Origin: Heteronotia binoei
Taxonomy: Eukaryota
Assembly (NCBI RefSeq): GCF_032191835.1
Contig: NC_083230.1
Location: 84,382,001-84,446,000, forward strand
Direction of reading: 5' to 3'
DNA: 64,000 nt
Position numbers and translations under genes: made by a program. Positions 1 to 64,000 of the stretch are shown one piece after another. Every line of letters starts with the position of its first letter. Position 1 is the first letter of the stretch. Below the pieces are notes generated by a model. The model was not told the DNA's origin and did no database searches. It saw nothing but the letters and a program-made list of their open reading frames with translations.

Positions 1-390
1 CCCTTGCACTTTGAAAGATTGAGGGTACTTTATGAACCAAAACAGTTTAAAAGCCAGTCCAAGTTTGTTTTGTAGATGTAGCCTTGCTCCTATCCTGAGA
101 ATGTGTTCAGAGCCTCTCACCCCATTCTTTCAACCTGTATCTTCCTACTGAAATGGTAAAAGAGTCATGATAATCTTGTATCTAAAACATCAAGAATGGA
201 TAGTGACACTTCACTAATGAAAATGCTGTGGATGTTCTGTTTTTAGGTAATAGATACCAAATACAGTGATAATTTCAGAGATGATAGCTTCTTGTAGTAA
301 AATCAAACAGAAACCTAGTGACATCTTAAAGCGTATTTTAGCATAAGCTTTCATGAGTCAATTTATATGAGCAGCCTTGCTGGATCAAAC

Positions 391-607
391 GGGACGGTGG
401 CTCAGTGGTAGAGCATCTGCTTGGGAAGCAGAAAGTCCCAGGTTCAATCCCCGGCATCTCCAACTAAAAAGGGTCCAAGCAAATAGGTGTGAAAAAACCT
501 CAGCTTGAGACCCTGGAGAGCCGCTGCCAGTCTGAGAAGACAATACTGACTTTGATGGACCGAGGGTCTGATTCAGTATAAGGCAGCTTCATATGTTCAT
601 ATGTTCA
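391..607 (+). mobile_element. tRNA-derived SINE with (ATGTTC)n tail, inserted into an old CR1 3' remnant (~360-830)
   Basis: A box GTGGCTCAGTGG, B box GGTTCAATCC, tail catatgttcatatgttca; near-identical copy at 15270-15477 (-). Confidence 0.85.
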
Positions 608-1783
608 AACCAGCAGTCCATCTAGTCCAACGTCTGTCTCACACAGTAGCCAGCAACAGGGCATAGAGGCTGAGGCCTTCCCCCATGTTGCCTCCTACCC
701 CTGGCATTCAGAAGCATCCTGCCTCTAAATAAGGAGGCCCCTTTTAGTCACCATAGTGAGTAGCCACTGGCAGAACTATCATCCATGATTGTTTAATTCC
801 CCTTTAAAGACCTTTCAAAGCATCTGAGAAAGTTAGTTTATATTCACAAACACTTATGCTGGAACACATGTTAGCCTTTAAGGAGCCAATAGGATTCTGC
901 TTATTAGAACAGTAATAATATAACTTCAGTTAACAATGGAAGATCCATTATTAGTAATGAGCATCTCAGGAAAAACACGAAGGGACAGTACAGACAATTT
1001 CAGGATTTGCAGTATATTTTCCCCCTATGCCATTGGCAGAAAGAATCGTCCAAAGTATCTGTACTATAACTTCAATACTCCTTTACTCATGACAAAATAG
1101 CTATTACAATGGAGGGGGGAAGAACAGAAAGGAATCACGAGTAAAGCATAGGCAGGACCAAGTTTAGGATATGTGCTTTATGCAAGTGCTGAACTTTGCT
1201 CTCTACAGCTTCTTCAGCCAATATATATTCCATTATTATTTGTCTTGTCTTCTGGCATTATCATTAGAGTTGTGGCTAGAGACAACATTTCTAAAAAATC
1301 TGAAGCCATAGAAAACATAAATGGGGGTGGGGGGATACATCTGATATTTTCACATAAAAGGCACCATTTTAATGTAGCATATACAATTGAATTGTTTGCA
1401 TATGTATGGAATGTAAAGATACAAATGTTTCCGAATTCTACAAGCAAAACTCAAAAAGTCAGAGCCAGCTGCATATTTCTGTACCCAGTGGTGTTTTAGC
1501 ACATATAGCTTAGTTTGTGCTATCTGAGAAATAAGAACACAGAAGGCAATGTACATAGTAAACAAAGGATAGTGTATTATTTGCACAAAACAGTCTCACA
1601 TAGGCCTATTATGCATGCACATCTTATTGCCCATTTTCAGAGCAGCAAGCCTTTAATCTTGACTTCAGATTCTGTGCCTGCTTTATGCACCATTTTTCCT
1701 CCAGTGTATTTATTCTGTAGCTATAATTAAAAATATTGCACTTTTCTAAATCAGGGTGGAACATCACTTGTGACGTGTGGGGG

Positions 1784-2283
1784 TAGGGTTGCCAATCCCC
1801 AGGTGGGGGCAGGGGATCCTCCGGTTTGGAGGCCCTCCCCCCCGATTCAGGGTAAACAGAAAGGGGGGGGGAGGGGAGGGAAATGTCTGCTGGGAACTCA
1901 TGATTCCCTAAGGAGGCTTATTCCCATAGAAAATAATGGAGAATTGATCTGCGGGTATCTGGGGCTCTGTTTTTTGAGGTAGAGGCACCAGATTTTCCGG
2001 ATGGCATCCAGTGGCTCTCCCCAATATACTCCCTAAGTTTCAAAAAGATTGGACCTGGGGGTCCAATTCTATGAGCCCCCAAAGAAGGTGCCCCTATCCT
2101 TCATTATTTCCTACGGAAGGAAGGCATTTAAAAGGTGTGCGGTCCCTTGAAATGTGATGGCCAGAACTTCCTTTGGAATTCAATTATGCTTGTCACACCC
2201 TTGCTCCCGGCTCCACCCCCAATGTCTCCAGGTTCCACCCCCAAAGTCCCCAGATATTTCTTTAATTGGACTTGGCAACCCTA
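1784..2283. mobile_element. hAT-type MITE
   Basis: TIRs TAGGGTTGCCAA / TTGGCAACCCTA, perfect 8-bp TSD TGTGGGGG; related decayed ends near 8250-8456 and 30755-30970. Confidence 0.85.
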
Positions 2284-4493
2284 TGTGGGGGAGGCATCCA
2301 GTTTTTTTTTTAAGTTTACATTGCCATATCACAGCTACACAGTAGCGTCCAAGCAAGCGCCTTCCATTTAAATCTTCATAGTACAGGTTTTACACATGCA
2401 TTTTAGTGTCAGTTTCTTGAATGAAAGGGAACAGAAAAGAAAGTAGGCAAAGGGTGAAAACCCACTGTTGAAACCGACCAGACTTTATTCTGAAAATGTC
2501 AAGGAGCTGCAAAGCCCCATTTTCCATACTGAGGAATACTAGGTGATTTTCTGCTTTATTATTAGCCACTGTGAAAAATGGGAAAGAGTCATGATCTCAT
2601 ATGGGGGAACTTGTTGAGTGTACAGAATGGACAGTAGGATCCACTGACATTGGAATTGCAGGCTGTGATCATTGGCAACGTGTGTGTGTGTCTATGCGAG
2701 CATACACATGCCTATGCAAAGTCGGTCGCAACTCCACCACACCTTGCACAAGGCTGCAATTTGTATGGTGAAGGAATCCTCTGGCAGAAGCCCTGGAGAG
2801 CTTTTTTAGTATTGTGCCACTAAATTGAGAAATTTTATTTATAAATAAATAAAAATTGAAAAACAATGGGGGTGTTTTCACTGATGCCCTAGCCCCGCTG
2901 CATAGTAACACCCATTTTCTGCCCATCTTTGCAAATTTGCATGGTTTTCTTTTTTGTGATCCTCTAATGTTATTCTGCACAGCGATCGTGAGAAGAGAGA
3001 TTACTTCATTGGAGATTCCCTCCTTCCAGTGTTCCCCCTAAACTTTCAATTTTTTCCTGTTATGGGGGCGGGGAGTTTTTAGAAAAAGCCAGCTTTTTTT
3101 CTTCCAAGTTTTTTTTTGGGGTGTGTGTGTGTGTGGCTGGACCTTGACATCTCTGGTTTACTCCCCCTGGTTGAAATTCTGATGTTATGTTTCCCAGCAC
3201 AGGGACTGTAAAGCACTATGTGTATTTATGCCCTTGCATAGAGTAATCATAAGAAAAGCTTCACCTGTTGATTCACCTGTTATGCAGCTATTCAAGAGAC
3301 AGAGCTCCTCAGTAAGGTGACAACTACCTTTCACAATAGCCATTAAGGCTTCATTTGTAGTCCTTTGCACCTCCTGCCAGAACAATTAATATCGCATTAA
3401 TACATTATTCTACTAGACCCACTGGCTCATTCCAAGTCCTCAACTGCAAACAGCACTCAATTGACTTGCTTGAAGGATTTTTTTTTCCAGGTCAGCAGGA
3501 GAAGCTACCACTTTATTAGAAGGAATGCTCAGATTACTGTAACACCAAAACCCAAAGGAACCAGGGGAGCCCAGTCAGTTGCTCTGTTTGGGCAGCTGCA
3601 TTAATGAAGATGTCACAAGACAGTGCTGCCCAAATTTCCCTCCCTCTGACTACCATCAAAGGTATGGAAGCCCTAACAGACAAAGTCTGAGTTCTTACTG
3701 CAGAGCACAAAGAAGTAAAAGCCAAAGTGAATTACAATCAGACCACATGCTAATAGAATCGTATGTGCTGAAGGGGAAAGATGATCCACGAGTGCACTGC
3801 CCAAGATTTGGAAATCATGGGTTCTGGAGCCAACAATGAGATGAGGAAGTCCACTAAACAGCACAAGTGACCACTCAGTTTAGAGAGAACACTGCAAGGG
3901 ACTATGGGCTAGAAGATAACTGCTTGCCCAATTCATCTCTTGGGCAGAATTGGATTATCTCTATTCTAGACCCAAGTCAGACTGTCTCCCAAGAAACCAC
4001 ACTGTCACTATTAAGGATTTAGTACTATACTGTGGGAACACAAGGTCAGCTAGGAGCCTGGAATGTCACTGTTGATAGTCCTTGAAGATTTAAAAATTTA
4101 GGCTGCATTTGTGGTTGTTAAAGTATTAGCTCTGCACTGCTGTAACTAATAGAACCCAATCCTTTGAAGCAAAATCATTTCTTGGCTATGTTCCAATTTC
4201 AACTTGGCCAGCTGACTTCATGACAACATCTCCTTCATAGTCCAGACTTCTGAGACCTCTCCCATATGAATGTCAATAAGCACCTCACCAACAGCTTTTG
4301 CTATACCCTCCCATCATTCTGAAGAGTTCAGACTGACCACTTACAACCTGAGCCCCAGGGAACTTGACTCTTTGTTCTTATCAGTTTAGAAATTTCTACT
4401 TTATGCACTTCCATCTGGAACACTCCGCCCGAAATAAGGCAGCTGGTGATCAAACTTCCATACCCATTACCCAATATAAAATGATAAGCTCAC

Positions 4494-4607
4494 CTGGTTA
4501 ACACGCTGATGAGCGCCAAGTGCTCGAAAGCAGTTCTGGCACCGGCTCTTGGCAAACACGTTGGCCTCAAACTTCTCACAGAGAGTATTATCTGCAATTT
4601 CTGACAT
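4494..4607 (-). CDS. TRIOBP: TRIOBP first coding exon (long-isoform N-terminus), MSEIADNTLCEKFEANVFAKSRCQNCFRALGAHQRVNQ; rest of gene lies left of the window
   Basis: 38 codons, ATG at 4607-4605 (ggaccATG), phase-0 donor CAG|GTGAG at 4493. Polypyrimidine acceptor ...cctcccctgcag| upstream (exon starts 4658). Matches recalled human TRIOBP N-terminus MEEVPGDALCEHFEANILTQNRCQNCFHPEEAHGARYQ, and lies downstream of NOL12 on the same strand as in human. Confidence 0.88.
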
Positions 4608-6839
4608 GGTCCATGCAGGGAAGGGAAGATCCCTCAGGCATGCGGTTTTAAGGGGCAACTGCAGGGGGAGGGGGGAGGAAAGCAGCAGCAACAGGATAAT
4701 TAAGACAAGACACAGGAACACCCTCAGTTGCCTTCCCAGTCTTATTTTAAAAAAGAGAGACAGGGAACAGACACTTCACATAGCCAGACATACAAGGGCA
4801 ATAGCAGGGAACAGCTTGATCTTCAATAATATCAGAGGAGCTTATTTAGGCCAGGGCTCAACCATTAATGTGGGGCATTCACACCCCACCATGTATAATT
4901 GCGCTTAACCACACGTGCTGACCCATCCAAGAGTCCACATTAGTAGTATGCACAATTGAAACACTGATTGTTGGTGTGCCAGCACAAACAAAACAGCGCA
5001 CACGGCAAGAACATTTGAACATAACTCAGTGCAATACTAACATAGCTAAATCTTTACTGGTAGACATAGCCATTTCAGTCTGTCCCATTTGCCAAAGGAA
5101 AATCAATAACTACTGCTCAGAATAGCACAGTTGATAAGGTGTAAGCCTTTGTGCTGACTGACGTGACAGTGTGATGCCAACTCCTTGCCTTGCCCGGGGA
5201 CTACTTGCTACTTCTATTGCCCCTGCTGCCCCCTCCCACAACTACCAACGGCCTTCTTTTACTCAGCTCATGCATCTGTTCAGCCTCTTTTTCCTCCAGC
5301 AGGGGACACCCCCATGAAGGCATCAGGAAAGGTGCAATGAACACAGAATTCCAAGAGAAGTTGGTTTTAGGTAAGTTTCCCACACAAAGATGCAAGCGTT
5401 CCAAGTTGGTGAGGTTATGGTCTATGGCATGGGAGACCAGAAGAAAGATCATGGTATACTAGTGGCCACTTTTTGTTGTCTGCTGGTTACAATAAATGCT
5501 GGATGATGGGACCTTGGTCTTATGTAGTAAAGAATTTTTAAAGCAAGGGTGCCTATGTAGAACAACTTAACATAAGAGGTCCTAAGTAGGTGCTCAGGAT
5601 TTATAATTTTTTTACATCACCCAGAACTGAGGTCAGCCCACCTACAGCTGTGAGGGAACATAGTTTGAGTAAAATTTGAGGCCCCTTAATTTTATCCCCA
5701 AATTTGCTACCTTCATCTTATTTCATGGTTGTTTGTGCTCACTTCGCCTGACAGTAAGCACACTGATAACATTTGCTGATTGGAAATAGATACAAGCAGG
5801 GACTACCAAACAGTCATTTGTACTAAGAAGAAACTGGTTTTCACTGCTAAGAATAAGAGCTACAGCAGATAACTGTCCTCTGTGCAAATTATCATTTGAG
5901 CATCTTTAGTGCTGCAACTCTGCTAAACACATCCAGAGTGCTTGCGTGAATCTGCTTAGCAGTTTGCTACAAACCTACATAAGGCCTTTGTCACGGTCAT
6001 CCTTGTGCCAGCTTTGTTAGGCACCGTGAACAGTAAAGATCATGTAAGGTGAAAAGACAGAAGTACATGCTAGGTCACTAAATGAATGTTACCAGCAAGG
6101 CAGCAATCAATGGCTGTTTCCATAAACATAAGGTCCGGTTTAATCACCCACAGATCCTGGCCACCCCTCCTTTGAACCTATTGACTCATAAGAACAAATA
6201 CAATAATAATACTAGAGGATTTTAAAAACTGTAACACCACCTTTGCAATGAGTTAAAACAGATTTCTCAACCGTAATTGTTTTACAGATACACAACCTCT
6301 GCATTCTCAATTGGCAAAGCTTCCCGCAATGCAAGTTTATCTGAAAGAAGTCCCTGTGCTCTCTCATTTGGCCATTTTTCAACCAAACTGCCCATAACAC
6401 TGGAAAAAGCATAGCTAGAAAGACCACACCATGCCACCTGTGAGCCCTTAACTCCAGCTTGCTCCCTCATCAATAAGAGAGACGCAATTTATTAATAAAT
6501 TACTCAGTTGCATACTCAGAAGTGTGTTTCAAATCCACAGTTCTAAAAGCCAACTGAAACAGGCTGCATTACTTCTTCCCTAGGATCAGAAAGAAGTTCT
6601 TGTACGCCACACGTGCTTTACAGACAGCATCTTCGCCTCTAAGAGTTGGAGGACTTCAGCTGTTGTTTTCCCCTTTTAAAGTGGCTGTTTTCAATTACCA
6701 TACAACACAACTGGGGATTAATTTAAAAGAAGCAGAACTATTTACAATTACTTAAGATCTCAACCACAAAAACAGGATTTTACTAAGAAGCTAAGAACAC
6801 TTTATAATTCAGGTTCTGCCTATTAATGAGGTAACACCA

Positions 6840-7500
6840 CTCTCACGTTTGCGTTTCGACAAGGGCAAGTTTCTGGTCCGTTTTTAAACTACATAAATTT
6901 CTAACAATTTAGCTCAAAGCCCAGGAAAACTATCATTTATCAAAAACACACCGGTAGAAAACAACCCCTCCCCATCACACAAACACACGTCTTTTATGTT
7001 ACAGTACCAAAGATATCGCTCTAGCTTCGGAGCGCTCCCACCGCTGCCTTCTTTCCTTTTAATTTTTTTAAAACAATGAATACAAACTTTCCCCGGGGAG
7101 GGGAACCAAGGCCACACCCACCAGCCTCGTTTTAATTGGCTAAGCGGACACTTTTATTTGAATGCTGAGTCTTGAGTGGCTGTGTGGGAAAGGGGTGGAC
7201 TGGTTTGGTGGCGAATGAAACCTCGGGAACGCGGATTACGATTGGAACTTTTGAGAGGCGAATCTGTTCTTTTTATATAATTAACTCGATGCCTTTTCCT
7301 CTCATGTTTTGTAACCCACGTTGCAGTGACACTTGATGTGCGATTGATTCCCCGCTCCCCTTCTAGTATTAAGCCTGCGTGCCAAGGCAATGTTTTCCTG
7401 ATGTGTCTTAATGATGAGAAGGGAGGGAAACGAGGAGGACACCAAAAGGCGAGCATGTGTGCTAGCTCTATTCAGTGAATCGCTTCTCTTCTGCGAGCAC
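6840..7500 (-). promoter_or_regulatory. Weak CpG-enriched region, candidate TRIOBP promoter / non-coding exon 1
   Basis: Local CpG excess, CCAAT-like motifs (attggc ~7135, gattgg ~7238), TATAAAAA on - strand at 7270-7277; 2.3-2.9 kb upstream of the TRIOBP acceptor at 4658. Confidence 0.4.
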
Positions 7501-9417
7501 GGAAACCCTGCCTCCCCCTCCCCGGGTTAACTTCTCCGGGTTTTCCTCTACTATCCATTTTGCCCTTGGAGTGGTCCCTAGCTCAAAGATTATTGTAAAG
7601 TCCAGCCACCCTAGGCACGTTTTCTATACAGTAGAGGAAACTTTTCAATGGGAACAAAGTTTGGGTGGAGCTTGGTAGAGTTGCCGATAACCTGGCGGGC
7701 GGGGGATGGGAGTGTCTGGCTGCTTAACAGGGGCTTAATGTGTGGAAATGGGCAATTGAAGCCTTTTCATGGCAGGGGAGTAAATAGCTTCAGCTGGTAA
7801 ATGACATCCCGATTAAGTCGCTGTTAAGGGGGCATATTGTCTCCAGATTGTTGGCAAACCAATGAGATAGGCATAGAAGCTTTAATACAGATTGGTTCTC
7901 ATGTGCTTAGTTTTAAGAAACAAAGATAAAAAGTAGAACTGAATCTTTGTCACCCTCCCCTTCTGCTATTTTCTTTTTTCTGTCTGTAAATAGGGTTCCC
8001 AACAGCCTGGATGGGGGTGTGGGGGAGGGAAGCATGTTATGGTCTTAACAGAAGAACATAGAAAGAGCCCTGTTGGATAAGACCACTGGTCCAGCATCCT
8101 GCCTCACACAGTGGCCAACCAGAGGACATAGAGGCCAAGCTCCTCCCCTGATATTGCCTCCCAAGGCCAGCACTGATACCCAAGAGATTTACATAATCTT
8201 ATTGTGAAGGTTTCCCTTAATCACCATGGCCAGTATAGGTTTGCCAGCTCTGAATTTGGAAATCCTTTGTGATTTGGGGGTAGAGGTGGAGTCTGGGGAG
8301 CGGAGAATTGGGGGGGGGGGGACTCAGTGGGGCATAGTGCCATAGAGTTCACCCTTCAGAGCAGCTATTTTCTGCAGGGGAGCTGATTGCTGTGCTTTGG
8401 AGATCAGTAGTAATTGTGGGAGATCTCAAGGCCCCAACTAGAGGTTGGCAACCCTAGTAGCCACTGGTGGACCTATCCTCTATAAATTTATGTAGTCCCC
8501 TTTCTAATGTACATGATATTATTTACTTGCATACCACTGAATGCTTCAGTTGCCCATTTCCACACATTAAGCCTCTATAAAAGAGACAGGGCATATTTTC
8601 TCCCTCAACGCTGTTGGTGGCCCTGCTCATACCTGCCCCCACTGGACATTAATTTACAGGTGCCTTGTTTCTGCCTCCTGCATAATACTGTACTGAAATT
8701 TACAAAATTATTGTGACTGCATGGCTGGAGTCTCTGAGCTAGGACAGAACACAGGTTGAGTCTGTGACTGGTCTGAAATCACCCAGTCAGCTTTCACAGC
8801 AAGAACCTGGGTCTGGCAGACCTTGCTCTGAAGCACTGGCTCCTATGCCATACTGGCTGTTGTAGGGGGACTGCTACTGAACAGTAGCAAGCAGCCAGGC
8901 CTAGTATAGCCAACCTCCAGGTGAAGCCTGAAGATCTCCTGGTATTACAACTGAACTCCAGACAACAAATCTCTCTCCCCCTGGTGAAAATAATTGCTTT
9001 GGAGGGTGGACTTCATGGCATTCTATTCAGCTGAGACCTCTCACTTTACTGACAGAATCAAGCTTCATTACCTAGCAACAGCCACTGCCTAGAAGCTTCC
9101 CCAATGGCTTAATCCTCATGTGTCCTGGAGCGAGACTGAGGGGAAGAGGGAGGGAGGGACAGAAAAGAAGTGGCCTCTGAGGAAACACTCCTAGCAGGGC
9201 CAGGCCTTGCTGACTAGTCACATTACCACCTTTGTTCCCTGTCTCTTTGCCGTATCCCTGCCACCTTTCTCTTTCGAATGCCACAGAGAGTGGGTAAGTA
9301 GACTCAACCAATGGAACACAATGGAACTTGAGTAGTGGTTGATGGGCCAATGGCTGATGTAGTGAGTCATGACTAGTACATTTGGGCTTTTATATTATAT
9401 AAGTGGATAGTTAAAGC

Positions 9418-9612
9418 CAGTGTTCTCTCTAAGTTGAGTTAGCATGAGCTAGCTCACAGATTTTTAGCCTCCAATTCACACATTTTTGTCTTAGCTTAGG
9501 AAGGATGACCCCCAGAGCACACTAATTTATGCAGTAGCTCCCAACTTTAATGCCAGTAGCTTACAAAGTAGAATTTTTGCTCACAAGACTCTGCAGCTTA
9601 GAGGGAACATTG
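9418..9612. mobile_element. hAT-type MITE
   Basis: TIRs CAGTGTTCTCTCTAAG / CTTAGAGGGAACATTG; TSD GTTAAAGC/GTTAAAAT. Confidence 0.7.
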
Positions 9613-10104
9613 GTTAAAATCTGTAGTGGGTGGGAAGTCCCAGGTTTTGTTAAGAGGAGGGGAAACTCCTCTGATTAATCTCCTTTACATCATCAAAATG
9701 CAAACTGGTATTTTTGAAGAAATTCAGGATCTTCTGTAAAAAAAGCTACGTGAAGCAAATACTTTTCTCATCTTTTTAAAGGATAGGTTGTCATATTTGA
9801 AACAATAAAACATGCATCTTCACATGCTGCTGGGCTGATCTCTAGATTCCACAGCAATTATTCCATTTGTAGCAGTCTTTTTGCTTTCTTAAATGCTTGA
9901 TTCCCACAGCCATCCTCCATTTCTTTACTCTCTGCCTTCCTCTGTCCTGAGCTGCTGTGACAGTACTCCCAAAATTGTGTTTCACTGATTAATACAGGAT
10001 CTCCCCACTTAGCAGGAAGTTCATTAAAACAAAATTAAGCATTGATGGTGATAGACCAGAAAAAAGTTTTTGCCTCGTGCTGCATAGCTCAGTGAAAAGG
10101 CATA

Positions 10105-10265
10105 TCATTTTCCTCTCCTCCATTTTATCCTCGCAACAACCCTGTGAGGTAGGTTAGGCTGAGGGTGTGTGTCTGGCCAAGGTCACCCAGCAAGCTACTA
10201 TGGCATAGTGGGGATTCAGACCCGGGTTTCCCAGATCCTAGTATTACATTCTAACCACTGCCACA
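10105..10265 (-). mobile_element. Old MIR/Squam3-like SINE
   Basis: CORE-like caaccctgtgaggtaggttaggctgag...aaggtcacccagc and tRNA-like head on - strand; similar decayed copies ~13490-13680 (+) and ~31830-31990 (-). Confidence 0.6.
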
Positions 10266-10369
10266 TACCAGCTTCATGCCCTTTTATTCATACCCTTATA
10301 CAAGGCTGTGGAATACTAGGCACAGTTCTTGTCATCTCATGTCAGAAGGGATATTGAACTAGAAAACGG

Positions 10370-10835
10370 CATCAAAAATGAGCATGGGAAAGCCAATGGA
10401 ATGGTAACATGATAGAAGTCTACAAAATTATGTATGGTACAGAGAAAGTGAATGGAAGCTTTTCTCCTTCTCCCATAGTAGAATTTGGGGTCAACCTTGA
10501 TATTGATCGGCAGTAGAGTTCAGACAGCACTTCACACACTGAGCAGCTGACTTGTGGAACTCACTGTCACAAGATCTGATGATTGGTACCAGCATGCATG
10601 GATTTAAAGGGAAGTTGGACAGGTTTATAGAAGGACTAGATCTATGTTCACTATCTGCTATGATATCTCAGTGGGACTTTCAGTTATCAGTTGGTGAGTA
10701 GTGATCAACAAGCGAAGGCCGCTGTTTATGTGCCCTGATTTGTGGGCTTCACCATGGCATTGGAGTGCCTACCGTTGGAAACAGGAATGATGGATTAGGT
10801 GGACTATTGGTCTGATGAAGCAAGACTGTTCTTAA
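10370..10835 (+). mobile_element. Degenerate CR1 LINE 3' fragment
   Basis: gatagaagtctacaaaattatg...gaactcactgtcacaag...ggacaggtttatagaagg...ggactattggtctgatg are CR1 3' motifs. Confidence 0.65.
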
Positions 10836-13800
10836 GGAATGGCATATGGAGACATTCTTTGGAGGGAGGGAGCAATCTTGGGCACTGCATAATCTCCCAA
10901 GGATTTGCACTGACTTACAAGAGCTATATTAGAGTACACTTTTACATGGGCAGGGAGGGAAATCTAGATACCAAAAGTGCCGGGTTTGAATGAAGCTAGC
11001 CATTCTTTCCCCTCAACACACCAGTTCCACCCGTGTTCTCCCTTATGCTATTAGAATCAGACAACATAACTCTCCGCACTTAATAACAGCAGCTACTTAA
11101 CTCCATTTATACTCTGCCTTCTCTATTGTCTTGAAACCCAACACTTCCCAAGAGATCTCCCATCCAGGCACTGGCCAGAGACCCACACCTGCTCAGCTTC
11201 AGCAATGCGGCAGTATCATATGCCCTTCATATCCCTGGGATTTAAGATTCTGCTGGCGTAACAATATCATTACACTACCGTTAACTCCACAGTGCCAGCA
11301 TAATGGATTTACACACCAGTCTTATCCCCATCTGGCTGCTGTAATTTAGGAATAGGATTGTGTCGTTTGGCACGTTCTAGTGAAACAGAATGGTGCAAAC
11401 CAGTATTAGAAATTTAATCTGGATTTTGTAAAATTCAGAATGAAGACTGCTTCATGTTGTTAGTTTCGGAGGATTACATGCTACTGGTTAAATGAAAGCG
11501 AGATTCACAGAAATCATTGTTTGGGTGCAAGGTGCTTAGATATTATTTGTTCTCACCAGGCCAGGAATGTGAGAAGACAATATTAGTTACTCAGAAGTGG
11601 GAAATCCTGTTTATCTGTGTTTTGTGTAAAGACATCCTACTTTATACCCATCCCTTTTCCATTCTCTTGCTGCATTAGGCAGAGAGAACACACCCAAAGC
11701 CAGCTAAGGACCAGGCCCTGAACTTGGTAATAACCACAGCAGCATGGGGGAAAAAAATCACTTGCAGCAAATCTAGAAATCAGCAGGCTGCATTGAAAAA
11801 CATCCATTAAATGCCACAAATCTCCTGCTTTTTGGCTTGTAGTCCATCACCAGGAGTAGCCTACATTCTTAATCCTGTGAGCTACATACCAAAATCCTTA
11901 CAGGATTTGAGAGTCACAAGACACGCACACTCTCTTGGACAAACAGCCTCCCGCATCACCATGGGCAGTTTCAAACACCCTTCTGATCACCGTTGCCACT
12001 TACAAATAGACATGCAGACTATTCCAGAAGTGGGCTGGTTATTTCAGAAAGCTGTATTAATCTCACAGCGCCTACACTGGTTTTCCCCAGCCTCACAGCA
12101 CAATTCAAAGTCCTGACTTACACGTCCAAATGCTTCTTCCATTCTGTCCCAGCAGAAGAGGGGAACTTACTGTAGACCCATGCACTGCCGACAGGAAGGA
12201 AAGTTCTGTCAGCAAGTGCCTCATTGCACTTACCACCCCTTGCGAACTCAAAGTCCAAGCCTGTTTCTGAAGCTCTGCAAGGGAATAGTATTTGAGTTGC
12301 TGGGAATAAACTGCAGGGCTGAGACCAGCTATACCTCTTTCTCCAAGGAACTGACAGCACATTATTCTCCCACTGATCTTCAACAACAGCATGGTGCAGA
12401 ACCATACCAATCTTTCACCCAGCCCAAACACCCTCAACTTTATTGGCTGGTGCAAGACCCAACATTCTAGGGCAGGGGTAGGCAACTAGCAGCTTGGACC
12501 CCAAATCCAGCCCACAGGGCCTCCTTATCAGCACTGCTCCAACACAGGCCCTGATTGCCAAACACCACCCTGAACCTATTATTTTTTCAGCACCTTTTCT
12601 CTGAGCCAAGACCCAGTCAAAGGGCTCTAACCCCCACCCTGCTGTGGGTGAATAAGAGCTCTACCACCAAAAGCAGATGCAAGGCAAGCAAGACCGAGCA
12701 GGCCCAGAGGAGGTTTAAGGAATCCTTTCTGGTTCATAGTGGAAGCTAGTCAGGGGGCACAGTAAATACTGCAGTCTCAGCAGCCCTTGCTGAATGCAAA
12801 ATATGGCCCAAAACATATTAGTTGCCAACCAGGCTATTACAGCTTTCTGAGCAGAAGTTATATAAACAACAAATTATCCTGTGACATCTGGGCAGGCTTT
12901 CCAATGATCCATACTGTCAGTTCAACCCATGCTTCTATACGTGCCATAACTGTTTTTTTAAACTGTGCCATCTCAAATTTAGGGGAGAAGCTGTGCTAAT
13001 TAAGACCAGCCTTGCAGCAGAGTCATGCAGCATCCAAGAGTTAAGTGAGACCTAATTTTAACATGTTGTTAGTTGAACAGCTGTTCAGCAGAGAACCTTT
13101 TTGGCAGATCTGCAAGCTAGAATCATTTCCCGAACAATCCAGTCTGTGCAGTTGCACAAGAGGCCGATAACAGCTGACTTTTCTAGTTCACGCATGGCTA
13201 AAGGGATCCCTGGTCAGCTGATTGCTGCTGCAGTTGTAGAGAGAGATTATGTAAATAGCAGCCCATAAGATGCTTTTAAAAAACTATCAGCTTCTGCTGG
13301 AAAAAAATACATTCTCCCTGCTCCCCAAGATTCTCATTACCAGCCCAACTCCACACAAGCAACAGATAGTCATCAAAGAAACTATAGCTTGTCCCCATAA
13401 CCTAGGGATTTCCCCACTTCTATTTTCCAAATAAAAGCCTTCACCCCCTTCTTGTTTTTGAAATTTAAGAAAGATTCAGAAACTGAGAGCCAGTGTTGTC
13501 TAGTGTTGACTTTCAGACAAGCCTCTGGGAGAGCCACGGTTCAGTTCCTGCATTGCTGTGCAAGCTTGGGCCAACCACTTTCAGCCTAACTTACCTCACT
13601 GGGTTCTTGTGTGATCAAAATGGAGGACAGTAGAACAGTGTAAATTGCTTTGGTTCCCCAGTGGGGAGAAAGGCAGGGTACTCTCCTGGTCTATATTCAG
13701 ACTTTCAGAATCTGTAGGCTTAGATAAACAACATCTCCTCCTCTCCACATGCTCTGTTTTATCAGTTTAAAGAAAAGCGGAAAAGCTTGCTCATGACTCT

Positions 13801-14139
13801 GTGATATTTTAAGGTGCTCCTAAAGAGGAGGGAGGTTTTTTGTTTTTTGCAGCCTGGGCACTTTTTAATGTGTACAGTGGTGGCCTTTGATCTGAGAAAC
13901 CTAAGATTCCAACTCATTTATGTAACAGCCTTTCTGCCTGGAACCATGAGCAAGTCTCCGAGTTCTCATTTCAAAGATATAGGAGTAGAATAAAATCTGA
14001 GGCAACATAGGATAAACATGTAAGTAATTAAGCATTTGGTCACTGGCCTGCCATAACTAATAGTAGCTGGCACTGTTTCTGACCTATCAAGTGTTAGAAG
14101 GCTCTGCAAACACTAAAAATGCACAATTTTGTTACAAAA

Positions 14140-14145
14140 TTTATT
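14140..14145 (-). terminator. Probable NOL12 polyadenylation signal AATAAA
   Basis: TTTATT on + strand ~560 nt past the stop, followed on - strand by U/GU-rich tttttagtgtttg. Confidence 0.55.
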
Positions 14146-14702
14146 TATCAACAACAGAAATACCTCAGAAGAACTATTACTGTGTCTGTTCACCCACTGG
14201 AACACGGTGTTGTACAGTAAGAACCCATGGCACCAGATTTCCTGGTAGGGATGGTCTGGGATATCACAGAGGTGAAAAACCATTCATGCAAGAGCAAGAA
14301 CACGAATGCCAAGTGGACCCTGCCAGGAGACTTGTGACACTAAATGGATCTGGCTGTCATCCACACCTGGATAGGCAGAGAAGGAAGCACTCTCCCTTTC
14401 TGTCACAGGAGGGAAAAAAAGTTATGCTGAGAGAGCCCTACACAGTACAAGCAAACTTCCTCAGGAGCACTGTACCTGGAGAAGTGTGCTTGCGCACTTA
14501 GGGGCAGAAAGTCTTTGTGCAAGACAAAGAGATTACCCAACATTCCTCAACTCCTGGATTAGTTCAGGAGACTTCTGCAGCTCAACAGCCATTCTCCAAC
14601 AATGGAGTCACAATTTGTATAAAATGGGCTTTCCTAGGAAGCCATACTGCCGAAAAGCCATTTGCTTCTGCTCACATCACCACCTTCCTTTCCTTTTGGT
14701 CA

Positions 14703-14874
14703 TCAGTCTTGAACACGATGGCCTTTGCCTGTCATTCTTCGACGCTGGGACTTGCTTGTTCGGCCTGTACTTGGTTTCTGGGCTTTCTTCTTTACTCTTA
14801 GACTCTGTTTAGACAGCTTGCCTTTGGTCTTTTTTTCGCTGCGAGTATGGAGAGAGGCGGTGAGCGAAGAGATC
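14703..14874 (-). CDS. NOL12: NOL12 exon 6, coding part (ISSLTASLH...GKGHRVQD*)
   Basis: Acceptor atacag|G; TGA at 14705-14703; basic C-terminal tail. Confidence 0.94.
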
Positions 14875-17800
14875 CTGTATAGGGTGGAAGACAGTTAGTT
14901 CTAGAGCCATACAAAGTTTCCAGTCTACTATAGAGCTCCTTCTGCCTCACTGCCTTCCCTCCCTCTTTGCCCTACCCCAATGCTAGGAGACAACTTCAGC
15001 AGAAGGCCCATGATGCAGTTCTACAACTGATATTAAGCAGGTGTATTTATTTGTTTAATATACCTATATATAAGCCCACATTTCTCCAGAACAAATGGGA
15101 CCCAAGGAAGGTAAACATGGGAGTGTTCTGCAACTCGTCAGCAGTGACTGGAACACACATGTAAGTCACTTAAGGCTCCTTGAAGAAAGAATGTGGTACG
15201 CTAAAACACACCCATGGAACTGCCTCCTGCAAGTCACTGTACTGTTTCTTATATCTGAAATTATTAATCATATGAACATATGAAGCTGCCTTATACTGAA
15301 CCAGACCCTTGGTCCATCAAAGTCAGTATTGTCTTCTCAGACTGGCAGCGGCTCTCCAGGGTCTCAAGCTGAGGTTTTTCACACCTATTTGCCTGGACCC
15401 TTTTTTGGAGATGCCAGGGATTGAACCTGGGACCTTCTGCTTCCCAAGCAGATGCTCTACCACTGAGCCACCATCCCTCCCCCAAACCTCTTTCCTTGAG
15501 ACCTACTTCTTCTACAAAGACCACCCTCAGCCTAGTCTTAGCTACACTATCATGTCCACACAGCCTTCTTCTGCCCCAATCATGGCTGTCCTTGTCCATG
15601 TCTCTCCAATTATGTCTTGCCTTCCTAAATGCAACTCAAATTATCTGGTGTATCATATGTGTGTATTTTGGATTCCTTATCTTGTTTTTCTTTGTTAAAG
15701 CACTTCAAGCATAATAGTATACAATTTTATTTTTAAAAAGCATAAAACCCACATTGTTGGAACAGTAGAATTTTTAAAAGTAAGTCATAAAACAACACAG
15801 ATTTAATTTGCCCCTAACATAGATTGAGCAAGGACAATAGGAAGTTGGCTGCCCTCTTGTGGCGCAACAAAGAATCAGAATTTTACTGTTTGAGTCTAAC
15901 CAAGCAAGAAGCAACCAGTGTTAGACTGCAAGTTGCCACCAAACAGTTTAAAAACTGGGTTTCTATATTTATTTTATTAAACACATATTCTACCCTCCCT
16001 TAGCGGGCTCTTGCAGAAAAGGGTAGGCAAGAGAAGGGTGCAACATCCTTCTCTTTCCTACACTGCAGAGAGTAGACATTCAACAGCAGATTTTTCAGAG
16101 ATTGATCTGTAATCAAAATGGAGAAAGATTCCCCACCCCCAACACAAAGCTTTCAGCAAGCTCTTCAGAGGATAGATAGAATGATTCACATTTTTATAGA
16201 ATCATAGAGTTGGAAGGGACCTCTAGGGTCATCTAGTCCAACCCCCTGCACAGTGCAGGAAACTCACAAATACCTCTCCCTAAATTCACAGGATCTTCAT
16301 TAGCAGGAGGCCATCTAGCCTCTGTTTAAAAACCTCCAAGGACGGAGAGCCCACCACCTCCCTAGGAAGCCTGTTCCACTGAGGAATCGCTCTAACGGTC
16401 TTCCTAATGTCAAGCTGGAAACTCTTTTGATTGGTTCTGGTCCTACCTTCCGGGGCCACAGAAAACAATTCCACACCATCCTCTATCCACCAGCCCTTCA
16501 AGTCCTTGAAAATGGTGATCATATCACCTCTCAGCCACCTCCTCTCCAGGCTAAACATCCCCAGCTCCTTCAACCTTTCCTCATAGGACTTGGTCTCCAG
16601 ACCCCTAACCATCTTCGTCGCCCTCCTCTGGACCCGTTCCAGCTTATCTATATCCTTCTTAAAATTTGCCCCAAACTGAACACAATACTCCAGGTTAGGT
16701 CTTACCAGAGCAGAGTAAAGTGATACCATCACTTCATGTGATCTGGACACTATACTTCTGTTGATACAGCCCAAAATCCTTTTTAGTCACCACATCACAC
16801 TGTTGACTCATGTTCAGCGTATGATCCACTAAGACCCCTAGATCCTTTTCACACATACTACTGCTAAGACAAGTCTCCCCTATCCTATAACCAAGCATTG
16901 GATTTTTCCTGCCTAAATGCAGAACTTTACATTTATCCCTATTAAAATTCATTTTATTGGTTTTAGCCCAGTTTTCCAGCCTGTCAAGGTCATCCTGTAT
17001 CCTGTTTCTGTCTTCTACTGTTTTTTCAACCCCTCCCAATTTAGTATCATCAGCAAATTTAATAAGCATTCCCTCTATTCCTTCATCCAAATCATTTATA
17101 AAGATGTTGAACAAAACAGGTCCCAGGACAGATCCTTGAGGCACTCCACTTATCACTCCTCTCCAAGAGGATGAGGAACCATTCACAAGCACTCTTTGGG
17201 TGCGATCTGTCAACCAGTTACAGATCCACCTAACAGTAACAGGATCCAAACCACATTTTACCAACTTTTCAACAAGGATAGTATGTGGAACCTTATGGTC
17301 AAAGAAAAGATAAAAACAGTGTTAGAGCTACCTCTCAGAGAGGAAAGGGTCTCTAGATTTCTTAGGCAATGTTGATTTTCTTGAGTCATCATCTTCTCTT
17401 TTTTGCCCACCATTTTCCTAATGAAAAGCCAGAAAGCACCATTCAAAAAGTTGCCAGAGGAAACATTTACTTCCCAAGTATAATTAGCCAAATAATTCAC
17501 TAAAGTGCAGATTAATAAGTGTGGATATTACAGAAATGGTTGTTACAAAAATTATTCACTTTGAATGACAGCCACTTTTATAAATACAGGTAGGGATGTG
17601 TGCTTGGTATAAACCAAGTCAAACACCCCCCCTCCCCCCAAAAAATACCTTATTGGTATTTATCGGGTATTTACACAGCTGGTTACCAAGTGGCCTACTG
17701 ATTCATCTATCCAAAACCGGCTGTCCTGAAAAATCCCCCAAATATTCAGGATTTTCAGGACCACCAGATAGCTGCAGTTAAAAGGCACCTGCAGCTTGCA

Positions 17801-20800
17801 AAGGCTTTTAAAGGGACCACAGTCCTTTAAATGCCCTACCCCCCACTGAAAACAATCGAGGATGGGGTGGCTATGTTAGGCAGTGCAGTTGAAACTGGGA
17901 TGCCTAGCAGAATCCCAGCTGAGTCTCTGGGGAGAACTCTCCCCATAGGTTTGGCTCCTGAGCAGGCTCTGTTGGGCACCATGGTTTAAACTGGGCTGCC
18001 CAGCAGAGCCTGCAGGGAGAAAACTCAGCTGGGGCTGGCTCCCCTTATCAGCCCCTGCAAAGAGGAACCAGCACAGGATCAGCTGGGGTGGCATGGAGCT
18101 CTAAGCTCCTGTCACCCCAGCTGGTTCTCTCATTTTTCACCCCCTTGGGTCCATTGGACCTTTAAAAATTCAGGAATCCCAAATACTTCCCAACTCCAAA
18201 TACCATATCGATAGTGGGATTCAGGAACATCGGGAAATACCGATATTTTTTGGGTTCAATATACCAAAACCCCCAAAATACCAGAGGGTTTTGTTTTCTT
18301 TTAAAAGGTAAAGGTAGTCCCCTGTGCAAGCACCAGTCGTTTCCGACTCTGGGGTGACGTTGCTTTCACGACATTTTCCCAGCAGACGTTTTATGGGGTG
18401 GTTTGCCATTGCCTTCCCCAGTCATCTACCCTTTCCCCCCAGCAAGCTGGGTACTCATTTTACCAACCTTGGAAGGATGGAAGGCTGAGTCAACCTTGAG
18501 CCAGCTACCTGAACCAGCTTCTGCTGTGATCGAACTCAGTCATGAGCAGAGAGTTTGGACTGCAGTACTGCAGCTTTACCACTCTGCGCCATGGGGCTGC
18601 TTTCTTGTTTTCTTTTTGCACACCCCTAAAAACAGGATAAGTTTTACAAGTGCAGATCTATTGTGATCAAGGAAGTCCCAATTCAAGTTTCACCCACTTA
18701 GCAGAATCAGAAAAACCTAATCTCTCCCACCATCTGCAACATACAGATAATACTGGCCTACCATACAGCGGTGTTCTAAGGATTTGTGTGTGTGTGTAGT
18801 GCTGTCAAGTCACAGTTGATTTCTGGCAACTTGTAGGGTTTACTGAAACGCTGGGTATAAAATGCTTTGAAACCATTCCCACCACCCTACAAAATGCTAA
18901 GTAAATGCTGAGTAGTATTAGATAATGAATCTGCATAATAGAAAAATAGTTTTTAAAACTAAGTATATTGAGGGTGTAGATGAGAAGGGAGCACTCACTG
19001 GAGAAGACCCTGATGCTGAGAAAGACAGAAGGCAAAAGAAGAAGGGGACGGCAAAAGATCAGATGACTGGACAGTGTTACTTATATAACCAACATGAATT
19101 TGAGCAGACTTCAGAGGATGGTGGAGGACAGGAGGGCCTGGCGTGACTTGGTCCATGAGGTCACAAAGAGTCGACCTTGACTATGCAACTGAACAACAAC
19201 AAAGATGATGCCCATGTGTTGAAGTCAGCATCAGCTTAAAATAGGAATCTACCCTTTCTCTTACATACAAAAAGGAATGTCTTAGATTGCATTTGTTTTT
19301 TTTAAAGTATTTGTATTAAGGTTTTTTAATTGATAAATGCAGGAGATTGGCAAAAAAAAAAAAGATTAATTCTGAATCCAGAATTTCTGACACTTTTTCA
19401 CACTGTATCTACAAAATCCACAAATGTGTTACGTACTCCTAAAACTTTCAAGCAAACAGAAGCATTACCTCTTGACTGTCCAGCCCCAGCAGACGTGCTC
19501 CTGAGAGGTCGAGGTCACTGACTGTAGTAACAGTAACTGTGTGGTTTGGGTGATCGTAGTTCACCAACTCCTTCTGTGAGGTCACCATATACTCCAACTG
19601 GTCAGCCTCATCTGAAGAGGTTAAAGGAGAACATAGAATTCTGAAAGCAGTTTCCCCAATCAAACTGTTGGAGACCACCACATTCAAAGTGGAGATGTTA
19701 CAACAGAAACTGCTGGATCTCCTTTCTAAGTCTGAGCTCTTCTCACATGCTGCAGTACTACTTCCTTCCCCATGCATTCACAGTTCTGGAACTAGGAACT
19801 TATTGACCCCCTCCTGCCTATAATTTAACCTGCACACAGTATTATACACAATACAACGTGCCTCATAGTAAACATGCTTAAGAAAGACATAGAAGATTAA
19901 CTGCAGTGCAGACCACAATTCCCAACTCACTCACTCCATACACTCTGCTCTCCCCACCCATAACTGACCTGACCTTTCAGCATAAGAAAGGATGCTCACC
20001 TAAGGCTTCCTCTCGCTCTTTCAGCATCTTCATGTATTCCTTGTGGCGCTACACATAAAAAACAAACACAAACAAACCCCAATCATTTTTGGATTATCAA
20101 CCGCTTGCTTGGTTTCTCCCAAATACTAGATGAAAACCTACCACCCTAAATGCCCATCTTGCTTTTGATTCCTCCAGAGTGTGGCATAAATAAGTTATTT
20201 ATGATTTATTTAAGCTACTTATAAAATGCCACTTGAAGAAAAGTACTCAAAGCAGCTCAGCAATTAATAAAATGCAAATATAATAAAACTGAAAAGCATT
20301 TAAAACAATGATTTTTAAAACTGGTTCACACATAAGACGATGCCATCAAGGCACATATTACAAAGCTAGTATCTGACCCTACTAAAGCTGCAATCCTACA
20401 CAGATTAACTTACAAGTCATTATGCAGAGTTTAGCAGGACCAAAGCATTTATAGGATTGGGTTGCATCTCTAAGACTAGAAAACCAGGAGAAACAATGGA
20501 AGGTGATGATGATATTGGATTTATATCCCGCCCTATACTCTGAATCTCAGAGAGGTTACAATCTCCTTTACCCCGCCCCCCCCCCCCGTCCAACAGACAC
20601 CCTGTGAGGTAGGTGGGGCTAAAAGAGCTCTTACAGCAACTGCCTTTTCAAGGACAACTCCTTCGAAAGCTATGGCTGACCCAAGGCCATTCCAGCAGCT
20701 GCAAGTAGAGGAGCGGGGAATCAAACCCGGTTCTCCCTGATAAGAGTCCACGCACTTAACCACTACACCAAAGTGAAGTAAGACAGTAAAAGAAAGTGTA

Positions 20801-23800
20801 ATTATACACACACTCAATGATATCCTAGAGCAGGGACCTCCAGCCTTTTTGAGCCTGCAGGCACTTTAGAATTCTGACACAGGGCGGTAGGTGCAACCCC
20901 CTAAAAAAAAGTTGCTACAGGAGGTACACCCAACCACAAAATGTCAGGAAATGAATGCATAAATCTAATAGTAACTCTTCAACATTTATAACTTTTTAAC
21001 TGGCCACAGCCAGTTTATTTTATGAGAAGCTTCCTTGGCAATAGCAATTGGCAGCTAGCATCCTCCAAGACATCTGCGGTTTTCATGTAGTCTGGCAGAC
21101 TGGACTTAAATGGACTTCCCAGCTGGTTTAGGGCTAAAGCCCTCATATTGTCACAAGCTGTTTCAGTGAACACAGAGAAGAAAACTGGATGAAAGCAGCA
21201 CACTAGGTGACTCCTAATTACCTTTCATGTGCTTCCATTAGCTGTGGAGACATAATGCTACAGAGTTCAGCTATACTTTATCACTAGGAAAGGCTGTCAG
21301 AATGTTGAACTATTATGAACCTCTTTGAGATCTAGGGTACGAACAGAACTGGGTGCTTTGCCTGTTCTAATTTAAACAAGATGTTGTATAAAGGCACGGC
21401 CTCCAAAAGAGAATTGTCTTGCCTTACCACCATATTCTTTGTATCAAGTCCTACACATCCCTCAACTACAGAAGGCCAGCTTGAATCTCAAATTCCTCAT
21501 TCCTGATGTATGTGGCATTTAATAAAAGCAAAATTTCTTTTTATAATTTTGGGATCAAAAAATGTACAAAGCCTGTAACAAGAACAGGCTCCCGCTGCCC
21601 TTTGTGGCCTCCACTGGAAAGAGGGAAGGTGTTGTGATTTGTTTCAGTAGAAAAGCCCCCTGCTTTACACACTGGTGCCTGTTGCACTGTCAGCCATCCC
21701 TCTACTCCAAAACACTAAAAGACACAGTACCTCTTCCTTCATCTTCTGTTGTTCTTCCTTTAGTTTGCGCTTTATCTCCTCCACAGCTATTTTCCTCCTC
21801 TCAACCTTTCGCTTGTGGAATCCTGTCAAGTATTCCCTGAGAACACAACCATGGTAAGTTAGCTGCATGGAAGTAAGCCAAAAAGAGAGCCATTTTCTTC
21901 CTGTGGAATTTCACAAACAAGCTAACCACAAACAATCAGCAGACAAAACATGTCATTTAAATTGCCTGCAAGTAACATTTTGTAAAACAAAAGAATAACT
22001 GTACATAAGCATAAAATAAAACCATGCAACTACCAATGCCTAAGCAATGGGTATGCCACAAATCTATTAGAAAAGATTTGGAAAAGATAAATAAAATTAA
22101 TTTTTCCCCACACTGTAAAAATTCCCAGAAAAAATTCCAAAGAAATAAGTAGATTCCACCCCCCCCCCCAAAAAAAACCCAAGAGAGACCTTGTAATAAT
22201 TGGTCATGAGCCTTGGGTCTCAGTCATAGGAAGGGACAACAGGGGGGATCCTGATACATGCTGTGATGCTCTATGCGCTCATCCAAAACCAATGGCAAAG
22301 TTAAGTAGTAGCTAAGTTATATGGATCCTGCTCCTGGCCACTTAACAACCCCTCTAAGTTTCCATGTGGACACATCTATACATGTCCAGGGCTGCCCAGT
22401 TCACCAATGGGCAAACTACGTTTTCTGTGTTTTTTCCTCCTGTTTTAGTGATAAGAGAAAATACATCTGTTTATTTATTTACTATATTTGGAAGTCACTG
22501 TTCTCAATGAGACTCAAAGAAGATTATGTGGTTATAAGTCAATAAGAGGAGACATCTAATAAGCACAATGTTGGTCTCTAAAATTAATATAAGCAATCAA
22601 CTAAATTTCTCTTTTGTAATGCAAACACTAAACCGGGGTGGGGTAGGGATAAAAAGAATGAAGGGTCACTGAGGTACAAGATCTGGTTGTAGCACATTCA
22701 TAAGCTAAAAGATTTCTGACCTGGATGGCCCAGGCTAGTCTGATCTTTTCAGATCTTGGAAGCTAAGCAGAGGCAAGCCCTGGCTAGTGTTGGGATGGGC
22801 AACCTCCAAGGAATACCAGGGGTCTGATGCAGAGCCAGGCAATGGAAAACCACCTCTGAATTGCCTCTTGTCTTGAAAGCAAGTCTAGCTTGCCCCCAGT
22901 CATGCACATTGCAGGCACCTGAATTGCCTCTTGCCTTGAAAGCAAGTCTAGTTTGCCCCTAGTCATGCATAATGCTAAAAGCTAGAACTTCTGGCTGTCA
23001 GACAATCTTAGGATCTCCTTGCTTTACTGCACACACTGCCATGCAATAATCATTATTTATTATTATTTAAAAATACTGCTATTCTTTCACCCCACAAAGA
23101 TCACTGGAGCCAAAGCCCAAACAGCCTAGTCATAGAATCACAGACTCATAGAGTAGGAAAGGACCTCCAGGGTTATCTACTCCAACCCATTGCACAGTGC
23201 AGGAAACTCACAAATACCTCCCCCCAGACTGTGACATCTGCTCCACACCCAGAAGAAGTCCTCAATCAGTGGTAAGCCTGAGTCTGGGTTTTACTATTTC
23301 AGACTAATAGCAAGAGCCAGCATGAATGAATACACCATACAGAGAACTCGAAAGAGACATTGCAGGCACCTAACCTAACCTTCTTCATGACTTGTAATTA
23401 TATATTCTATATGCAGGGATTAGTTCTGTATGGAAGCCTGTTTAACTATCTGCTACCTACAAGACCCTACAACTCAGACACAAAAACGTACATCTCAGCA
23501 AGAACCAGGCCTATTTTGAACATCACACACTCGAATACTCTCACTCAGACCTGAGTCAGTCCCACTGAAGAAGAGGCTGTATGGGCTGTACCCCTAAGCA
23601 CACTAAGAGGAGATGGAGGGTTAGAGAGAGGAAAAGACAGTAGTACCAGACGGATCAAGTCGATGCTTCCCAAATTAGCAACCTGCGGCAGTGAATGTAT
23701 CATCACGGTATTCCTCTGCCAGGGTGGGAAGGGCAATATCCAGAAGAGGGGCGAAGGTCTCCTCTCTCCCCACGTGGTAGCACAACAGTCCAGTCCAGTA

Positions 23801-24127
23801 TACACGGTTCAATTAACGTGTAAACAATGCATGGGCAGTATACATACGATGTTTCTTTGCACATACTTTAAGTCATTCGTACACAGCTAAAAGCACAATG
23901 TTCCTCCCCCCTCCCGCCCCCATGTACTGGTCCCTGGTTTTGTTCTCAGGATGCACGTGGGTTCGCTGTAACTACAGGAAGGTGGCCCAATGTCATTCTC
24001 CCGTGTCTACCACTTCTTCATCCTCCTCCTTCCCTACGACTTACCGTCGACTCTCCTCATCGAAGATTATGACTCGCCGGAGTTCCGAAGCGGCGTCTCG
24101 CCGATTCTTCTTGTTTTTGCGACCCAT
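14703..24127 (-). CDS. NOL12: NOL12 nucleolar protein 12 (Rrp17/Nop25 family), 6 coding exons, 212 aa; complement join(24045-24127,21731-21836,20000-20048,19469-19611,17332-17417,14703-14874)
   Basis: Exon lengths 83+106+49+143+86+172=639 nt, one open frame, all GT-AG. Peptides [64 protein letters not shown] and [11 protein letters not shown] match recalled NOL12. Confidence 0.96.
15270..15477 (-). mobile_element. tRNA-derived SINE (same family as 391-607) in NOL12 intron 5
   Basis: Reverse complement of the 391-607 copy with few differences. Confidence 0.85.
16196..17294 (-). mobile_element. 5'-truncated CR1 LINE (RT C-terminal half plus 3' UTR) in NOL12 intron 5, same sense as NOL12
   Basis: ORFs 16734-17264 ([26 protein letters not shown]) and 16286-16774; (ATTCTATG)-type tail atagaatcatagag. 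Confidence 0.93.
17332..17417 (-). CDS. NOL12: NOL12 exon 5 ([29 protein letters not shown])
   Basis: Acceptor ctggcttttcattag|, donor AG|GTAGCT; LPKKSRDP matches recalled human LPRKSRDP. Confidence 0.9.
17591..18628. mobile_element. hAT-type non-autonomous element containing a nested Sauria SINE
   Basis: TIRs TAGGGATGTGTGC / GCACACCCCTA; TSD AATACAGG/AAAACAGG. Confidence 0.7.
18303..18598 (-). mobile_element. Sauria SINE
   Basis: (ACCTTT)n tail, body ccagtcgtttccgactctggggtgacg...aaggctgagtcaacc; flanking duplication ttgttttctttt. Confidence 0.9.
18990..19202 (+). mobile_element. BovB (RTE) LINE 3' end
   Basis: ggagaagaccctgatgctg...gagggcctggcgtg..ggtccatgaggtcacaaagagtcg..caactgaacaacaac resembles the BovB/Bov-A 3' segment. 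Confidence 0.75.
19469..19611 (-). CDS. NOL12: NOL12 exon 4 ([48 protein letters not shown])
   Basis: Acceptor cctcttcag|, donor GAG|GTAATG. Confidence 0.95.
20000..20048 (-). CDS. NOL12: NOL12 exon 3 ([16 protein letters not shown])
   Basis: Acceptor tttttatgtgtag|, donor G|GTGAGC; 49 nt, phases fit neighbouring exons. Confidence 0.93.
20504..20771 (-). mobile_element. Squam3-type (Ther1/MIR-related) SINE in NOL12 intron 2
   Basis: Reverse complement of the 25090-25343 copy; tRNA head gtgtagtggttaagtgcgtggactcttatc. Confidence 0.8.
21731..21836 (-). CDS. NOL12: NOL12 exon 2 ([36 protein letters not shown])
   Basis: Acceptor ttctcag|, donor GAG|GTACTG; highly conserved NOL12 peptide. Confidence 0.95.
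22718..22880 (+). mobile_element. 5S rRNA-derived SINE (5S-Sauria-like)
   Basis: gatcttggaagctaagcagagg..ctggctagtgttgggatgggcaacctccaaggaatacc resembles the 5S rRNA internal promoter region, followed by non-5S ggcaatggaaaaccacc; second copy ~26262-26410 (-). Confidence 0.7.
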
Positions 24128-24290
24128 CGTGGCGGCCGCCACCACCTCAGCGAAGTTGCTTCCGCCCAGGCGGAGGAGGAGCAGCGGCTACCCCAGGCCC
24201 GGCATGCCAAACACCGCCTCTTCTGGTTCCTCTTCGCTGTTGTGAGCAGTTGCACAGCGCCTCCCGCTGGCCGTTTCCCTCCTAGGCAAG
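23985..24290. promoter_or_regulatory. CpG island / NOL12 promoter and 5' end
   Basis: Dense CpG against a CpG-poor background; ETS-like GGCGGAAGC on - strand just upstream of the ATG. Confidence 0.75.
24045..24127 (-). CDS. NOL12: NOL12 exon 1 ([27 protein letters not shown])
   Basis: Strong Kozak gccgccacgATGg; donor CG|GTAAGT; lies in CpG island. Confidence 0.95.
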
Positions 24291-25089
24291 AAGGGTGAAA
24301 AGTCACGTTCCTCTCTCATGGCTTTCCATTCAGTCATGGAAGTTCTGGCACAGTGAAAATCTCGTTCAGGTGTCATAGACCTCTATTTATGAAAAGAGGC
24401 TTTTCACCGGGTAACTGCTGCTTACTTTGCAAATATTAATTTCAACAAAAATGTGGGCCCCTGGATCTTAATTTTCTCTGGAAACAACTGCTTCTCATTC
24501 GCAAGCCTTTAATGCCTGGAGTGAAAGGACACCCCGCTCTTATTTTCATGCGGGGTTAAGCCCTGACAGGCGCCAAAAGGAGTAAATCTTAACTTTGGAA
24601 AACGGGGACCCGAGAGGAGCACTTCTATTCTAAACCGTTCTCTTCAGCTATTTGGGGGGATAAAATATGCTGGACAAGAAGAAGAAGAAGATGATATTGG
24701 ATAACAAGGTGTGTTATCTTGTGCCATTGTTGCATCTCAAATGATGCGCCTAATAGCTTTACTTCAAATAACTGCACTGGTAGACAGCCAGATTAAACCC
24801 CGTGGAGGCCCCTAGGCAGCTGAAATCTTGGGGGCCCCCCTCACAAATTGTCGCCTATTCAACCTATATGTTAATCTGGCCCTGCCTGGCCTTGTACACT
24901 TACCTGCAAAAAACTTTCACTGAACACAGCTTAGAGCACACGAAAGCTTGCATTCTGAATAAAACTAAGTTGGTCTTAAAGGTGCAATTTACTCCTATTT
25001 TGCTCTACTATTTCAGACCAACATGGCTGCCTACTTGGATCTATGAACACAGCAGGATTTACTTTAACAGAAATATACGTAAGTCTCAT

Positions 25090-25343
25090 AGAGCCAGTTT
25101 AGTGTAGTGGTTAAGTGTGTGGAGTCTTATCTGGGAGAACTGGGTTTGATTCCCCACTCCTCCACTTGCACCTGCTAGAATGGCCTTGGGTTAGCCATAG
25201 CTCTGGCAGAGGTTGTCCTTGAAAGGGCAGCTGCTTGTGAGAGCCCTCACAGGATGTCTGTGGGGGGAGAACAGGAGATTGTAAGCCACTCTGAGTCTCT
25301 GATTCAGAGAGAAGGGCGGGGTATAAATCTGCAATTCTTCTTC
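25090..25343 (+). mobile_element. Squam3-type SINE
   Basis: gagccagtttagtgtagtggttaag..ctgggtttgattccccactcctccac..ggtataaatctgcaattcttcttc. Confidence 0.8.
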
Positions 25344-25838
25344 ATTTTGGGCAGAAGATCACAGGAGTGGCGCTCCAGAACCTCTAAATTTTATTGTGCT
25401 CTTTCTTTCTTAACCCCCCCCCCCCCAAAAAAAAAACACACCCCCTTGCTTCTGGGCTTCATTGTTCAAACCCCCTTTGAGAATTTTGCTGAACTGTAGG
25501 ATTGGACAAACTTTCTAATACTTTTCCTCACAAAAAATGGGGAAATAACCAAAACATATAAAGCAGACAGATGGAAGTCTTCATCATGCCACTGTGGCCA
25601 CATAGGAAAAAGTAATTTAAAAAGGATGCTTCTTGAATTACAATTGTCATAAAATTGTCATGATAAAACCTTACTCCCAGGTCTCAGACTCAGTGGGAGC
25701 TCACAGGAGCACAGCTCCTGAACCTTTCTGAGAGTTCCACCTCCTCCTTCTAAGAGTTCCACCTCCTTGTCCATTGAAAAGTATGTGCAGCTGCATAACA
25801 ATCCCTCCACCACCTATTTTTCTACAAAATGACCCCTG

Positions 25839-25898
25839 CTTACTCCCATCATCCACACAGTGTTTTATAATAAACACTGTGTGGATGATGGGAGTAAG
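25839..25898. repeat. Perfect 27-bp inverted repeat with 6-nt spacer
   Basis: CTTACTCCCATCATCCACACAGTGTTT-tataat-AAACACTGTGTGGATGATGGGAGTAAG. Confidence 0.95.
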
Positions 25899-26261
25899 GT
25901 TTTATTATGACAAAAGAAGCATTTTAAGGTAGATGCTGAGCTGATATAATTCAGTACACCTTCCAGTGTTGCAGATGCAAAAGAGTTATGCAAATGAGGT
26001 GCTAATGAGCTCTGGCATCTCTTTTTCTATGAAATGACCCCTGAGTATATGCAAAATCAGTCTGTGATTTTGACAATATGACAAGGATGAGGGAAACAGC
26101 CTAAATAATAAAAAACCCTTCATTTAAATATGAAGAAAAACAATTATATTTTAATTGAAAAATTCACCATAATAATAGTTTACATACAAGCTGGAGGAAA
26201 ATACGTACTATTCTTAAGAATATCACAACTATATTTAATGATTCTGTCCATGAAAAGCATG

Positions 26262-26410
26262 GCACAGCTGACTTATGGTGACCCCAGAAGAGGAACTTTA
26301 AGGACAAGTGAGAAACACAGGTGGTTTGCCATTGCCTTCCTCTGCAGAGCCTTCCTTGGTGGTCTCCCATCCAAGTACTGACCCTGCTTACCTTCAGAGA
26401 GGAGATCAAG
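26262..26410 (-). mobile_element. 5S rRNA-derived SINE, second copy
   Basis: ggtctcccatccaagtactgaccctgctta is the reverse complement of the 5S box region; tail gtggtttgccattgccttcc. Confidence 0.65.
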
Positions 26411-27349
26411 CTATTCAGTGTCTCTTTCTCACTCATGTAATGATTATAAAAGCAATACATTGTAAAAGGAAGCTAGGCAATTCAACCTGCACAAAATGAA
26501 AAACAGCCCATATTGCCTGGAGAATTTCAAAGCCAGAATTCAACCATCTCAGCAAGTGAAGTGCTGGATTAACCAAGCAAACACTGCAATGATGCACAAT
26601 TCTTGTAGTTCACTTTAACATTATACATTTACAATGTTATTTTACATTTTTCTCACTGCATAATCTCACTGCATTTGTCTTGCTTTCAGCTTTTAAGTAA
26701 GTTATAGTCAATAACTAGGAAGCTTTTAACATATATCAGAAAAATCCAGGTGGGCAGCTGTGTTGGTCTGAAGCAGTTGAACAAAGCAGGAGTCAAGTTT
26801 CACTTTTAAGACCAACAAAGTTTTATTAAGAACATTTTATATCAGAAAACTTTTAAGCCTCATGTTGTTTAGAAGCAGTGGTGATTAGTGAAATGGCAGA
26901 GCCCAGAACAGTTTTGTATCGACATGGATTATCCCACTTTCACAACTAACAAATCAACTGCTTGCACTATTAGAGACAATGGAAGAGGTACTAGCCATGC
27001 ACTCTGAGTACAGCACAACCACAGCTTGGAAGGGAACTGAAATGATGCTGATCAGAGCAAGGGCTGTTAGGGAAGCTGGGTGACTATGGTGGTGAGCTCT
27101 ATCAAGCCTTGACAGGAAAGGTGCCCTGAACTGTGCACAACAGAGCAAAGAGAAAGACAGCACTGCTTCCTGTCACTCAGCCCAATCCCTTCCCACATCC
27201 AGAAAAGCAAAGGTGCTGTGCTCTGTTAAAAAAATCAGCACAACTTGCCCTAGGGGGGCAGGAGAGAAGCGGCACTCCGCCATGTTCAGTGGGTCTAGTC
27301 TTTCCTTGCCCCTCCGCCAGGCTCTTACCACAATCAGGTGGGCAGGGAG

Positions 27350-27592
27350 GGTGGGGAGAAAGCAAATCGGGAGTGTGGGAAGTCTGAAGCTGAGGTGGAA
27401 GGAAGCGGGGAGGTGGTGGCCGAGGAGGGAAAGCAGCAAATTGAAAAGGGGGGGCAGGGAGAGAGCGAATTGGGAGTGTGGGAAGGCTGGAGCTGGAGTG
27501 AAAGGAGGTGGGGAAAGGCGGTAGCAGAGGAGGGAAAGCAGCAATTTGAGAAGAGGGGGTGGGGAGAAAGCATGGGAAGAGAGTGAATTGGC
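27350..27592. repeat. Purine-rich tandem repeat, ~103-105-bp unit x ~2.3
   Basis: gc(a/g)aat(c/t)gggagtgtgggaag..gaggagggaaagcagcaa recurs at 27362 and 27465, with a partial third unit at ~27570. Confidence 0.75.
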
Positions 27593-28654
27593 AAATAATT
27601 TATTATCCAGACAGAACAAACTGGGGCAGGGGCGGGGGACCTTGCCCAGGAGCCCTAAAGGCGTGAAGGCCCCTAGAGCAGTGCCTACTTGGCCTATTGG
27701 GTTTATCTGGTTCTGCTGGTAGAATAAGAATGTAATGATACTGTAGTCTTTCTGTTCTTTGTACAGAAAACAGAACAATTCTGCAACTCAAAAGTCTGGC
27801 ATTCTGCTAACAAAACTGACACAATAAAAAGATAGTGCTTCTTTTGCAGACAAGAATAGTAGCTATTATCAATCATACTAATTTACTTTTTTTCCTCTTC
27901 TCCACCTAAGCAAGTAGAATTCTAACATCCTAATTTGAAAGTGACTTCAATTGACAAAATGGGATTCACATCCCACCCAGTTAGTATGCTATATCAGGCT
28001 GTGTGCTATCTTGAGTCATGGTCAGATGTTTTACATACAGCCTGATGTTATGTGTGTTTATCCCAAAATAAATTCCGACAGTGACTGGGTAAGTGTACAT
28101 AATATTTTAGCATTTCTCATATCTATCATTTTAAAGTAAAACCTACAGTGTACAAAATGCATTTTATTTAAAATATGCTTTCTGTTCTACATGAATTGCA
28201 TTCACATAAGAAGAATCCTTATGGATTAGACCAGTGGCCCATCTAGTCTATCATCCTGTTTCATCCAGTGGCTAACCAGTTGGCCTGGAAGACCAACAAA
28301 TGACATAGAGGCCAAGGCTGATGCTGCCAGTGTATGCAGAGGTTCCCTTTAGTCATTGTGCCTGGTAGCCATTGATTGTCCTGTCCTTTCTGGATTTGCC
28401 TAATATCCTCTTAAAGCCCTCTATACTCATGGCATTCATAAATTTAAAAAGTGGTCTTGTGTATGTAGCCTGTGTTGTATCATGGTTTAGGAATATAAAA
28501 TCCACCCAGAAGCTGATGTACTGTGCCAAAGTTCAACTTTCAACTTTGCCATGAATACATCAGCAATTCAGACCTAAACAAAGTCACACACCCTTAAGTC
28601 CATTAAAGTCACTGGACTTAAAAAGGTATAACAGTTTAGGACTGCACTGAAAAT

Positions 28655-29150
28655 AGTTTTATTTATTTATTTTTATTTAATTTATTTTATTCCACTTATA
28701 TCCCGCCCTCCCCCCGAGGCGGGCTCAGGGCAGCTCACACAGACATGCATGTGCATGATTCGACATAGTAGTACAGCATTAAAACCATAAAACATAGAGT
28801 AAAATAAACATAAAATACATAAAAAATGTTTCGGTGCCATGATCTTACATTTTCCAATTTTATAGTTCTCCGTATAGCAGATCTTAAGTTATCCTCTCTG
28901 CAGCTGCTATACAGCAGATGGTGGTGGTTCACGTGTTGCTGTAAACTGTAGTGGCCAGCAGCCTAGTTCACAAATGCCTGGTGGAAGAGTGCCGTCTTAC
29001 AGGCTCTGCGGAACTGTATGAGCTCTTTCAGGGCCCTGACCTCTTCCAGCAACTCATTCCACCAGCTTGGGGCTGTTTTAAGCAAAGGCCACTGTGTCAT
29101 AGCACACACATACACATCCTGGTGAAATTTGGGGAAATTCATCTTAATGT
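28655..29150 (-). mobile_element. L2 LINE 3' fragment
   Basis: ORF 28963-29187 ends APSWWNELLEEVRALKELIQFRRACKTALFHQAF; 3' end gagccc..gcgggatataag + (AAAT)n. Confidence 0.75.
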
Positions 29151-30089
29151 ACACTGCAGGACAGTTGAAGATAGTAAGATAATGCATTTCAGTTTCAGTA
29201 TTTTAGCACTGAAAACACTATACACATGCTATGTTTTTTTTAAACAAAATGATGTTTGGTCTGTTAAGATGATGCAGAGTGTATGAGAAGTGCACATACT
29301 TTTTCGTGGTTATTATAACAACAACATCTGGATTTGTGGGCACCCAGACAGCACAGCATGGGGTTTTCCATCCCAATCTGTGACCATGTGCAGGCCATTT
29401 CACAGCTGACAAGAAAAATCTAGTATTGACAGAGCCTCGACATGAGAAACACATATTATAGAATCTCCCGACTATAGAGATCAGTTCCCCTGGGGAACAT
29501 GGCAGCTTTGGAGGGCAGTCTGTGTGGCATCATAGCCCCATTGAGCTCCCTCCCCAAACTCCATCACCCCCTCCTGGCTACCACCCCACCCCTAAATCTC
29601 CAGGAATTTCACAAGCCGGAGTTGGCAGCTTTAACTGGTTCAGGTACATCTTTCAAAGCCACCATGAAATCTTACTCTCATGGAAGAAATCAGCAGAGCA
29701 GGAACTGTGGGTCTCTAAGCCAGGGGTGGCCAAACTGCAGCATGGGAGTCACATGCAGCTCTTTCACACGTATTGTGTGGCTCCCGGAGGTCAAGGAGGA
29801 GCTTAATGCAGGCCTGCTATCAAGAAAGCATGCTTAGCATCAGGACTTCAGTCAGCTGCTGATCACTGACCCATAGATAGGCAACCATTTCTGCCATGTG
29901 TGAAGCAAAGAAGGAAGGGGAAATAGGCAGGCTTTCAAGCTTTTCTCCACCATAGAGGTCACCTGGAGACCTAAAGTGGGGAAAGAGAGTGCAAGAACCA
30001 AGGGATGTAAATGGTGGTCAATGATTTATATGGTACATGTGTTTCCTTCTTCCACTGGTGCCAAAAAATAATTCCCTAACCTTTCCCTA

Positions 30090-30387
30090 GAGCCCGTGGC
30101 ACAGAGTGGTAAAGCTTCAGTACTGCAGTCCTAAGCTCTGCTCATGACCTGAGTTCGATCCTGGCGGAAGTTGGGTTCAGGTAGCTGGCTCGAGGTTGAC
30201 TCAGCCTTCCATCCTTCCGAGGTCGGTAAAATGAGTACCCAGCTTTCTGTGTGGGGAAGTGTAGATGACTGGGGAAGGCAACGGCAAAGCACTCCATAAA
30301 AAGTCTGCTGTGAAAATGTTGTGAAAGCAACGTCACCCCAGAGTCGGAAATGACTGGGGCTTGCACAGGGGGCTACCTTTACCTTTT
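30090..30387 (+). mobile_element. Sauria SINE, full length
   Basis: tRNA-like head, ACCTTT tail, 13-bp TSD TAACCTTTCCCTA (30077-30089 / 30388-30400). Confidence 0.92.
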
Positions 30388-31364
30388 TAACCTTTCCCTA
30401 TGTTGGTCTTATGGGGACTGTTATTTCCAGCTTTTGTTTTTTAAAAAGTCTCCTAGCATGGTCATACATGTGTATCATATTTTTCTGCGCAAAGAAAAAT
30501 ATTAAGAGTTTTAACAAAGGGGTGGTGTGTATGTGTTATTTGTTCATGTCTTCCAGCTCTCAAACATCTGATGTTTATTCTATGTGGCTCTTACATTAAG
30601 CAAGTTTGGCCACCCCTGCTCTAGGCCTTCCCATTCTTTGCTACTGATTTGTTTTATTACCTTGGTCAAGTGGCTCATGCTTTCTATCCTTTGAGTTTGT
30701 CTTTTTAAAAAATACGCAAACATCAACTCCAAAGCCATGATTTTTATAGGTTACAAGCTAAGGTTGCCAACTCCAGGTTGGGAAATTCTGGGAGATTTTG
30801 AGGTCAGAGCCTGGGAATGGAAAGGCTGGGTTTGGGGAAGGGAAGGACCTCAACAGCATGCAATAGCATGAAGTCCACCCTCCAAAAACAGCCATTTTCT
30901 CTTTAGTCTGGTGATCAGTTGTAATTCCAGGAGATCTCCAGGCTCCACCTGGAGGTTGGCAAGCCTATCCAATCATTCTGTTCTGTTATCAAATGCTGGC
31001 ATAGTAACATATTGTGGTGTTAAGGGCCCCATGTGGGCAGTGCTGCATTTATCAGTTTGCATGCTGCCAGTGCATGGCTTGTCCTTTAGCTGTAAGAGAT
31101 GTGGAAAAACCGGTTTCATGGTTCATAGCTGTACTTCCTTTTGCACCCACAGGCTTGGCTTCCTTTGCTGCTGCGCCCTGAGCCCAGCTTACCTCAGCCT
31201 TAATCTGCTACAACCAGCTTCTACTCCTCCCGCTTACCTTATCCTAGCACCCACACTTTTCTTTGCATTAAATAGTCTTCTCAAATTCTCTCTCTTTTGT
31301 AAGGTGGAAGTGTGACTGCAGTTGCAGAGGAAGCCTGTTTTGTTTAGAGGAGTCCAGACTGCCA

Positions 31365-31455
31365 ATGGCTGCAAAAAATCACGGGAATGGTATGGCCCTC
31401 AAGGAAGTGTGCAGAAGAGAAGAAAATGCCTTATGTGCTGACTGTGGGAAACCTG
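31365..31455 (+). CDS. ADAP1-like: ADAP-like exon 1 (MAAKNHGNGMALKEVCRREENALCADCGKP)
   Basis: CADCG first zinc pair; donor G|GTAAGA; phase 1 fits exon 2. Confidence 0.88.
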
Positions 31456-34400
31456 GTAAGACCCTGTTTGTGTGGTGAATGATGATGGAAGAGAGCACAG
31501 GCGGAACCCGGCTAGACCAGGTGATCCTGTCTTAGAGGGAAGGAGAGGAAGGAGCAGCTGCCCTAAGCAATGTTGGCTCTGGGGTCAGAGATGCTGAATT
31601 TTGTCAAGCCTTGTAAAGTCAGGTCACCTGTCAGTGTACATAATGCTGTGCACAGTTGTGCTTATAATGTATACATTAAGGGGGAGGTATTTGTGAATTT
31701 CTTGCATTGTGCAGGGGATTGAACTAGGTGACCTGGGGGGTCCCAGCTCTATGATTCTGTGCAAAAAACCAACTATTTATATCAATTCATTGTTAAGATA
31801 TTGCTCTCCGCAACAGAGACCCTAAAACAGCTTAAACCTCATCCTTACCTTTTCCATTTTGTCCTCCCAACAAAAATCCTCAGAGGTAGGATAGTTTGGG
31901 GGGCAGGGGAGAGACTCGCCCAAGGTCACTCAGTGAACTTCCATGGCACAGTTGGGATTTGAACCTAAGACTTTCAGATCCTAATCTATGAGGGTTGGAT
32001 TCATTTTTTAGGAGGGCCAGATCTGACACAAATGGGACTTTACGGGGCCAGGCCATGTGTGTCATAAAATGTGATGTGAGGTAGCGAAGATATAAACTTT
32101 ATAAAGGACACAGACAAACATCATTAAAGATATTATTTTTATAACTTAAAAATACAAACATGCTTAAAACTTTTGCAATATTTTGTTTAAAATGGAAAGG
32201 TGGAATAGTGGGATTTGGCGATGCAATTTAAAAAATAAAACATCAAGAAAAAGCACAAGGATCACAGCAGAAACTAAAAATATAAAATGCTGTGAGCCTG
32301 GGAAAACAATGAAATGGCTTTGCAAGTCTCTCCTGCCCCCGCCGGGTCTATTCAGATAGGCAATGGCTCTCCAGTGTAATATCCTCCTTTGGCTGTGGGT
32401 TCCCTGGTTAGAGTACTCACTAGGTCAGGTCCATTCAGTAGAGAAAAGCTGGCTCAAAGCATCAACGCTTTATTTGCAAGGACACAATTCCAGGAGGCAT
32501 GAGCTTCAGCTGTCTATATAGGAATGCTGAAAGTGATCTCTACTCCATTGAAACACATTGCAGCACAGACAAAGTTGCAAGGAAAACATGACATGGATTT
32601 TCCATTAAGGTCTCTGGGCCCTATCTATCTGGGCACAGAGACCTTAATGGAAAATAAATTCCACTTTTTATTTTAAAGACAAGGGGAAAAGGCAGGGAAC
32701 TGAAAGAGCAGGGAACTGTGTCAGACTCAGAGTTTCAAAAGATGAAGACAGGAGGAGAAGGAGGATGGAGAAGAGAGCCCTGGGCAGGCCAGTTCTGGCA
32801 TATGAGATGGACATTTGGCACCCCTGTAATCCATCACCCTACCCACTGTACCATGTTGGCTTAGCAATTTGTATAAATCATGCAAATTATGTAAATTTAC
32901 ACATATCTGAAAATTTATTCTGTTCCTGCTAATTCTGAGGAAGATCAGAGAGTTTAAGCACAGAAACCTTACCCGCTGAGTCTGACCACAGGCAAACCTG
33001 TTCAGTTGCCACAAGAAATTATCGTCAACATTTGGCTCTGCCACAGATGATAGTTTGTAGCACTTTGCTCAGGTTATATGTGCCCTGGCCCCTATTTTGA
33101 AAACAAAGATGACTTCCTTCAAACCTAGGACTGTGGACTCTTTCAGGCACCCTTGGCAATAGAGCACCTTATTAACTCTGTAACTTTCTATATAATCTAG
33201 ATGGTGTAAGTTATGTTTCAGGAGAGTGGAAATATGAAAGCTCAGAGATAAATAATGGGCCTTGCAGGTTCCAAGTCCTGTCCCTCCCTATTATTCTGAT
33301 TCTCACCATAACTTTTACTGGTTCTGATCTCAGCCTTGGACCTTTGAAGAAACATAAACAATAAATTAAGATGATAATCAGCAGTACTCAGATTTTTACC
33401 TAAGGAATTTCAGGAATCCTTTATACTTCTGTTCAGACACAGTGGTCATTCAGGAATAGTCCTCTCTGTCAAGAACCAATCCTCCAACCCCTGACCCCAC
33501 TTCTCTTCCACTCAGATCCTGACTGGGCCTCCTACACTTTGGGGGTCTTCATCTGCTTAGACTGTTCAAGGATCCATTGCAATATCCCCAGTGTCAGCAA
33601 AGTTAAGTCGCTCAGGATGGACCGCTGGGATGATGCACAGGTGCAGGTATGTTTGGCTTTGAGGAATGTTTTGCTCCCCTTATGTCTGGGGGCATGCCTC
33701 CTTCTTCCCCTTTTCACTCTCAGTGGCACTGGTGTAGAGATTGTACTGTCTTAAGGATTACTGTTCAGGTTTTCTGTTTGCCAGGTGCCCAAATGAACCC
33801 AGGTAGAAAGTAGCTAGCTAGATCCTGAGTATTGTTCTGAACCAAATTATATCGTACTTGAAAAACAAAACAATCTGAAAATGTCTGGAAATATATTGAA
33901 TCCTGCTGTATTGAATATTTAACCAGAAAATGTTCAAGCTCTTTTCAGCCCTGTAATGCTATATTATTTTAGCAAGTTTGGATTAACTATTATCCTACAT
34001 ACTCCACAGAGACCTAGCTAAATTGTGAGTGCCAATTTCTGTAGCTCGCTCATGGAGAAGCTAACCAGTATGAAATATATGCTCTCTAAAATGAGGTTCT
34101 TTAACATTCTCTGCATTGCTCTACCTCAAGAAGGGAGCAGCGGTGAGAATAATAGATAAAGGACTTTTTGAGTTCTGGTTGCCTGGCCACCTTGAGGAGC
34201 AAAATACAGTTTATACAAAGGCATTGGAGCTAGGTCAGAAAAAGATAATTCCATTTTTGCTTAGTGAAAGGCTGCCATCATCTGCATAGGAGGGACTCTC
34301 TGAGATGCAGCTTTTCCAGTCAGAACTGTGATGGGAAAAGCTGCACCACACACAGTTCAGCTTCTGTGCAACTTTTGAAGCCACCCTCATGGTCAAGACC

Positions 34401-37400
34401 TGACAGTTCTAAGGCCACTTCATACACAATAGCTTTAAACGTGCACCTGAGGTTTTTAAAGCATCCATCTGTTGAAATGTGACTTTTAAATTTAATTTGC
34501 AAAGCACCAGATGCCAGCAAGGCAGCAACAATAATCTATTGTAGAAACAACCAAGGTATCCTTGTGGCACCTTCAACTAACAGATTAATTGTAGCATAAG
34601 CTTTTTTGCTTGTTTTCACAAAATACCATGTGTATCTATTGTGCTAGATAAATAAAAGAATCCCCCAAAGCATTTCAAAAGTGATGAATGCAACAAATAT
34701 ACCTACTTGCCAAGACTTGCGCCAGAGGGGACACCTTCCAGAGAGCTGTAGCTTCCTACTGAATGGATGCTGAGTTGCCTGGTTTGCCTTTGCTGTAATG
34801 TGTGTGAAATGGCCCTTAGCTCAATGGTAGGAGTCCTGGAAAAGGATTCAGTGGAAATCCATCTCCCTCCACTGTTTGCAGGTGGTAAGATTTCACAGCT
34901 CTTAGGAGCAGGAGCATCATTAGAGAAGAGAATGCAAGCTAATTTGTTCATCTTCTTGCATTACAGTTTTTGACCCAACACGGGAATGCAGTGGCCAAAG
35001 CCACATATGAAGCCCATGTTCCTATTTATTATTACCATCCAGTGCACACTGACTGCCAGTAAGTGTCATAAGTTCATCTGGGAGGAGGGCAAAGCGGAGT
35101 GGATGTTATGGGTTTTTTCTACCTATCATTAAGCTGCCATGTCTGTGCTGTGGCTCAGAGGCAGAGCATCTGCTTTGTATGCAGAAGGTTCCTGGTTCAA
35201 TCCCTGTTGTTTCTAGTCAACATGTATGTGTAGTAGGAGATGTGAAAGATATCAGCCTTAGGCCCTGGATTGCTGCTGCCAGTCACAGCAGAACAATACT
35301 ATCCTTGATACACTAATGGTCACAGTTTCAGGCAGCTTCATGTGTTACATTGTAATATCCCCACAGACTCCTAAGAGAACAATGGATACAAGCCAAATAC
35401 CAACGAAAGGAATTCATGGAGCCAGGAAAGCAACTGCCATTTTCCAACGGTAACCATTTTGCAAAGGAATCAGTCCCATTGAATGTTTTTTCAGCAGCCT
35501 TGGGACACAGTGCGAAGGTATCTCCCCACATTACAATTTTAGTGCAACTTTCATAGGTCTGGATGAGACTGATGGTTGTGTTGTACTTCTAATACAGAAG
35601 AGAGAATCTCAACTGGGGAGGCTTTCCCTAGGCATATCACCACAAGGATGGGAGAACATAAGAACATAAGAGAAGCCATGTTAGATCAGGCCAATGGCCC
35701 ATCCAGTCCAACACTCTGTGTCACACAGTGGCAAAAATTTTTTTATATATACACACACACTGTGGCTAATAGCCACTGATGGACCTCTTCTCCATATTTT
35801 TATCTAAACCCCTCTTGAAGCTGGCTATGCTTGTGGCCACACTTGGTGGGATTTCCCCTTCAAGGGGAAGTTGCTGTTTGTTAACCTGGCAAATTTTGGA
35901 CAGTCCATCGGCTCACCATACCAACTGGACAACATAGGTAAATGGGTGAGGTCTTACAACCTTGTCAGCTCTAACTCTGTAATAATCATTAGTCATTAGT
36001 GAATCATAGCAATACAGTATCATCTTATCCTGCACTGTCAGGTTCTAGAGAGGCAGGGAGGTGGTGACGAACAATAACATAATGGGTTTTATTTCTATAA
36101 AACAACTCGTACTGAGAGTACAACTACATGGTACAGGAGATGCAGGCTGCCACTCAAAACAGCAGCCCATTTTTTAGTTCTTTTCCCTCTCCTCGCAGTA
36201 TAATAACAACTTTAAGACCAACCAAGTTTTATTGAGAACACAAGCTTTTGCTAAGCACACTTCATCAGACGAGGGTAATACCTGATCCCCTCATCTGATG
36301 AAGTGTGCTTAGAGAGCACATGAAACTTACGTTCTGAATAAACTTGGTTGGTCTTAAAGGTGCACCTTGACTCCTCCTTTGTTCAGCTGCTTCAGACCAA
36401 CACGGCTGCCCTCTTGGATCTATCTACATACAGTATAATAACAAGTTGCACTTAACTCAGGACATTTTGCATTTCCCTGCTCCCACTTCCCCTATTGGCT
36501 TCTGGTGGTGGGGAAGGGAAGCATAAGATATGATATCATCCCAAAGATAAATGTTGCTATGCACTACACAGGTAAGCACAAACTTATATGGGGATGGTAT
36601 TTTCAGCAGCAGCCCCCTGTGTTTTTCCACCCTGATGTAGTCTTTGTTTTTAAAGATGTGCCATTGCTGCTTGCTGTCAGTAAAGGCTCCTTAATGAAAA
36701 TACAAAATGGTTATTGACTGCATAAATATATCTTCAGAGAAGCTTTGTCAATAATACATTTGCTTCCTGTGTCCCAAGGTCCTGAAATATGAACACTGGT
36801 TCTGAAGATCTTGAAATGTTATTGATATGTGGAAACCCTATTGGCAGGAGTCCTAGAATTGCTCCACCCCCAAAGTGACAGGACACAGCTCTCATTGTTA
36901 GGTTCTGATAGCACCACTCTCCCTGTTTATGTGCATATATGTGAAAAACCACAATGGCAGATTAAGGCCCTTGCAGAATGCTCTTCTGCCTTCTTCGAGC
37001 CCAAGGGCAGGTTATGAAGCAGCGCCATTAAATGACACCATCTTTTTGTGTGAAAACCACAAAAGAAAATACTCAATCTGAAAACCTTCCAGCAGCAAGA
37101 CAGCATTCTTGCTCTCAGTACCTAGCACCCTACCGCTGTCTGAAAGTATGAGGCTGGCACAGCAGAAAAAGAGTGAGAATGTAGGGAGGGGAAACTTTCT
37201 TCCATACCCCTGAATGAGGAGGAGGGAAGAGAAGCAAAATTTCAGGTTCACTTCTCAGTCCCATGGAACTAAAATGCTAAATATATAGCTGCCACCTTTT
37301 CTTCAGGCACAAGTCCTGTACCTGACAGACAGAAATTCAACAGTTCAGCAGTTGAGACTTCAAGTGAAATACACAGGAGCACTGAAAGAAGAAAGGTGCC

Positions 37401-40400
37401 AGACTTTAGCAACTATAAATCAAATATTTGTAGCTGCATGTAGCTTAAGATATTTGTAGCTGCATGTTCCTTAAAATAATCCCCAGGGCCATCTTAACAG
37501 CATTATGGGCCCCGGGCAAAGCAGTGTACTGGGCCCCTACAACTACTTACAGGAATAAAAATGTAAATGGTTGATAAGTCCTGCATCATACACAGATTAG
37601 TATGGGGCCTCTATGCTTGTGGGGCCCACGGGCAAGTGCCCATCAGGCCCATGCATTAAGACAGCCCTGATACTCCCCCCCACTCCTTACCACCTGCCTT
37701 CATAAATAGATGGCTGGAGGAGAAAACTACTTTTCCAAAATAGAGCTTTGGAGTGAAAGATGAAAGGATTTTACCACTGTATGCAGAAGAATAATAAAGG
37801 CTGCTTACTATCACTCTGGCTTTTGCCTACATCTTCTGGCTTGTATTTCCTTTTCTAGGTCTAAAAGAAGGGATCCTGTGGAAAAGAGGCAGAGACAATG
37901 GGCAGTATTTTCCACGGAGGTTCCTCTTGTCTGAGAGAGAGGGGTGTCTCAAGTATTTCACCAAACAGGATGTAAGTAAACATCTGCTTTTGCGTGTATC
38001 CCACCTTTGAACATGTCTCCTTTCTTAGAGGTGGACAGACTAATTTTAGTTCCATAAGTGCTCTTGAGGTATTGTAAAATGTCAGTAAAATTAAGTAATT
38101 TTTCTCAGGTATACTAGAATTAATATATAATTAATATCCTGTGCAATAATGTCTTTTAAGCCTCATGGTCCAGAGAATAACTCCCTGAACTGTTCATTGT
38201 ATCATTGATCACTGAATCAGGTGACTCACCTACTGCATTACTTCCTTTTGTAAAATGCTTTTGAAAGGGAGAAACAATCTTCCCCTTTCTAGAGACAAAT
38301 GCCAGCATTTCTATTAATCACCTAGTTAAACTAAAATACTAGGATTTACCTCTACAAAAGTGAAGCAATCCTGATATGTTCCAGGACCCATCCCACAATG
38401 TCCTTCTACTTCTTGAGCCCCTCTCCTGGGCTCATGCCCTATATAGCACTTTCTTACATGAAGCAGACATTACTGAAAAACTTTCATCTCATCACTTCAG
38501 AAAAGTGCTTAGCTGATTTAACTGGAAGCTTGTGTTAGTCTGAACAGAAGTGTGGCAAGCTGCTTGCATCCTACAGATCTCAAACTTTCCTGCCCTACTG
38601 CGCAGGGGCTTGCCTGTTACTCTCTGTGGTCAAGGATAAAGGAGACCATGAATGCACAATCTTCAACTGCCATATGTTTAGAAGAAAGTAAATTATTGTT
38701 TTGAACCTCCATCATTTTGGAGTTAGGTCACTATTAGCAAGGCCTTCTCCAGCCTTGATCACTCCCTTCCATAGTTTCTACCCTCTGCAAACTATAGTGA
38801 AAAAAAGTATTTTTTTTAAAAAAAATATTTTATTTAGCTCATATAAACAGAGATACAAACAGGAAGGAACCATAAAACCATGAGATACAAACAGGAAGAA
38901 ACCATGAGACCAAACCATAAAAAAATAATGAGCAACATTTAAAAATCTGCTACAAAGCCAAGATTCACAAAGACCAATCACCTAAACTTTGTTGCATTGA
39001 GGGAATTACATCCTTAGAACACAAGAAATCCAGAACTGTTTTCATCATATTCAAATAAAGGAACTATCATGCATGTACCAAAAAAATGGATAATGCATTA
39101 TCCTACCCATCAAAAATTGTTCCCAATTTCTGGTACCATTTTTTGAGTAAAGATCCTGTGAGGGATTTCCAAATTCTGGCAATGGCCAAATGAGCAGAAG
39201 CAACTAATGTAGAAACAAGAGATCTGGTATTTTTATCAAGCAGAGAATCGGCCCAAAAATCCAATAACAAAAATTCTGGGGAATATGACAATGAAAGACC
39301 CACCATGTTGGATATCTCTTTATGAACCACCTTCCAAAAGTCCTAAACAAGATGGCATTTCCACCACATACATAAGGCAGTGCCTTCCTGCTTACAAGAT
39401 CTCCACATAGTGGACTCAAAGACTTGTTCATCAGGTTCAGTTTGTGTGGTGTTAAATACCAATTAGATAACAACTTGTAAAATTGAAGTTTAATGTTCCA
39501 ACAATGGGATTTGTTGGAGGGAGAATTCCATATCTGTTTCCAATCAGATTTGGGGAGGGCAGGGTTTAAAGAATCAGACCTTTATTTTTGTAGGGTTGCG
39601 GGTATTTATGTATTGGTGATAGTAATAATTTATAAAGGTCAGAAATCATGCCTTGTTTACCATCATTCCCATTCCAAATTAAGCCTTCTGTTTGAGTGGC
39701 CAAATCAAATCCTTGAACCTGATCAGATTAGTGATCAGATTTTTTAGTTTATTGATGATTCTCTTAATAGGATTAGCTAACAAAGGCGTACTGCACAACC
39801 CATGAAATCCTATTACTACTTTTTCTTTATCCTCTTCAAATAAACTATGACTATTAACAGCTAGGGCTCTATTTTTAGCATTCAGTCCACTCCTTGTGGA
39901 TACCCCCTCCATATAAATTGTTCTAATTTGCTTTCTCTCTAACAAAATCCTGCTGTAAAATGGAATTTCTCTTAATCCTTAAAAATTGTCCATAAGATTA
40001 TATCTGATGTGTGGTGGGTATGGAAGGACCTAAAACGGAGGGATGAATTTTTATGTGGGTTTTCTAAACAACCTCACTCCTAACCTAATATATGAATCCT
40101 TATACACTACAGTGTCCAAAAATGCAATGGACCTGTCATCCTGATGGAATTTAAACTTAATTGTGACGTGTATTACATCATCTAATTTTTAAAAATCACC
40201 AAACCTTTGCTTATTTCAATAAAACATTTATATAGGACAATTTCATTATAAAAAAAGATTTTGTACTAAATGGCATATTAATGTATTCTCCAAAGTCATC
40301 ATTAAGAGGTTGGCAACTCATGGGGCACAGAGTGGTAAAGCTGCAGTCCTGCAGTCCTAAGCTCTGCTCATGACCTGAGTTTGATTCCAGTGGAAGCTGG

Positions 40401-43400
40401 GTTCAGGTAGCCGGCTCAAGGTTGACTCAGCCTTCCATCCTTCCGAGGCCAGTAAAATGAGTACCCAGCTTGCTGGGGAGGGAAAGTGTAGATGACTGGG
40501 AAAGGCAATGGTAAACCACCCTGTAAAAAGTCTGCTGTGAAAAAATTGTGAAAGCAATGTCACCCCAGAGTCGGAAACGACTGGTGCTTGCATAGGGAAC
40601 TACCTTTACCTTTTTTATTTTTACTCATGGGGCAAACAGGCTGGCCATAGCCACTCCTTTGACTTGGTAATAGAAAGTGTCTCTGAATCTAAAGTAATTT
40701 TTGTCTAAAATGATATCAACTAGCTCCATTAGAAAATAAGTTGGAGGCTGTTGTACTGATAATTTAAGAAGTGTTTGTTCAACAGCGGGTATATCGGTAT
40801 ACAAGGACATAATTCCATTGTAACCATACCTGATTCCTCTGAGGCACTTGTAGATTTTCAACCATCTTAATAAAATTGTTAGTGTCATTACAAAGGAAAA
40901 AACCTCAGCCACAAAGGGTTGTAGGAAGCAGTCTACATATTGCGTGAGACATTCTGATAAGGAATTGGACCCCAATAGGATGATTCTATTTGGGCTGAAC
41001 CTGTTTAAGTATCTTCAGTAAAATGTAGAACATGGGTATCATAAGAAAATTATTAATTAAAAACTTAGAAGTCAACTCATCCAATCAACCCATAATTACA
41101 GCCTCTTGCACTGTGATTTTAATAATACCGTGGATATGGGCTTTGGGATCTTCTCTGAGTTATACATAATTAGAAGCAGGACCTTTTTTTGGTAGAAAAA
41201 GCCCAGCAGGGACTCATTTGCATATTAGGCCACACCCCCTGATGTCACCATTGTTTCACACAGGGCTCTTTTGTAGAAAAAGTCCAGCAGGAACACATTT
41301 GCATATTAGGCCACACGCCTGATGCGAAGCCAGCAAGAACTGCATTCCTGTGCATTCTTGTTCAAAAAAAGCCCTGATCAGAAGTATTTCTTAATAAGCA
41401 AAGGATGTCTTGCCAATAATCTTCCACATTCTTTATCACGTAGCTCCACCTTTATCCACCTCTTTTATTATGATTGACCCATCCCGGGCCAATGTGATCA
41501 AAATTGATCCCAGGTTAATGTGATCAATAGTCTTCTCTGGTTAAATTATACTGCCTTGGAATGTTGAGAGACAGCACAAAAATGGACAGGTTTACAGACT
41601 TTATTAGCTGTATATTCCATATTGCCAAAAAAAGTTCTTAATTTAAATGGCTGAATTAACCTGAAAATGTCTACTTGAGTCTGAAACAGGTCATATCCAG
41701 GGAACAATGTATATCCAAGGCCCAAGTTTAATTCTTCCAATGCAGTTGATGTTAATGCCCTAGAAGATAGATTTACCACTAAAACTTCCTCTTCCCCCTT
41801 CAATACAGGTGATAGGAGAAAAAAGACTCACAGGCTCTTGTTTTAGTATGACGTTTCAAATTACTTCTCCCTGAACCATATGCTTCTCCTGAAGTAGTAG
41901 CTGACTCGTCAGCTTCAGACATCTCTATATCCAAAGTGATCACAATACGATCAGCCCAAGATACTCTTTTCTTATTAGGAGCTAGTCTATACCACCTATA
42001 GACTTTAGATAAATTATAATCTTTAGTATCTCTCTCAAATTTATTTAATTTAAACTCTTTTAATTTAGATTCAAATGGACTTACACTCTTTTCAATTTTA
42101 GACATACAGGTATTGGACACTGAGGTGGTAGTGTTGCACTTTAAGAACTGCTCCACAGTAGAAATATCAGTAAAGGATTCAATGATCTTTCTGTTATTAG
42201 GAGCATAAGGTTGAAGGAACATTTATTTAATATAGAGATCCATTTGGACCTAAAGGTTTTGTCATCCAGGAACATTTCTGGTGGCTTGTGAATTCTAAGC
42301 CCTCTGAGGATTCAACTGACTTTGCTATAATCAGCTAATGAAACTGCATGTAGAAATAGTCTCACTTTCTTCTTTTTTAAGTATATTGGAGTTGAGCCCA
42401 CACATTACTGTCTGCACCTGCATGTTCTCCAAACATTCTTAGTGAATTAGACAAGATCCTTTCCTTATCTCTATCACTGAAGGCAATAACATGGCTCCTT
42501 TGAGCCATAATAGCCTCTAGACGTAATTACTGATTAACAAGGATACACAGCATGGTACATACAATTCAAACAAAACACTGTGAGAACAGGCTATTTAGAA
42601 TCAATACATAAATAATATGTTTTATATGATGGACCCTTTCTGAAAAAAACAAAATGGTTTTAAAGACACCTTTTACAAGTTTCTGCAATTACCGTAAATA
42701 TACAGTATTCATACATTCAGTCTTACAATAGCCAAACACATAAAGTCCACAATATTGTTAATGACAATTAGCCTTTAGATTGTGAATTTCAACTTTGATA
42801 GAATGCACCCTTCATTTTAAACTTGGGCTTTGGCTGACAGATAGTCCAAGGTTGCTCCTCGTTTCAGCTTAGCTTTTATCAAAATCACAATTTCTTCATA
42901 AGGCATAAGATAACTTATTCACAAGGCACAACAATACCTAAAAACAAAAAAATCTCCTTTACAAAACAGGAATTTCACACAGTGTCAGACATCATTAAAA
43001 TTCCAGTGGCAAAAAATACTCACCAAATCTAATTCAATTATATTTCTAGAATGTGTTAGCCATTAAACTGTTACCTTCAGGCACAGAGTCCTCCAATACT
43101 CTCCTCTGGCAACAACACATTAATAATTCTAGCACCAGAGACCTTAATAAAACTCAAGCCCAAGAACTATCACAGCTGTGTGGAGTTTATTTAACAGTTT
43201 TCACCAGGAACATTTAATGGAACAGTGGCGCAGACCTATCAAGTCAGGCCATTAACCTGTGACCTACTCAGGCTTGGAGCAGCTCTACAGTATCTTAGGC
43301 AGAAACACCACTTTCTGTTCAGAGTGGAAAGCTTGTGCTCTGTCACTGGGTCACAGCCCTTAACATAAAACTGGAAGTGTCACTTCTCTGAAGTCCTTCT

Positions 43401-46400
43401 ACTCAGTGCATTCAAAACACTGGCTTTAGAAAACATTTCTTCTTCTGTGGGGCTCTTTTGCAGCAGTTTCCAAGCTTTTCATTATGGATTCCCTCTACCC
43501 TTATCTTGGTTGTCCCAATTTCTTAAACTAAGGTAAATCATAATTTTTGTGCAGCATTGTCCCTAATTTCACATCTGAGAATTTTATGGTCCAACCCAAA
43601 GGCTCTTGTAACTCAGTGATAAGTTCATGAAAGAATCAATATTTAACATATAGAAATTGTGGCTATGTTTTAAGTCCATTTCTGTTTTTCTTCTTTTAAG
43701 GAAGCCCTGGCATTACTCTTTCCTCTCTCTCTCTTTTTTGGCAAGACTTTTTTTTAAAAAAGTGATCTTCTTGTTACAATAACTTTTTGCTTGTGAAATC
43801 CTATAAAGTCCTGTATGCATTGTTGGAATTATATAAATAAGAAAAAGTTTGCTCATTGGGATAGAAAGACAGCTTTGAAAACAGATATGTACACTGAATT
43901 CTCTTTTCCCCTTTAGGCCAAAGAACCAAAAGTAATGATTAAAGTTGACACTATCAATGCCACATTCCAGCCAGAGAAGATTGGGCACTCCAATGGCCTG
44001 CAGATCACCTATCTGAAAGATAACAAGACTCGCAACATCTTCCTCTACCATGAGGATGGAAAGGTACATGAGCCTGGCCTACCTGTATGCTGCAGCGTGT
44101 CCAGGAAATGAGGGAGAAAACCTGGAGTCACTATATTAAATGATCCTAGAGACCTAAGGCCATCACTGGTTCCAGTAAGGATTTTGCGGTCTCTCTTTGT
44201 CCGGGGATTAGGACCTTTCAGGTTCAGGCAGTTACAGGAACTCATTCTTTCTTCCCATCTTCTTCCCAAGGTGAACACACATAGAGAAATAAGCTTAAGC
44301 ATACGGTAGTTTGTAAAACTGTCTTTCGTAGGATATCTTCTAAGATGGAAACAGAGGAGGATGTTCTTTTGGGGCTGTTTTGAATTATAGCTATAGGAGA
44401 TGATCATAGACATTTGCTTGGAAGTTATAGTCTATTGGGCTTTGTGTTCTTGCATTGTCCTTTCAAGGCCTTTATGTCTTCCTAGGAAATAGTGGATTGG
44501 TTCAATGCAATCCGTGCAGTGCTGTTCCACTATCTGAAGGTGGCCTTTCCTGTTGCCAGTGATAAAGAGGTACGAGAATTACAAGCAAGAAGATGTATTG
44601 GCAAGGCTGGACTACAGAGTACTCATTGTCTCAGTGAAGTTCCAAATCTCATTGCTCTTTAGTCATGTACAATCTGAGATGACATAATCAATATGAAGAT
44701 GTGTCCACTCCATGGCCATAGCAATGTTAGGCTTTTTGGTATCCTGGGTAAGATTGCTTCCACACAGAATTTTTGCTTTTATTTTTGCTGTTTTCTGGGG
44801 AAGAATCCACATGATGTTGTCTCTAATAACCCACTTTCCATGTTTCCCCCCACTTTGCTTCAATCTTTTTTGAAAGATTGCAGCCAAAGCAAATTTACAC
44901 GCTGTGTGCTAGGAAGGTGCATGTTTTCTGAAGTTCCCACCCACATTTTAATCAGTATTCCCCCCCCCACCACCACCAGGCATTGGATGGGGGGTTGCTT
45001 TTTGAACATTCACCAAAAAGTCACAACAATATTACATATTACCCCAATTTAGTAACTTCTCTGAGTTCCCAGGTTTTCATTTTTAAAAGTATCTAACCCT
45101 TTTCTTGCAGAGATATAAGGGATTAAGTGGGGAAAATTGGGGGGGGGGGTGTGGCAGCCATGGTGGGCTAAGGGGTAAGGAGAGTTGCCATGTACTTGCA
45201 AATTCCTCTGCATTTGCTGCAGCAACAAGAGCTCTCAAGAAAACCAAGTGAAAGCAGCCTCCGATTATATTGCCTCCCACAACCCCAGTTTAGATATAGT
45301 TTAGATATCTTTCAGGCCATTCTGATAAACTAGTAGCTTGTACTCTTTTATTGTAGCTCAAGAGTCGGCTGACACGGAGCTTCTTGAAAGAAGGCTACAT
45401 GGAGAAGACTGGTCCCAGGGTAGCTCATTTTTAAATTTATATTTCCTTTTTAAAGTAATCTCAAAAGCTTTTTGAAAACATGCACACACAAACCAGATTT
45501 AAACACTTTGTACTGCTATGAAGTGCCAAATGATAGCCCAAATAAGGAGAGATCATAGAATCATAGAGTTGGAAGGGACCTCTAGATCATAATAGCTATC
45601 TCCTGACTTGAGCTGGTCTCCTCAGTGAAGGGGGTTCAGCCCTAGTAATACATGAATGTGAAGCTAACTGTGTAAATTTTAGCAAAACAGTGTACAATTA
45701 TGTCCACACAACATTATCCAGACCCTTTCCCAATTTCAACTTGAACCCCACAGGCTACCTAACCTGGTTGATCTTCAGGCACTTTCAAATGCTACTTGTG
45801 CTTGGATTTTATGAGCACTGGAAATTGGTTTCGCCTCTCATAATGTTTATAAGAATCTCAGGGACTAGGCAGTTTAAAAGCTTGTTGGATTCCCATGTTT
45901 TTTAAGGCAAGACCATAAAATAGGAAAGTACACAAAGGAAAGTGGGGGAAGAGGCAGAGGTTAAAAGTCAGAGCCTTGGGACAAGTATATTAGCCAGGAG
46001 GGAGATGGTCAGGTGTCAGGAGTTCAAAAGAAAGTTCCAAGGGGGAGCAGCAAGAGAGAAAGGGTGAATGGGTGAAAGAGAAATAACCTGAAGTTTAGCC
46101 AAGAGGAAAACATAAAGAAGTCAAAGATAGAGGAAATGCTAAGAACTGGCTGCGTACTGAATGCAAACAAACAGAAGGCCCATTTCAGTCCCCTGCCCCC
46201 TGCCTCCAATGTACAGCCACTATGAAGTGGAAATTTATTCCATTCAGAGGCATTACTAAGATGATGAGTCCAAGTTCATGTGATGTCAGTGATGTGTGGC
46301 TGGATCTCTCAATGTGTCAGCTGCAAAAAACATCAGTAGAGGGAACAATAATATGGATTGGGTGTGTGGCACTGGGAAAAAGGGGATTAATAATCTCTTC

Positions 46401-49400
46401 CCCTTGCCATTTCTATAGTTGAAAATGACCCTGGTTTTAGTTCTGTAAAGGAGAAGAGAGGTACAGTAGAGGGACCCGCCTTCTCATCTCATCCCTTAAC
46501 ACACTTAGAAATAATCCAGGAGAACATTTTTATCAGGAAAATGGCACAGATAAAAAGGTAACCCATTTTCCCATCACCGTGGCCCCAGTTAATATCTCCA
46601 CACACAAAGCTGCTGTTTGCACATAAGTTACACATTTTTTGGGATCCAGCAACCCATAGTCTGGCTGTATTTCTGCACTGGCAATTTCACAGTTGCTTCT
46701 GATGTAGTTGTCTCACTGAAGCAGGTCTGTACCTGAATGCAGCACTACTGAGGAATTGAGCTCTTAGGGAAGTTTGGGATAGAAATGTAACGATTCTGCA
46801 CCCACGCTATCCCAAAACCACTTCACTCCAAAACTACCACTACTCTGTCAGATGCACCATAGACTTGAATGCAACTGTGGTGTGATTTTCCAATTCTCAC
46901 CAGAAGAGGGCTTTCTTCTCTCATGTCTTGGTTCTCTTTCACAGCAAAAGGAACCCTTCAAGAAACGCTGGTTTACATTGGACCATCGCAGACTCATGTA
47001 CTTCAAGGATCCTTTGGTAAGCCAGGCTTCAAACTGAATTTTCCTTACCTCCTTTTAGCCTAGATATGGCCATTCTCTTGTTTGAAATAAGAATATGGGG
47101 GACCAACTTCTGAATTAAGCCATTTTAGCTCCTTTCATAATTTGGATTGATTTCTGTTGATTTCTGCACTTCAAAGCCATGGCCAGAGGAAACAGAAGCT
47201 GGCCACAGTAGTTTTCCTCTAGCTAACTGGCAATTCTAAATAAGAGAGAAGGGACAACTCCTCAAAAATCTAGGGCTGTGGATCCCTTCTTTCCATATAG
47301 GATTAGTCATAATCATTGAGGATACCTTGGCAAGGCTCACTCTCTTCCCCAGATTCTGTGCCTCTATTCCTGCCACCCAGATCCTTGCTTTATTCCCACT
47401 CACATCCTCCAACCCCTGCCAAATAGTACTGTTCTTGACAGATTATTAAATCCAGCTGCTGCTACATCAGGTTAGCAAAATGAGAAGGGGGAAAGGCAGA
47501 AGACAGGAAAATAAATTCTCCAGTTGTGTACACTGGAGCACATACTTGACCAGGCAGCTTTTAGAGAAGACCAGGTTTTTGCAGATAACTTTTTCTAGCC
47601 GGTTGCCATGTAAGAAACCTGGTCTGTCTGGGGTTTCTTATGCTCCTGGTTCAGGTTCTGGTGAAGGGCTTAAGACCTGACAGGAAAGGAAAACTAAAAG
47701 ATGACATAGAGCCAACTTTCTAGCTCACCTCAAATTCTTGAGAGACAGACTGGGTTTGAATCTTAGACTGGTGTTTTCACAGCAGCCAAGTTATCCAACA
47801 ACTGGTTGCTTGACACTCATACAAAGCGAGAGATCAAGATCATCCTTCTTTTAGTCTCTCCAGAAGATCACCTTGGTGGTTCAGTTTTTCCAGCTTCATA
47901 TTGTGGTTTCAGTCTCTTGTTTTTTTATAATGGACCATAGCAAGAAAACATCACTGTCTAGAAGTCAACAACAATAAAAAGGGGAGTTTTTTCTGCTTTG
48001 TTTCTGTTCAGAAGCAGCATCTGAGACACTTCCAAGAGATCTCTCAGCACCAGATACACAACACCACACAGTTGTACTTTGTCATCAGATCAGCTATAGT
48101 CTACTTGTAGTGGCCTGAACCTGGAACTTAGATAAGCTGCCTTCTCTTTCTTGGCTTTTTACTGGCCTAGAGGGAAAAGTAGTGTGGGAAAAGTAGCATC
48201 TGTGGCAACATAACTGGTCTAAAACATGCAGCTGAATGATATTGTAATATTGGGCACAGTGATAGGATGTTCCACTGCAGATATGGATAACATTTTTCAA
48301 ATCTCCCCTATGTTAATCCTGTTTTGCAGAGGAAATCTAGCACAGCACACAAAGGGCTAAGCTAGAACTTTTCTCCCTAATGTGCTTTAAAAAAAAACTT
48401 GCAAAGACTTTTTGCCTGGAAATGTGACACACTCCATCTGCAGTCTAAAATGGTAGAGCCCATTCTACCAATTTAGAATTTTATGACCTCATTTTGTTGC
48501 GCAAAATGACCAGCCACTTTAAGGGATGGAGTCGCTGTTCTGTCTACTCACAGGCCCTTCATGGTACCCTTCCAGAAAAACTAGATGGGGTCTAGAAGTT
48601 TTGCCACTAACATGGATCCTGACAGGTCTCCCATTTTCTTCCATCACACAGGATGCTTTTGCTAAAGGTGAAGTATTTGTGGGCAGTGGAGAGAATGGGT
48701 ACAGTGTCAAGCAAGGGTTACCGGCAGGGGTGCAGGGAAGCTTTACCTGGCCATACGTCATCACCATTGTCACCCCTGACCGTAATTACCTTTTTACCTG
48801 TGAGACGGAGCAAGATCAGCAAGAGTGGGTTGCAGCCTTCAGCCATGTTATAGAGCAGCCCATGACACCTCAGGAGTATGCAAGTAAGTGCCAGAGGTAG
48901 CTGTACTTTGTGTATCTTTTGTTCTGGGGTTCTGTGTCAGAATTTATCATTTGTTTATTGATATTACTGATAGCTGTGTTCCCCATTTTTAAAAATGACC
49001 AAAGCGACTTATAGCAAGATTAATAAAAAGTATATTTTGTAAACTGTTAAAATCCTATCAATAATAAAAGTAGGTAAGAGGAGCATTAATAATAATTCTT
49101 ACATTTAAATAGTCCTTATTCAAGCACGAATTTCAAGATGCTTCCTGTATGTTAGTTCTATAATTTTTAGAAAACAATCTTGCAAGGTAAGTTAGTATCA
49201 TCCCCATACTGCATATGGAAATAAAGTTGAAACTGTGGGAAACTGTGGGTTTGCCTCATGTACCACCAGGCTAGATTTTGAACCTTTTGGTTCACAGCTT
49301 AGTCATTAAGTAAAAATACTGCCCCAAAGTCGAATTCTGTGACATGTCTAAATCATGCAGATTAAATAAAAATGCACATATTTACTTATATAGTATAATT

Positions 49401-51729
49401 TGATCTGTTTTTGTAAGTTATATTGTAAGCCAAAATGCCCTCAAAACTGAGGTTGGGGAATTGTCAGGTGGGCACCTGGCTTAATCAGGATCTTTTTACC
49501 TATGTATACAGGATCCACATCCAGAAATTAATGCTTAAATTTATCAAGGACTCTAATTAAGTAAAAGCAATTAAAATTTATTCCAGAAAAATATAGGCTT
49601 ACATACAAGACAAGTAATTCACAAAACACACATACAGTCCTAAGAAAAATAGAGAGAGATATAGAGACAACACATGGGTAGACAAACAGGGTGATAATTA
49701 CCGATCGTAGTCTTCAAGGAAGGCTCCAATGGTGACAAAAGAGGACGGGGGAAATGGGACCCTCAACTGTGGCCAGAATCGGGGATGGATCTAGACAGTG
49801 GAACTGGGGTACTGCTAGATGCACACCTGAGTGGAGCTGGGTCAGAGGTTAAATAGACTACCTTGAACCCTCAGGGGATGGGAGGTACGGGGAGGAGAAA
49901 GGGGAGGCTCTGCAGTGACCATAAGGGCTGGACTTCTGCATTAGCCAATAGCAAGTTAATTGGTGGCACCTAATTGGGTGCCCATAACTGACCAATGAAC
50001 AAGCTTGGACCCGGGTTACCTTATTGGCTGTACAGGTAATCATGGGTCAAGGGGGAGGCTCCAGGATGACAGTGGGGGAGAGGAATAGGAGAAATTACTG
50101 GGTGGAGGGGTGCTTAAGATTATTAAACTTATCTAAAAAGGTTACAATAGATGGCCAAATTACTACCTAGGTAACACCCAGTTTGCACAAAGGAACTTGG
50201 CTCTGGCTGAAGATGGTCTTCCTCTTCTTTAGTGTTCTTCTTGCCACCAGTCTTTGTCTTGAGTTCCGTTGGACAAAGGCTTAGGTGGTCTGGCGGGGTC
50301 CACGCCTGGATAAGCTTGATGGCTCCTTGGGTGGGTAACATCTATTGCGTACGTGTGCTTCCCGTTGTGCTGAAATGGAGTCTTGGCACTGCTGGAAGAT
50401 AGCTGGTGTTAGCCTCCCAAAGTGGATTCTATGGTCAAGGCTGAAAACCGCGTGGCCTGGATAGCTCCTAATGGTGCACTTTCTTCTGCTCCAAGATAGA
50501 GACAGCGTTCGCCTGAAGCAACTGGAAACCATCCGTTCTCCTTGCTGGCACTCTTCCAGGGACACAGAGCGCTGCTTTAGCGTTGTGGCTGTTAGTACTC
50601 ATAAGTCCCTTCCAGTCGGTTGGCAAATTCACGTCCTTCTGGCAGATGTGTGTGAGCTCTGTCTCCAGGCACTCTGGCAACCAGACGGGTGACTACGATG
50701 TTCTGGAAATTAGGGGCATTTCTTTACAATATGGCAAAGCAGAGATTGCTAAACACTAAATGTTATTATCCCTCACCATTGCCCTCAGACTTTTGAAAAT
50801 CCTATCACCAGGTAATATCCCATACATTTTGAAGCTTTTCATAGGGCCAAAGTAGATGCAACAGTGTCCACAGGTCCGACCTGCAGACACTACTGCTATT
50901 TTAAAGCCTTATGAGGCAATTTAAAAATGCCACAAAGGTGTGGAAGGATGAGGTGCTCCTCTCCCCCCCTCCTTGCCTTTTTTAAGTGCTGAAACATTTT
51001 TCCCTATAGCTGTTTTGCCCCTATGGCTGTTTTGGAACTTGAAAGGGTACAGGGAGGAACAAGAGTACCTCATCCTGCCATTCTGTGGACCAATCAGGAT
51101 CAGATCCTCATGGTATTTTTAAAATCACTTAATTAGGCTTTAGAATGGCAGCAGCATTCATGAGTCCGATCCATGGATGCCGTCACATTTATCTTGGTCC
51201 CAGCGCTGGCTCTATGGAACTGCCACAAGCCTGGCAACCTAAGCAGGGTGCCCTGCCCCCACCCCACCCTCAGTGAAAGTGACCAGGGCAGCAGTGCTCC
51301 TGTGCCTCAGAACACGCTGTGAGGCTGCTGTAGCTCTGCCCCCTATATCTGATGCACAAGGCAGAGTAACAGGCAGCCTCACGGTGTGCTCTGAGGTGCT
51401 GGCACACTGGCGCTCCAGTCACTTTTGCCAGTATTTCCCTCACCACAGAGGCGAGGGTGGGTGAGAGGGCCAAAGGGCCCTATCCCAAGGCCCACACTGG
51501 CACCCTTGCCAGGTCAGCGCCCCAGGCAGCTGCCTAAGTCTGCCTAGTGCATGGGCCGGCCCTGTTTGGTCCACAGTCATAGGGTCTACAAACTTGTTTT
51601 AGAAAAAAATAAACCTATGCTCAACACTGAATTCAGTGCTAACACATAGTTGCAGAATTGCTATTTCCCCCCTCTAACATAGTTTCTGCTTCTTCTACAG
51701 CTGAAGCTTATTTCAAGCTCAAGCCCTGA
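31365..51729 (+). CDS. ADAP1-like: ArfGAP with dual PH domains (ADAP1/centaurin-alpha-like paralogue), 11 exons, 378 aa; join(31365-31455,33516-33646,34967-35058,35367-35449,37859-37971,43917-44063,44486-44569,45357-45419,46945-47016,48652-48883,51701-51729)
   Basis: Exons 91+131+92+83+113+147+84+63+72+232+29=1137 nt, open frame, all GT-AG. CxxC-x16-CxxC ArfGAP zinc finger, PH1 (LWKRGRDNGQ), PH2 (GYMEKTGP..FKKRWF) and C-terminus EAYFKLKP (human ADAP1 EAHFKHKP). Confidence 0.93.
33516..33646 (+). CDS. ADAP1-like: ADAP-like exon 2 (DPDWASYTLGVFICLDCSRIHCNIPSVSKVKSLRMDRWDDAQVQ)
   Basis: Acceptor ttccactcag|, donor CAG|GTATGT; ArfGAP core. Confidence 0.95.
34967..35058 (+). CDS. ADAP1-like: ADAP-like exon 3 (FLTQHGNAVAKATYEAHVPIYYYHPVHTDCQ)
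   Basis: Acceptor ttacag|, donor CA|GTAAGT. Confidence 0.93.
35367..35449 (+). CDS. ADAP1-like: ADAP-like exon 4 (LLREQWIQAKYQRKEFMEPGKQLPFSN)
   Basis: Acceptor ccccacag|, donor G|GTAACC. Confidence 0.93.
35653..35838 (-). mobile_element. Short CR1 3' end, same young subfamily as 52478-54043
   Basis: Near-identical to 52478-52660 including the agaacataagaacataag tail. Confidence 0.9.
36186..36423. mobile_element. Penelope-terminus-type hairpin repeat with hammerhead-like core
   Basis: Inverted arms taagcacacttcatcagacgaggg / cccctcatctgatgaagtgtgctta; CTGATGA..GAAA core; 3' motif ggtcttaaaggtgc..cagaccaacacggctgcc; related copies ~265-365, 820-905, 24925-25050, 26745-26840, 34530-34610. 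Confidence 0.6.
37484..37669. mobile_element. hAT-type MITE
   Basis: TIRs CAGGGCCATCTTAA / TTAAGACAGCCCTG; TSD ATAATCCC/ATACTCCC. Confidence 0.8.
37859..37971 (+). CDS. ADAP1-like: ADAP-like exon 5, PH1 start (GLKEGILWKRGRDNGQYFPRRFLLSEREGCLKYFTKQD)
   Basis: Acceptor ttttctag|, donor GAT|GTAAGT. Confidence 0.95.
38808..39640 (-). mobile_element. Degenerate L1/Tx1-clade LINE 3' fragment in ADAP-like intron 5
   Basis: WYLTPHKL..SPL(CWRSCKQEGTALCMWWKC) zinc-knuckle-like segment and LAIARIWK..KKWYQKL, typical of the L1 ORF2 C-terminus; AATAAA and A-rich 3' end near 38810-38835. Confidence 0.7.
40315..40613 (+). mobile_element. Sauria SINE nested in the Penelope-like element
   Basis: Same family as 30090-30387; ACCTTT tail. 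Confidence 0.9.
41176..41377. mobile_element. hAT-type MITE with internal duplication and octamer motifs
   Basis: (C)AGG(A/G)C(C/T)TTTTTT..AAAAAAGCCCTG ends; gaaaaagcccagcagg..atttgcatattaggccacac present twice; related copy 60085-60252. Confidence 0.65.
43917..44063 (+). CDS. ADAP1-like: ADAP-like exon 6 (AKEPKVMIKVDTINATFQPEKIGHSNGLQITYLKDNKTRNIFLYHEDGK)
   Basis: Acceptor ttttcccctttag|, donor AAG|GTACAT. Confidence 0.95.
44486..44569 (+). CDS. ADAP1-like: ADAP-like exon 7 (EIVDWFNAIRAVLFHYLKVAFPVASDKE)
   Basis: Acceptor tcttcctag|, donor GAG|GTACGA. Confidence 0.94.
45357..45419 (+). CDS. ADAP1-like: ADAP-like exon 8 (LKSRLTRSFLKEGYMEKTGPR)
   Basis: Acceptor ttttattgtag|, donor AGG|GTAGCT. 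Confidence 0.92.
46945..47016 (+). CDS. ADAP1-like: ADAP-like exon 9, PH2 (QKEPFKKRWFTLDHRRLMYFKDPL)
   Basis: Acceptor ctctttcacag|, donor TTG|GTAAGC. Confidence 0.95.
48652..48883 (+). CDS. ADAP1-like: ADAP-like exon 10 (DAFAKGEVFVGSGENG...PMTPQEYA)
   Basis: Acceptor catcacacag|, donor A|GTAAGT. Confidence 0.95.
49424..50727 (-). mobile_element. Solo LTR (Gypsy or gamma-like ERV) in ADAP-like intron 10, antisense
   Basis: TGTAA...TTACA termini with short imperfect inverted ends (aatgccc/gggcatt), 4-bp TSD ATAT on both sides, AATAAA on - strand at 49577-49582. Confidence 0.7.
51201..51564. mobile_element. hAT-type MITE
   Basis: TIRs CAGCGCTGGC / GCCGGCCCTG; TSD CTTGGTCC/TTTGGTCC. Confidence 0.7.
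51701..51729 (+). CDS. ADAP1-like: ADAP-like exon 11, coding part (TEAYFKLKP*)
   Basis: Acceptor cttcttctacag|, TGA at 51727-51729; matches ADAP1 terminal EAHFKHKP. Confidence 0.9.
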
Positions 51730-52477
51730 TGTTCAGAAAGAGAGAACTTGACAGCTAAACTCCTTGACTTCCTTTCTTCAGGAAGTGTGGTGGGAATGAG
51801 ACAAGTCCTCCACCTAATAAGCTGCTATACGGTACTTCAATGTCTCATGATGAGGAGTATGCTTCTTTAAATGTATGAACCACGTCGCATCAAAATAGAC
51901 TGTATTTCCCTTTTAAACATTCTTCTTTGTTGAGGGATGCATTCATATGAATTACAACTAGCCCCAACCCTTACTGTTCAGGAACGTTTGCTTCAAATTC
52001 ACATTAGATGATTCTGCCAGCTACTCAGACTTTGGCCTGGTAAAGGATTCAAGGATGGCAGGCAAAGGGATTGAACTAGATTTGCTGATGCAGGACAATG
52101 TGCTGCCACACCACGGGCCTGGTAGACTTGCTTCCTATTGGCCAATGTATATAGGTGCCGTCCTGAATGGCTCCTTACTGGTTGCTGCTGATTGGCTGCT
52201 GAGTACTATTAAAGGCACCGGAAAGGAAAGGTCCCCTGTGCAAGCACCAGTTGTTTCCGACTCTGGGGTGATGTTGCTGTGCCTCTCCTCGTCATTGTTC
52301 TGATCTTGTGGCTACTAGCTTTCCCTAACTAAGTGTCCACCAGTGGCAGCTGGTACCCAGTGGGAGCCACAACCCATCATAGACAGAGTTAACTAATTCT
52401 GATTTTATCCCCATCTTCCTCCATTGCAGCACTGCAGAAGGCAGCAGAATTTAGAAGACATTCTAGAAACACTTCTC

Positions 52478-54043
52478 CATAAGAACATAAGAGAAGCCAT
52501 GTTGGATCAGGCCAACGGCCCATCCAGTCCAACACTCTGTGTCACACAGTGGCAAAAAATTTTATATACACATATACACTGTGGCTAATAGCCACTGATG
52601 GACCTGTGCTCCATATTTTTATCTAAACCCTTTTTGAAGGTGGCTATACTTGTGGCCGCCACCACCTCCTGTGGCAGTGAATTCCACATGTTAATCACCC
52701 TTTGGGTGAAGAAGTACTTCCTTTTATCCGTTTTAACCTGTCTGCTCAGCAATTTCATCGAATGCCCACGAGTTCTTGTATTGTGAGAAAGGGAGAAAAG
52801 TACTTCTTTCTCTACTTTCTCCATCCCATGCATTATCTCGTAAACCTCTATCATGTCACCCCGCAGTCGACGTTTCTCCAAGCTAAAGAGTCCCAAGTGT
52901 TTCAACCTTTCTTCATAGGGAAAGTGCTCCAGCCCTTTAATCATTCTAGTTGCCCTTCTCTGGACTTTCTCCAATGCTATAATATCCTTTTTGAGGTGCG
53001 GCGACCAGAACTGCACACAGTACTCCAAATGAGACCGCACCATCGATTTATACAGGGGCATTATGATACTGGCTGATTTGTTTTCAATTCCCTTCCTAAT
53101 AATTCCCAGCATGGCGTTGACCTTTTTTATTGCAAACGCACACTGTCTTGACATTTTCAGTGAGTTATCTACCACGACCCCAAGATCTCTCTCTTGGTCA
53201 GTCTCTGCCAGTTCACACCCCATCAACTTGTATTTGTAGCTGGGATTCTTGACCCCAATGTGCATTACTTTGCACTTGGCCACACTGAACCGCATCTGCC
53301 ACGTTGACGCCCACTCACCCAGCCTCAACAGATCCCTTTGGAGTTCCTCACAATCCTCTCTGGTTCTCACCACCCTGAACAATTTAGTGTCATCCGCAAA
53401 CTTGGCCACTTCACTGCTCACTCCCAACTCTAAATCATTTATGAACAAGTTAAAGAGCATGGGACCCAGTACCGAGCCCTGCGGCACCCCACTGCTTACC
53501 GTCCTCCACTGCAAAGACTGCCCATTTATACTCACTCTCTGCTTCCTATTACTCAGCCAGTTTTTGATCCACAAGAGGACCTGTCCTTTTACTCCATGAC
53601 TCTCAAGCTTTCTAAGGAGCCTTTGATGAGGAACTTTATCAAAAGCTTTCTGGAAGTCAAGGTAAACAACATCTATTAGGTCTCCTTTGTCCACATGTTT
53701 GTTCACCCCCTCAAAGAAATGTAACAGGTTAGTGAGGCAAGATCTTCCCTTACAGAACCCATGCTGAGTCTTCCTCAATAACCTGTGTTCATCAATGTGC
53801 CTACTCATTCTGTCCTTGATAATGATTTCTACCAACTTTCCCGGTATTGAAGTCAGACTGACTGGCCTGTAATTTCCTGGATCTCCTCTGAAACATTTTT
53901 TAAAGATGGGGGTGACATTTGCTACCTTCCAGTCCTCAGGAACGGAGGCAGATTTCAATGAAAGATTACAGATTTTTGTTAGAAGATCCACAAGTTCAAC
54001 TTTGAGTTCTTTCAGAACTCTCGGATGTATGCCATCCGGACCC
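52478..54043 (-). mobile_element. Young 5'-truncated CR1 LINE with uninterrupted RT ORF (52585-54066, 493 aa)
   Basis: [55 protein letters not shown] with no stops; (CTTATGTT)-type tail. Confidence 0.96.
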
Positions 54044-54675
54044 GTTGTACAAAATGGGAGCACCAAGCCTTATGTAGGTTCCAGTCTAGTGCAGCCTTTC
54101 CTTTTGCAACTGTGTTTACATCAGCAGTAAGCACAATCAATATGGGAGAAAGATCCTGCCGCATGCCCCCACCTCTTAAGTCCTATCGCAGATTATACTG
54201 ATCAAAATAGGAGGACAATATTTCCCCCCTCACACTAAAGATGGAGGAGTCTGCAGCAGCAAGGCATTTGCCTGTGTAAATCCGTTCCCCCTATTAGTAA
54301 CAGAAAATGATTGCCTCCTGAGTGAATGTCTCCATCGCTGAGATTGGTCCATTTTTTCCTTCTCCTCCATTGGAAATAAGAATGATTGACAGGCTGGTCA
54401 ATGGATTCTTATTTTCTATCAGGAACAGAGGGAGCTTTAAGAAAGGCTCCTTGCCCAATGAACTTATGTAATGCTATGCATGGGCCTAACAATTTAAAGG
54501 GAAAAACAAGCGTCTGTAGGAAGGGGCTTTGCTTGTATGCAGTTAAAGACAGACTGAGTGGACAACTTGCCACTCGCTAGACTGTCTGGGGAGGACATCA
54601 AGGAGAGGTGGGAGGTGGGCAGGCAGCCTGTGTTGGTGGGGCACTGTCCCATTTGTCTGGTGGAGGGGACCAGCC

Positions 54676-55398
54676 CAGGGCCACCACGACCAAGTCAGCA
54701 AGGTAGGCAGCTGCCTAGAGTACCATCTGGTGGCAGGGACAGTTCCTGCAGGCCTACCTTACCATGCCAGCTGGGTGCACATGCTCCTGGCATAAGGGTG
54801 AGCCACAGCAGCCACCCCTGAGCTAGGCCTGGCAAGGAGGAGCCACAGCAGCTGCCCAGCCCTTCCTGAAAGGGGCAACGGGGTGAGGCAGCCTCCAGCC
54901 CATCCCCACCCAGGCGCATGCTGGGCCCAGAGTTTTAATGGCGTGTGCCAGAGGAGGAGCTGGACAAGGAGCTGGAGGCTGGGGGACCATGCTCTGAGGT
55001 GGCGGCAACAATGCAGGGCCCCCTCCAGGACACAGGTAGGTAGGAAGACCTCCAACCCTGGGCAGCCCCCTCCACCACTGGCCCCTCGATGGCCTTGTGC
55101 TTCTGGGCAGTGGAGCCAGGAGAAGGTAGAGAGAGGAGGACTTGGATCCTCTGGGCAGGAAAGGGGGCTGAGGCAGCTGAGTGGGTGCCCAGCAATGGGC
55201 ACTCCTGCTGGGGACAGAGCAGGTGTGACTGGAAAGCTTGCATGCTCGCTCGTGACATGGAGAGGTTGCTACTGTTGCTAAAATACCTGCAGGTTTGGGG
55301 ATAGGTAAAGGCAGGTCTGGGGTAAGTTCTTGCATGGGGGTGGAGCAGGAAGTCAGGGGCTGTGGCCTAGGGCACCAAAAACCTTGGTGCTGGCCCTG
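54676..55398. mobile_element. GC-rich hAT-type non-autonomous element
   Basis: TIRs CAGGGCCA / TGGCCCTG; perfect 8-bp TSD GACCAGCC. Confidence 0.85.
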
Positions 55399-55927
55399 GA
55401 CCAGCCTCCATTGCTGTCTCCTCAATGTCTTGTCAGATTTATCTCAACCTTGGTTTTCAGATTGCTGGCAATACTGCTAGCCTTTTAAAGTTCTCTGTGG
55501 CTTCCTTCAGGACAAAAAAGAAGACTGCTTCCAGAAAGCCACATGTCTCTTCCAGAACCAGACTAAATGTCATCATGCTATCAGGATACCTGTTGCAACT
55601 CCATAATTTTCAGTATATTCAGCAAGGTGTGGTCCCTGGGGTTTCAAAACAGTAGTTGTTGTGTTCCAGCATCAGCAGGGGTGTTTGTGTGCTTTTGTGT
55701 CTGTTCATTGGTTGGCAGATGAGCCCACTGGCTGAGGAAAGAGCGAAGGAAAGGGGAAGGCAAATGGATAGAAGGCCAGCTGCTGGAAATGATCACAATT
55801 CCATGCTTCTGTTCATTATGGGGAACAGGAAGCCAGCACAGAAAAGAACTGGCTTTCTTTCAAATGAAATGGTTTTCAAAAAAGGACTACAGCTGTCTTA
55901 GATGCACACTGTAAGAGCATGATTTGT

Positions 55928-56160
55928 GACTTGGATTTAAAGAAGTGGCATCTCAGTAGTTTAGGAAGGGCTGAAGAAATATTCCTTGGAGCATTATTTT
56001 ATTAAACTAAATCCAGACAGAATATTAAAGTCAGTTCTACTGCCAAGCCCTGTACTGTCATGCTTTCCCTTATAATGATCAAGTAAAATTTGCAGAAGAG
56101 TTCATCCAACAATAGCAGATTCACCTTTTGATTCAGCTGCCTTCAAGGCACAGGTCAGGA
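55928..56160. repeat. Left copy of ~233-bp direct repeat flanking the RTE-like insert
   Basis: Differs from 57214-57447 by 4 substitutions and 1 indel. Confidence 0.95.
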
Positions 56161-57213
56161 TTGTTTACAGATACAGATTGTTTAGCTTGGAAACAAGAAC
56201 TGAGAGCACAATTTAAAGAGGCCTGTCACTCCAAAGACCCAACAAAAATTAAGGCCTATATTGCTTGTAAGACAGCCTACCTGGAGCTTATTACATCCCA
56301 AAAGAAAGTTTTCTTTCAGAATAAATGGGACCAACTTTACCACTCGATAAAATCTAATGATAATAAGGCTTTCTGGAGAATCATTTCGGGTAATCTAAAA
56401 AACAATTCTGTTACTGACCCAAATATTTCTGTGCAAATATGGGTTGATTACTTCTCTAACATTTTTGCTGCTCCATGTGTATCCCCTCCTATTTTAGCAA
56501 ACCCCACAGTTACTGATATGCCAGTCTGGCCTCCAGTAACTCCAGAGGAAATCAATGATTTATTGAAGGATTTAAAAGCGGGTAAAGCACCAGGCCCTGA
56601 TGGCCTTCCTGCTGAGGTATTCACAAAGTTTGCTGATTGGTAGGTCTTGCCCCTTGCAAAATTGTTCTCTTTCATTGATCTGCATGGCTCCGTCCCAGAC
56701 TCTTGGCCTGATTCTATAATTATCCCAATATACAAAAAGGGGGGGTTGGAGTTACCAGAAAATTTCCGCCCCATTAGTTTATTATCTATAGTGGGCAAAT
56801 TGTATGCCAAACATTTAGAACTCCGATTAACTGACTGGATGCGCCTAGGCAACATCATAGGTCCTGAACAAATTGGCTTCTCCAAAGGCAAATCTGCTAT
56901 GGACCATTGCTGCACTCTGGCCTTCCTTGCTGAAAAATATATGCATACTGGGTCAAAAAAAATTATATGCTGCCTTCATTGACTTGAAGGGCACATTTGA
57001 TTCAATAGATAGAGCCCAACTATGGATTAAGCTAGGTTACCTGAGAATGGACCCTCGTCTGCTGTTTCTCTTGAGGAAACTTCATTCTAATATTCATCCA
57101 TGTATGAATGCATCTGTAAGCTTGGTTTCATTTTGATTTTATCTGCAATGTTTAAATTTTTATATTCTGTGTATTTTTATTTGCAACTGTTATGCCATTA
57201 AAGGTTTGGTATG
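56161..57213 (+). mobile_element. Non-LTR retrotransposon fragment (RTE/RTE-X-like RT N-terminal half joined to an AT-rich 3' tail)
   Basis: GKAPGPDGLPAEVF, IIPIYKKG..NFRPISLLS, EQIGFSKGKS..DH, YAAFIDLKGTFDSIDR..LW.KL; one stop (56641-56643), one frameshift; ends ccattaaaggtttggtatg. Confidence 0.85.
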
Positions 57214-57447
57214 GACTTGGATTTAAAGAAGTGGCATCTCAGTAGTTTTGGAAGGGCTATAGAAATATTCCTTGGGAGCATTATTTTATTAAACTAAATC
57301 CAGACAGAATATTAAAGTCAGTTCTACTGCCAAGCCCTGTACTGTCATGCTTTCCCTTATAATGATCGAGTAAAATTTGCAGAAGAGTTCATCCAACAAT
57401 AGCAGATTCACCTTTTGATTCAGCTGCCTTCAAGGCACAGGTCAGGA
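57214..57447. repeat. Right copy of ~233-bp direct repeat
   Basis: Near-identical to 55928-56160. Confidence 0.95.
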
Positions 57448-57477
57448 CCCTATCAGGTAGGTAACACAGATCAGAAC

Positions 57478-58760
57478 TAGGGATGGGCACAAACCAGGAA
57501 CATGGAGGTTCATCCTGGTTTGTGAGGTCCCACAAACTGGGACAAATTTCCCCTGGTTTGTGAACCAGTTCAGTTTGTGAGGCTCGTGGATCTTCCCTCC
57601 CTTCTTTCTGCTGGCAACAGCTCCCCAAGGCCAGCAGAACGGAAGGGGGGGGGAGATCTTGCAAAAGCCATTTAAGCAGGGGTGTTGAACTCATTTGCTA
57701 TGAGGGCCAGATCTGACATAAATGAGACCTTGTCAGGCCAGGCCATGTATGTCATAAAATGTAATGCCAGAAAGTAGAGATACAAACTTTATAAATGACA
57801 CAGAGGTGCTTTCTTCTTTTAAAAAGGTGCTTTCTCTGTTTCTCATCCATGAGATCTAGGGAACTGGGCAAAGGAAGCTCTGGCTGTTTCCCTCCCTTCC
57901 CAGAAGATGAGGAGGGGAAGGAGCCTCACCCTGTGGATGGAAGAGAGGCTTGGCTCAGTACTGCTGTGTGACTGAGAGAGCCTGGCAAAACAATTTTTCC
58001 CTCTCCCCTCTTCCTCCCCAAGGGAGGAGCCTCAGTCAATGGAGAAAATAGAGGCTTTGCTCTGTAGCTCCTGTGCGATTGAGCAAGCCTGGCAAAGCAA
58101 GCCATGATGCAGAAGGAAACAAGAGAGGGAAAAAGAAGAAGACTTGCTTGTGGAACTGATAGGAGCTCTCCGGGGGTCTGATCCGTCCCCCAGGCTGCAT
58201 GTTTGACACCGCTGATTTAAAAAGAACGTTCCCCTTAAATGGCTTTTGCAAGCAGGTGCCATGTACAAGTGAAGTCTAAGTGGCAAGTTTACTACTTCCA
58301 GATGAACTCACTGCTTGGAATTCACCTGGTGGCAGCTTGGCTTGCATCTGTTTCAATCTAACAGCTGGAAGTGGGGAGAGGGGAGTGAAAGGGATTGCTG
58401 AAATGGTGTGCAAAAGCCCTTTGAAGGGATTGTTTGCTTTAAATGGCTCTTGCAAACCATTTCAGTGATCCATTTCATTCCTGCCCCCTTCCAAACTGAA
58501 ATTGCTTCCTTCCCTGGCAGCACGACTCAGCAAGTCAACTGAGAAAGCATTTAAATGCCTTCTCAGTTCACTCGTGAGCTGTGCTGTGGTGGTGGTGTGG
58601 CTTGGAGAAGGCATTTAAAGAGACTGCCTTCTCCAAACCCTGCCACCGGCACCAGTGTGTCTGTTGTGGGAGGTTCATGTAGCACGTGATGATGGGATGG
58701 CACAAACAGCGCCCTATTTGTGATGGACTTTGGTTTGTAATTCGTTTCGTGCCATCCCTA
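57478..58760. mobile_element. hAT-type element with a nested second MITE (57677-58214)
   Basis: TIRs TAGGGATGG(G)CAC / GTGCCATCCCTA, perfect TSD ATCAGAAC; nested element ends CAGGGGTGTTGAAC / GTTTGACACCGCTG, with a relative at ~31985-32450. Confidence 0.8.
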
Positions 58761-58777
58761 ATCAGAACAATGCTTCT

Positions 58778-59910
58778 AAGGTGTGAGGTGAGGCACATTG
58801 GGGCAAAAAAAATCCCAACTTCAAATAGAGTCTAATGGGGTCTGAACTTGGTGAGATGGAGAGGGGAAAAGATCTTGGGGTTGCAGTGGATAGTTCAGTG
58901 AAAGTGTCAAGCCAATGTGCAGCAGTGGCAGAAAATGCAAACTCTGTGTTAGGGGTTATTAGGAAAGGACTTGAGAATAAAATGGCCAATATTGTAAAGT
59001 CCTTATGTAGATCTGTGGTGTGGCTTTGCTTGGAATATTGTGTACAATTCTGATCACTGTTTCTCCAAAACAACATTGCAGAGCTGGAAAAAGTACAGAG
59101 GAGGGCAATGAAGATGATGAAGGTTGGATCACCTTCCTTTTGAGGAAAGGCTTAGAACTTAGAAAAGAGACTACTAATGGACATGACAGAGGCTGATAAA
59201 ATTATGCATGGGGTGGAGAGAATTGACAAAGAGAATCTTTCCCCCCTCTGCCAAAATACAAGAACTTGAGGGTATCCAATCATGCTGATGGGCAGTAAGT
59301 ACAGCATGGGCAAAAGGAAATCCTGCTTTACACAGTGAGTGATTAAAATGTGGAATTTGCTGCCAGAGGATGTAGTGATGGCCACAGGAATAAACAGCTT
59401 TAAAAAGGCATTCGATAGATTCATGGAGGATTGTTTAGTCTATCGATGGCTGTTTCTACACTTGACAGAAGATCCCCTCTCAGTGCACATTTAAAATGTT
59501 CATCTACATTGCATACCGCCGTCACTTCTGTCGTGCTTTGCATTATCTTAAGTCGTCTACACTCATTTTCTTGAATTGGCACCGAAAGCGGTTTCACCCC
59601 AGAGTTGCTCATCACTTTACAAGAGTACTTTTGAACAGGAGTTTTCCACTGGCAGGTTCAATGCTCATAAAATCAGAATCAACTGAGTATAGAAACAGCC
59701 AATGACTACTAGCCATGGTGACTGAGGGGAACTTCCACATACACAGAGGTATTAAATCTCTGAATCCCATAGCCAGGAGGCAACATCGGGACGGCTTCTA
59801 TGCCCTATTGTTGGCTGTCCAGAGGAACTGGTTGGCCACTGTGTGAGACAGGATGCTGAACTAGATGGGCTACTCATCTGATCCACCAGAGCTCTTCTTA
59901 TATTCTTATG
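58778..59910 (+). mobile_element. Older CR1 LINE 3' fragment interrupted by a MITE
   Basis: DLGVAVDSSVKVSSQC..LEYCVQF; 3' UTR and cttatattcttatg tail; stops and frameshifts. Confidence 0.85.
59448..59700. mobile_element. PIF/Harbinger-like MITE inserted in CR1
   Basis: 15-bp TIRs GGCTGTTTCTACACT / AGTATAGAAACAGCC; 3-bp flanks GAT/AAT; CR1 sequence resumes on both sides. Confidence 0.7.
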
Positions 59911-62686
59911 CTAAGTGCATGCATAGAGTCCAAGAACGTCATGTCTCCTGCCTCACTTTGCCCACATAATACTGAGAACAGTAGGATAGCAAGGTAAGAT
60001 CACTCATAGGACTTTTCACACAGAGATTTGTCTGTAGTTTGGGTACTAAACCGAGACTGCTTTTATCTGAGGGCTGATACATTCAGGGCTTTTTTTTTTT
60101 TTGCATATTAGGTCACCCCTCCCCCTCGATGTAGCCCGTCCTTCTAGAGCCTACAGTAGACCCTATACGAAGAGCCCTGTAAGCTCTTGGAGGATTGGCT
60201 ACATCAGGGGTGTGTGGCCTAATATGCAAAGGAGTTCCTGCTACAAAAAAGGCTACATGTGATGCAAGTTGAGTCAAGGGTCTCCCAACATGGCTCACCA
60301 TCACACCACTGGGGGACTTGATTGCCAAAAGCAGTCATAGCTTGCAGATGCTTGTGAGTACTGTGAGAGGGGAGGAGGGGCTTCAGGCTTCCCTCCTCCA
60401 CCATTTTCCTGAGCAGAAATGGTCATGGGGGCTACTTACCCTTTTCTTTGGGCTCTGTGTGTCCCTGAAACATGTGACTGAGGGCACTTGGAGCCCGAGA
60501 GAGGAGCCAACAGCTCTCCCCAAGTCAGCTATTTCCACTCAGAAACCAGTGTGGGGAAGGAAGCCTGAAGCCCCTCCTCCCCTCTTGCAGCTCTCACTAG
60601 CCTATGTAATGATCACTTCTGCAGCTGAGTCTGTGTCTGCAATCCACAACGTTGAGGGACCTCCTGACCTGGCTCCCATCACATGTATCATTTAATTGTA
60701 GTGAGCCTCCTCATTTTCCATTTGTTTTTCTGTAGTTCCCTTGTCATTTCTTCCTGCTTTCTCAAATTGGATCAAAGGTGAATTGAGAAAGCACATAGAA
60801 ACCAAGAGGGAAAACCCACAAAAAGACAACAGGTTTTTTTTTTTAAAAAAGGAATAAGGAAACTCAAAGTTTAGCAGTTATACTGTGAGTCAGTGAAAAG
60901 ACCTTCAAGTATCCTCTGGGGCCTGGTGTGTCAGAGTAGGCTTACCTAACCAGATAGTCAGGGCACAGGAGACTCTGGTGGCTTCAATAGGCTCCTCTTT
61001 TGCTTCCATTGGGTGAGGCACTTACACACACTGTGCTAGAATTAAATGAGGCCTCTCTCATACAGGTCTTGGAATGGTAACCAAAACTAGTTTCTGAGAG
61101 CTCACTTTAAGGCGTACACAAATAGATGCATTACAAAGTGGTGGAGAAGATTTCTAAGTTGCCTTGATGCTTGAATAATTCTTCATCTTGTAGCATTTTT
61201 TGTCCTCAGCTCTCAAGGGCTGCTTCCAAAGGTCCTGGACTTCATGCCAGTGAGATTATAGTTCTGGCTTCTTGTCTTCCTGTCATATGGCTCTGATCTT
61301 ATATGACTTCCAGTCACATGTTTGCAGCTCAGTGGGACTCATGGGGACAATCTCAGGTCTGGAATGGTTGAAAGCCAGTATTCTAATTGCTTTTGAGATA
61401 CTTTTCAGAACTGAAAATAAAAGGGTAGGGAAGTCCATAGAGTATTGCTACTGTGCTGGTATAAATGTTGCTGCTGACTGCATGGTGTATTTGAAAAATA
61501 TCTTGTTCGAGTCAGTAAATACATACCCATAAAAATCTACTACAAGCCTCTCTCTGTGTGCCAAAATTCCTGTGTCTGTTGCTCTCCTCAAATAACTCAT
61601 CAGTTAGAATTCTCATCTTGGTGTTGAAAACCATTTGGATAGAGCTGACAAGTATCCTGATCATAATGAAATAAAAAGCCAGCACTTCCACAGCAGGGAA
61701 ATAGTTGATGTTCAAAGTGTGTGTGTGCGTGCAATAAAATGATGAAACTAGCTGATCTTGAGGTTGGATGTTATGTCACACTGCTGACATTTCATCTCTG
61801 TGTTTTTTCTTGCTAGATATTTGCAGTGGCTAATTTCCATTCTGTGTGAGGGGGAGCCATGTTCATTGCTCCCCACAAATCTGAGAGCTGATCTGAAATT
61901 GTTTGTCTCATTTACACTCCTTGTTCTTCTACATTCAATTCTCTCTCTCTCTCTTTCTTGGCCATATCAAAAATATGTGCCCCGCTTTATAAACTCGAAC
62001 AATAACAAAACAATAGAAAAGGGGGAGGAGGTGAGTAAAGACTGGATGAAGAAAAAAGAGACAAACAGCTGAGATAAGCAGAAGAAAAATCCCCAAACTG
62101 TTAAGTCCTGTGCAATTCCTCAGTAACTAGCTAAGAGTCCATCGCTGCCACTGAGATCATTGGCACTTGAATGTGAAGCTATGAATCAGACACATTCCTC
62201 CACTCAGAAATAAATTATATTTCTGGATAGGTGGAGTACTTGTGGGGAGCACGACAACTTTCCTGGGTCTCTCTCAGAGATGAAAAGGAAAGAAGGTGAG
62301 GAAGAAATCTGTTCAGCTGCTGGAGGTAGATTTTCTTTGAGTGCACGAACCAGCCGTAAGCTCCTGAAGAAGGAAAGTCAAACAGAGAGCAGAGCATTCC
62401 ATGATGGCAAAAAAGCAGCGAAGACACAACGCAATTTAATCTATGGACTGGGACAGATGTGCTTCTTCCTGCTTCTCAGGATGGGTAAGAGACATTGATG
62501 ATTGTGACACATAAAGAGGACTGAGGCATCCTGATGACTTCTGTCATTTCATTTGAGACCCAGGATGCTTCAACTAATTTCTGTTTTTTACCCATCATCA
62601 CTTGTGTTTCTCCAGTTGTTAACCTGCCACTGTATGGTGTATGTGCCATAGTTCCTCCTAGTATCAGAGCGCACCTTGTATATTCA

Positions 62687-63763
62687 ATGACGGCAGAGCT
62701 CATTGAAGAAGCTTCATGGGGCAACTTCTCAGATGATGGCAGGCTTGGAGAGGAAAGTCCTGTCACAGGAGTCTTGGGTGCAGTTCTCATCATTATGTTT
62801 CTGATTGGGATGACAGGGAATATTTATGCATTGGTGGTGGCACTTAGTGGTCTGTCTGGTCGCTCAACTGGATCTTTGTGTGTGTACATAATTAACTTGG
62901 CCTTGGCTGACTTACTCTACCTTTCCACCATCCCCTTTGTGGTATGCACATATTTTGCTCGCAACTGGTTCTTTGGGGATTTGGGCTGCAGGATTTTGCT
63001 CAGTTTGGACCTGCTCACCATGCATGCTAGCATCTTCTTGCTTACCACCATGAGCTTGGAGCGTTACTGGGCAGTGGCTAGGCCAATGAGGGCCAGATGG
63101 GCTGGAAAGAGCTACCGCAAAGTTGCCAGTGTAGCTGTATGGCTCCTCTCATTGTTGCTTACCATACCCATGATGGTCATGATCCAGCAGAGAGAAGGCA
63201 TCAGCCATAAACATATCTGCTTTCCCACATGGACTCCTGATGCTTTTCGAGTTTACCTCACAATTCTGTTCAGTACAAGCATCCTGGGGCCTGGTTTGGT
63301 CTTGGGTATAGTGTATTCCTGCCTTGCCCAGGCCTATTGGACCTCCATGAAAGTAATGCAGCCACGAGTGGTGGGCAGGGTTTTGAAACAGAAGCTGTTC
63401 TCCAGGATCTTCAGCATCATCGTAGCCTACTGGGCCTGCTTTGTACCATTCTGGGCCTGGCAACTAGCCAAGTTGTACTGGTCAGAGGATTTGGAGATTG
63501 GCCCCACTGCTCAGGCTTACCTCAACTTTGGTGTGACCTGCTTGACTTATGGTAACAGCTGTATCAATCCATTCCTTTATACCCTGCTCACCAGGAACTA
63601 CCATGAGTACATGGCAGCCCGTGGAGGGGAAAGACAGGGAGGACGGCAAGTTCTCTTCAATAGAAGGAAGTATGAAAAGTCCCGAGCAGAATGCTTACCT
63701 GGAGCTCAAATGCTATGTTGTCACAAGGAGGAATGTTTAAATGAAGGAGGCAAAGGAAAATAA
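62687..63763 (+). CDS. UTS2R-like: Urotensin-II receptor family class A GPCR, intronless; probable start M52 of the 409-aa ORF 62534-63763 (358 aa)
   Basis: Seven TM segments; NLALADLLYL, FGDLGCRILLSLDLLTMHASIF (TM3 Asp), ERY, ECL2 ICFPTW, YWACFVPFW, TCLTYGNSCINPFLYTLLTRNY are near-identical to recalled UTS2R motifs; N-glycan site NFS after MTAEL. Confidence 0.9.
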   Translation: MTAELIEEASWGNFSDDGRLGEESPVTGVLGAVLIIMFLIGMTGNIYALVVALSGLSGRSTGSLCVYIINLALADLLYLSTIPFVVCTYFARNWFFGDLGCRILLSLDLLTMHASIFLLTTMSLERYWAVARPMRARWAGKSYRKVASVAVWLLSLLLTIPMMVMIQQREGISHKHICFPTWTPDAFRVYLTILFSTSILGPGLVLGIVYSCLAQAYWTSMKVMQPRVVGRVLKQKLFSRIFSIIVAYWACFVPFWAWQLAKLYWSEDLEIGPTAQAYLNFGVTCLTYGNSCINPFLYTLLTRNYHEYMAARGGERQGGRQVLFNRRKYEKSRAECLPGAQMLCCHKEECLNEGGKGK

Positions 63764-64000
63764 TTAACTCCCAAGACAAATTGTAACCAAGATACAGAAG
63801 AGTTCTATGGATACTCAGTGTATTAAATATATTTGTACCCTTCAAGCTGTCTCTTCTCTTACTGAACAGCACTGCAATTATCTCCTTTCATTTGGGAAGT
63901 ATTCATGCATTACATTGTTCTCAAGATAATCATTGCAGCTATCTGCTGACAGTCAAACCATGTGAAACTATAAGCATGAATCACTATCATGCTTTGCTTT

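What the first reader, a model, noticed from the sequence alone, without database searches (positions are those of the whole stretch)
33554..33580. Intact ADAP-family gene whose ArfGAP arginine finger is naturally replaced by cysteine: candidate pseudo-GAP PIP3 adaptor
Seen: exon 2 reads C44-L-D-C47-S-R49-I-H-C52 (codon TGC at 33578-33580). The ArfGAP signature is CX2CX16CX2CX4R, and human ADAP1 reads CLSCSGIHR, so the catalytic Arg is Cys here and the conserved Gly three residues earlier is Arg (AGG, 33569-33571). The rest is intact: 11 exons in frame, four Zn cysteines, the DPDW Trp, the S-L-x-M-D Asp, and the PH1/PH2 phosphoinositide-binding Arg (R152 and R276, equivalent to ADAP1 R149 and R273). 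The WIRAKYE motif has also drifted to WIQAKYQ. Established: ADAP1 (centaurin-alpha1) is a PIP3-dependent ARF6 GAP, and substituting R49 (R49C/R49K-type mutants) inactivates it. Inference: this paralogue may be a catalytically dead PIP3-binding scaffold or dominant-negative ARF6 regulator. Alternatively the Arg has moved about one helical turn (i-3) and still acts as the finger. CGC->TGC is also a typical CpG transition, so a recent private mutation is possible.
Basis: partly seen in the sequence, partly recalled or inferred. Interest (0 to 1): 0.8.

Follow-up and report, generated by a model that had tools for sequence, protein, structure and literature searches.

The report
Gecko ADAP1L with moved arginine finger
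In a gecko's intact, conserved ADAP1-like gene the catalytic arginine of the ArfGAP domain is replaced by cysteine while a new arginine sits one helical turn earlier; the pair is fixed in gekkonid geckos, so it is a natural test of whether a GAP's arginine finger can be moved.

Summary
Window 31365-51729 (+) holds an intact 11-exon, 378-aa gene. Its exon 2 reads CLDCSRIHC where human ADAP1 and this genome's own ADAP1 read C..CSGIHR.

The gene is ADAP1L. This old paralogue lies between NOL12 and a urotensin-receptor-like gene and occurs in a caecilian, tuatara, squamates, turtles, alligator and birds. It is sister to all jawed-vertebrate ADAP1. The protein is 100% identical to RefSeq "ADAP1-like [Heteronotia binoei]".

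The change is neither private nor an assembly error. Gekko japonicus and G. kuhli also carry Arg49 plus Cys52. Every other orthologue, including the gecko Euleptes, keeps Gly and Arg (ancestral codons GGG and CGC). Only three residues changed on the gekkonid stem: G49R, R52C and Y130F.

Since then the ArfGAP domain has stayed under purifying selection (omega 0.13, against 0.17-0.21 for the PH domains). Arg49 is kept through a codon change (AGG versus CGG). A relative makes correctly spliced transcripts. An unidentified, deeply diverged squamate carries the same pair, so the two sites probably changed together more than once.

I favour a moved arginine on a still-used Arf-facing surface (about 45%) over a dead PIP3 adaptor (about 40%). 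Only a GAP assay can decide between them.

The parts
31365..31455 (+). ADAP1L coding exon 1 (Met1 to first base of codon 31; Zn ligands C24, C27)
   Evidence: donor GTAAGA. A spliced contig of a relative joins it to exon 2.
33516..33646 (+). Exon 2: core of the ArfGAP zinc finger, C44-L-D-C47-S-R49-I-H-C52
   Evidence: Pfam ArfGap E 3.5e-14
33569..33571 (+). Codon 49, AGG = Arg, where Gly is ancestral (GGG in Rhineura and Gopherus; CGG = Arg in Gekko)
   Evidence: 33569 A>C in two relatives
33578..33580 (+). Codon 52, TGC = Cys, at the arginine-finger position (ancestral CGC)
34967..35058 (+). Exon 3 (ArfGAP domain)
   Evidence: splice joint seen in a relative's contig
35367..35449 (+). Exon 4 (end of ArfGAP domain; WIQAKYQ motif)
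37859..37971 (+). Exon 5 (PH1, KRGRDNGQ; R152)
43917..44063 (+). Exon 6 (PH1)
44486..44569 (+). Exon 7 (PH1 C-terminal helix and linker)
45357..45419 (+). Exon 8 (start of PH2)
46945..47016 (+). Exon 9 (PH2, KKRWFTL; R276)
48652..48883 (+). Exon 10 (PH2)
   Evidence: Pfam PH
51701..51729 (+). Exon 11 with stop codon TGA

Best explanation
The gene is ADAP1L, an ancient paralogue of ADAP1 (centaurin-alpha-1) that mammals lack. It has an ArfGAP zinc-finger domain followed by two PH domains that keep their phosphoinositide-binding residues. On the stem of gekkonid geckos the canonical arginine finger changed to Cys (R52, CGC to TGC). The otherwise invariant Gly three residues earlier changed to Arg (G49, GGG to AGG or CGG).

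Shown: the pair is fixed in Heteronotia and two Gekko species. The gene is intact, a relative transcribes and splices it, and its ArfGAP domain has stayed under purifying selection at least as strong as that on the PH domains. Both residues lie in one short helix (45-52), one turn apart and so on nearly the same face.

Inferred: the arginine was moved rather than lost. The Arf-facing surface is still used, with Arg49 supplying the positive charge and possibly the catalytic finger. The PH domains would still bring the protein to PIP3-containing membranes. I expect Arf6-directed activity that depends on R49 and is probably weaker or altered.
For: 1. Co-occurrence. Every carrier of Cys52 also has Arg49: Heteronotia, G. 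japonicus, G. kuhli and the unidentified species in L001/L036. All 15 or so other ADAP1L orthologues have Gly and Arg.
2. Stem changes. Only three unambiguous residue changes map to the gekkonid stem: G49R, R52C and Y130F.
3. Arg49 is kept with different codons: AGG in Heteronotia, CGG in both Gekko species and in two relatives' contigs.
4. Selection, Heteronotia versus G. japonicus, both after the swap: overall omega 0.18; ArfGAP 0.13 (core 0.09); PH1 0.21; PH2 0.17. For comparison, the ArfGAP core of the canonical pair Rhineura/Gopherus gives 0.07.
5. Exon 2 of the unidentified species against the window gives dS 0.50, dN 0.11, omega 0.22. Its third-position identity to geckos (70-74%) is about the same as to Rhineura (70%). 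It lacks D46 and V57, which all geckos share. With the two trait columns masked it groups with Rhineura (88/89), and placing it with gekkonids has AU p = 0.037. The pair therefore probably changed in concert more than once.
6. The side chain at position 49 is tolerated. Teleost ADAP1 copies carry L, A or D there together with an intact Arg finger.
7. The AF2 model (pLDDT 87.9) puts residues 45-52 in one helix.
8. Transcription. An 832-nt contig of a relative joins exons 1-2-3-4 at my junctions.
Against: Even the conservative R49K change is used as a GAP-deficient mutant of human ADAP1, as are the equivalent changes in ASAP1 and ACAP1 (PMC6892435, PMC4337568). The geometry is therefore demanding, and an arginine one turn away may not reach the gamma-phosphate.

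GAP-like domains that lose the finger usually become binders rather than enzymes (my own knowledge). ADAP1 has documented GAP-independent functions (PMC6892435), which alone could explain the purifying selection.

Two other conserved ArfGAP residues had already changed in the gecko stem before the swap (R113Q, E117Q). This hints at earlier drift of catalytic function.

The independent-origin argument rests on 41 amino-acid columns, and the nucleotide tree does not resolve it. No structural or biochemical test of R49 reaching the active site could be run.
Confidence: 0.45

Rival explanations
1. Catalytically dead pseudo-GAP. Gekkonid ADAP1L no longer stimulates GTP hydrolysis. It acts as a PIP3-recruited adaptor, or as a binder or sequestrator of Arf6-GTP or of other partners of the ArfGAP domain such as KIF13B. 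Arg49 would be charge or binding compensation, or a by-product of released constraint.
For: The canonical finger is gone, and R49K is enough to disable human ADAP1 (PMC6892435, PMC4337568; mechanism reviewed in PMC6724607). ADAP1 has GAP-independent roles (PMC6892435), and KIF13B is a listed ADAP1 interactor (PMC6724607). The PH-domain ligand residues are intact. Earlier gecko-stem changes fall in conserved ArfGAP positions (R113Q, E117Q). Teleost ADAP1 duplicates have also replaced the finger (K in P0186, P0226 and P0230; G in P0210) with no Arg at i-3, so ADAP duplicates do lose the finger.
Against: It does not predict the strict pairing of G49R with R52C or the retention of Arg49 across codons and lineages. 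It also does not predict an ArfGAP core that is as constrained as in canonical orthologues.
Confidence: 0.4
2. Neutral decay. After the loss of ADAP2 in squamates and with ADAP1 intact, gekkonid ADAP1L is dispensable and drifting towards a pseudogene. The two changes would have no functional meaning.
For: The overall omega of the gekkonid pair (0.18) is somewhat higher than in deeper canonical comparisons (about 0.10), although dS there is saturated. One oligo-dT RNA run of a relative (X30) showed no reads on the exons.
Against: All three gekkonids have an intact frame and canonical splice sites. Omega is well below 1 in every domain. Spliced transcripts occur in two relatives. Only three residues changed on the stem.
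Confidence: 0.08
3. Assembly error or a rare private allele in the sequenced individual.
For: No reads of this species could be examined.
Against: The same two residues occur in independent assemblies of G. japonicus and G. kuhli, and in two runs of another species.
Confidence: 0.01

Closest known systems
Human/mammalian ADAP1 (centaurin-alpha-1), PDB 3FEH, 3FM8
   Same: The architecture is the same: an ArfGAP zinc finger plus two PH domains. It is 68-69% identical over the full length (E 1.7e-181). It shares the same 11 coding exons (own-genome ADAP1), the Zn cysteines and the PIP3-binding arginines.
   Different: It is a different paralogue, with a different chromosome and neighbours, and it is sister to all gnathostome ADAP1. 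The finger Arg is Cys and the Gly at i-3 is Arg.
ADAP1L of other sauropsids and a caecilian (RefSeq 'ADAP1-like'; named ADAP1L in PMC13005343)
   Same: These are orthologues. The clade is monophyletic at 100/98 and follows the species tree. A tortoise has the same gene order, NOL12 - ADAP1L - 7TM receptor - galectin. All are 378 aa and 74-93% identical.
   Different: All of them, including the gecko Euleptes europaea, keep the canonical CSGIHR. Only gekkonids and one unidentified squamate read CSRIHC.
Laboratory GAP-deficient mutants ADAP1 R49K (and R49C, from my memory of Venkateswarlu et al. 2004; not found in the searchable library)
   Same: They replace the same residue.
   Different: The natural variant adds an Arg at i-3 and has been kept by selection in at least two genera.
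Teleost ADAP1 duplicates lacking the finger Arg (P0186 icefish, P0226/P0230 mormyrids: Lys; P0210 delta smelt: Gly)
   Same: They are ADAP-family duplicates in which the finger residue was replaced naturally.
   Different: They belong to a different paralogue (true ADAP1 duplicates), have no compensating Arg at i-3, and were not examined further.

Membership tests
ADAP (centaurin-alpha) family | N-terminal ArfGAP domain with a CX2CX16CX2C zinc finger | tested here: met
   C24, C27, C44 and C47 are present and invariant. Pfam ArfGap hit on exon 2; PF01412 on P0299.
ADAP (centaurin-alpha) family | Two PH domains with phosphoinositide-binding basic residues | tested here: met
   PF00169 is listed for the identical protein P0299, and PH is listed twice for the G. 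japonicus orthologue. R152 is invariant and R276 at least 90% conserved, and both are kept. Full-length alignment to 3FM8/3FEH.
Catalytically competent ArfGAP | Arginine finger four residues after the fourth Cys (CX2CX4R) | tested here: not met
   Cys52 (TGC, 33578-33580) aligns with R49 of human ADAP1. The position is R in 145 of 150 ArfGAP representatives.
Catalytically competent ArfGAP | Stimulates GTP hydrolysis on ARF6 | not testable with these tools
   This needs a biochemical assay. The complex prediction with the genome's own ARF6 gave no answer.
ADAP1L orthology group | Clusters with sauropsid and caecilian ADAP1-like proteins, separate from ADAP1 and ADAP2 | tested here: met
   Tree: ADAP1L clade 100/98, sister to gnathostome ADAP1 at 87/95. 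A very recent duplication from this genome's own ADAP1 is rejected (AU p = 0.003).
ADAP1L orthology group | Conserved neighbours: NOL12 upstream on the opposite strand, a 7TM receptor downstream | tested here: met
   Window: Nop25 exon at 21716-21910 (-) and a 7tm_1 ORF at 62534-63760 (+). The Gopherus locus L028 has the same order.
Pseudo-GAP (GAP fold without catalysis) | Loss of the catalytic residue together with retained fold and selection | tested here: inconclusive
   The canonical residue is lost and the fold and selection are retained. An Arg one helical turn away may substitute, and activity is unknown.

The most novel reading that the evidence does not exclude
The catalytic arginine of an ArfGAP domain has been moved by one helical turn (R52C plus G49R), and this coupled swap happened at least twice in squamates: in gekkonid geckos and in an unidentified, deeply diverged lineage. 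Alternatively it arose once and was reversed in Euleptes. Either way it would be a natural, selected example of arginine-finger repositioning in a small-GTPase GAP, with catalysis depending on the new arginine.
Probability: 0.3. Interest if true: 0.8.

Novelty: new variant of a known kind. Interest (0 to 1): 0.6.

Why it matters
The arginine finger is the defining catalytic element of ArfGAPs, and mutating it is the standard way to make a dead GAP. Here evolution made that mutation, added an arginine one turn away, and then kept the domain under purifying selection in at least two gecko genera, probably repeating the swap elsewhere.

This gives a simple and decisive experiment. Wild type, R49G, C52R and the double revertant can be compared, with Euleptes as the natural canonical control. 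The result would show whether a GAP finger can be repositioned, or whether these ADAP proteins work chiefly as PIP3 and Arf6 adaptors.

It also bears on how squamates manage ARF6 and PIP3 signalling. They have lost ADAP2 (PMC13005343), so gekkonids may have only one canonical ADAP GAP.

Tried and rejected
- Homologue search with the exon-2 ORF alone found only P0001, because the length filter excludes full-length proteins.
- Profiles built from a distant scaffold plus separate exon rows (A1, A2) were misaligned by MAFFT and discarded. What worked was a profile of 'junk + exon 2 + junk' ORFs led by a 224-aa row (A3).
- The look-up of sequencing runs found no run of this species, so raw reads at 33569 and 33578 could not be checked.
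- Read laying on four relatives listed no change at 33578-33580. The list of differences was truncated (48 not shown), so codon 52 in those runs is not strictly proven. The one true RNA-seq run (X30) had no reads on the exons, which shows nothing either way.
- Complex prediction of the ArfGAP domain with the genome's ARF6, GTP and Mg gave 'no answer' (score 0.09). It is not evidence either way.
- No DNA was on record for Euleptes.
- The nucleotide tree of exon 2 cannot place the unidentified species.
- Paper searches for R49C with centaurin or ARF6, and for SRR31946006, found nothing.
- The idea that the window gene is the ADAP2 orthologue was rejected. It is 54-56% identical to ADAP2 against 63-69% to ADAP1, and it falls outside the ADAP2 clade.
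- The spliced 378-aa protein was never typed into a tool. The identical database entry P0299 was used once it had been found.

Full report
**Observation.** Exon 2 lies at 33516-33646 on the + strand, bounded by AG and GT. It translates to (D)PDWASYTLGVFICLDCSRIHCNIPSVSKVKSLRMDRWDDAQVQ. Against the solved structures of human centaurin-alpha-1 (3FEH, 3FM8) the alignment is gap-free. It pairs the window's C-S-R-I-H-C with the human C-S-G-I-H-R. So AGG at 33569-71 replaces the conserved Gly, and TGC at 33578-80 replaces the arginine finger (human R49). The position is Arg in 145 of the 150 best ArfGAP cluster representatives.

**Gene model.** Eleven coding exons run from 31365 to 51729. All have canonical AG/GT borders and together give an open 378-aa frame. 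[quoted passage not shown] The window therefore almost certainly comes from that gecko, and my model equals the RefSeq model. The Zn cysteines, W34 and R152 are invariant columns of a 28-sequence ADAP alignment, and D66 and R276 are at least 90% conserved; all are kept here.

**Which gene it is.** The same genome has a canonical ADAP1 on another chromosome (C20). It has the same 11 exons, reads CSGIHR, and is 84-100% identical to bird ADAP1 in its well-matched exons. No ADAP2 was found. This agrees with a 2026 paper that reports ADAP2 deleted in squamates with the paralogue 'ADAP1L' retained (PMC13005343).

A profile search centred on exon 2 retrieved named relatives of the window gene. They come from geckos, the amphisbaenian Rhineura, tuatara, six turtles, alligator, ratites, owls, a parrot and a caecilian. 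In a maximum-likelihood tree they form one clade (100/98) that follows the species tree. That clade is sister to all jawed-vertebrate ADAP1, sharks included (87/95), with ADAP2 outside. A very recent duplication from this genome's own ADAP1 is rejected (AU p = 0.003).

Synteny agrees. The window has a NOL12 exon on the minus strand at 21716-21910 (Pfam Nop25) and a single-exon urotensin-2-receptor-like gene at 62534-63760. The tortoise locus has the order NOL12 - ADAP1L - 7TM receptor - galectin. From my own knowledge, the human NOL12/LGALS1 region (22q13.1) is a known paralogon of 7p22, where ADAP1 lies. That fits an ancient ohnologue lost in mammals. I did not test this beyond the tree and the two loci.

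**Distribution of the change.** CSRIHC occurs in Heteronotia, Gekko japonicus and G. kuhli, all Gekkonidae. CSGIHR occurs in every other ADAP1L seen, including the sphaerodactylid gecko Euleptes europaea, which is 91.5% identical to the window protein.

The codons are:
- Rhineura and Gopherus: GGG / CGC
- Heteronotia: AGG / TGC
- both Gekko species: CGG / TGC

On the gekkonid stem only three unambiguous residue changes are inferred: G49R, R52C and Y130F. Two of three hits fall on two otherwise invariant sites three residues apart, which is not chance. At the nucleotide level, one origin of Arg49 followed by AGG-to-CGG is as parsimonious as two independent origins from GGG.

**A second carrier.** Two Logan contigs come from runs SRR31946006 and SRR31946008. 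They are 99.75% identical to each other, so they represent one species and two samples. They hold an orthologous exon 2 with AGG / TGC.

This exon is only 85% identical to the gekkonid exons. Against the window, dS is 0.50, dN 0.11 and omega 0.22. Third-codon-position identity is 70-74% to geckos and 70% to Rhineura, and the introns do not align beyond about 55 bases. The exon lacks D46 and V57, which Euleptes and the gekkonids share. It shares L43 and D71-E72 with Rhineura.

With columns 49 and 52 masked, the amino-acid tree joins it to Rhineura (88/89). Holding it with gekkonids is disfavoured (AU p = 0.037; with all geckos p = 0.063). The 125-base nucleotide tree is unresolved.

The species is unidentified. 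The divergence makes a position nested next to Gekkonidae unlikely. The pair of sites therefore most probably changed in concert at least twice, either as two gains or as one gain and a reversal in Euleptes.

**Selection and expression.** Heteronotia and G. japonicus both descend from an ancestor that already had the swap. Their comparison (Nei-Gojobori method) gives:

| Region | dS | dN | omega |
|---|---|---|---|
| Whole CDS | 0.173 | 0.031 | 0.18 |
| ArfGAP (1-128) | 0.223 | 0.030 | 0.13 |
| ArfGAP core (16-121) | 0.260 | 0.024 | 0.09 |
| PH1 | 0.104 | 0.022 | 0.21 |
| PH2 | 0.185 | 0.032 | 0.17 |

The canonical pair Rhineura/Gopherus gives 0.07 for the ArfGAP core, with saturated dS. So there is no sign that the ArfGAP domain was released from constraint.

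Contigs of public runs from relatives were laid on the window. One 832-nt contig joins exons 1-2-3-4 exactly at my junctions, and another run shows the 1-2 and 3-4 joints. The gene is therefore transcribed and correctly spliced in at least two relatives. Those contigs carry 33569 A>C (CGG, still Arg). No change at 33578-80 was listed, although the list was truncated.

**Structure.** An AlphaFold2 model built from the 28-sequence alignment has mean pLDDT 87.9. It places residues 45-52 in one short helix, so positions 49 and 52 are one turn apart on nearly the same face. Teleost ADAP1 copies carry Leu, Ala or Asp at the Gly position together with an intact finger. A side chain there is therefore tolerated. 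A complex prediction with the genome's own ARF6 gave no answer.

**Interpretation.** The following is established. The finger arginine is inserted into the Arf nucleotide site, and its mutation abolishes GAP activity (PMC6724607). ADAP1 R49K is used as a GAP-deficient mutant. ADAP1 has both GAP-dependent and GAP-independent roles (PMC6892435, PMC4337568).

The canonical mechanism cannot operate in gekkonid ADAP1L. Two readings remain.

- *Moved arginine.* This fits the strict pairing of G49R with R52C, their probable repeated joint change, the retention of Arg49 across codons, and the undiminished constraint on the ArfGAP core.
- *Dead adaptor.* This fits the severity of even R-to-K mutations, the general fate of finger-less GAP domains, the earlier gecko-stem changes R113Q and E117Q, and the finger-less teleost ADAP1 duplicates that have no compensating arginine.

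I put about 45% on a moved arginine serving a still-used Arf-facing surface, with catalysis possible but unproven. I put about 40% on a catalytically dead PIP3/Arf6 adaptor, about 8% on neutral decay, and about 1% on an artefact.

**Novelty.** ADAP1L exists in automatic annotation and is named in one 2026 paper. I found no description of the gekkonid finger replacement in the searchable library. It is a new variant of a known kind of protein. It is of real interest to GAP enzymologists because a four-mutant assay would settle the question.

Noticed in passing
window 21716-21910 (-): An exon of NOL12 (Pfam Nop25, E 3.8e-12; [16 protein letters not shown]...) lies upstream of ADAP1L on the opposite strand. 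A tortoise has the same arrangement (L028).
   Followed up: partly
window 62534-63760 (+): An intact single-exon 409-aa rhodopsin-type receptor. Its best solved relative is the urotensin-2 receptor (E 6.6e-88). A 404-aa 7tm_1 gene sits at the same place in the tortoise, followed by a galectin gene. It is probably a UTS2R paralogue that mammals lack at the LGALS1-NOL12 locus.
   Followed up: partly
window 52588-54066 (-) and 16737-17264 (-): Reverse-transcriptase ORFs (Pfam RVT_1; 493 aa and 176 aa) of LINE-like retroelements flank the gene. A shorter repeat with the ORF '...KNIREAMLDQANGPSSPTLCVTQWQK...' occurs at about 35573-35776 and about 52403-52585.
   Followed up: no
own genome G000 (searches with bird ADAP1 and ADAP2): No ADAP2 locus was found. 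The best matches to bird ADAP2 are ADAP1 (C20) and the window gene (C8). This agrees with the published loss of ADAP2 in squamates (PMC13005343).
   Followed up: partly
P0186, P0226, P0230, P0210 (teleost ADAP1 / ADAP1-like proteins): Natural replacements of the finger Arg in teleost ADAP1 duplicates: Lys in an icefish and two mormyrids, Gly in delta smelt. A whole teleost ADAP1 clade reads CSLLHR, with Leu at the conserved Gly.
   Followed up: no
window codons 113 and 117 (exon 4, 35367-35449): WIRAKYE became WIQAKYQ (R113Q, E117Q) on the gecko stem. Euleptes, which keeps the canonical finger, shares the change. A relative's contig also changes residues 117/118 (35402, 35405, 35406).
   Followed up: partly
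G000:C21:6517385-6520897 (L029) and G000:C17:50786737-50790249 (L030): Two intronless 175-aa ARF6-type ORFs. The C21 copy matches ARF6 as I recall it. The C17 copy differs at several residues and may be a second ARF6-like gene or a retrocopy.
   Followed up: no
window about 54000-55500: A GC-rich stretch (GC 0.51 against about 0.43 around it) lies between ADAP1L and the receptor gene. It has long ORFs on both strands but no Pfam match, and may be a CpG island or promoter.
   Followed up: no
P0298 (Gekko kuhli, 338 aa): The deposited protein model is garbled between residues about 106 and 170 compared with its relatives. It looks like a mis-annotated exon rather than a real difference. Its exon 2 DNA (L037) is intact and reads CGG/TGC.
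   Followed up: partly
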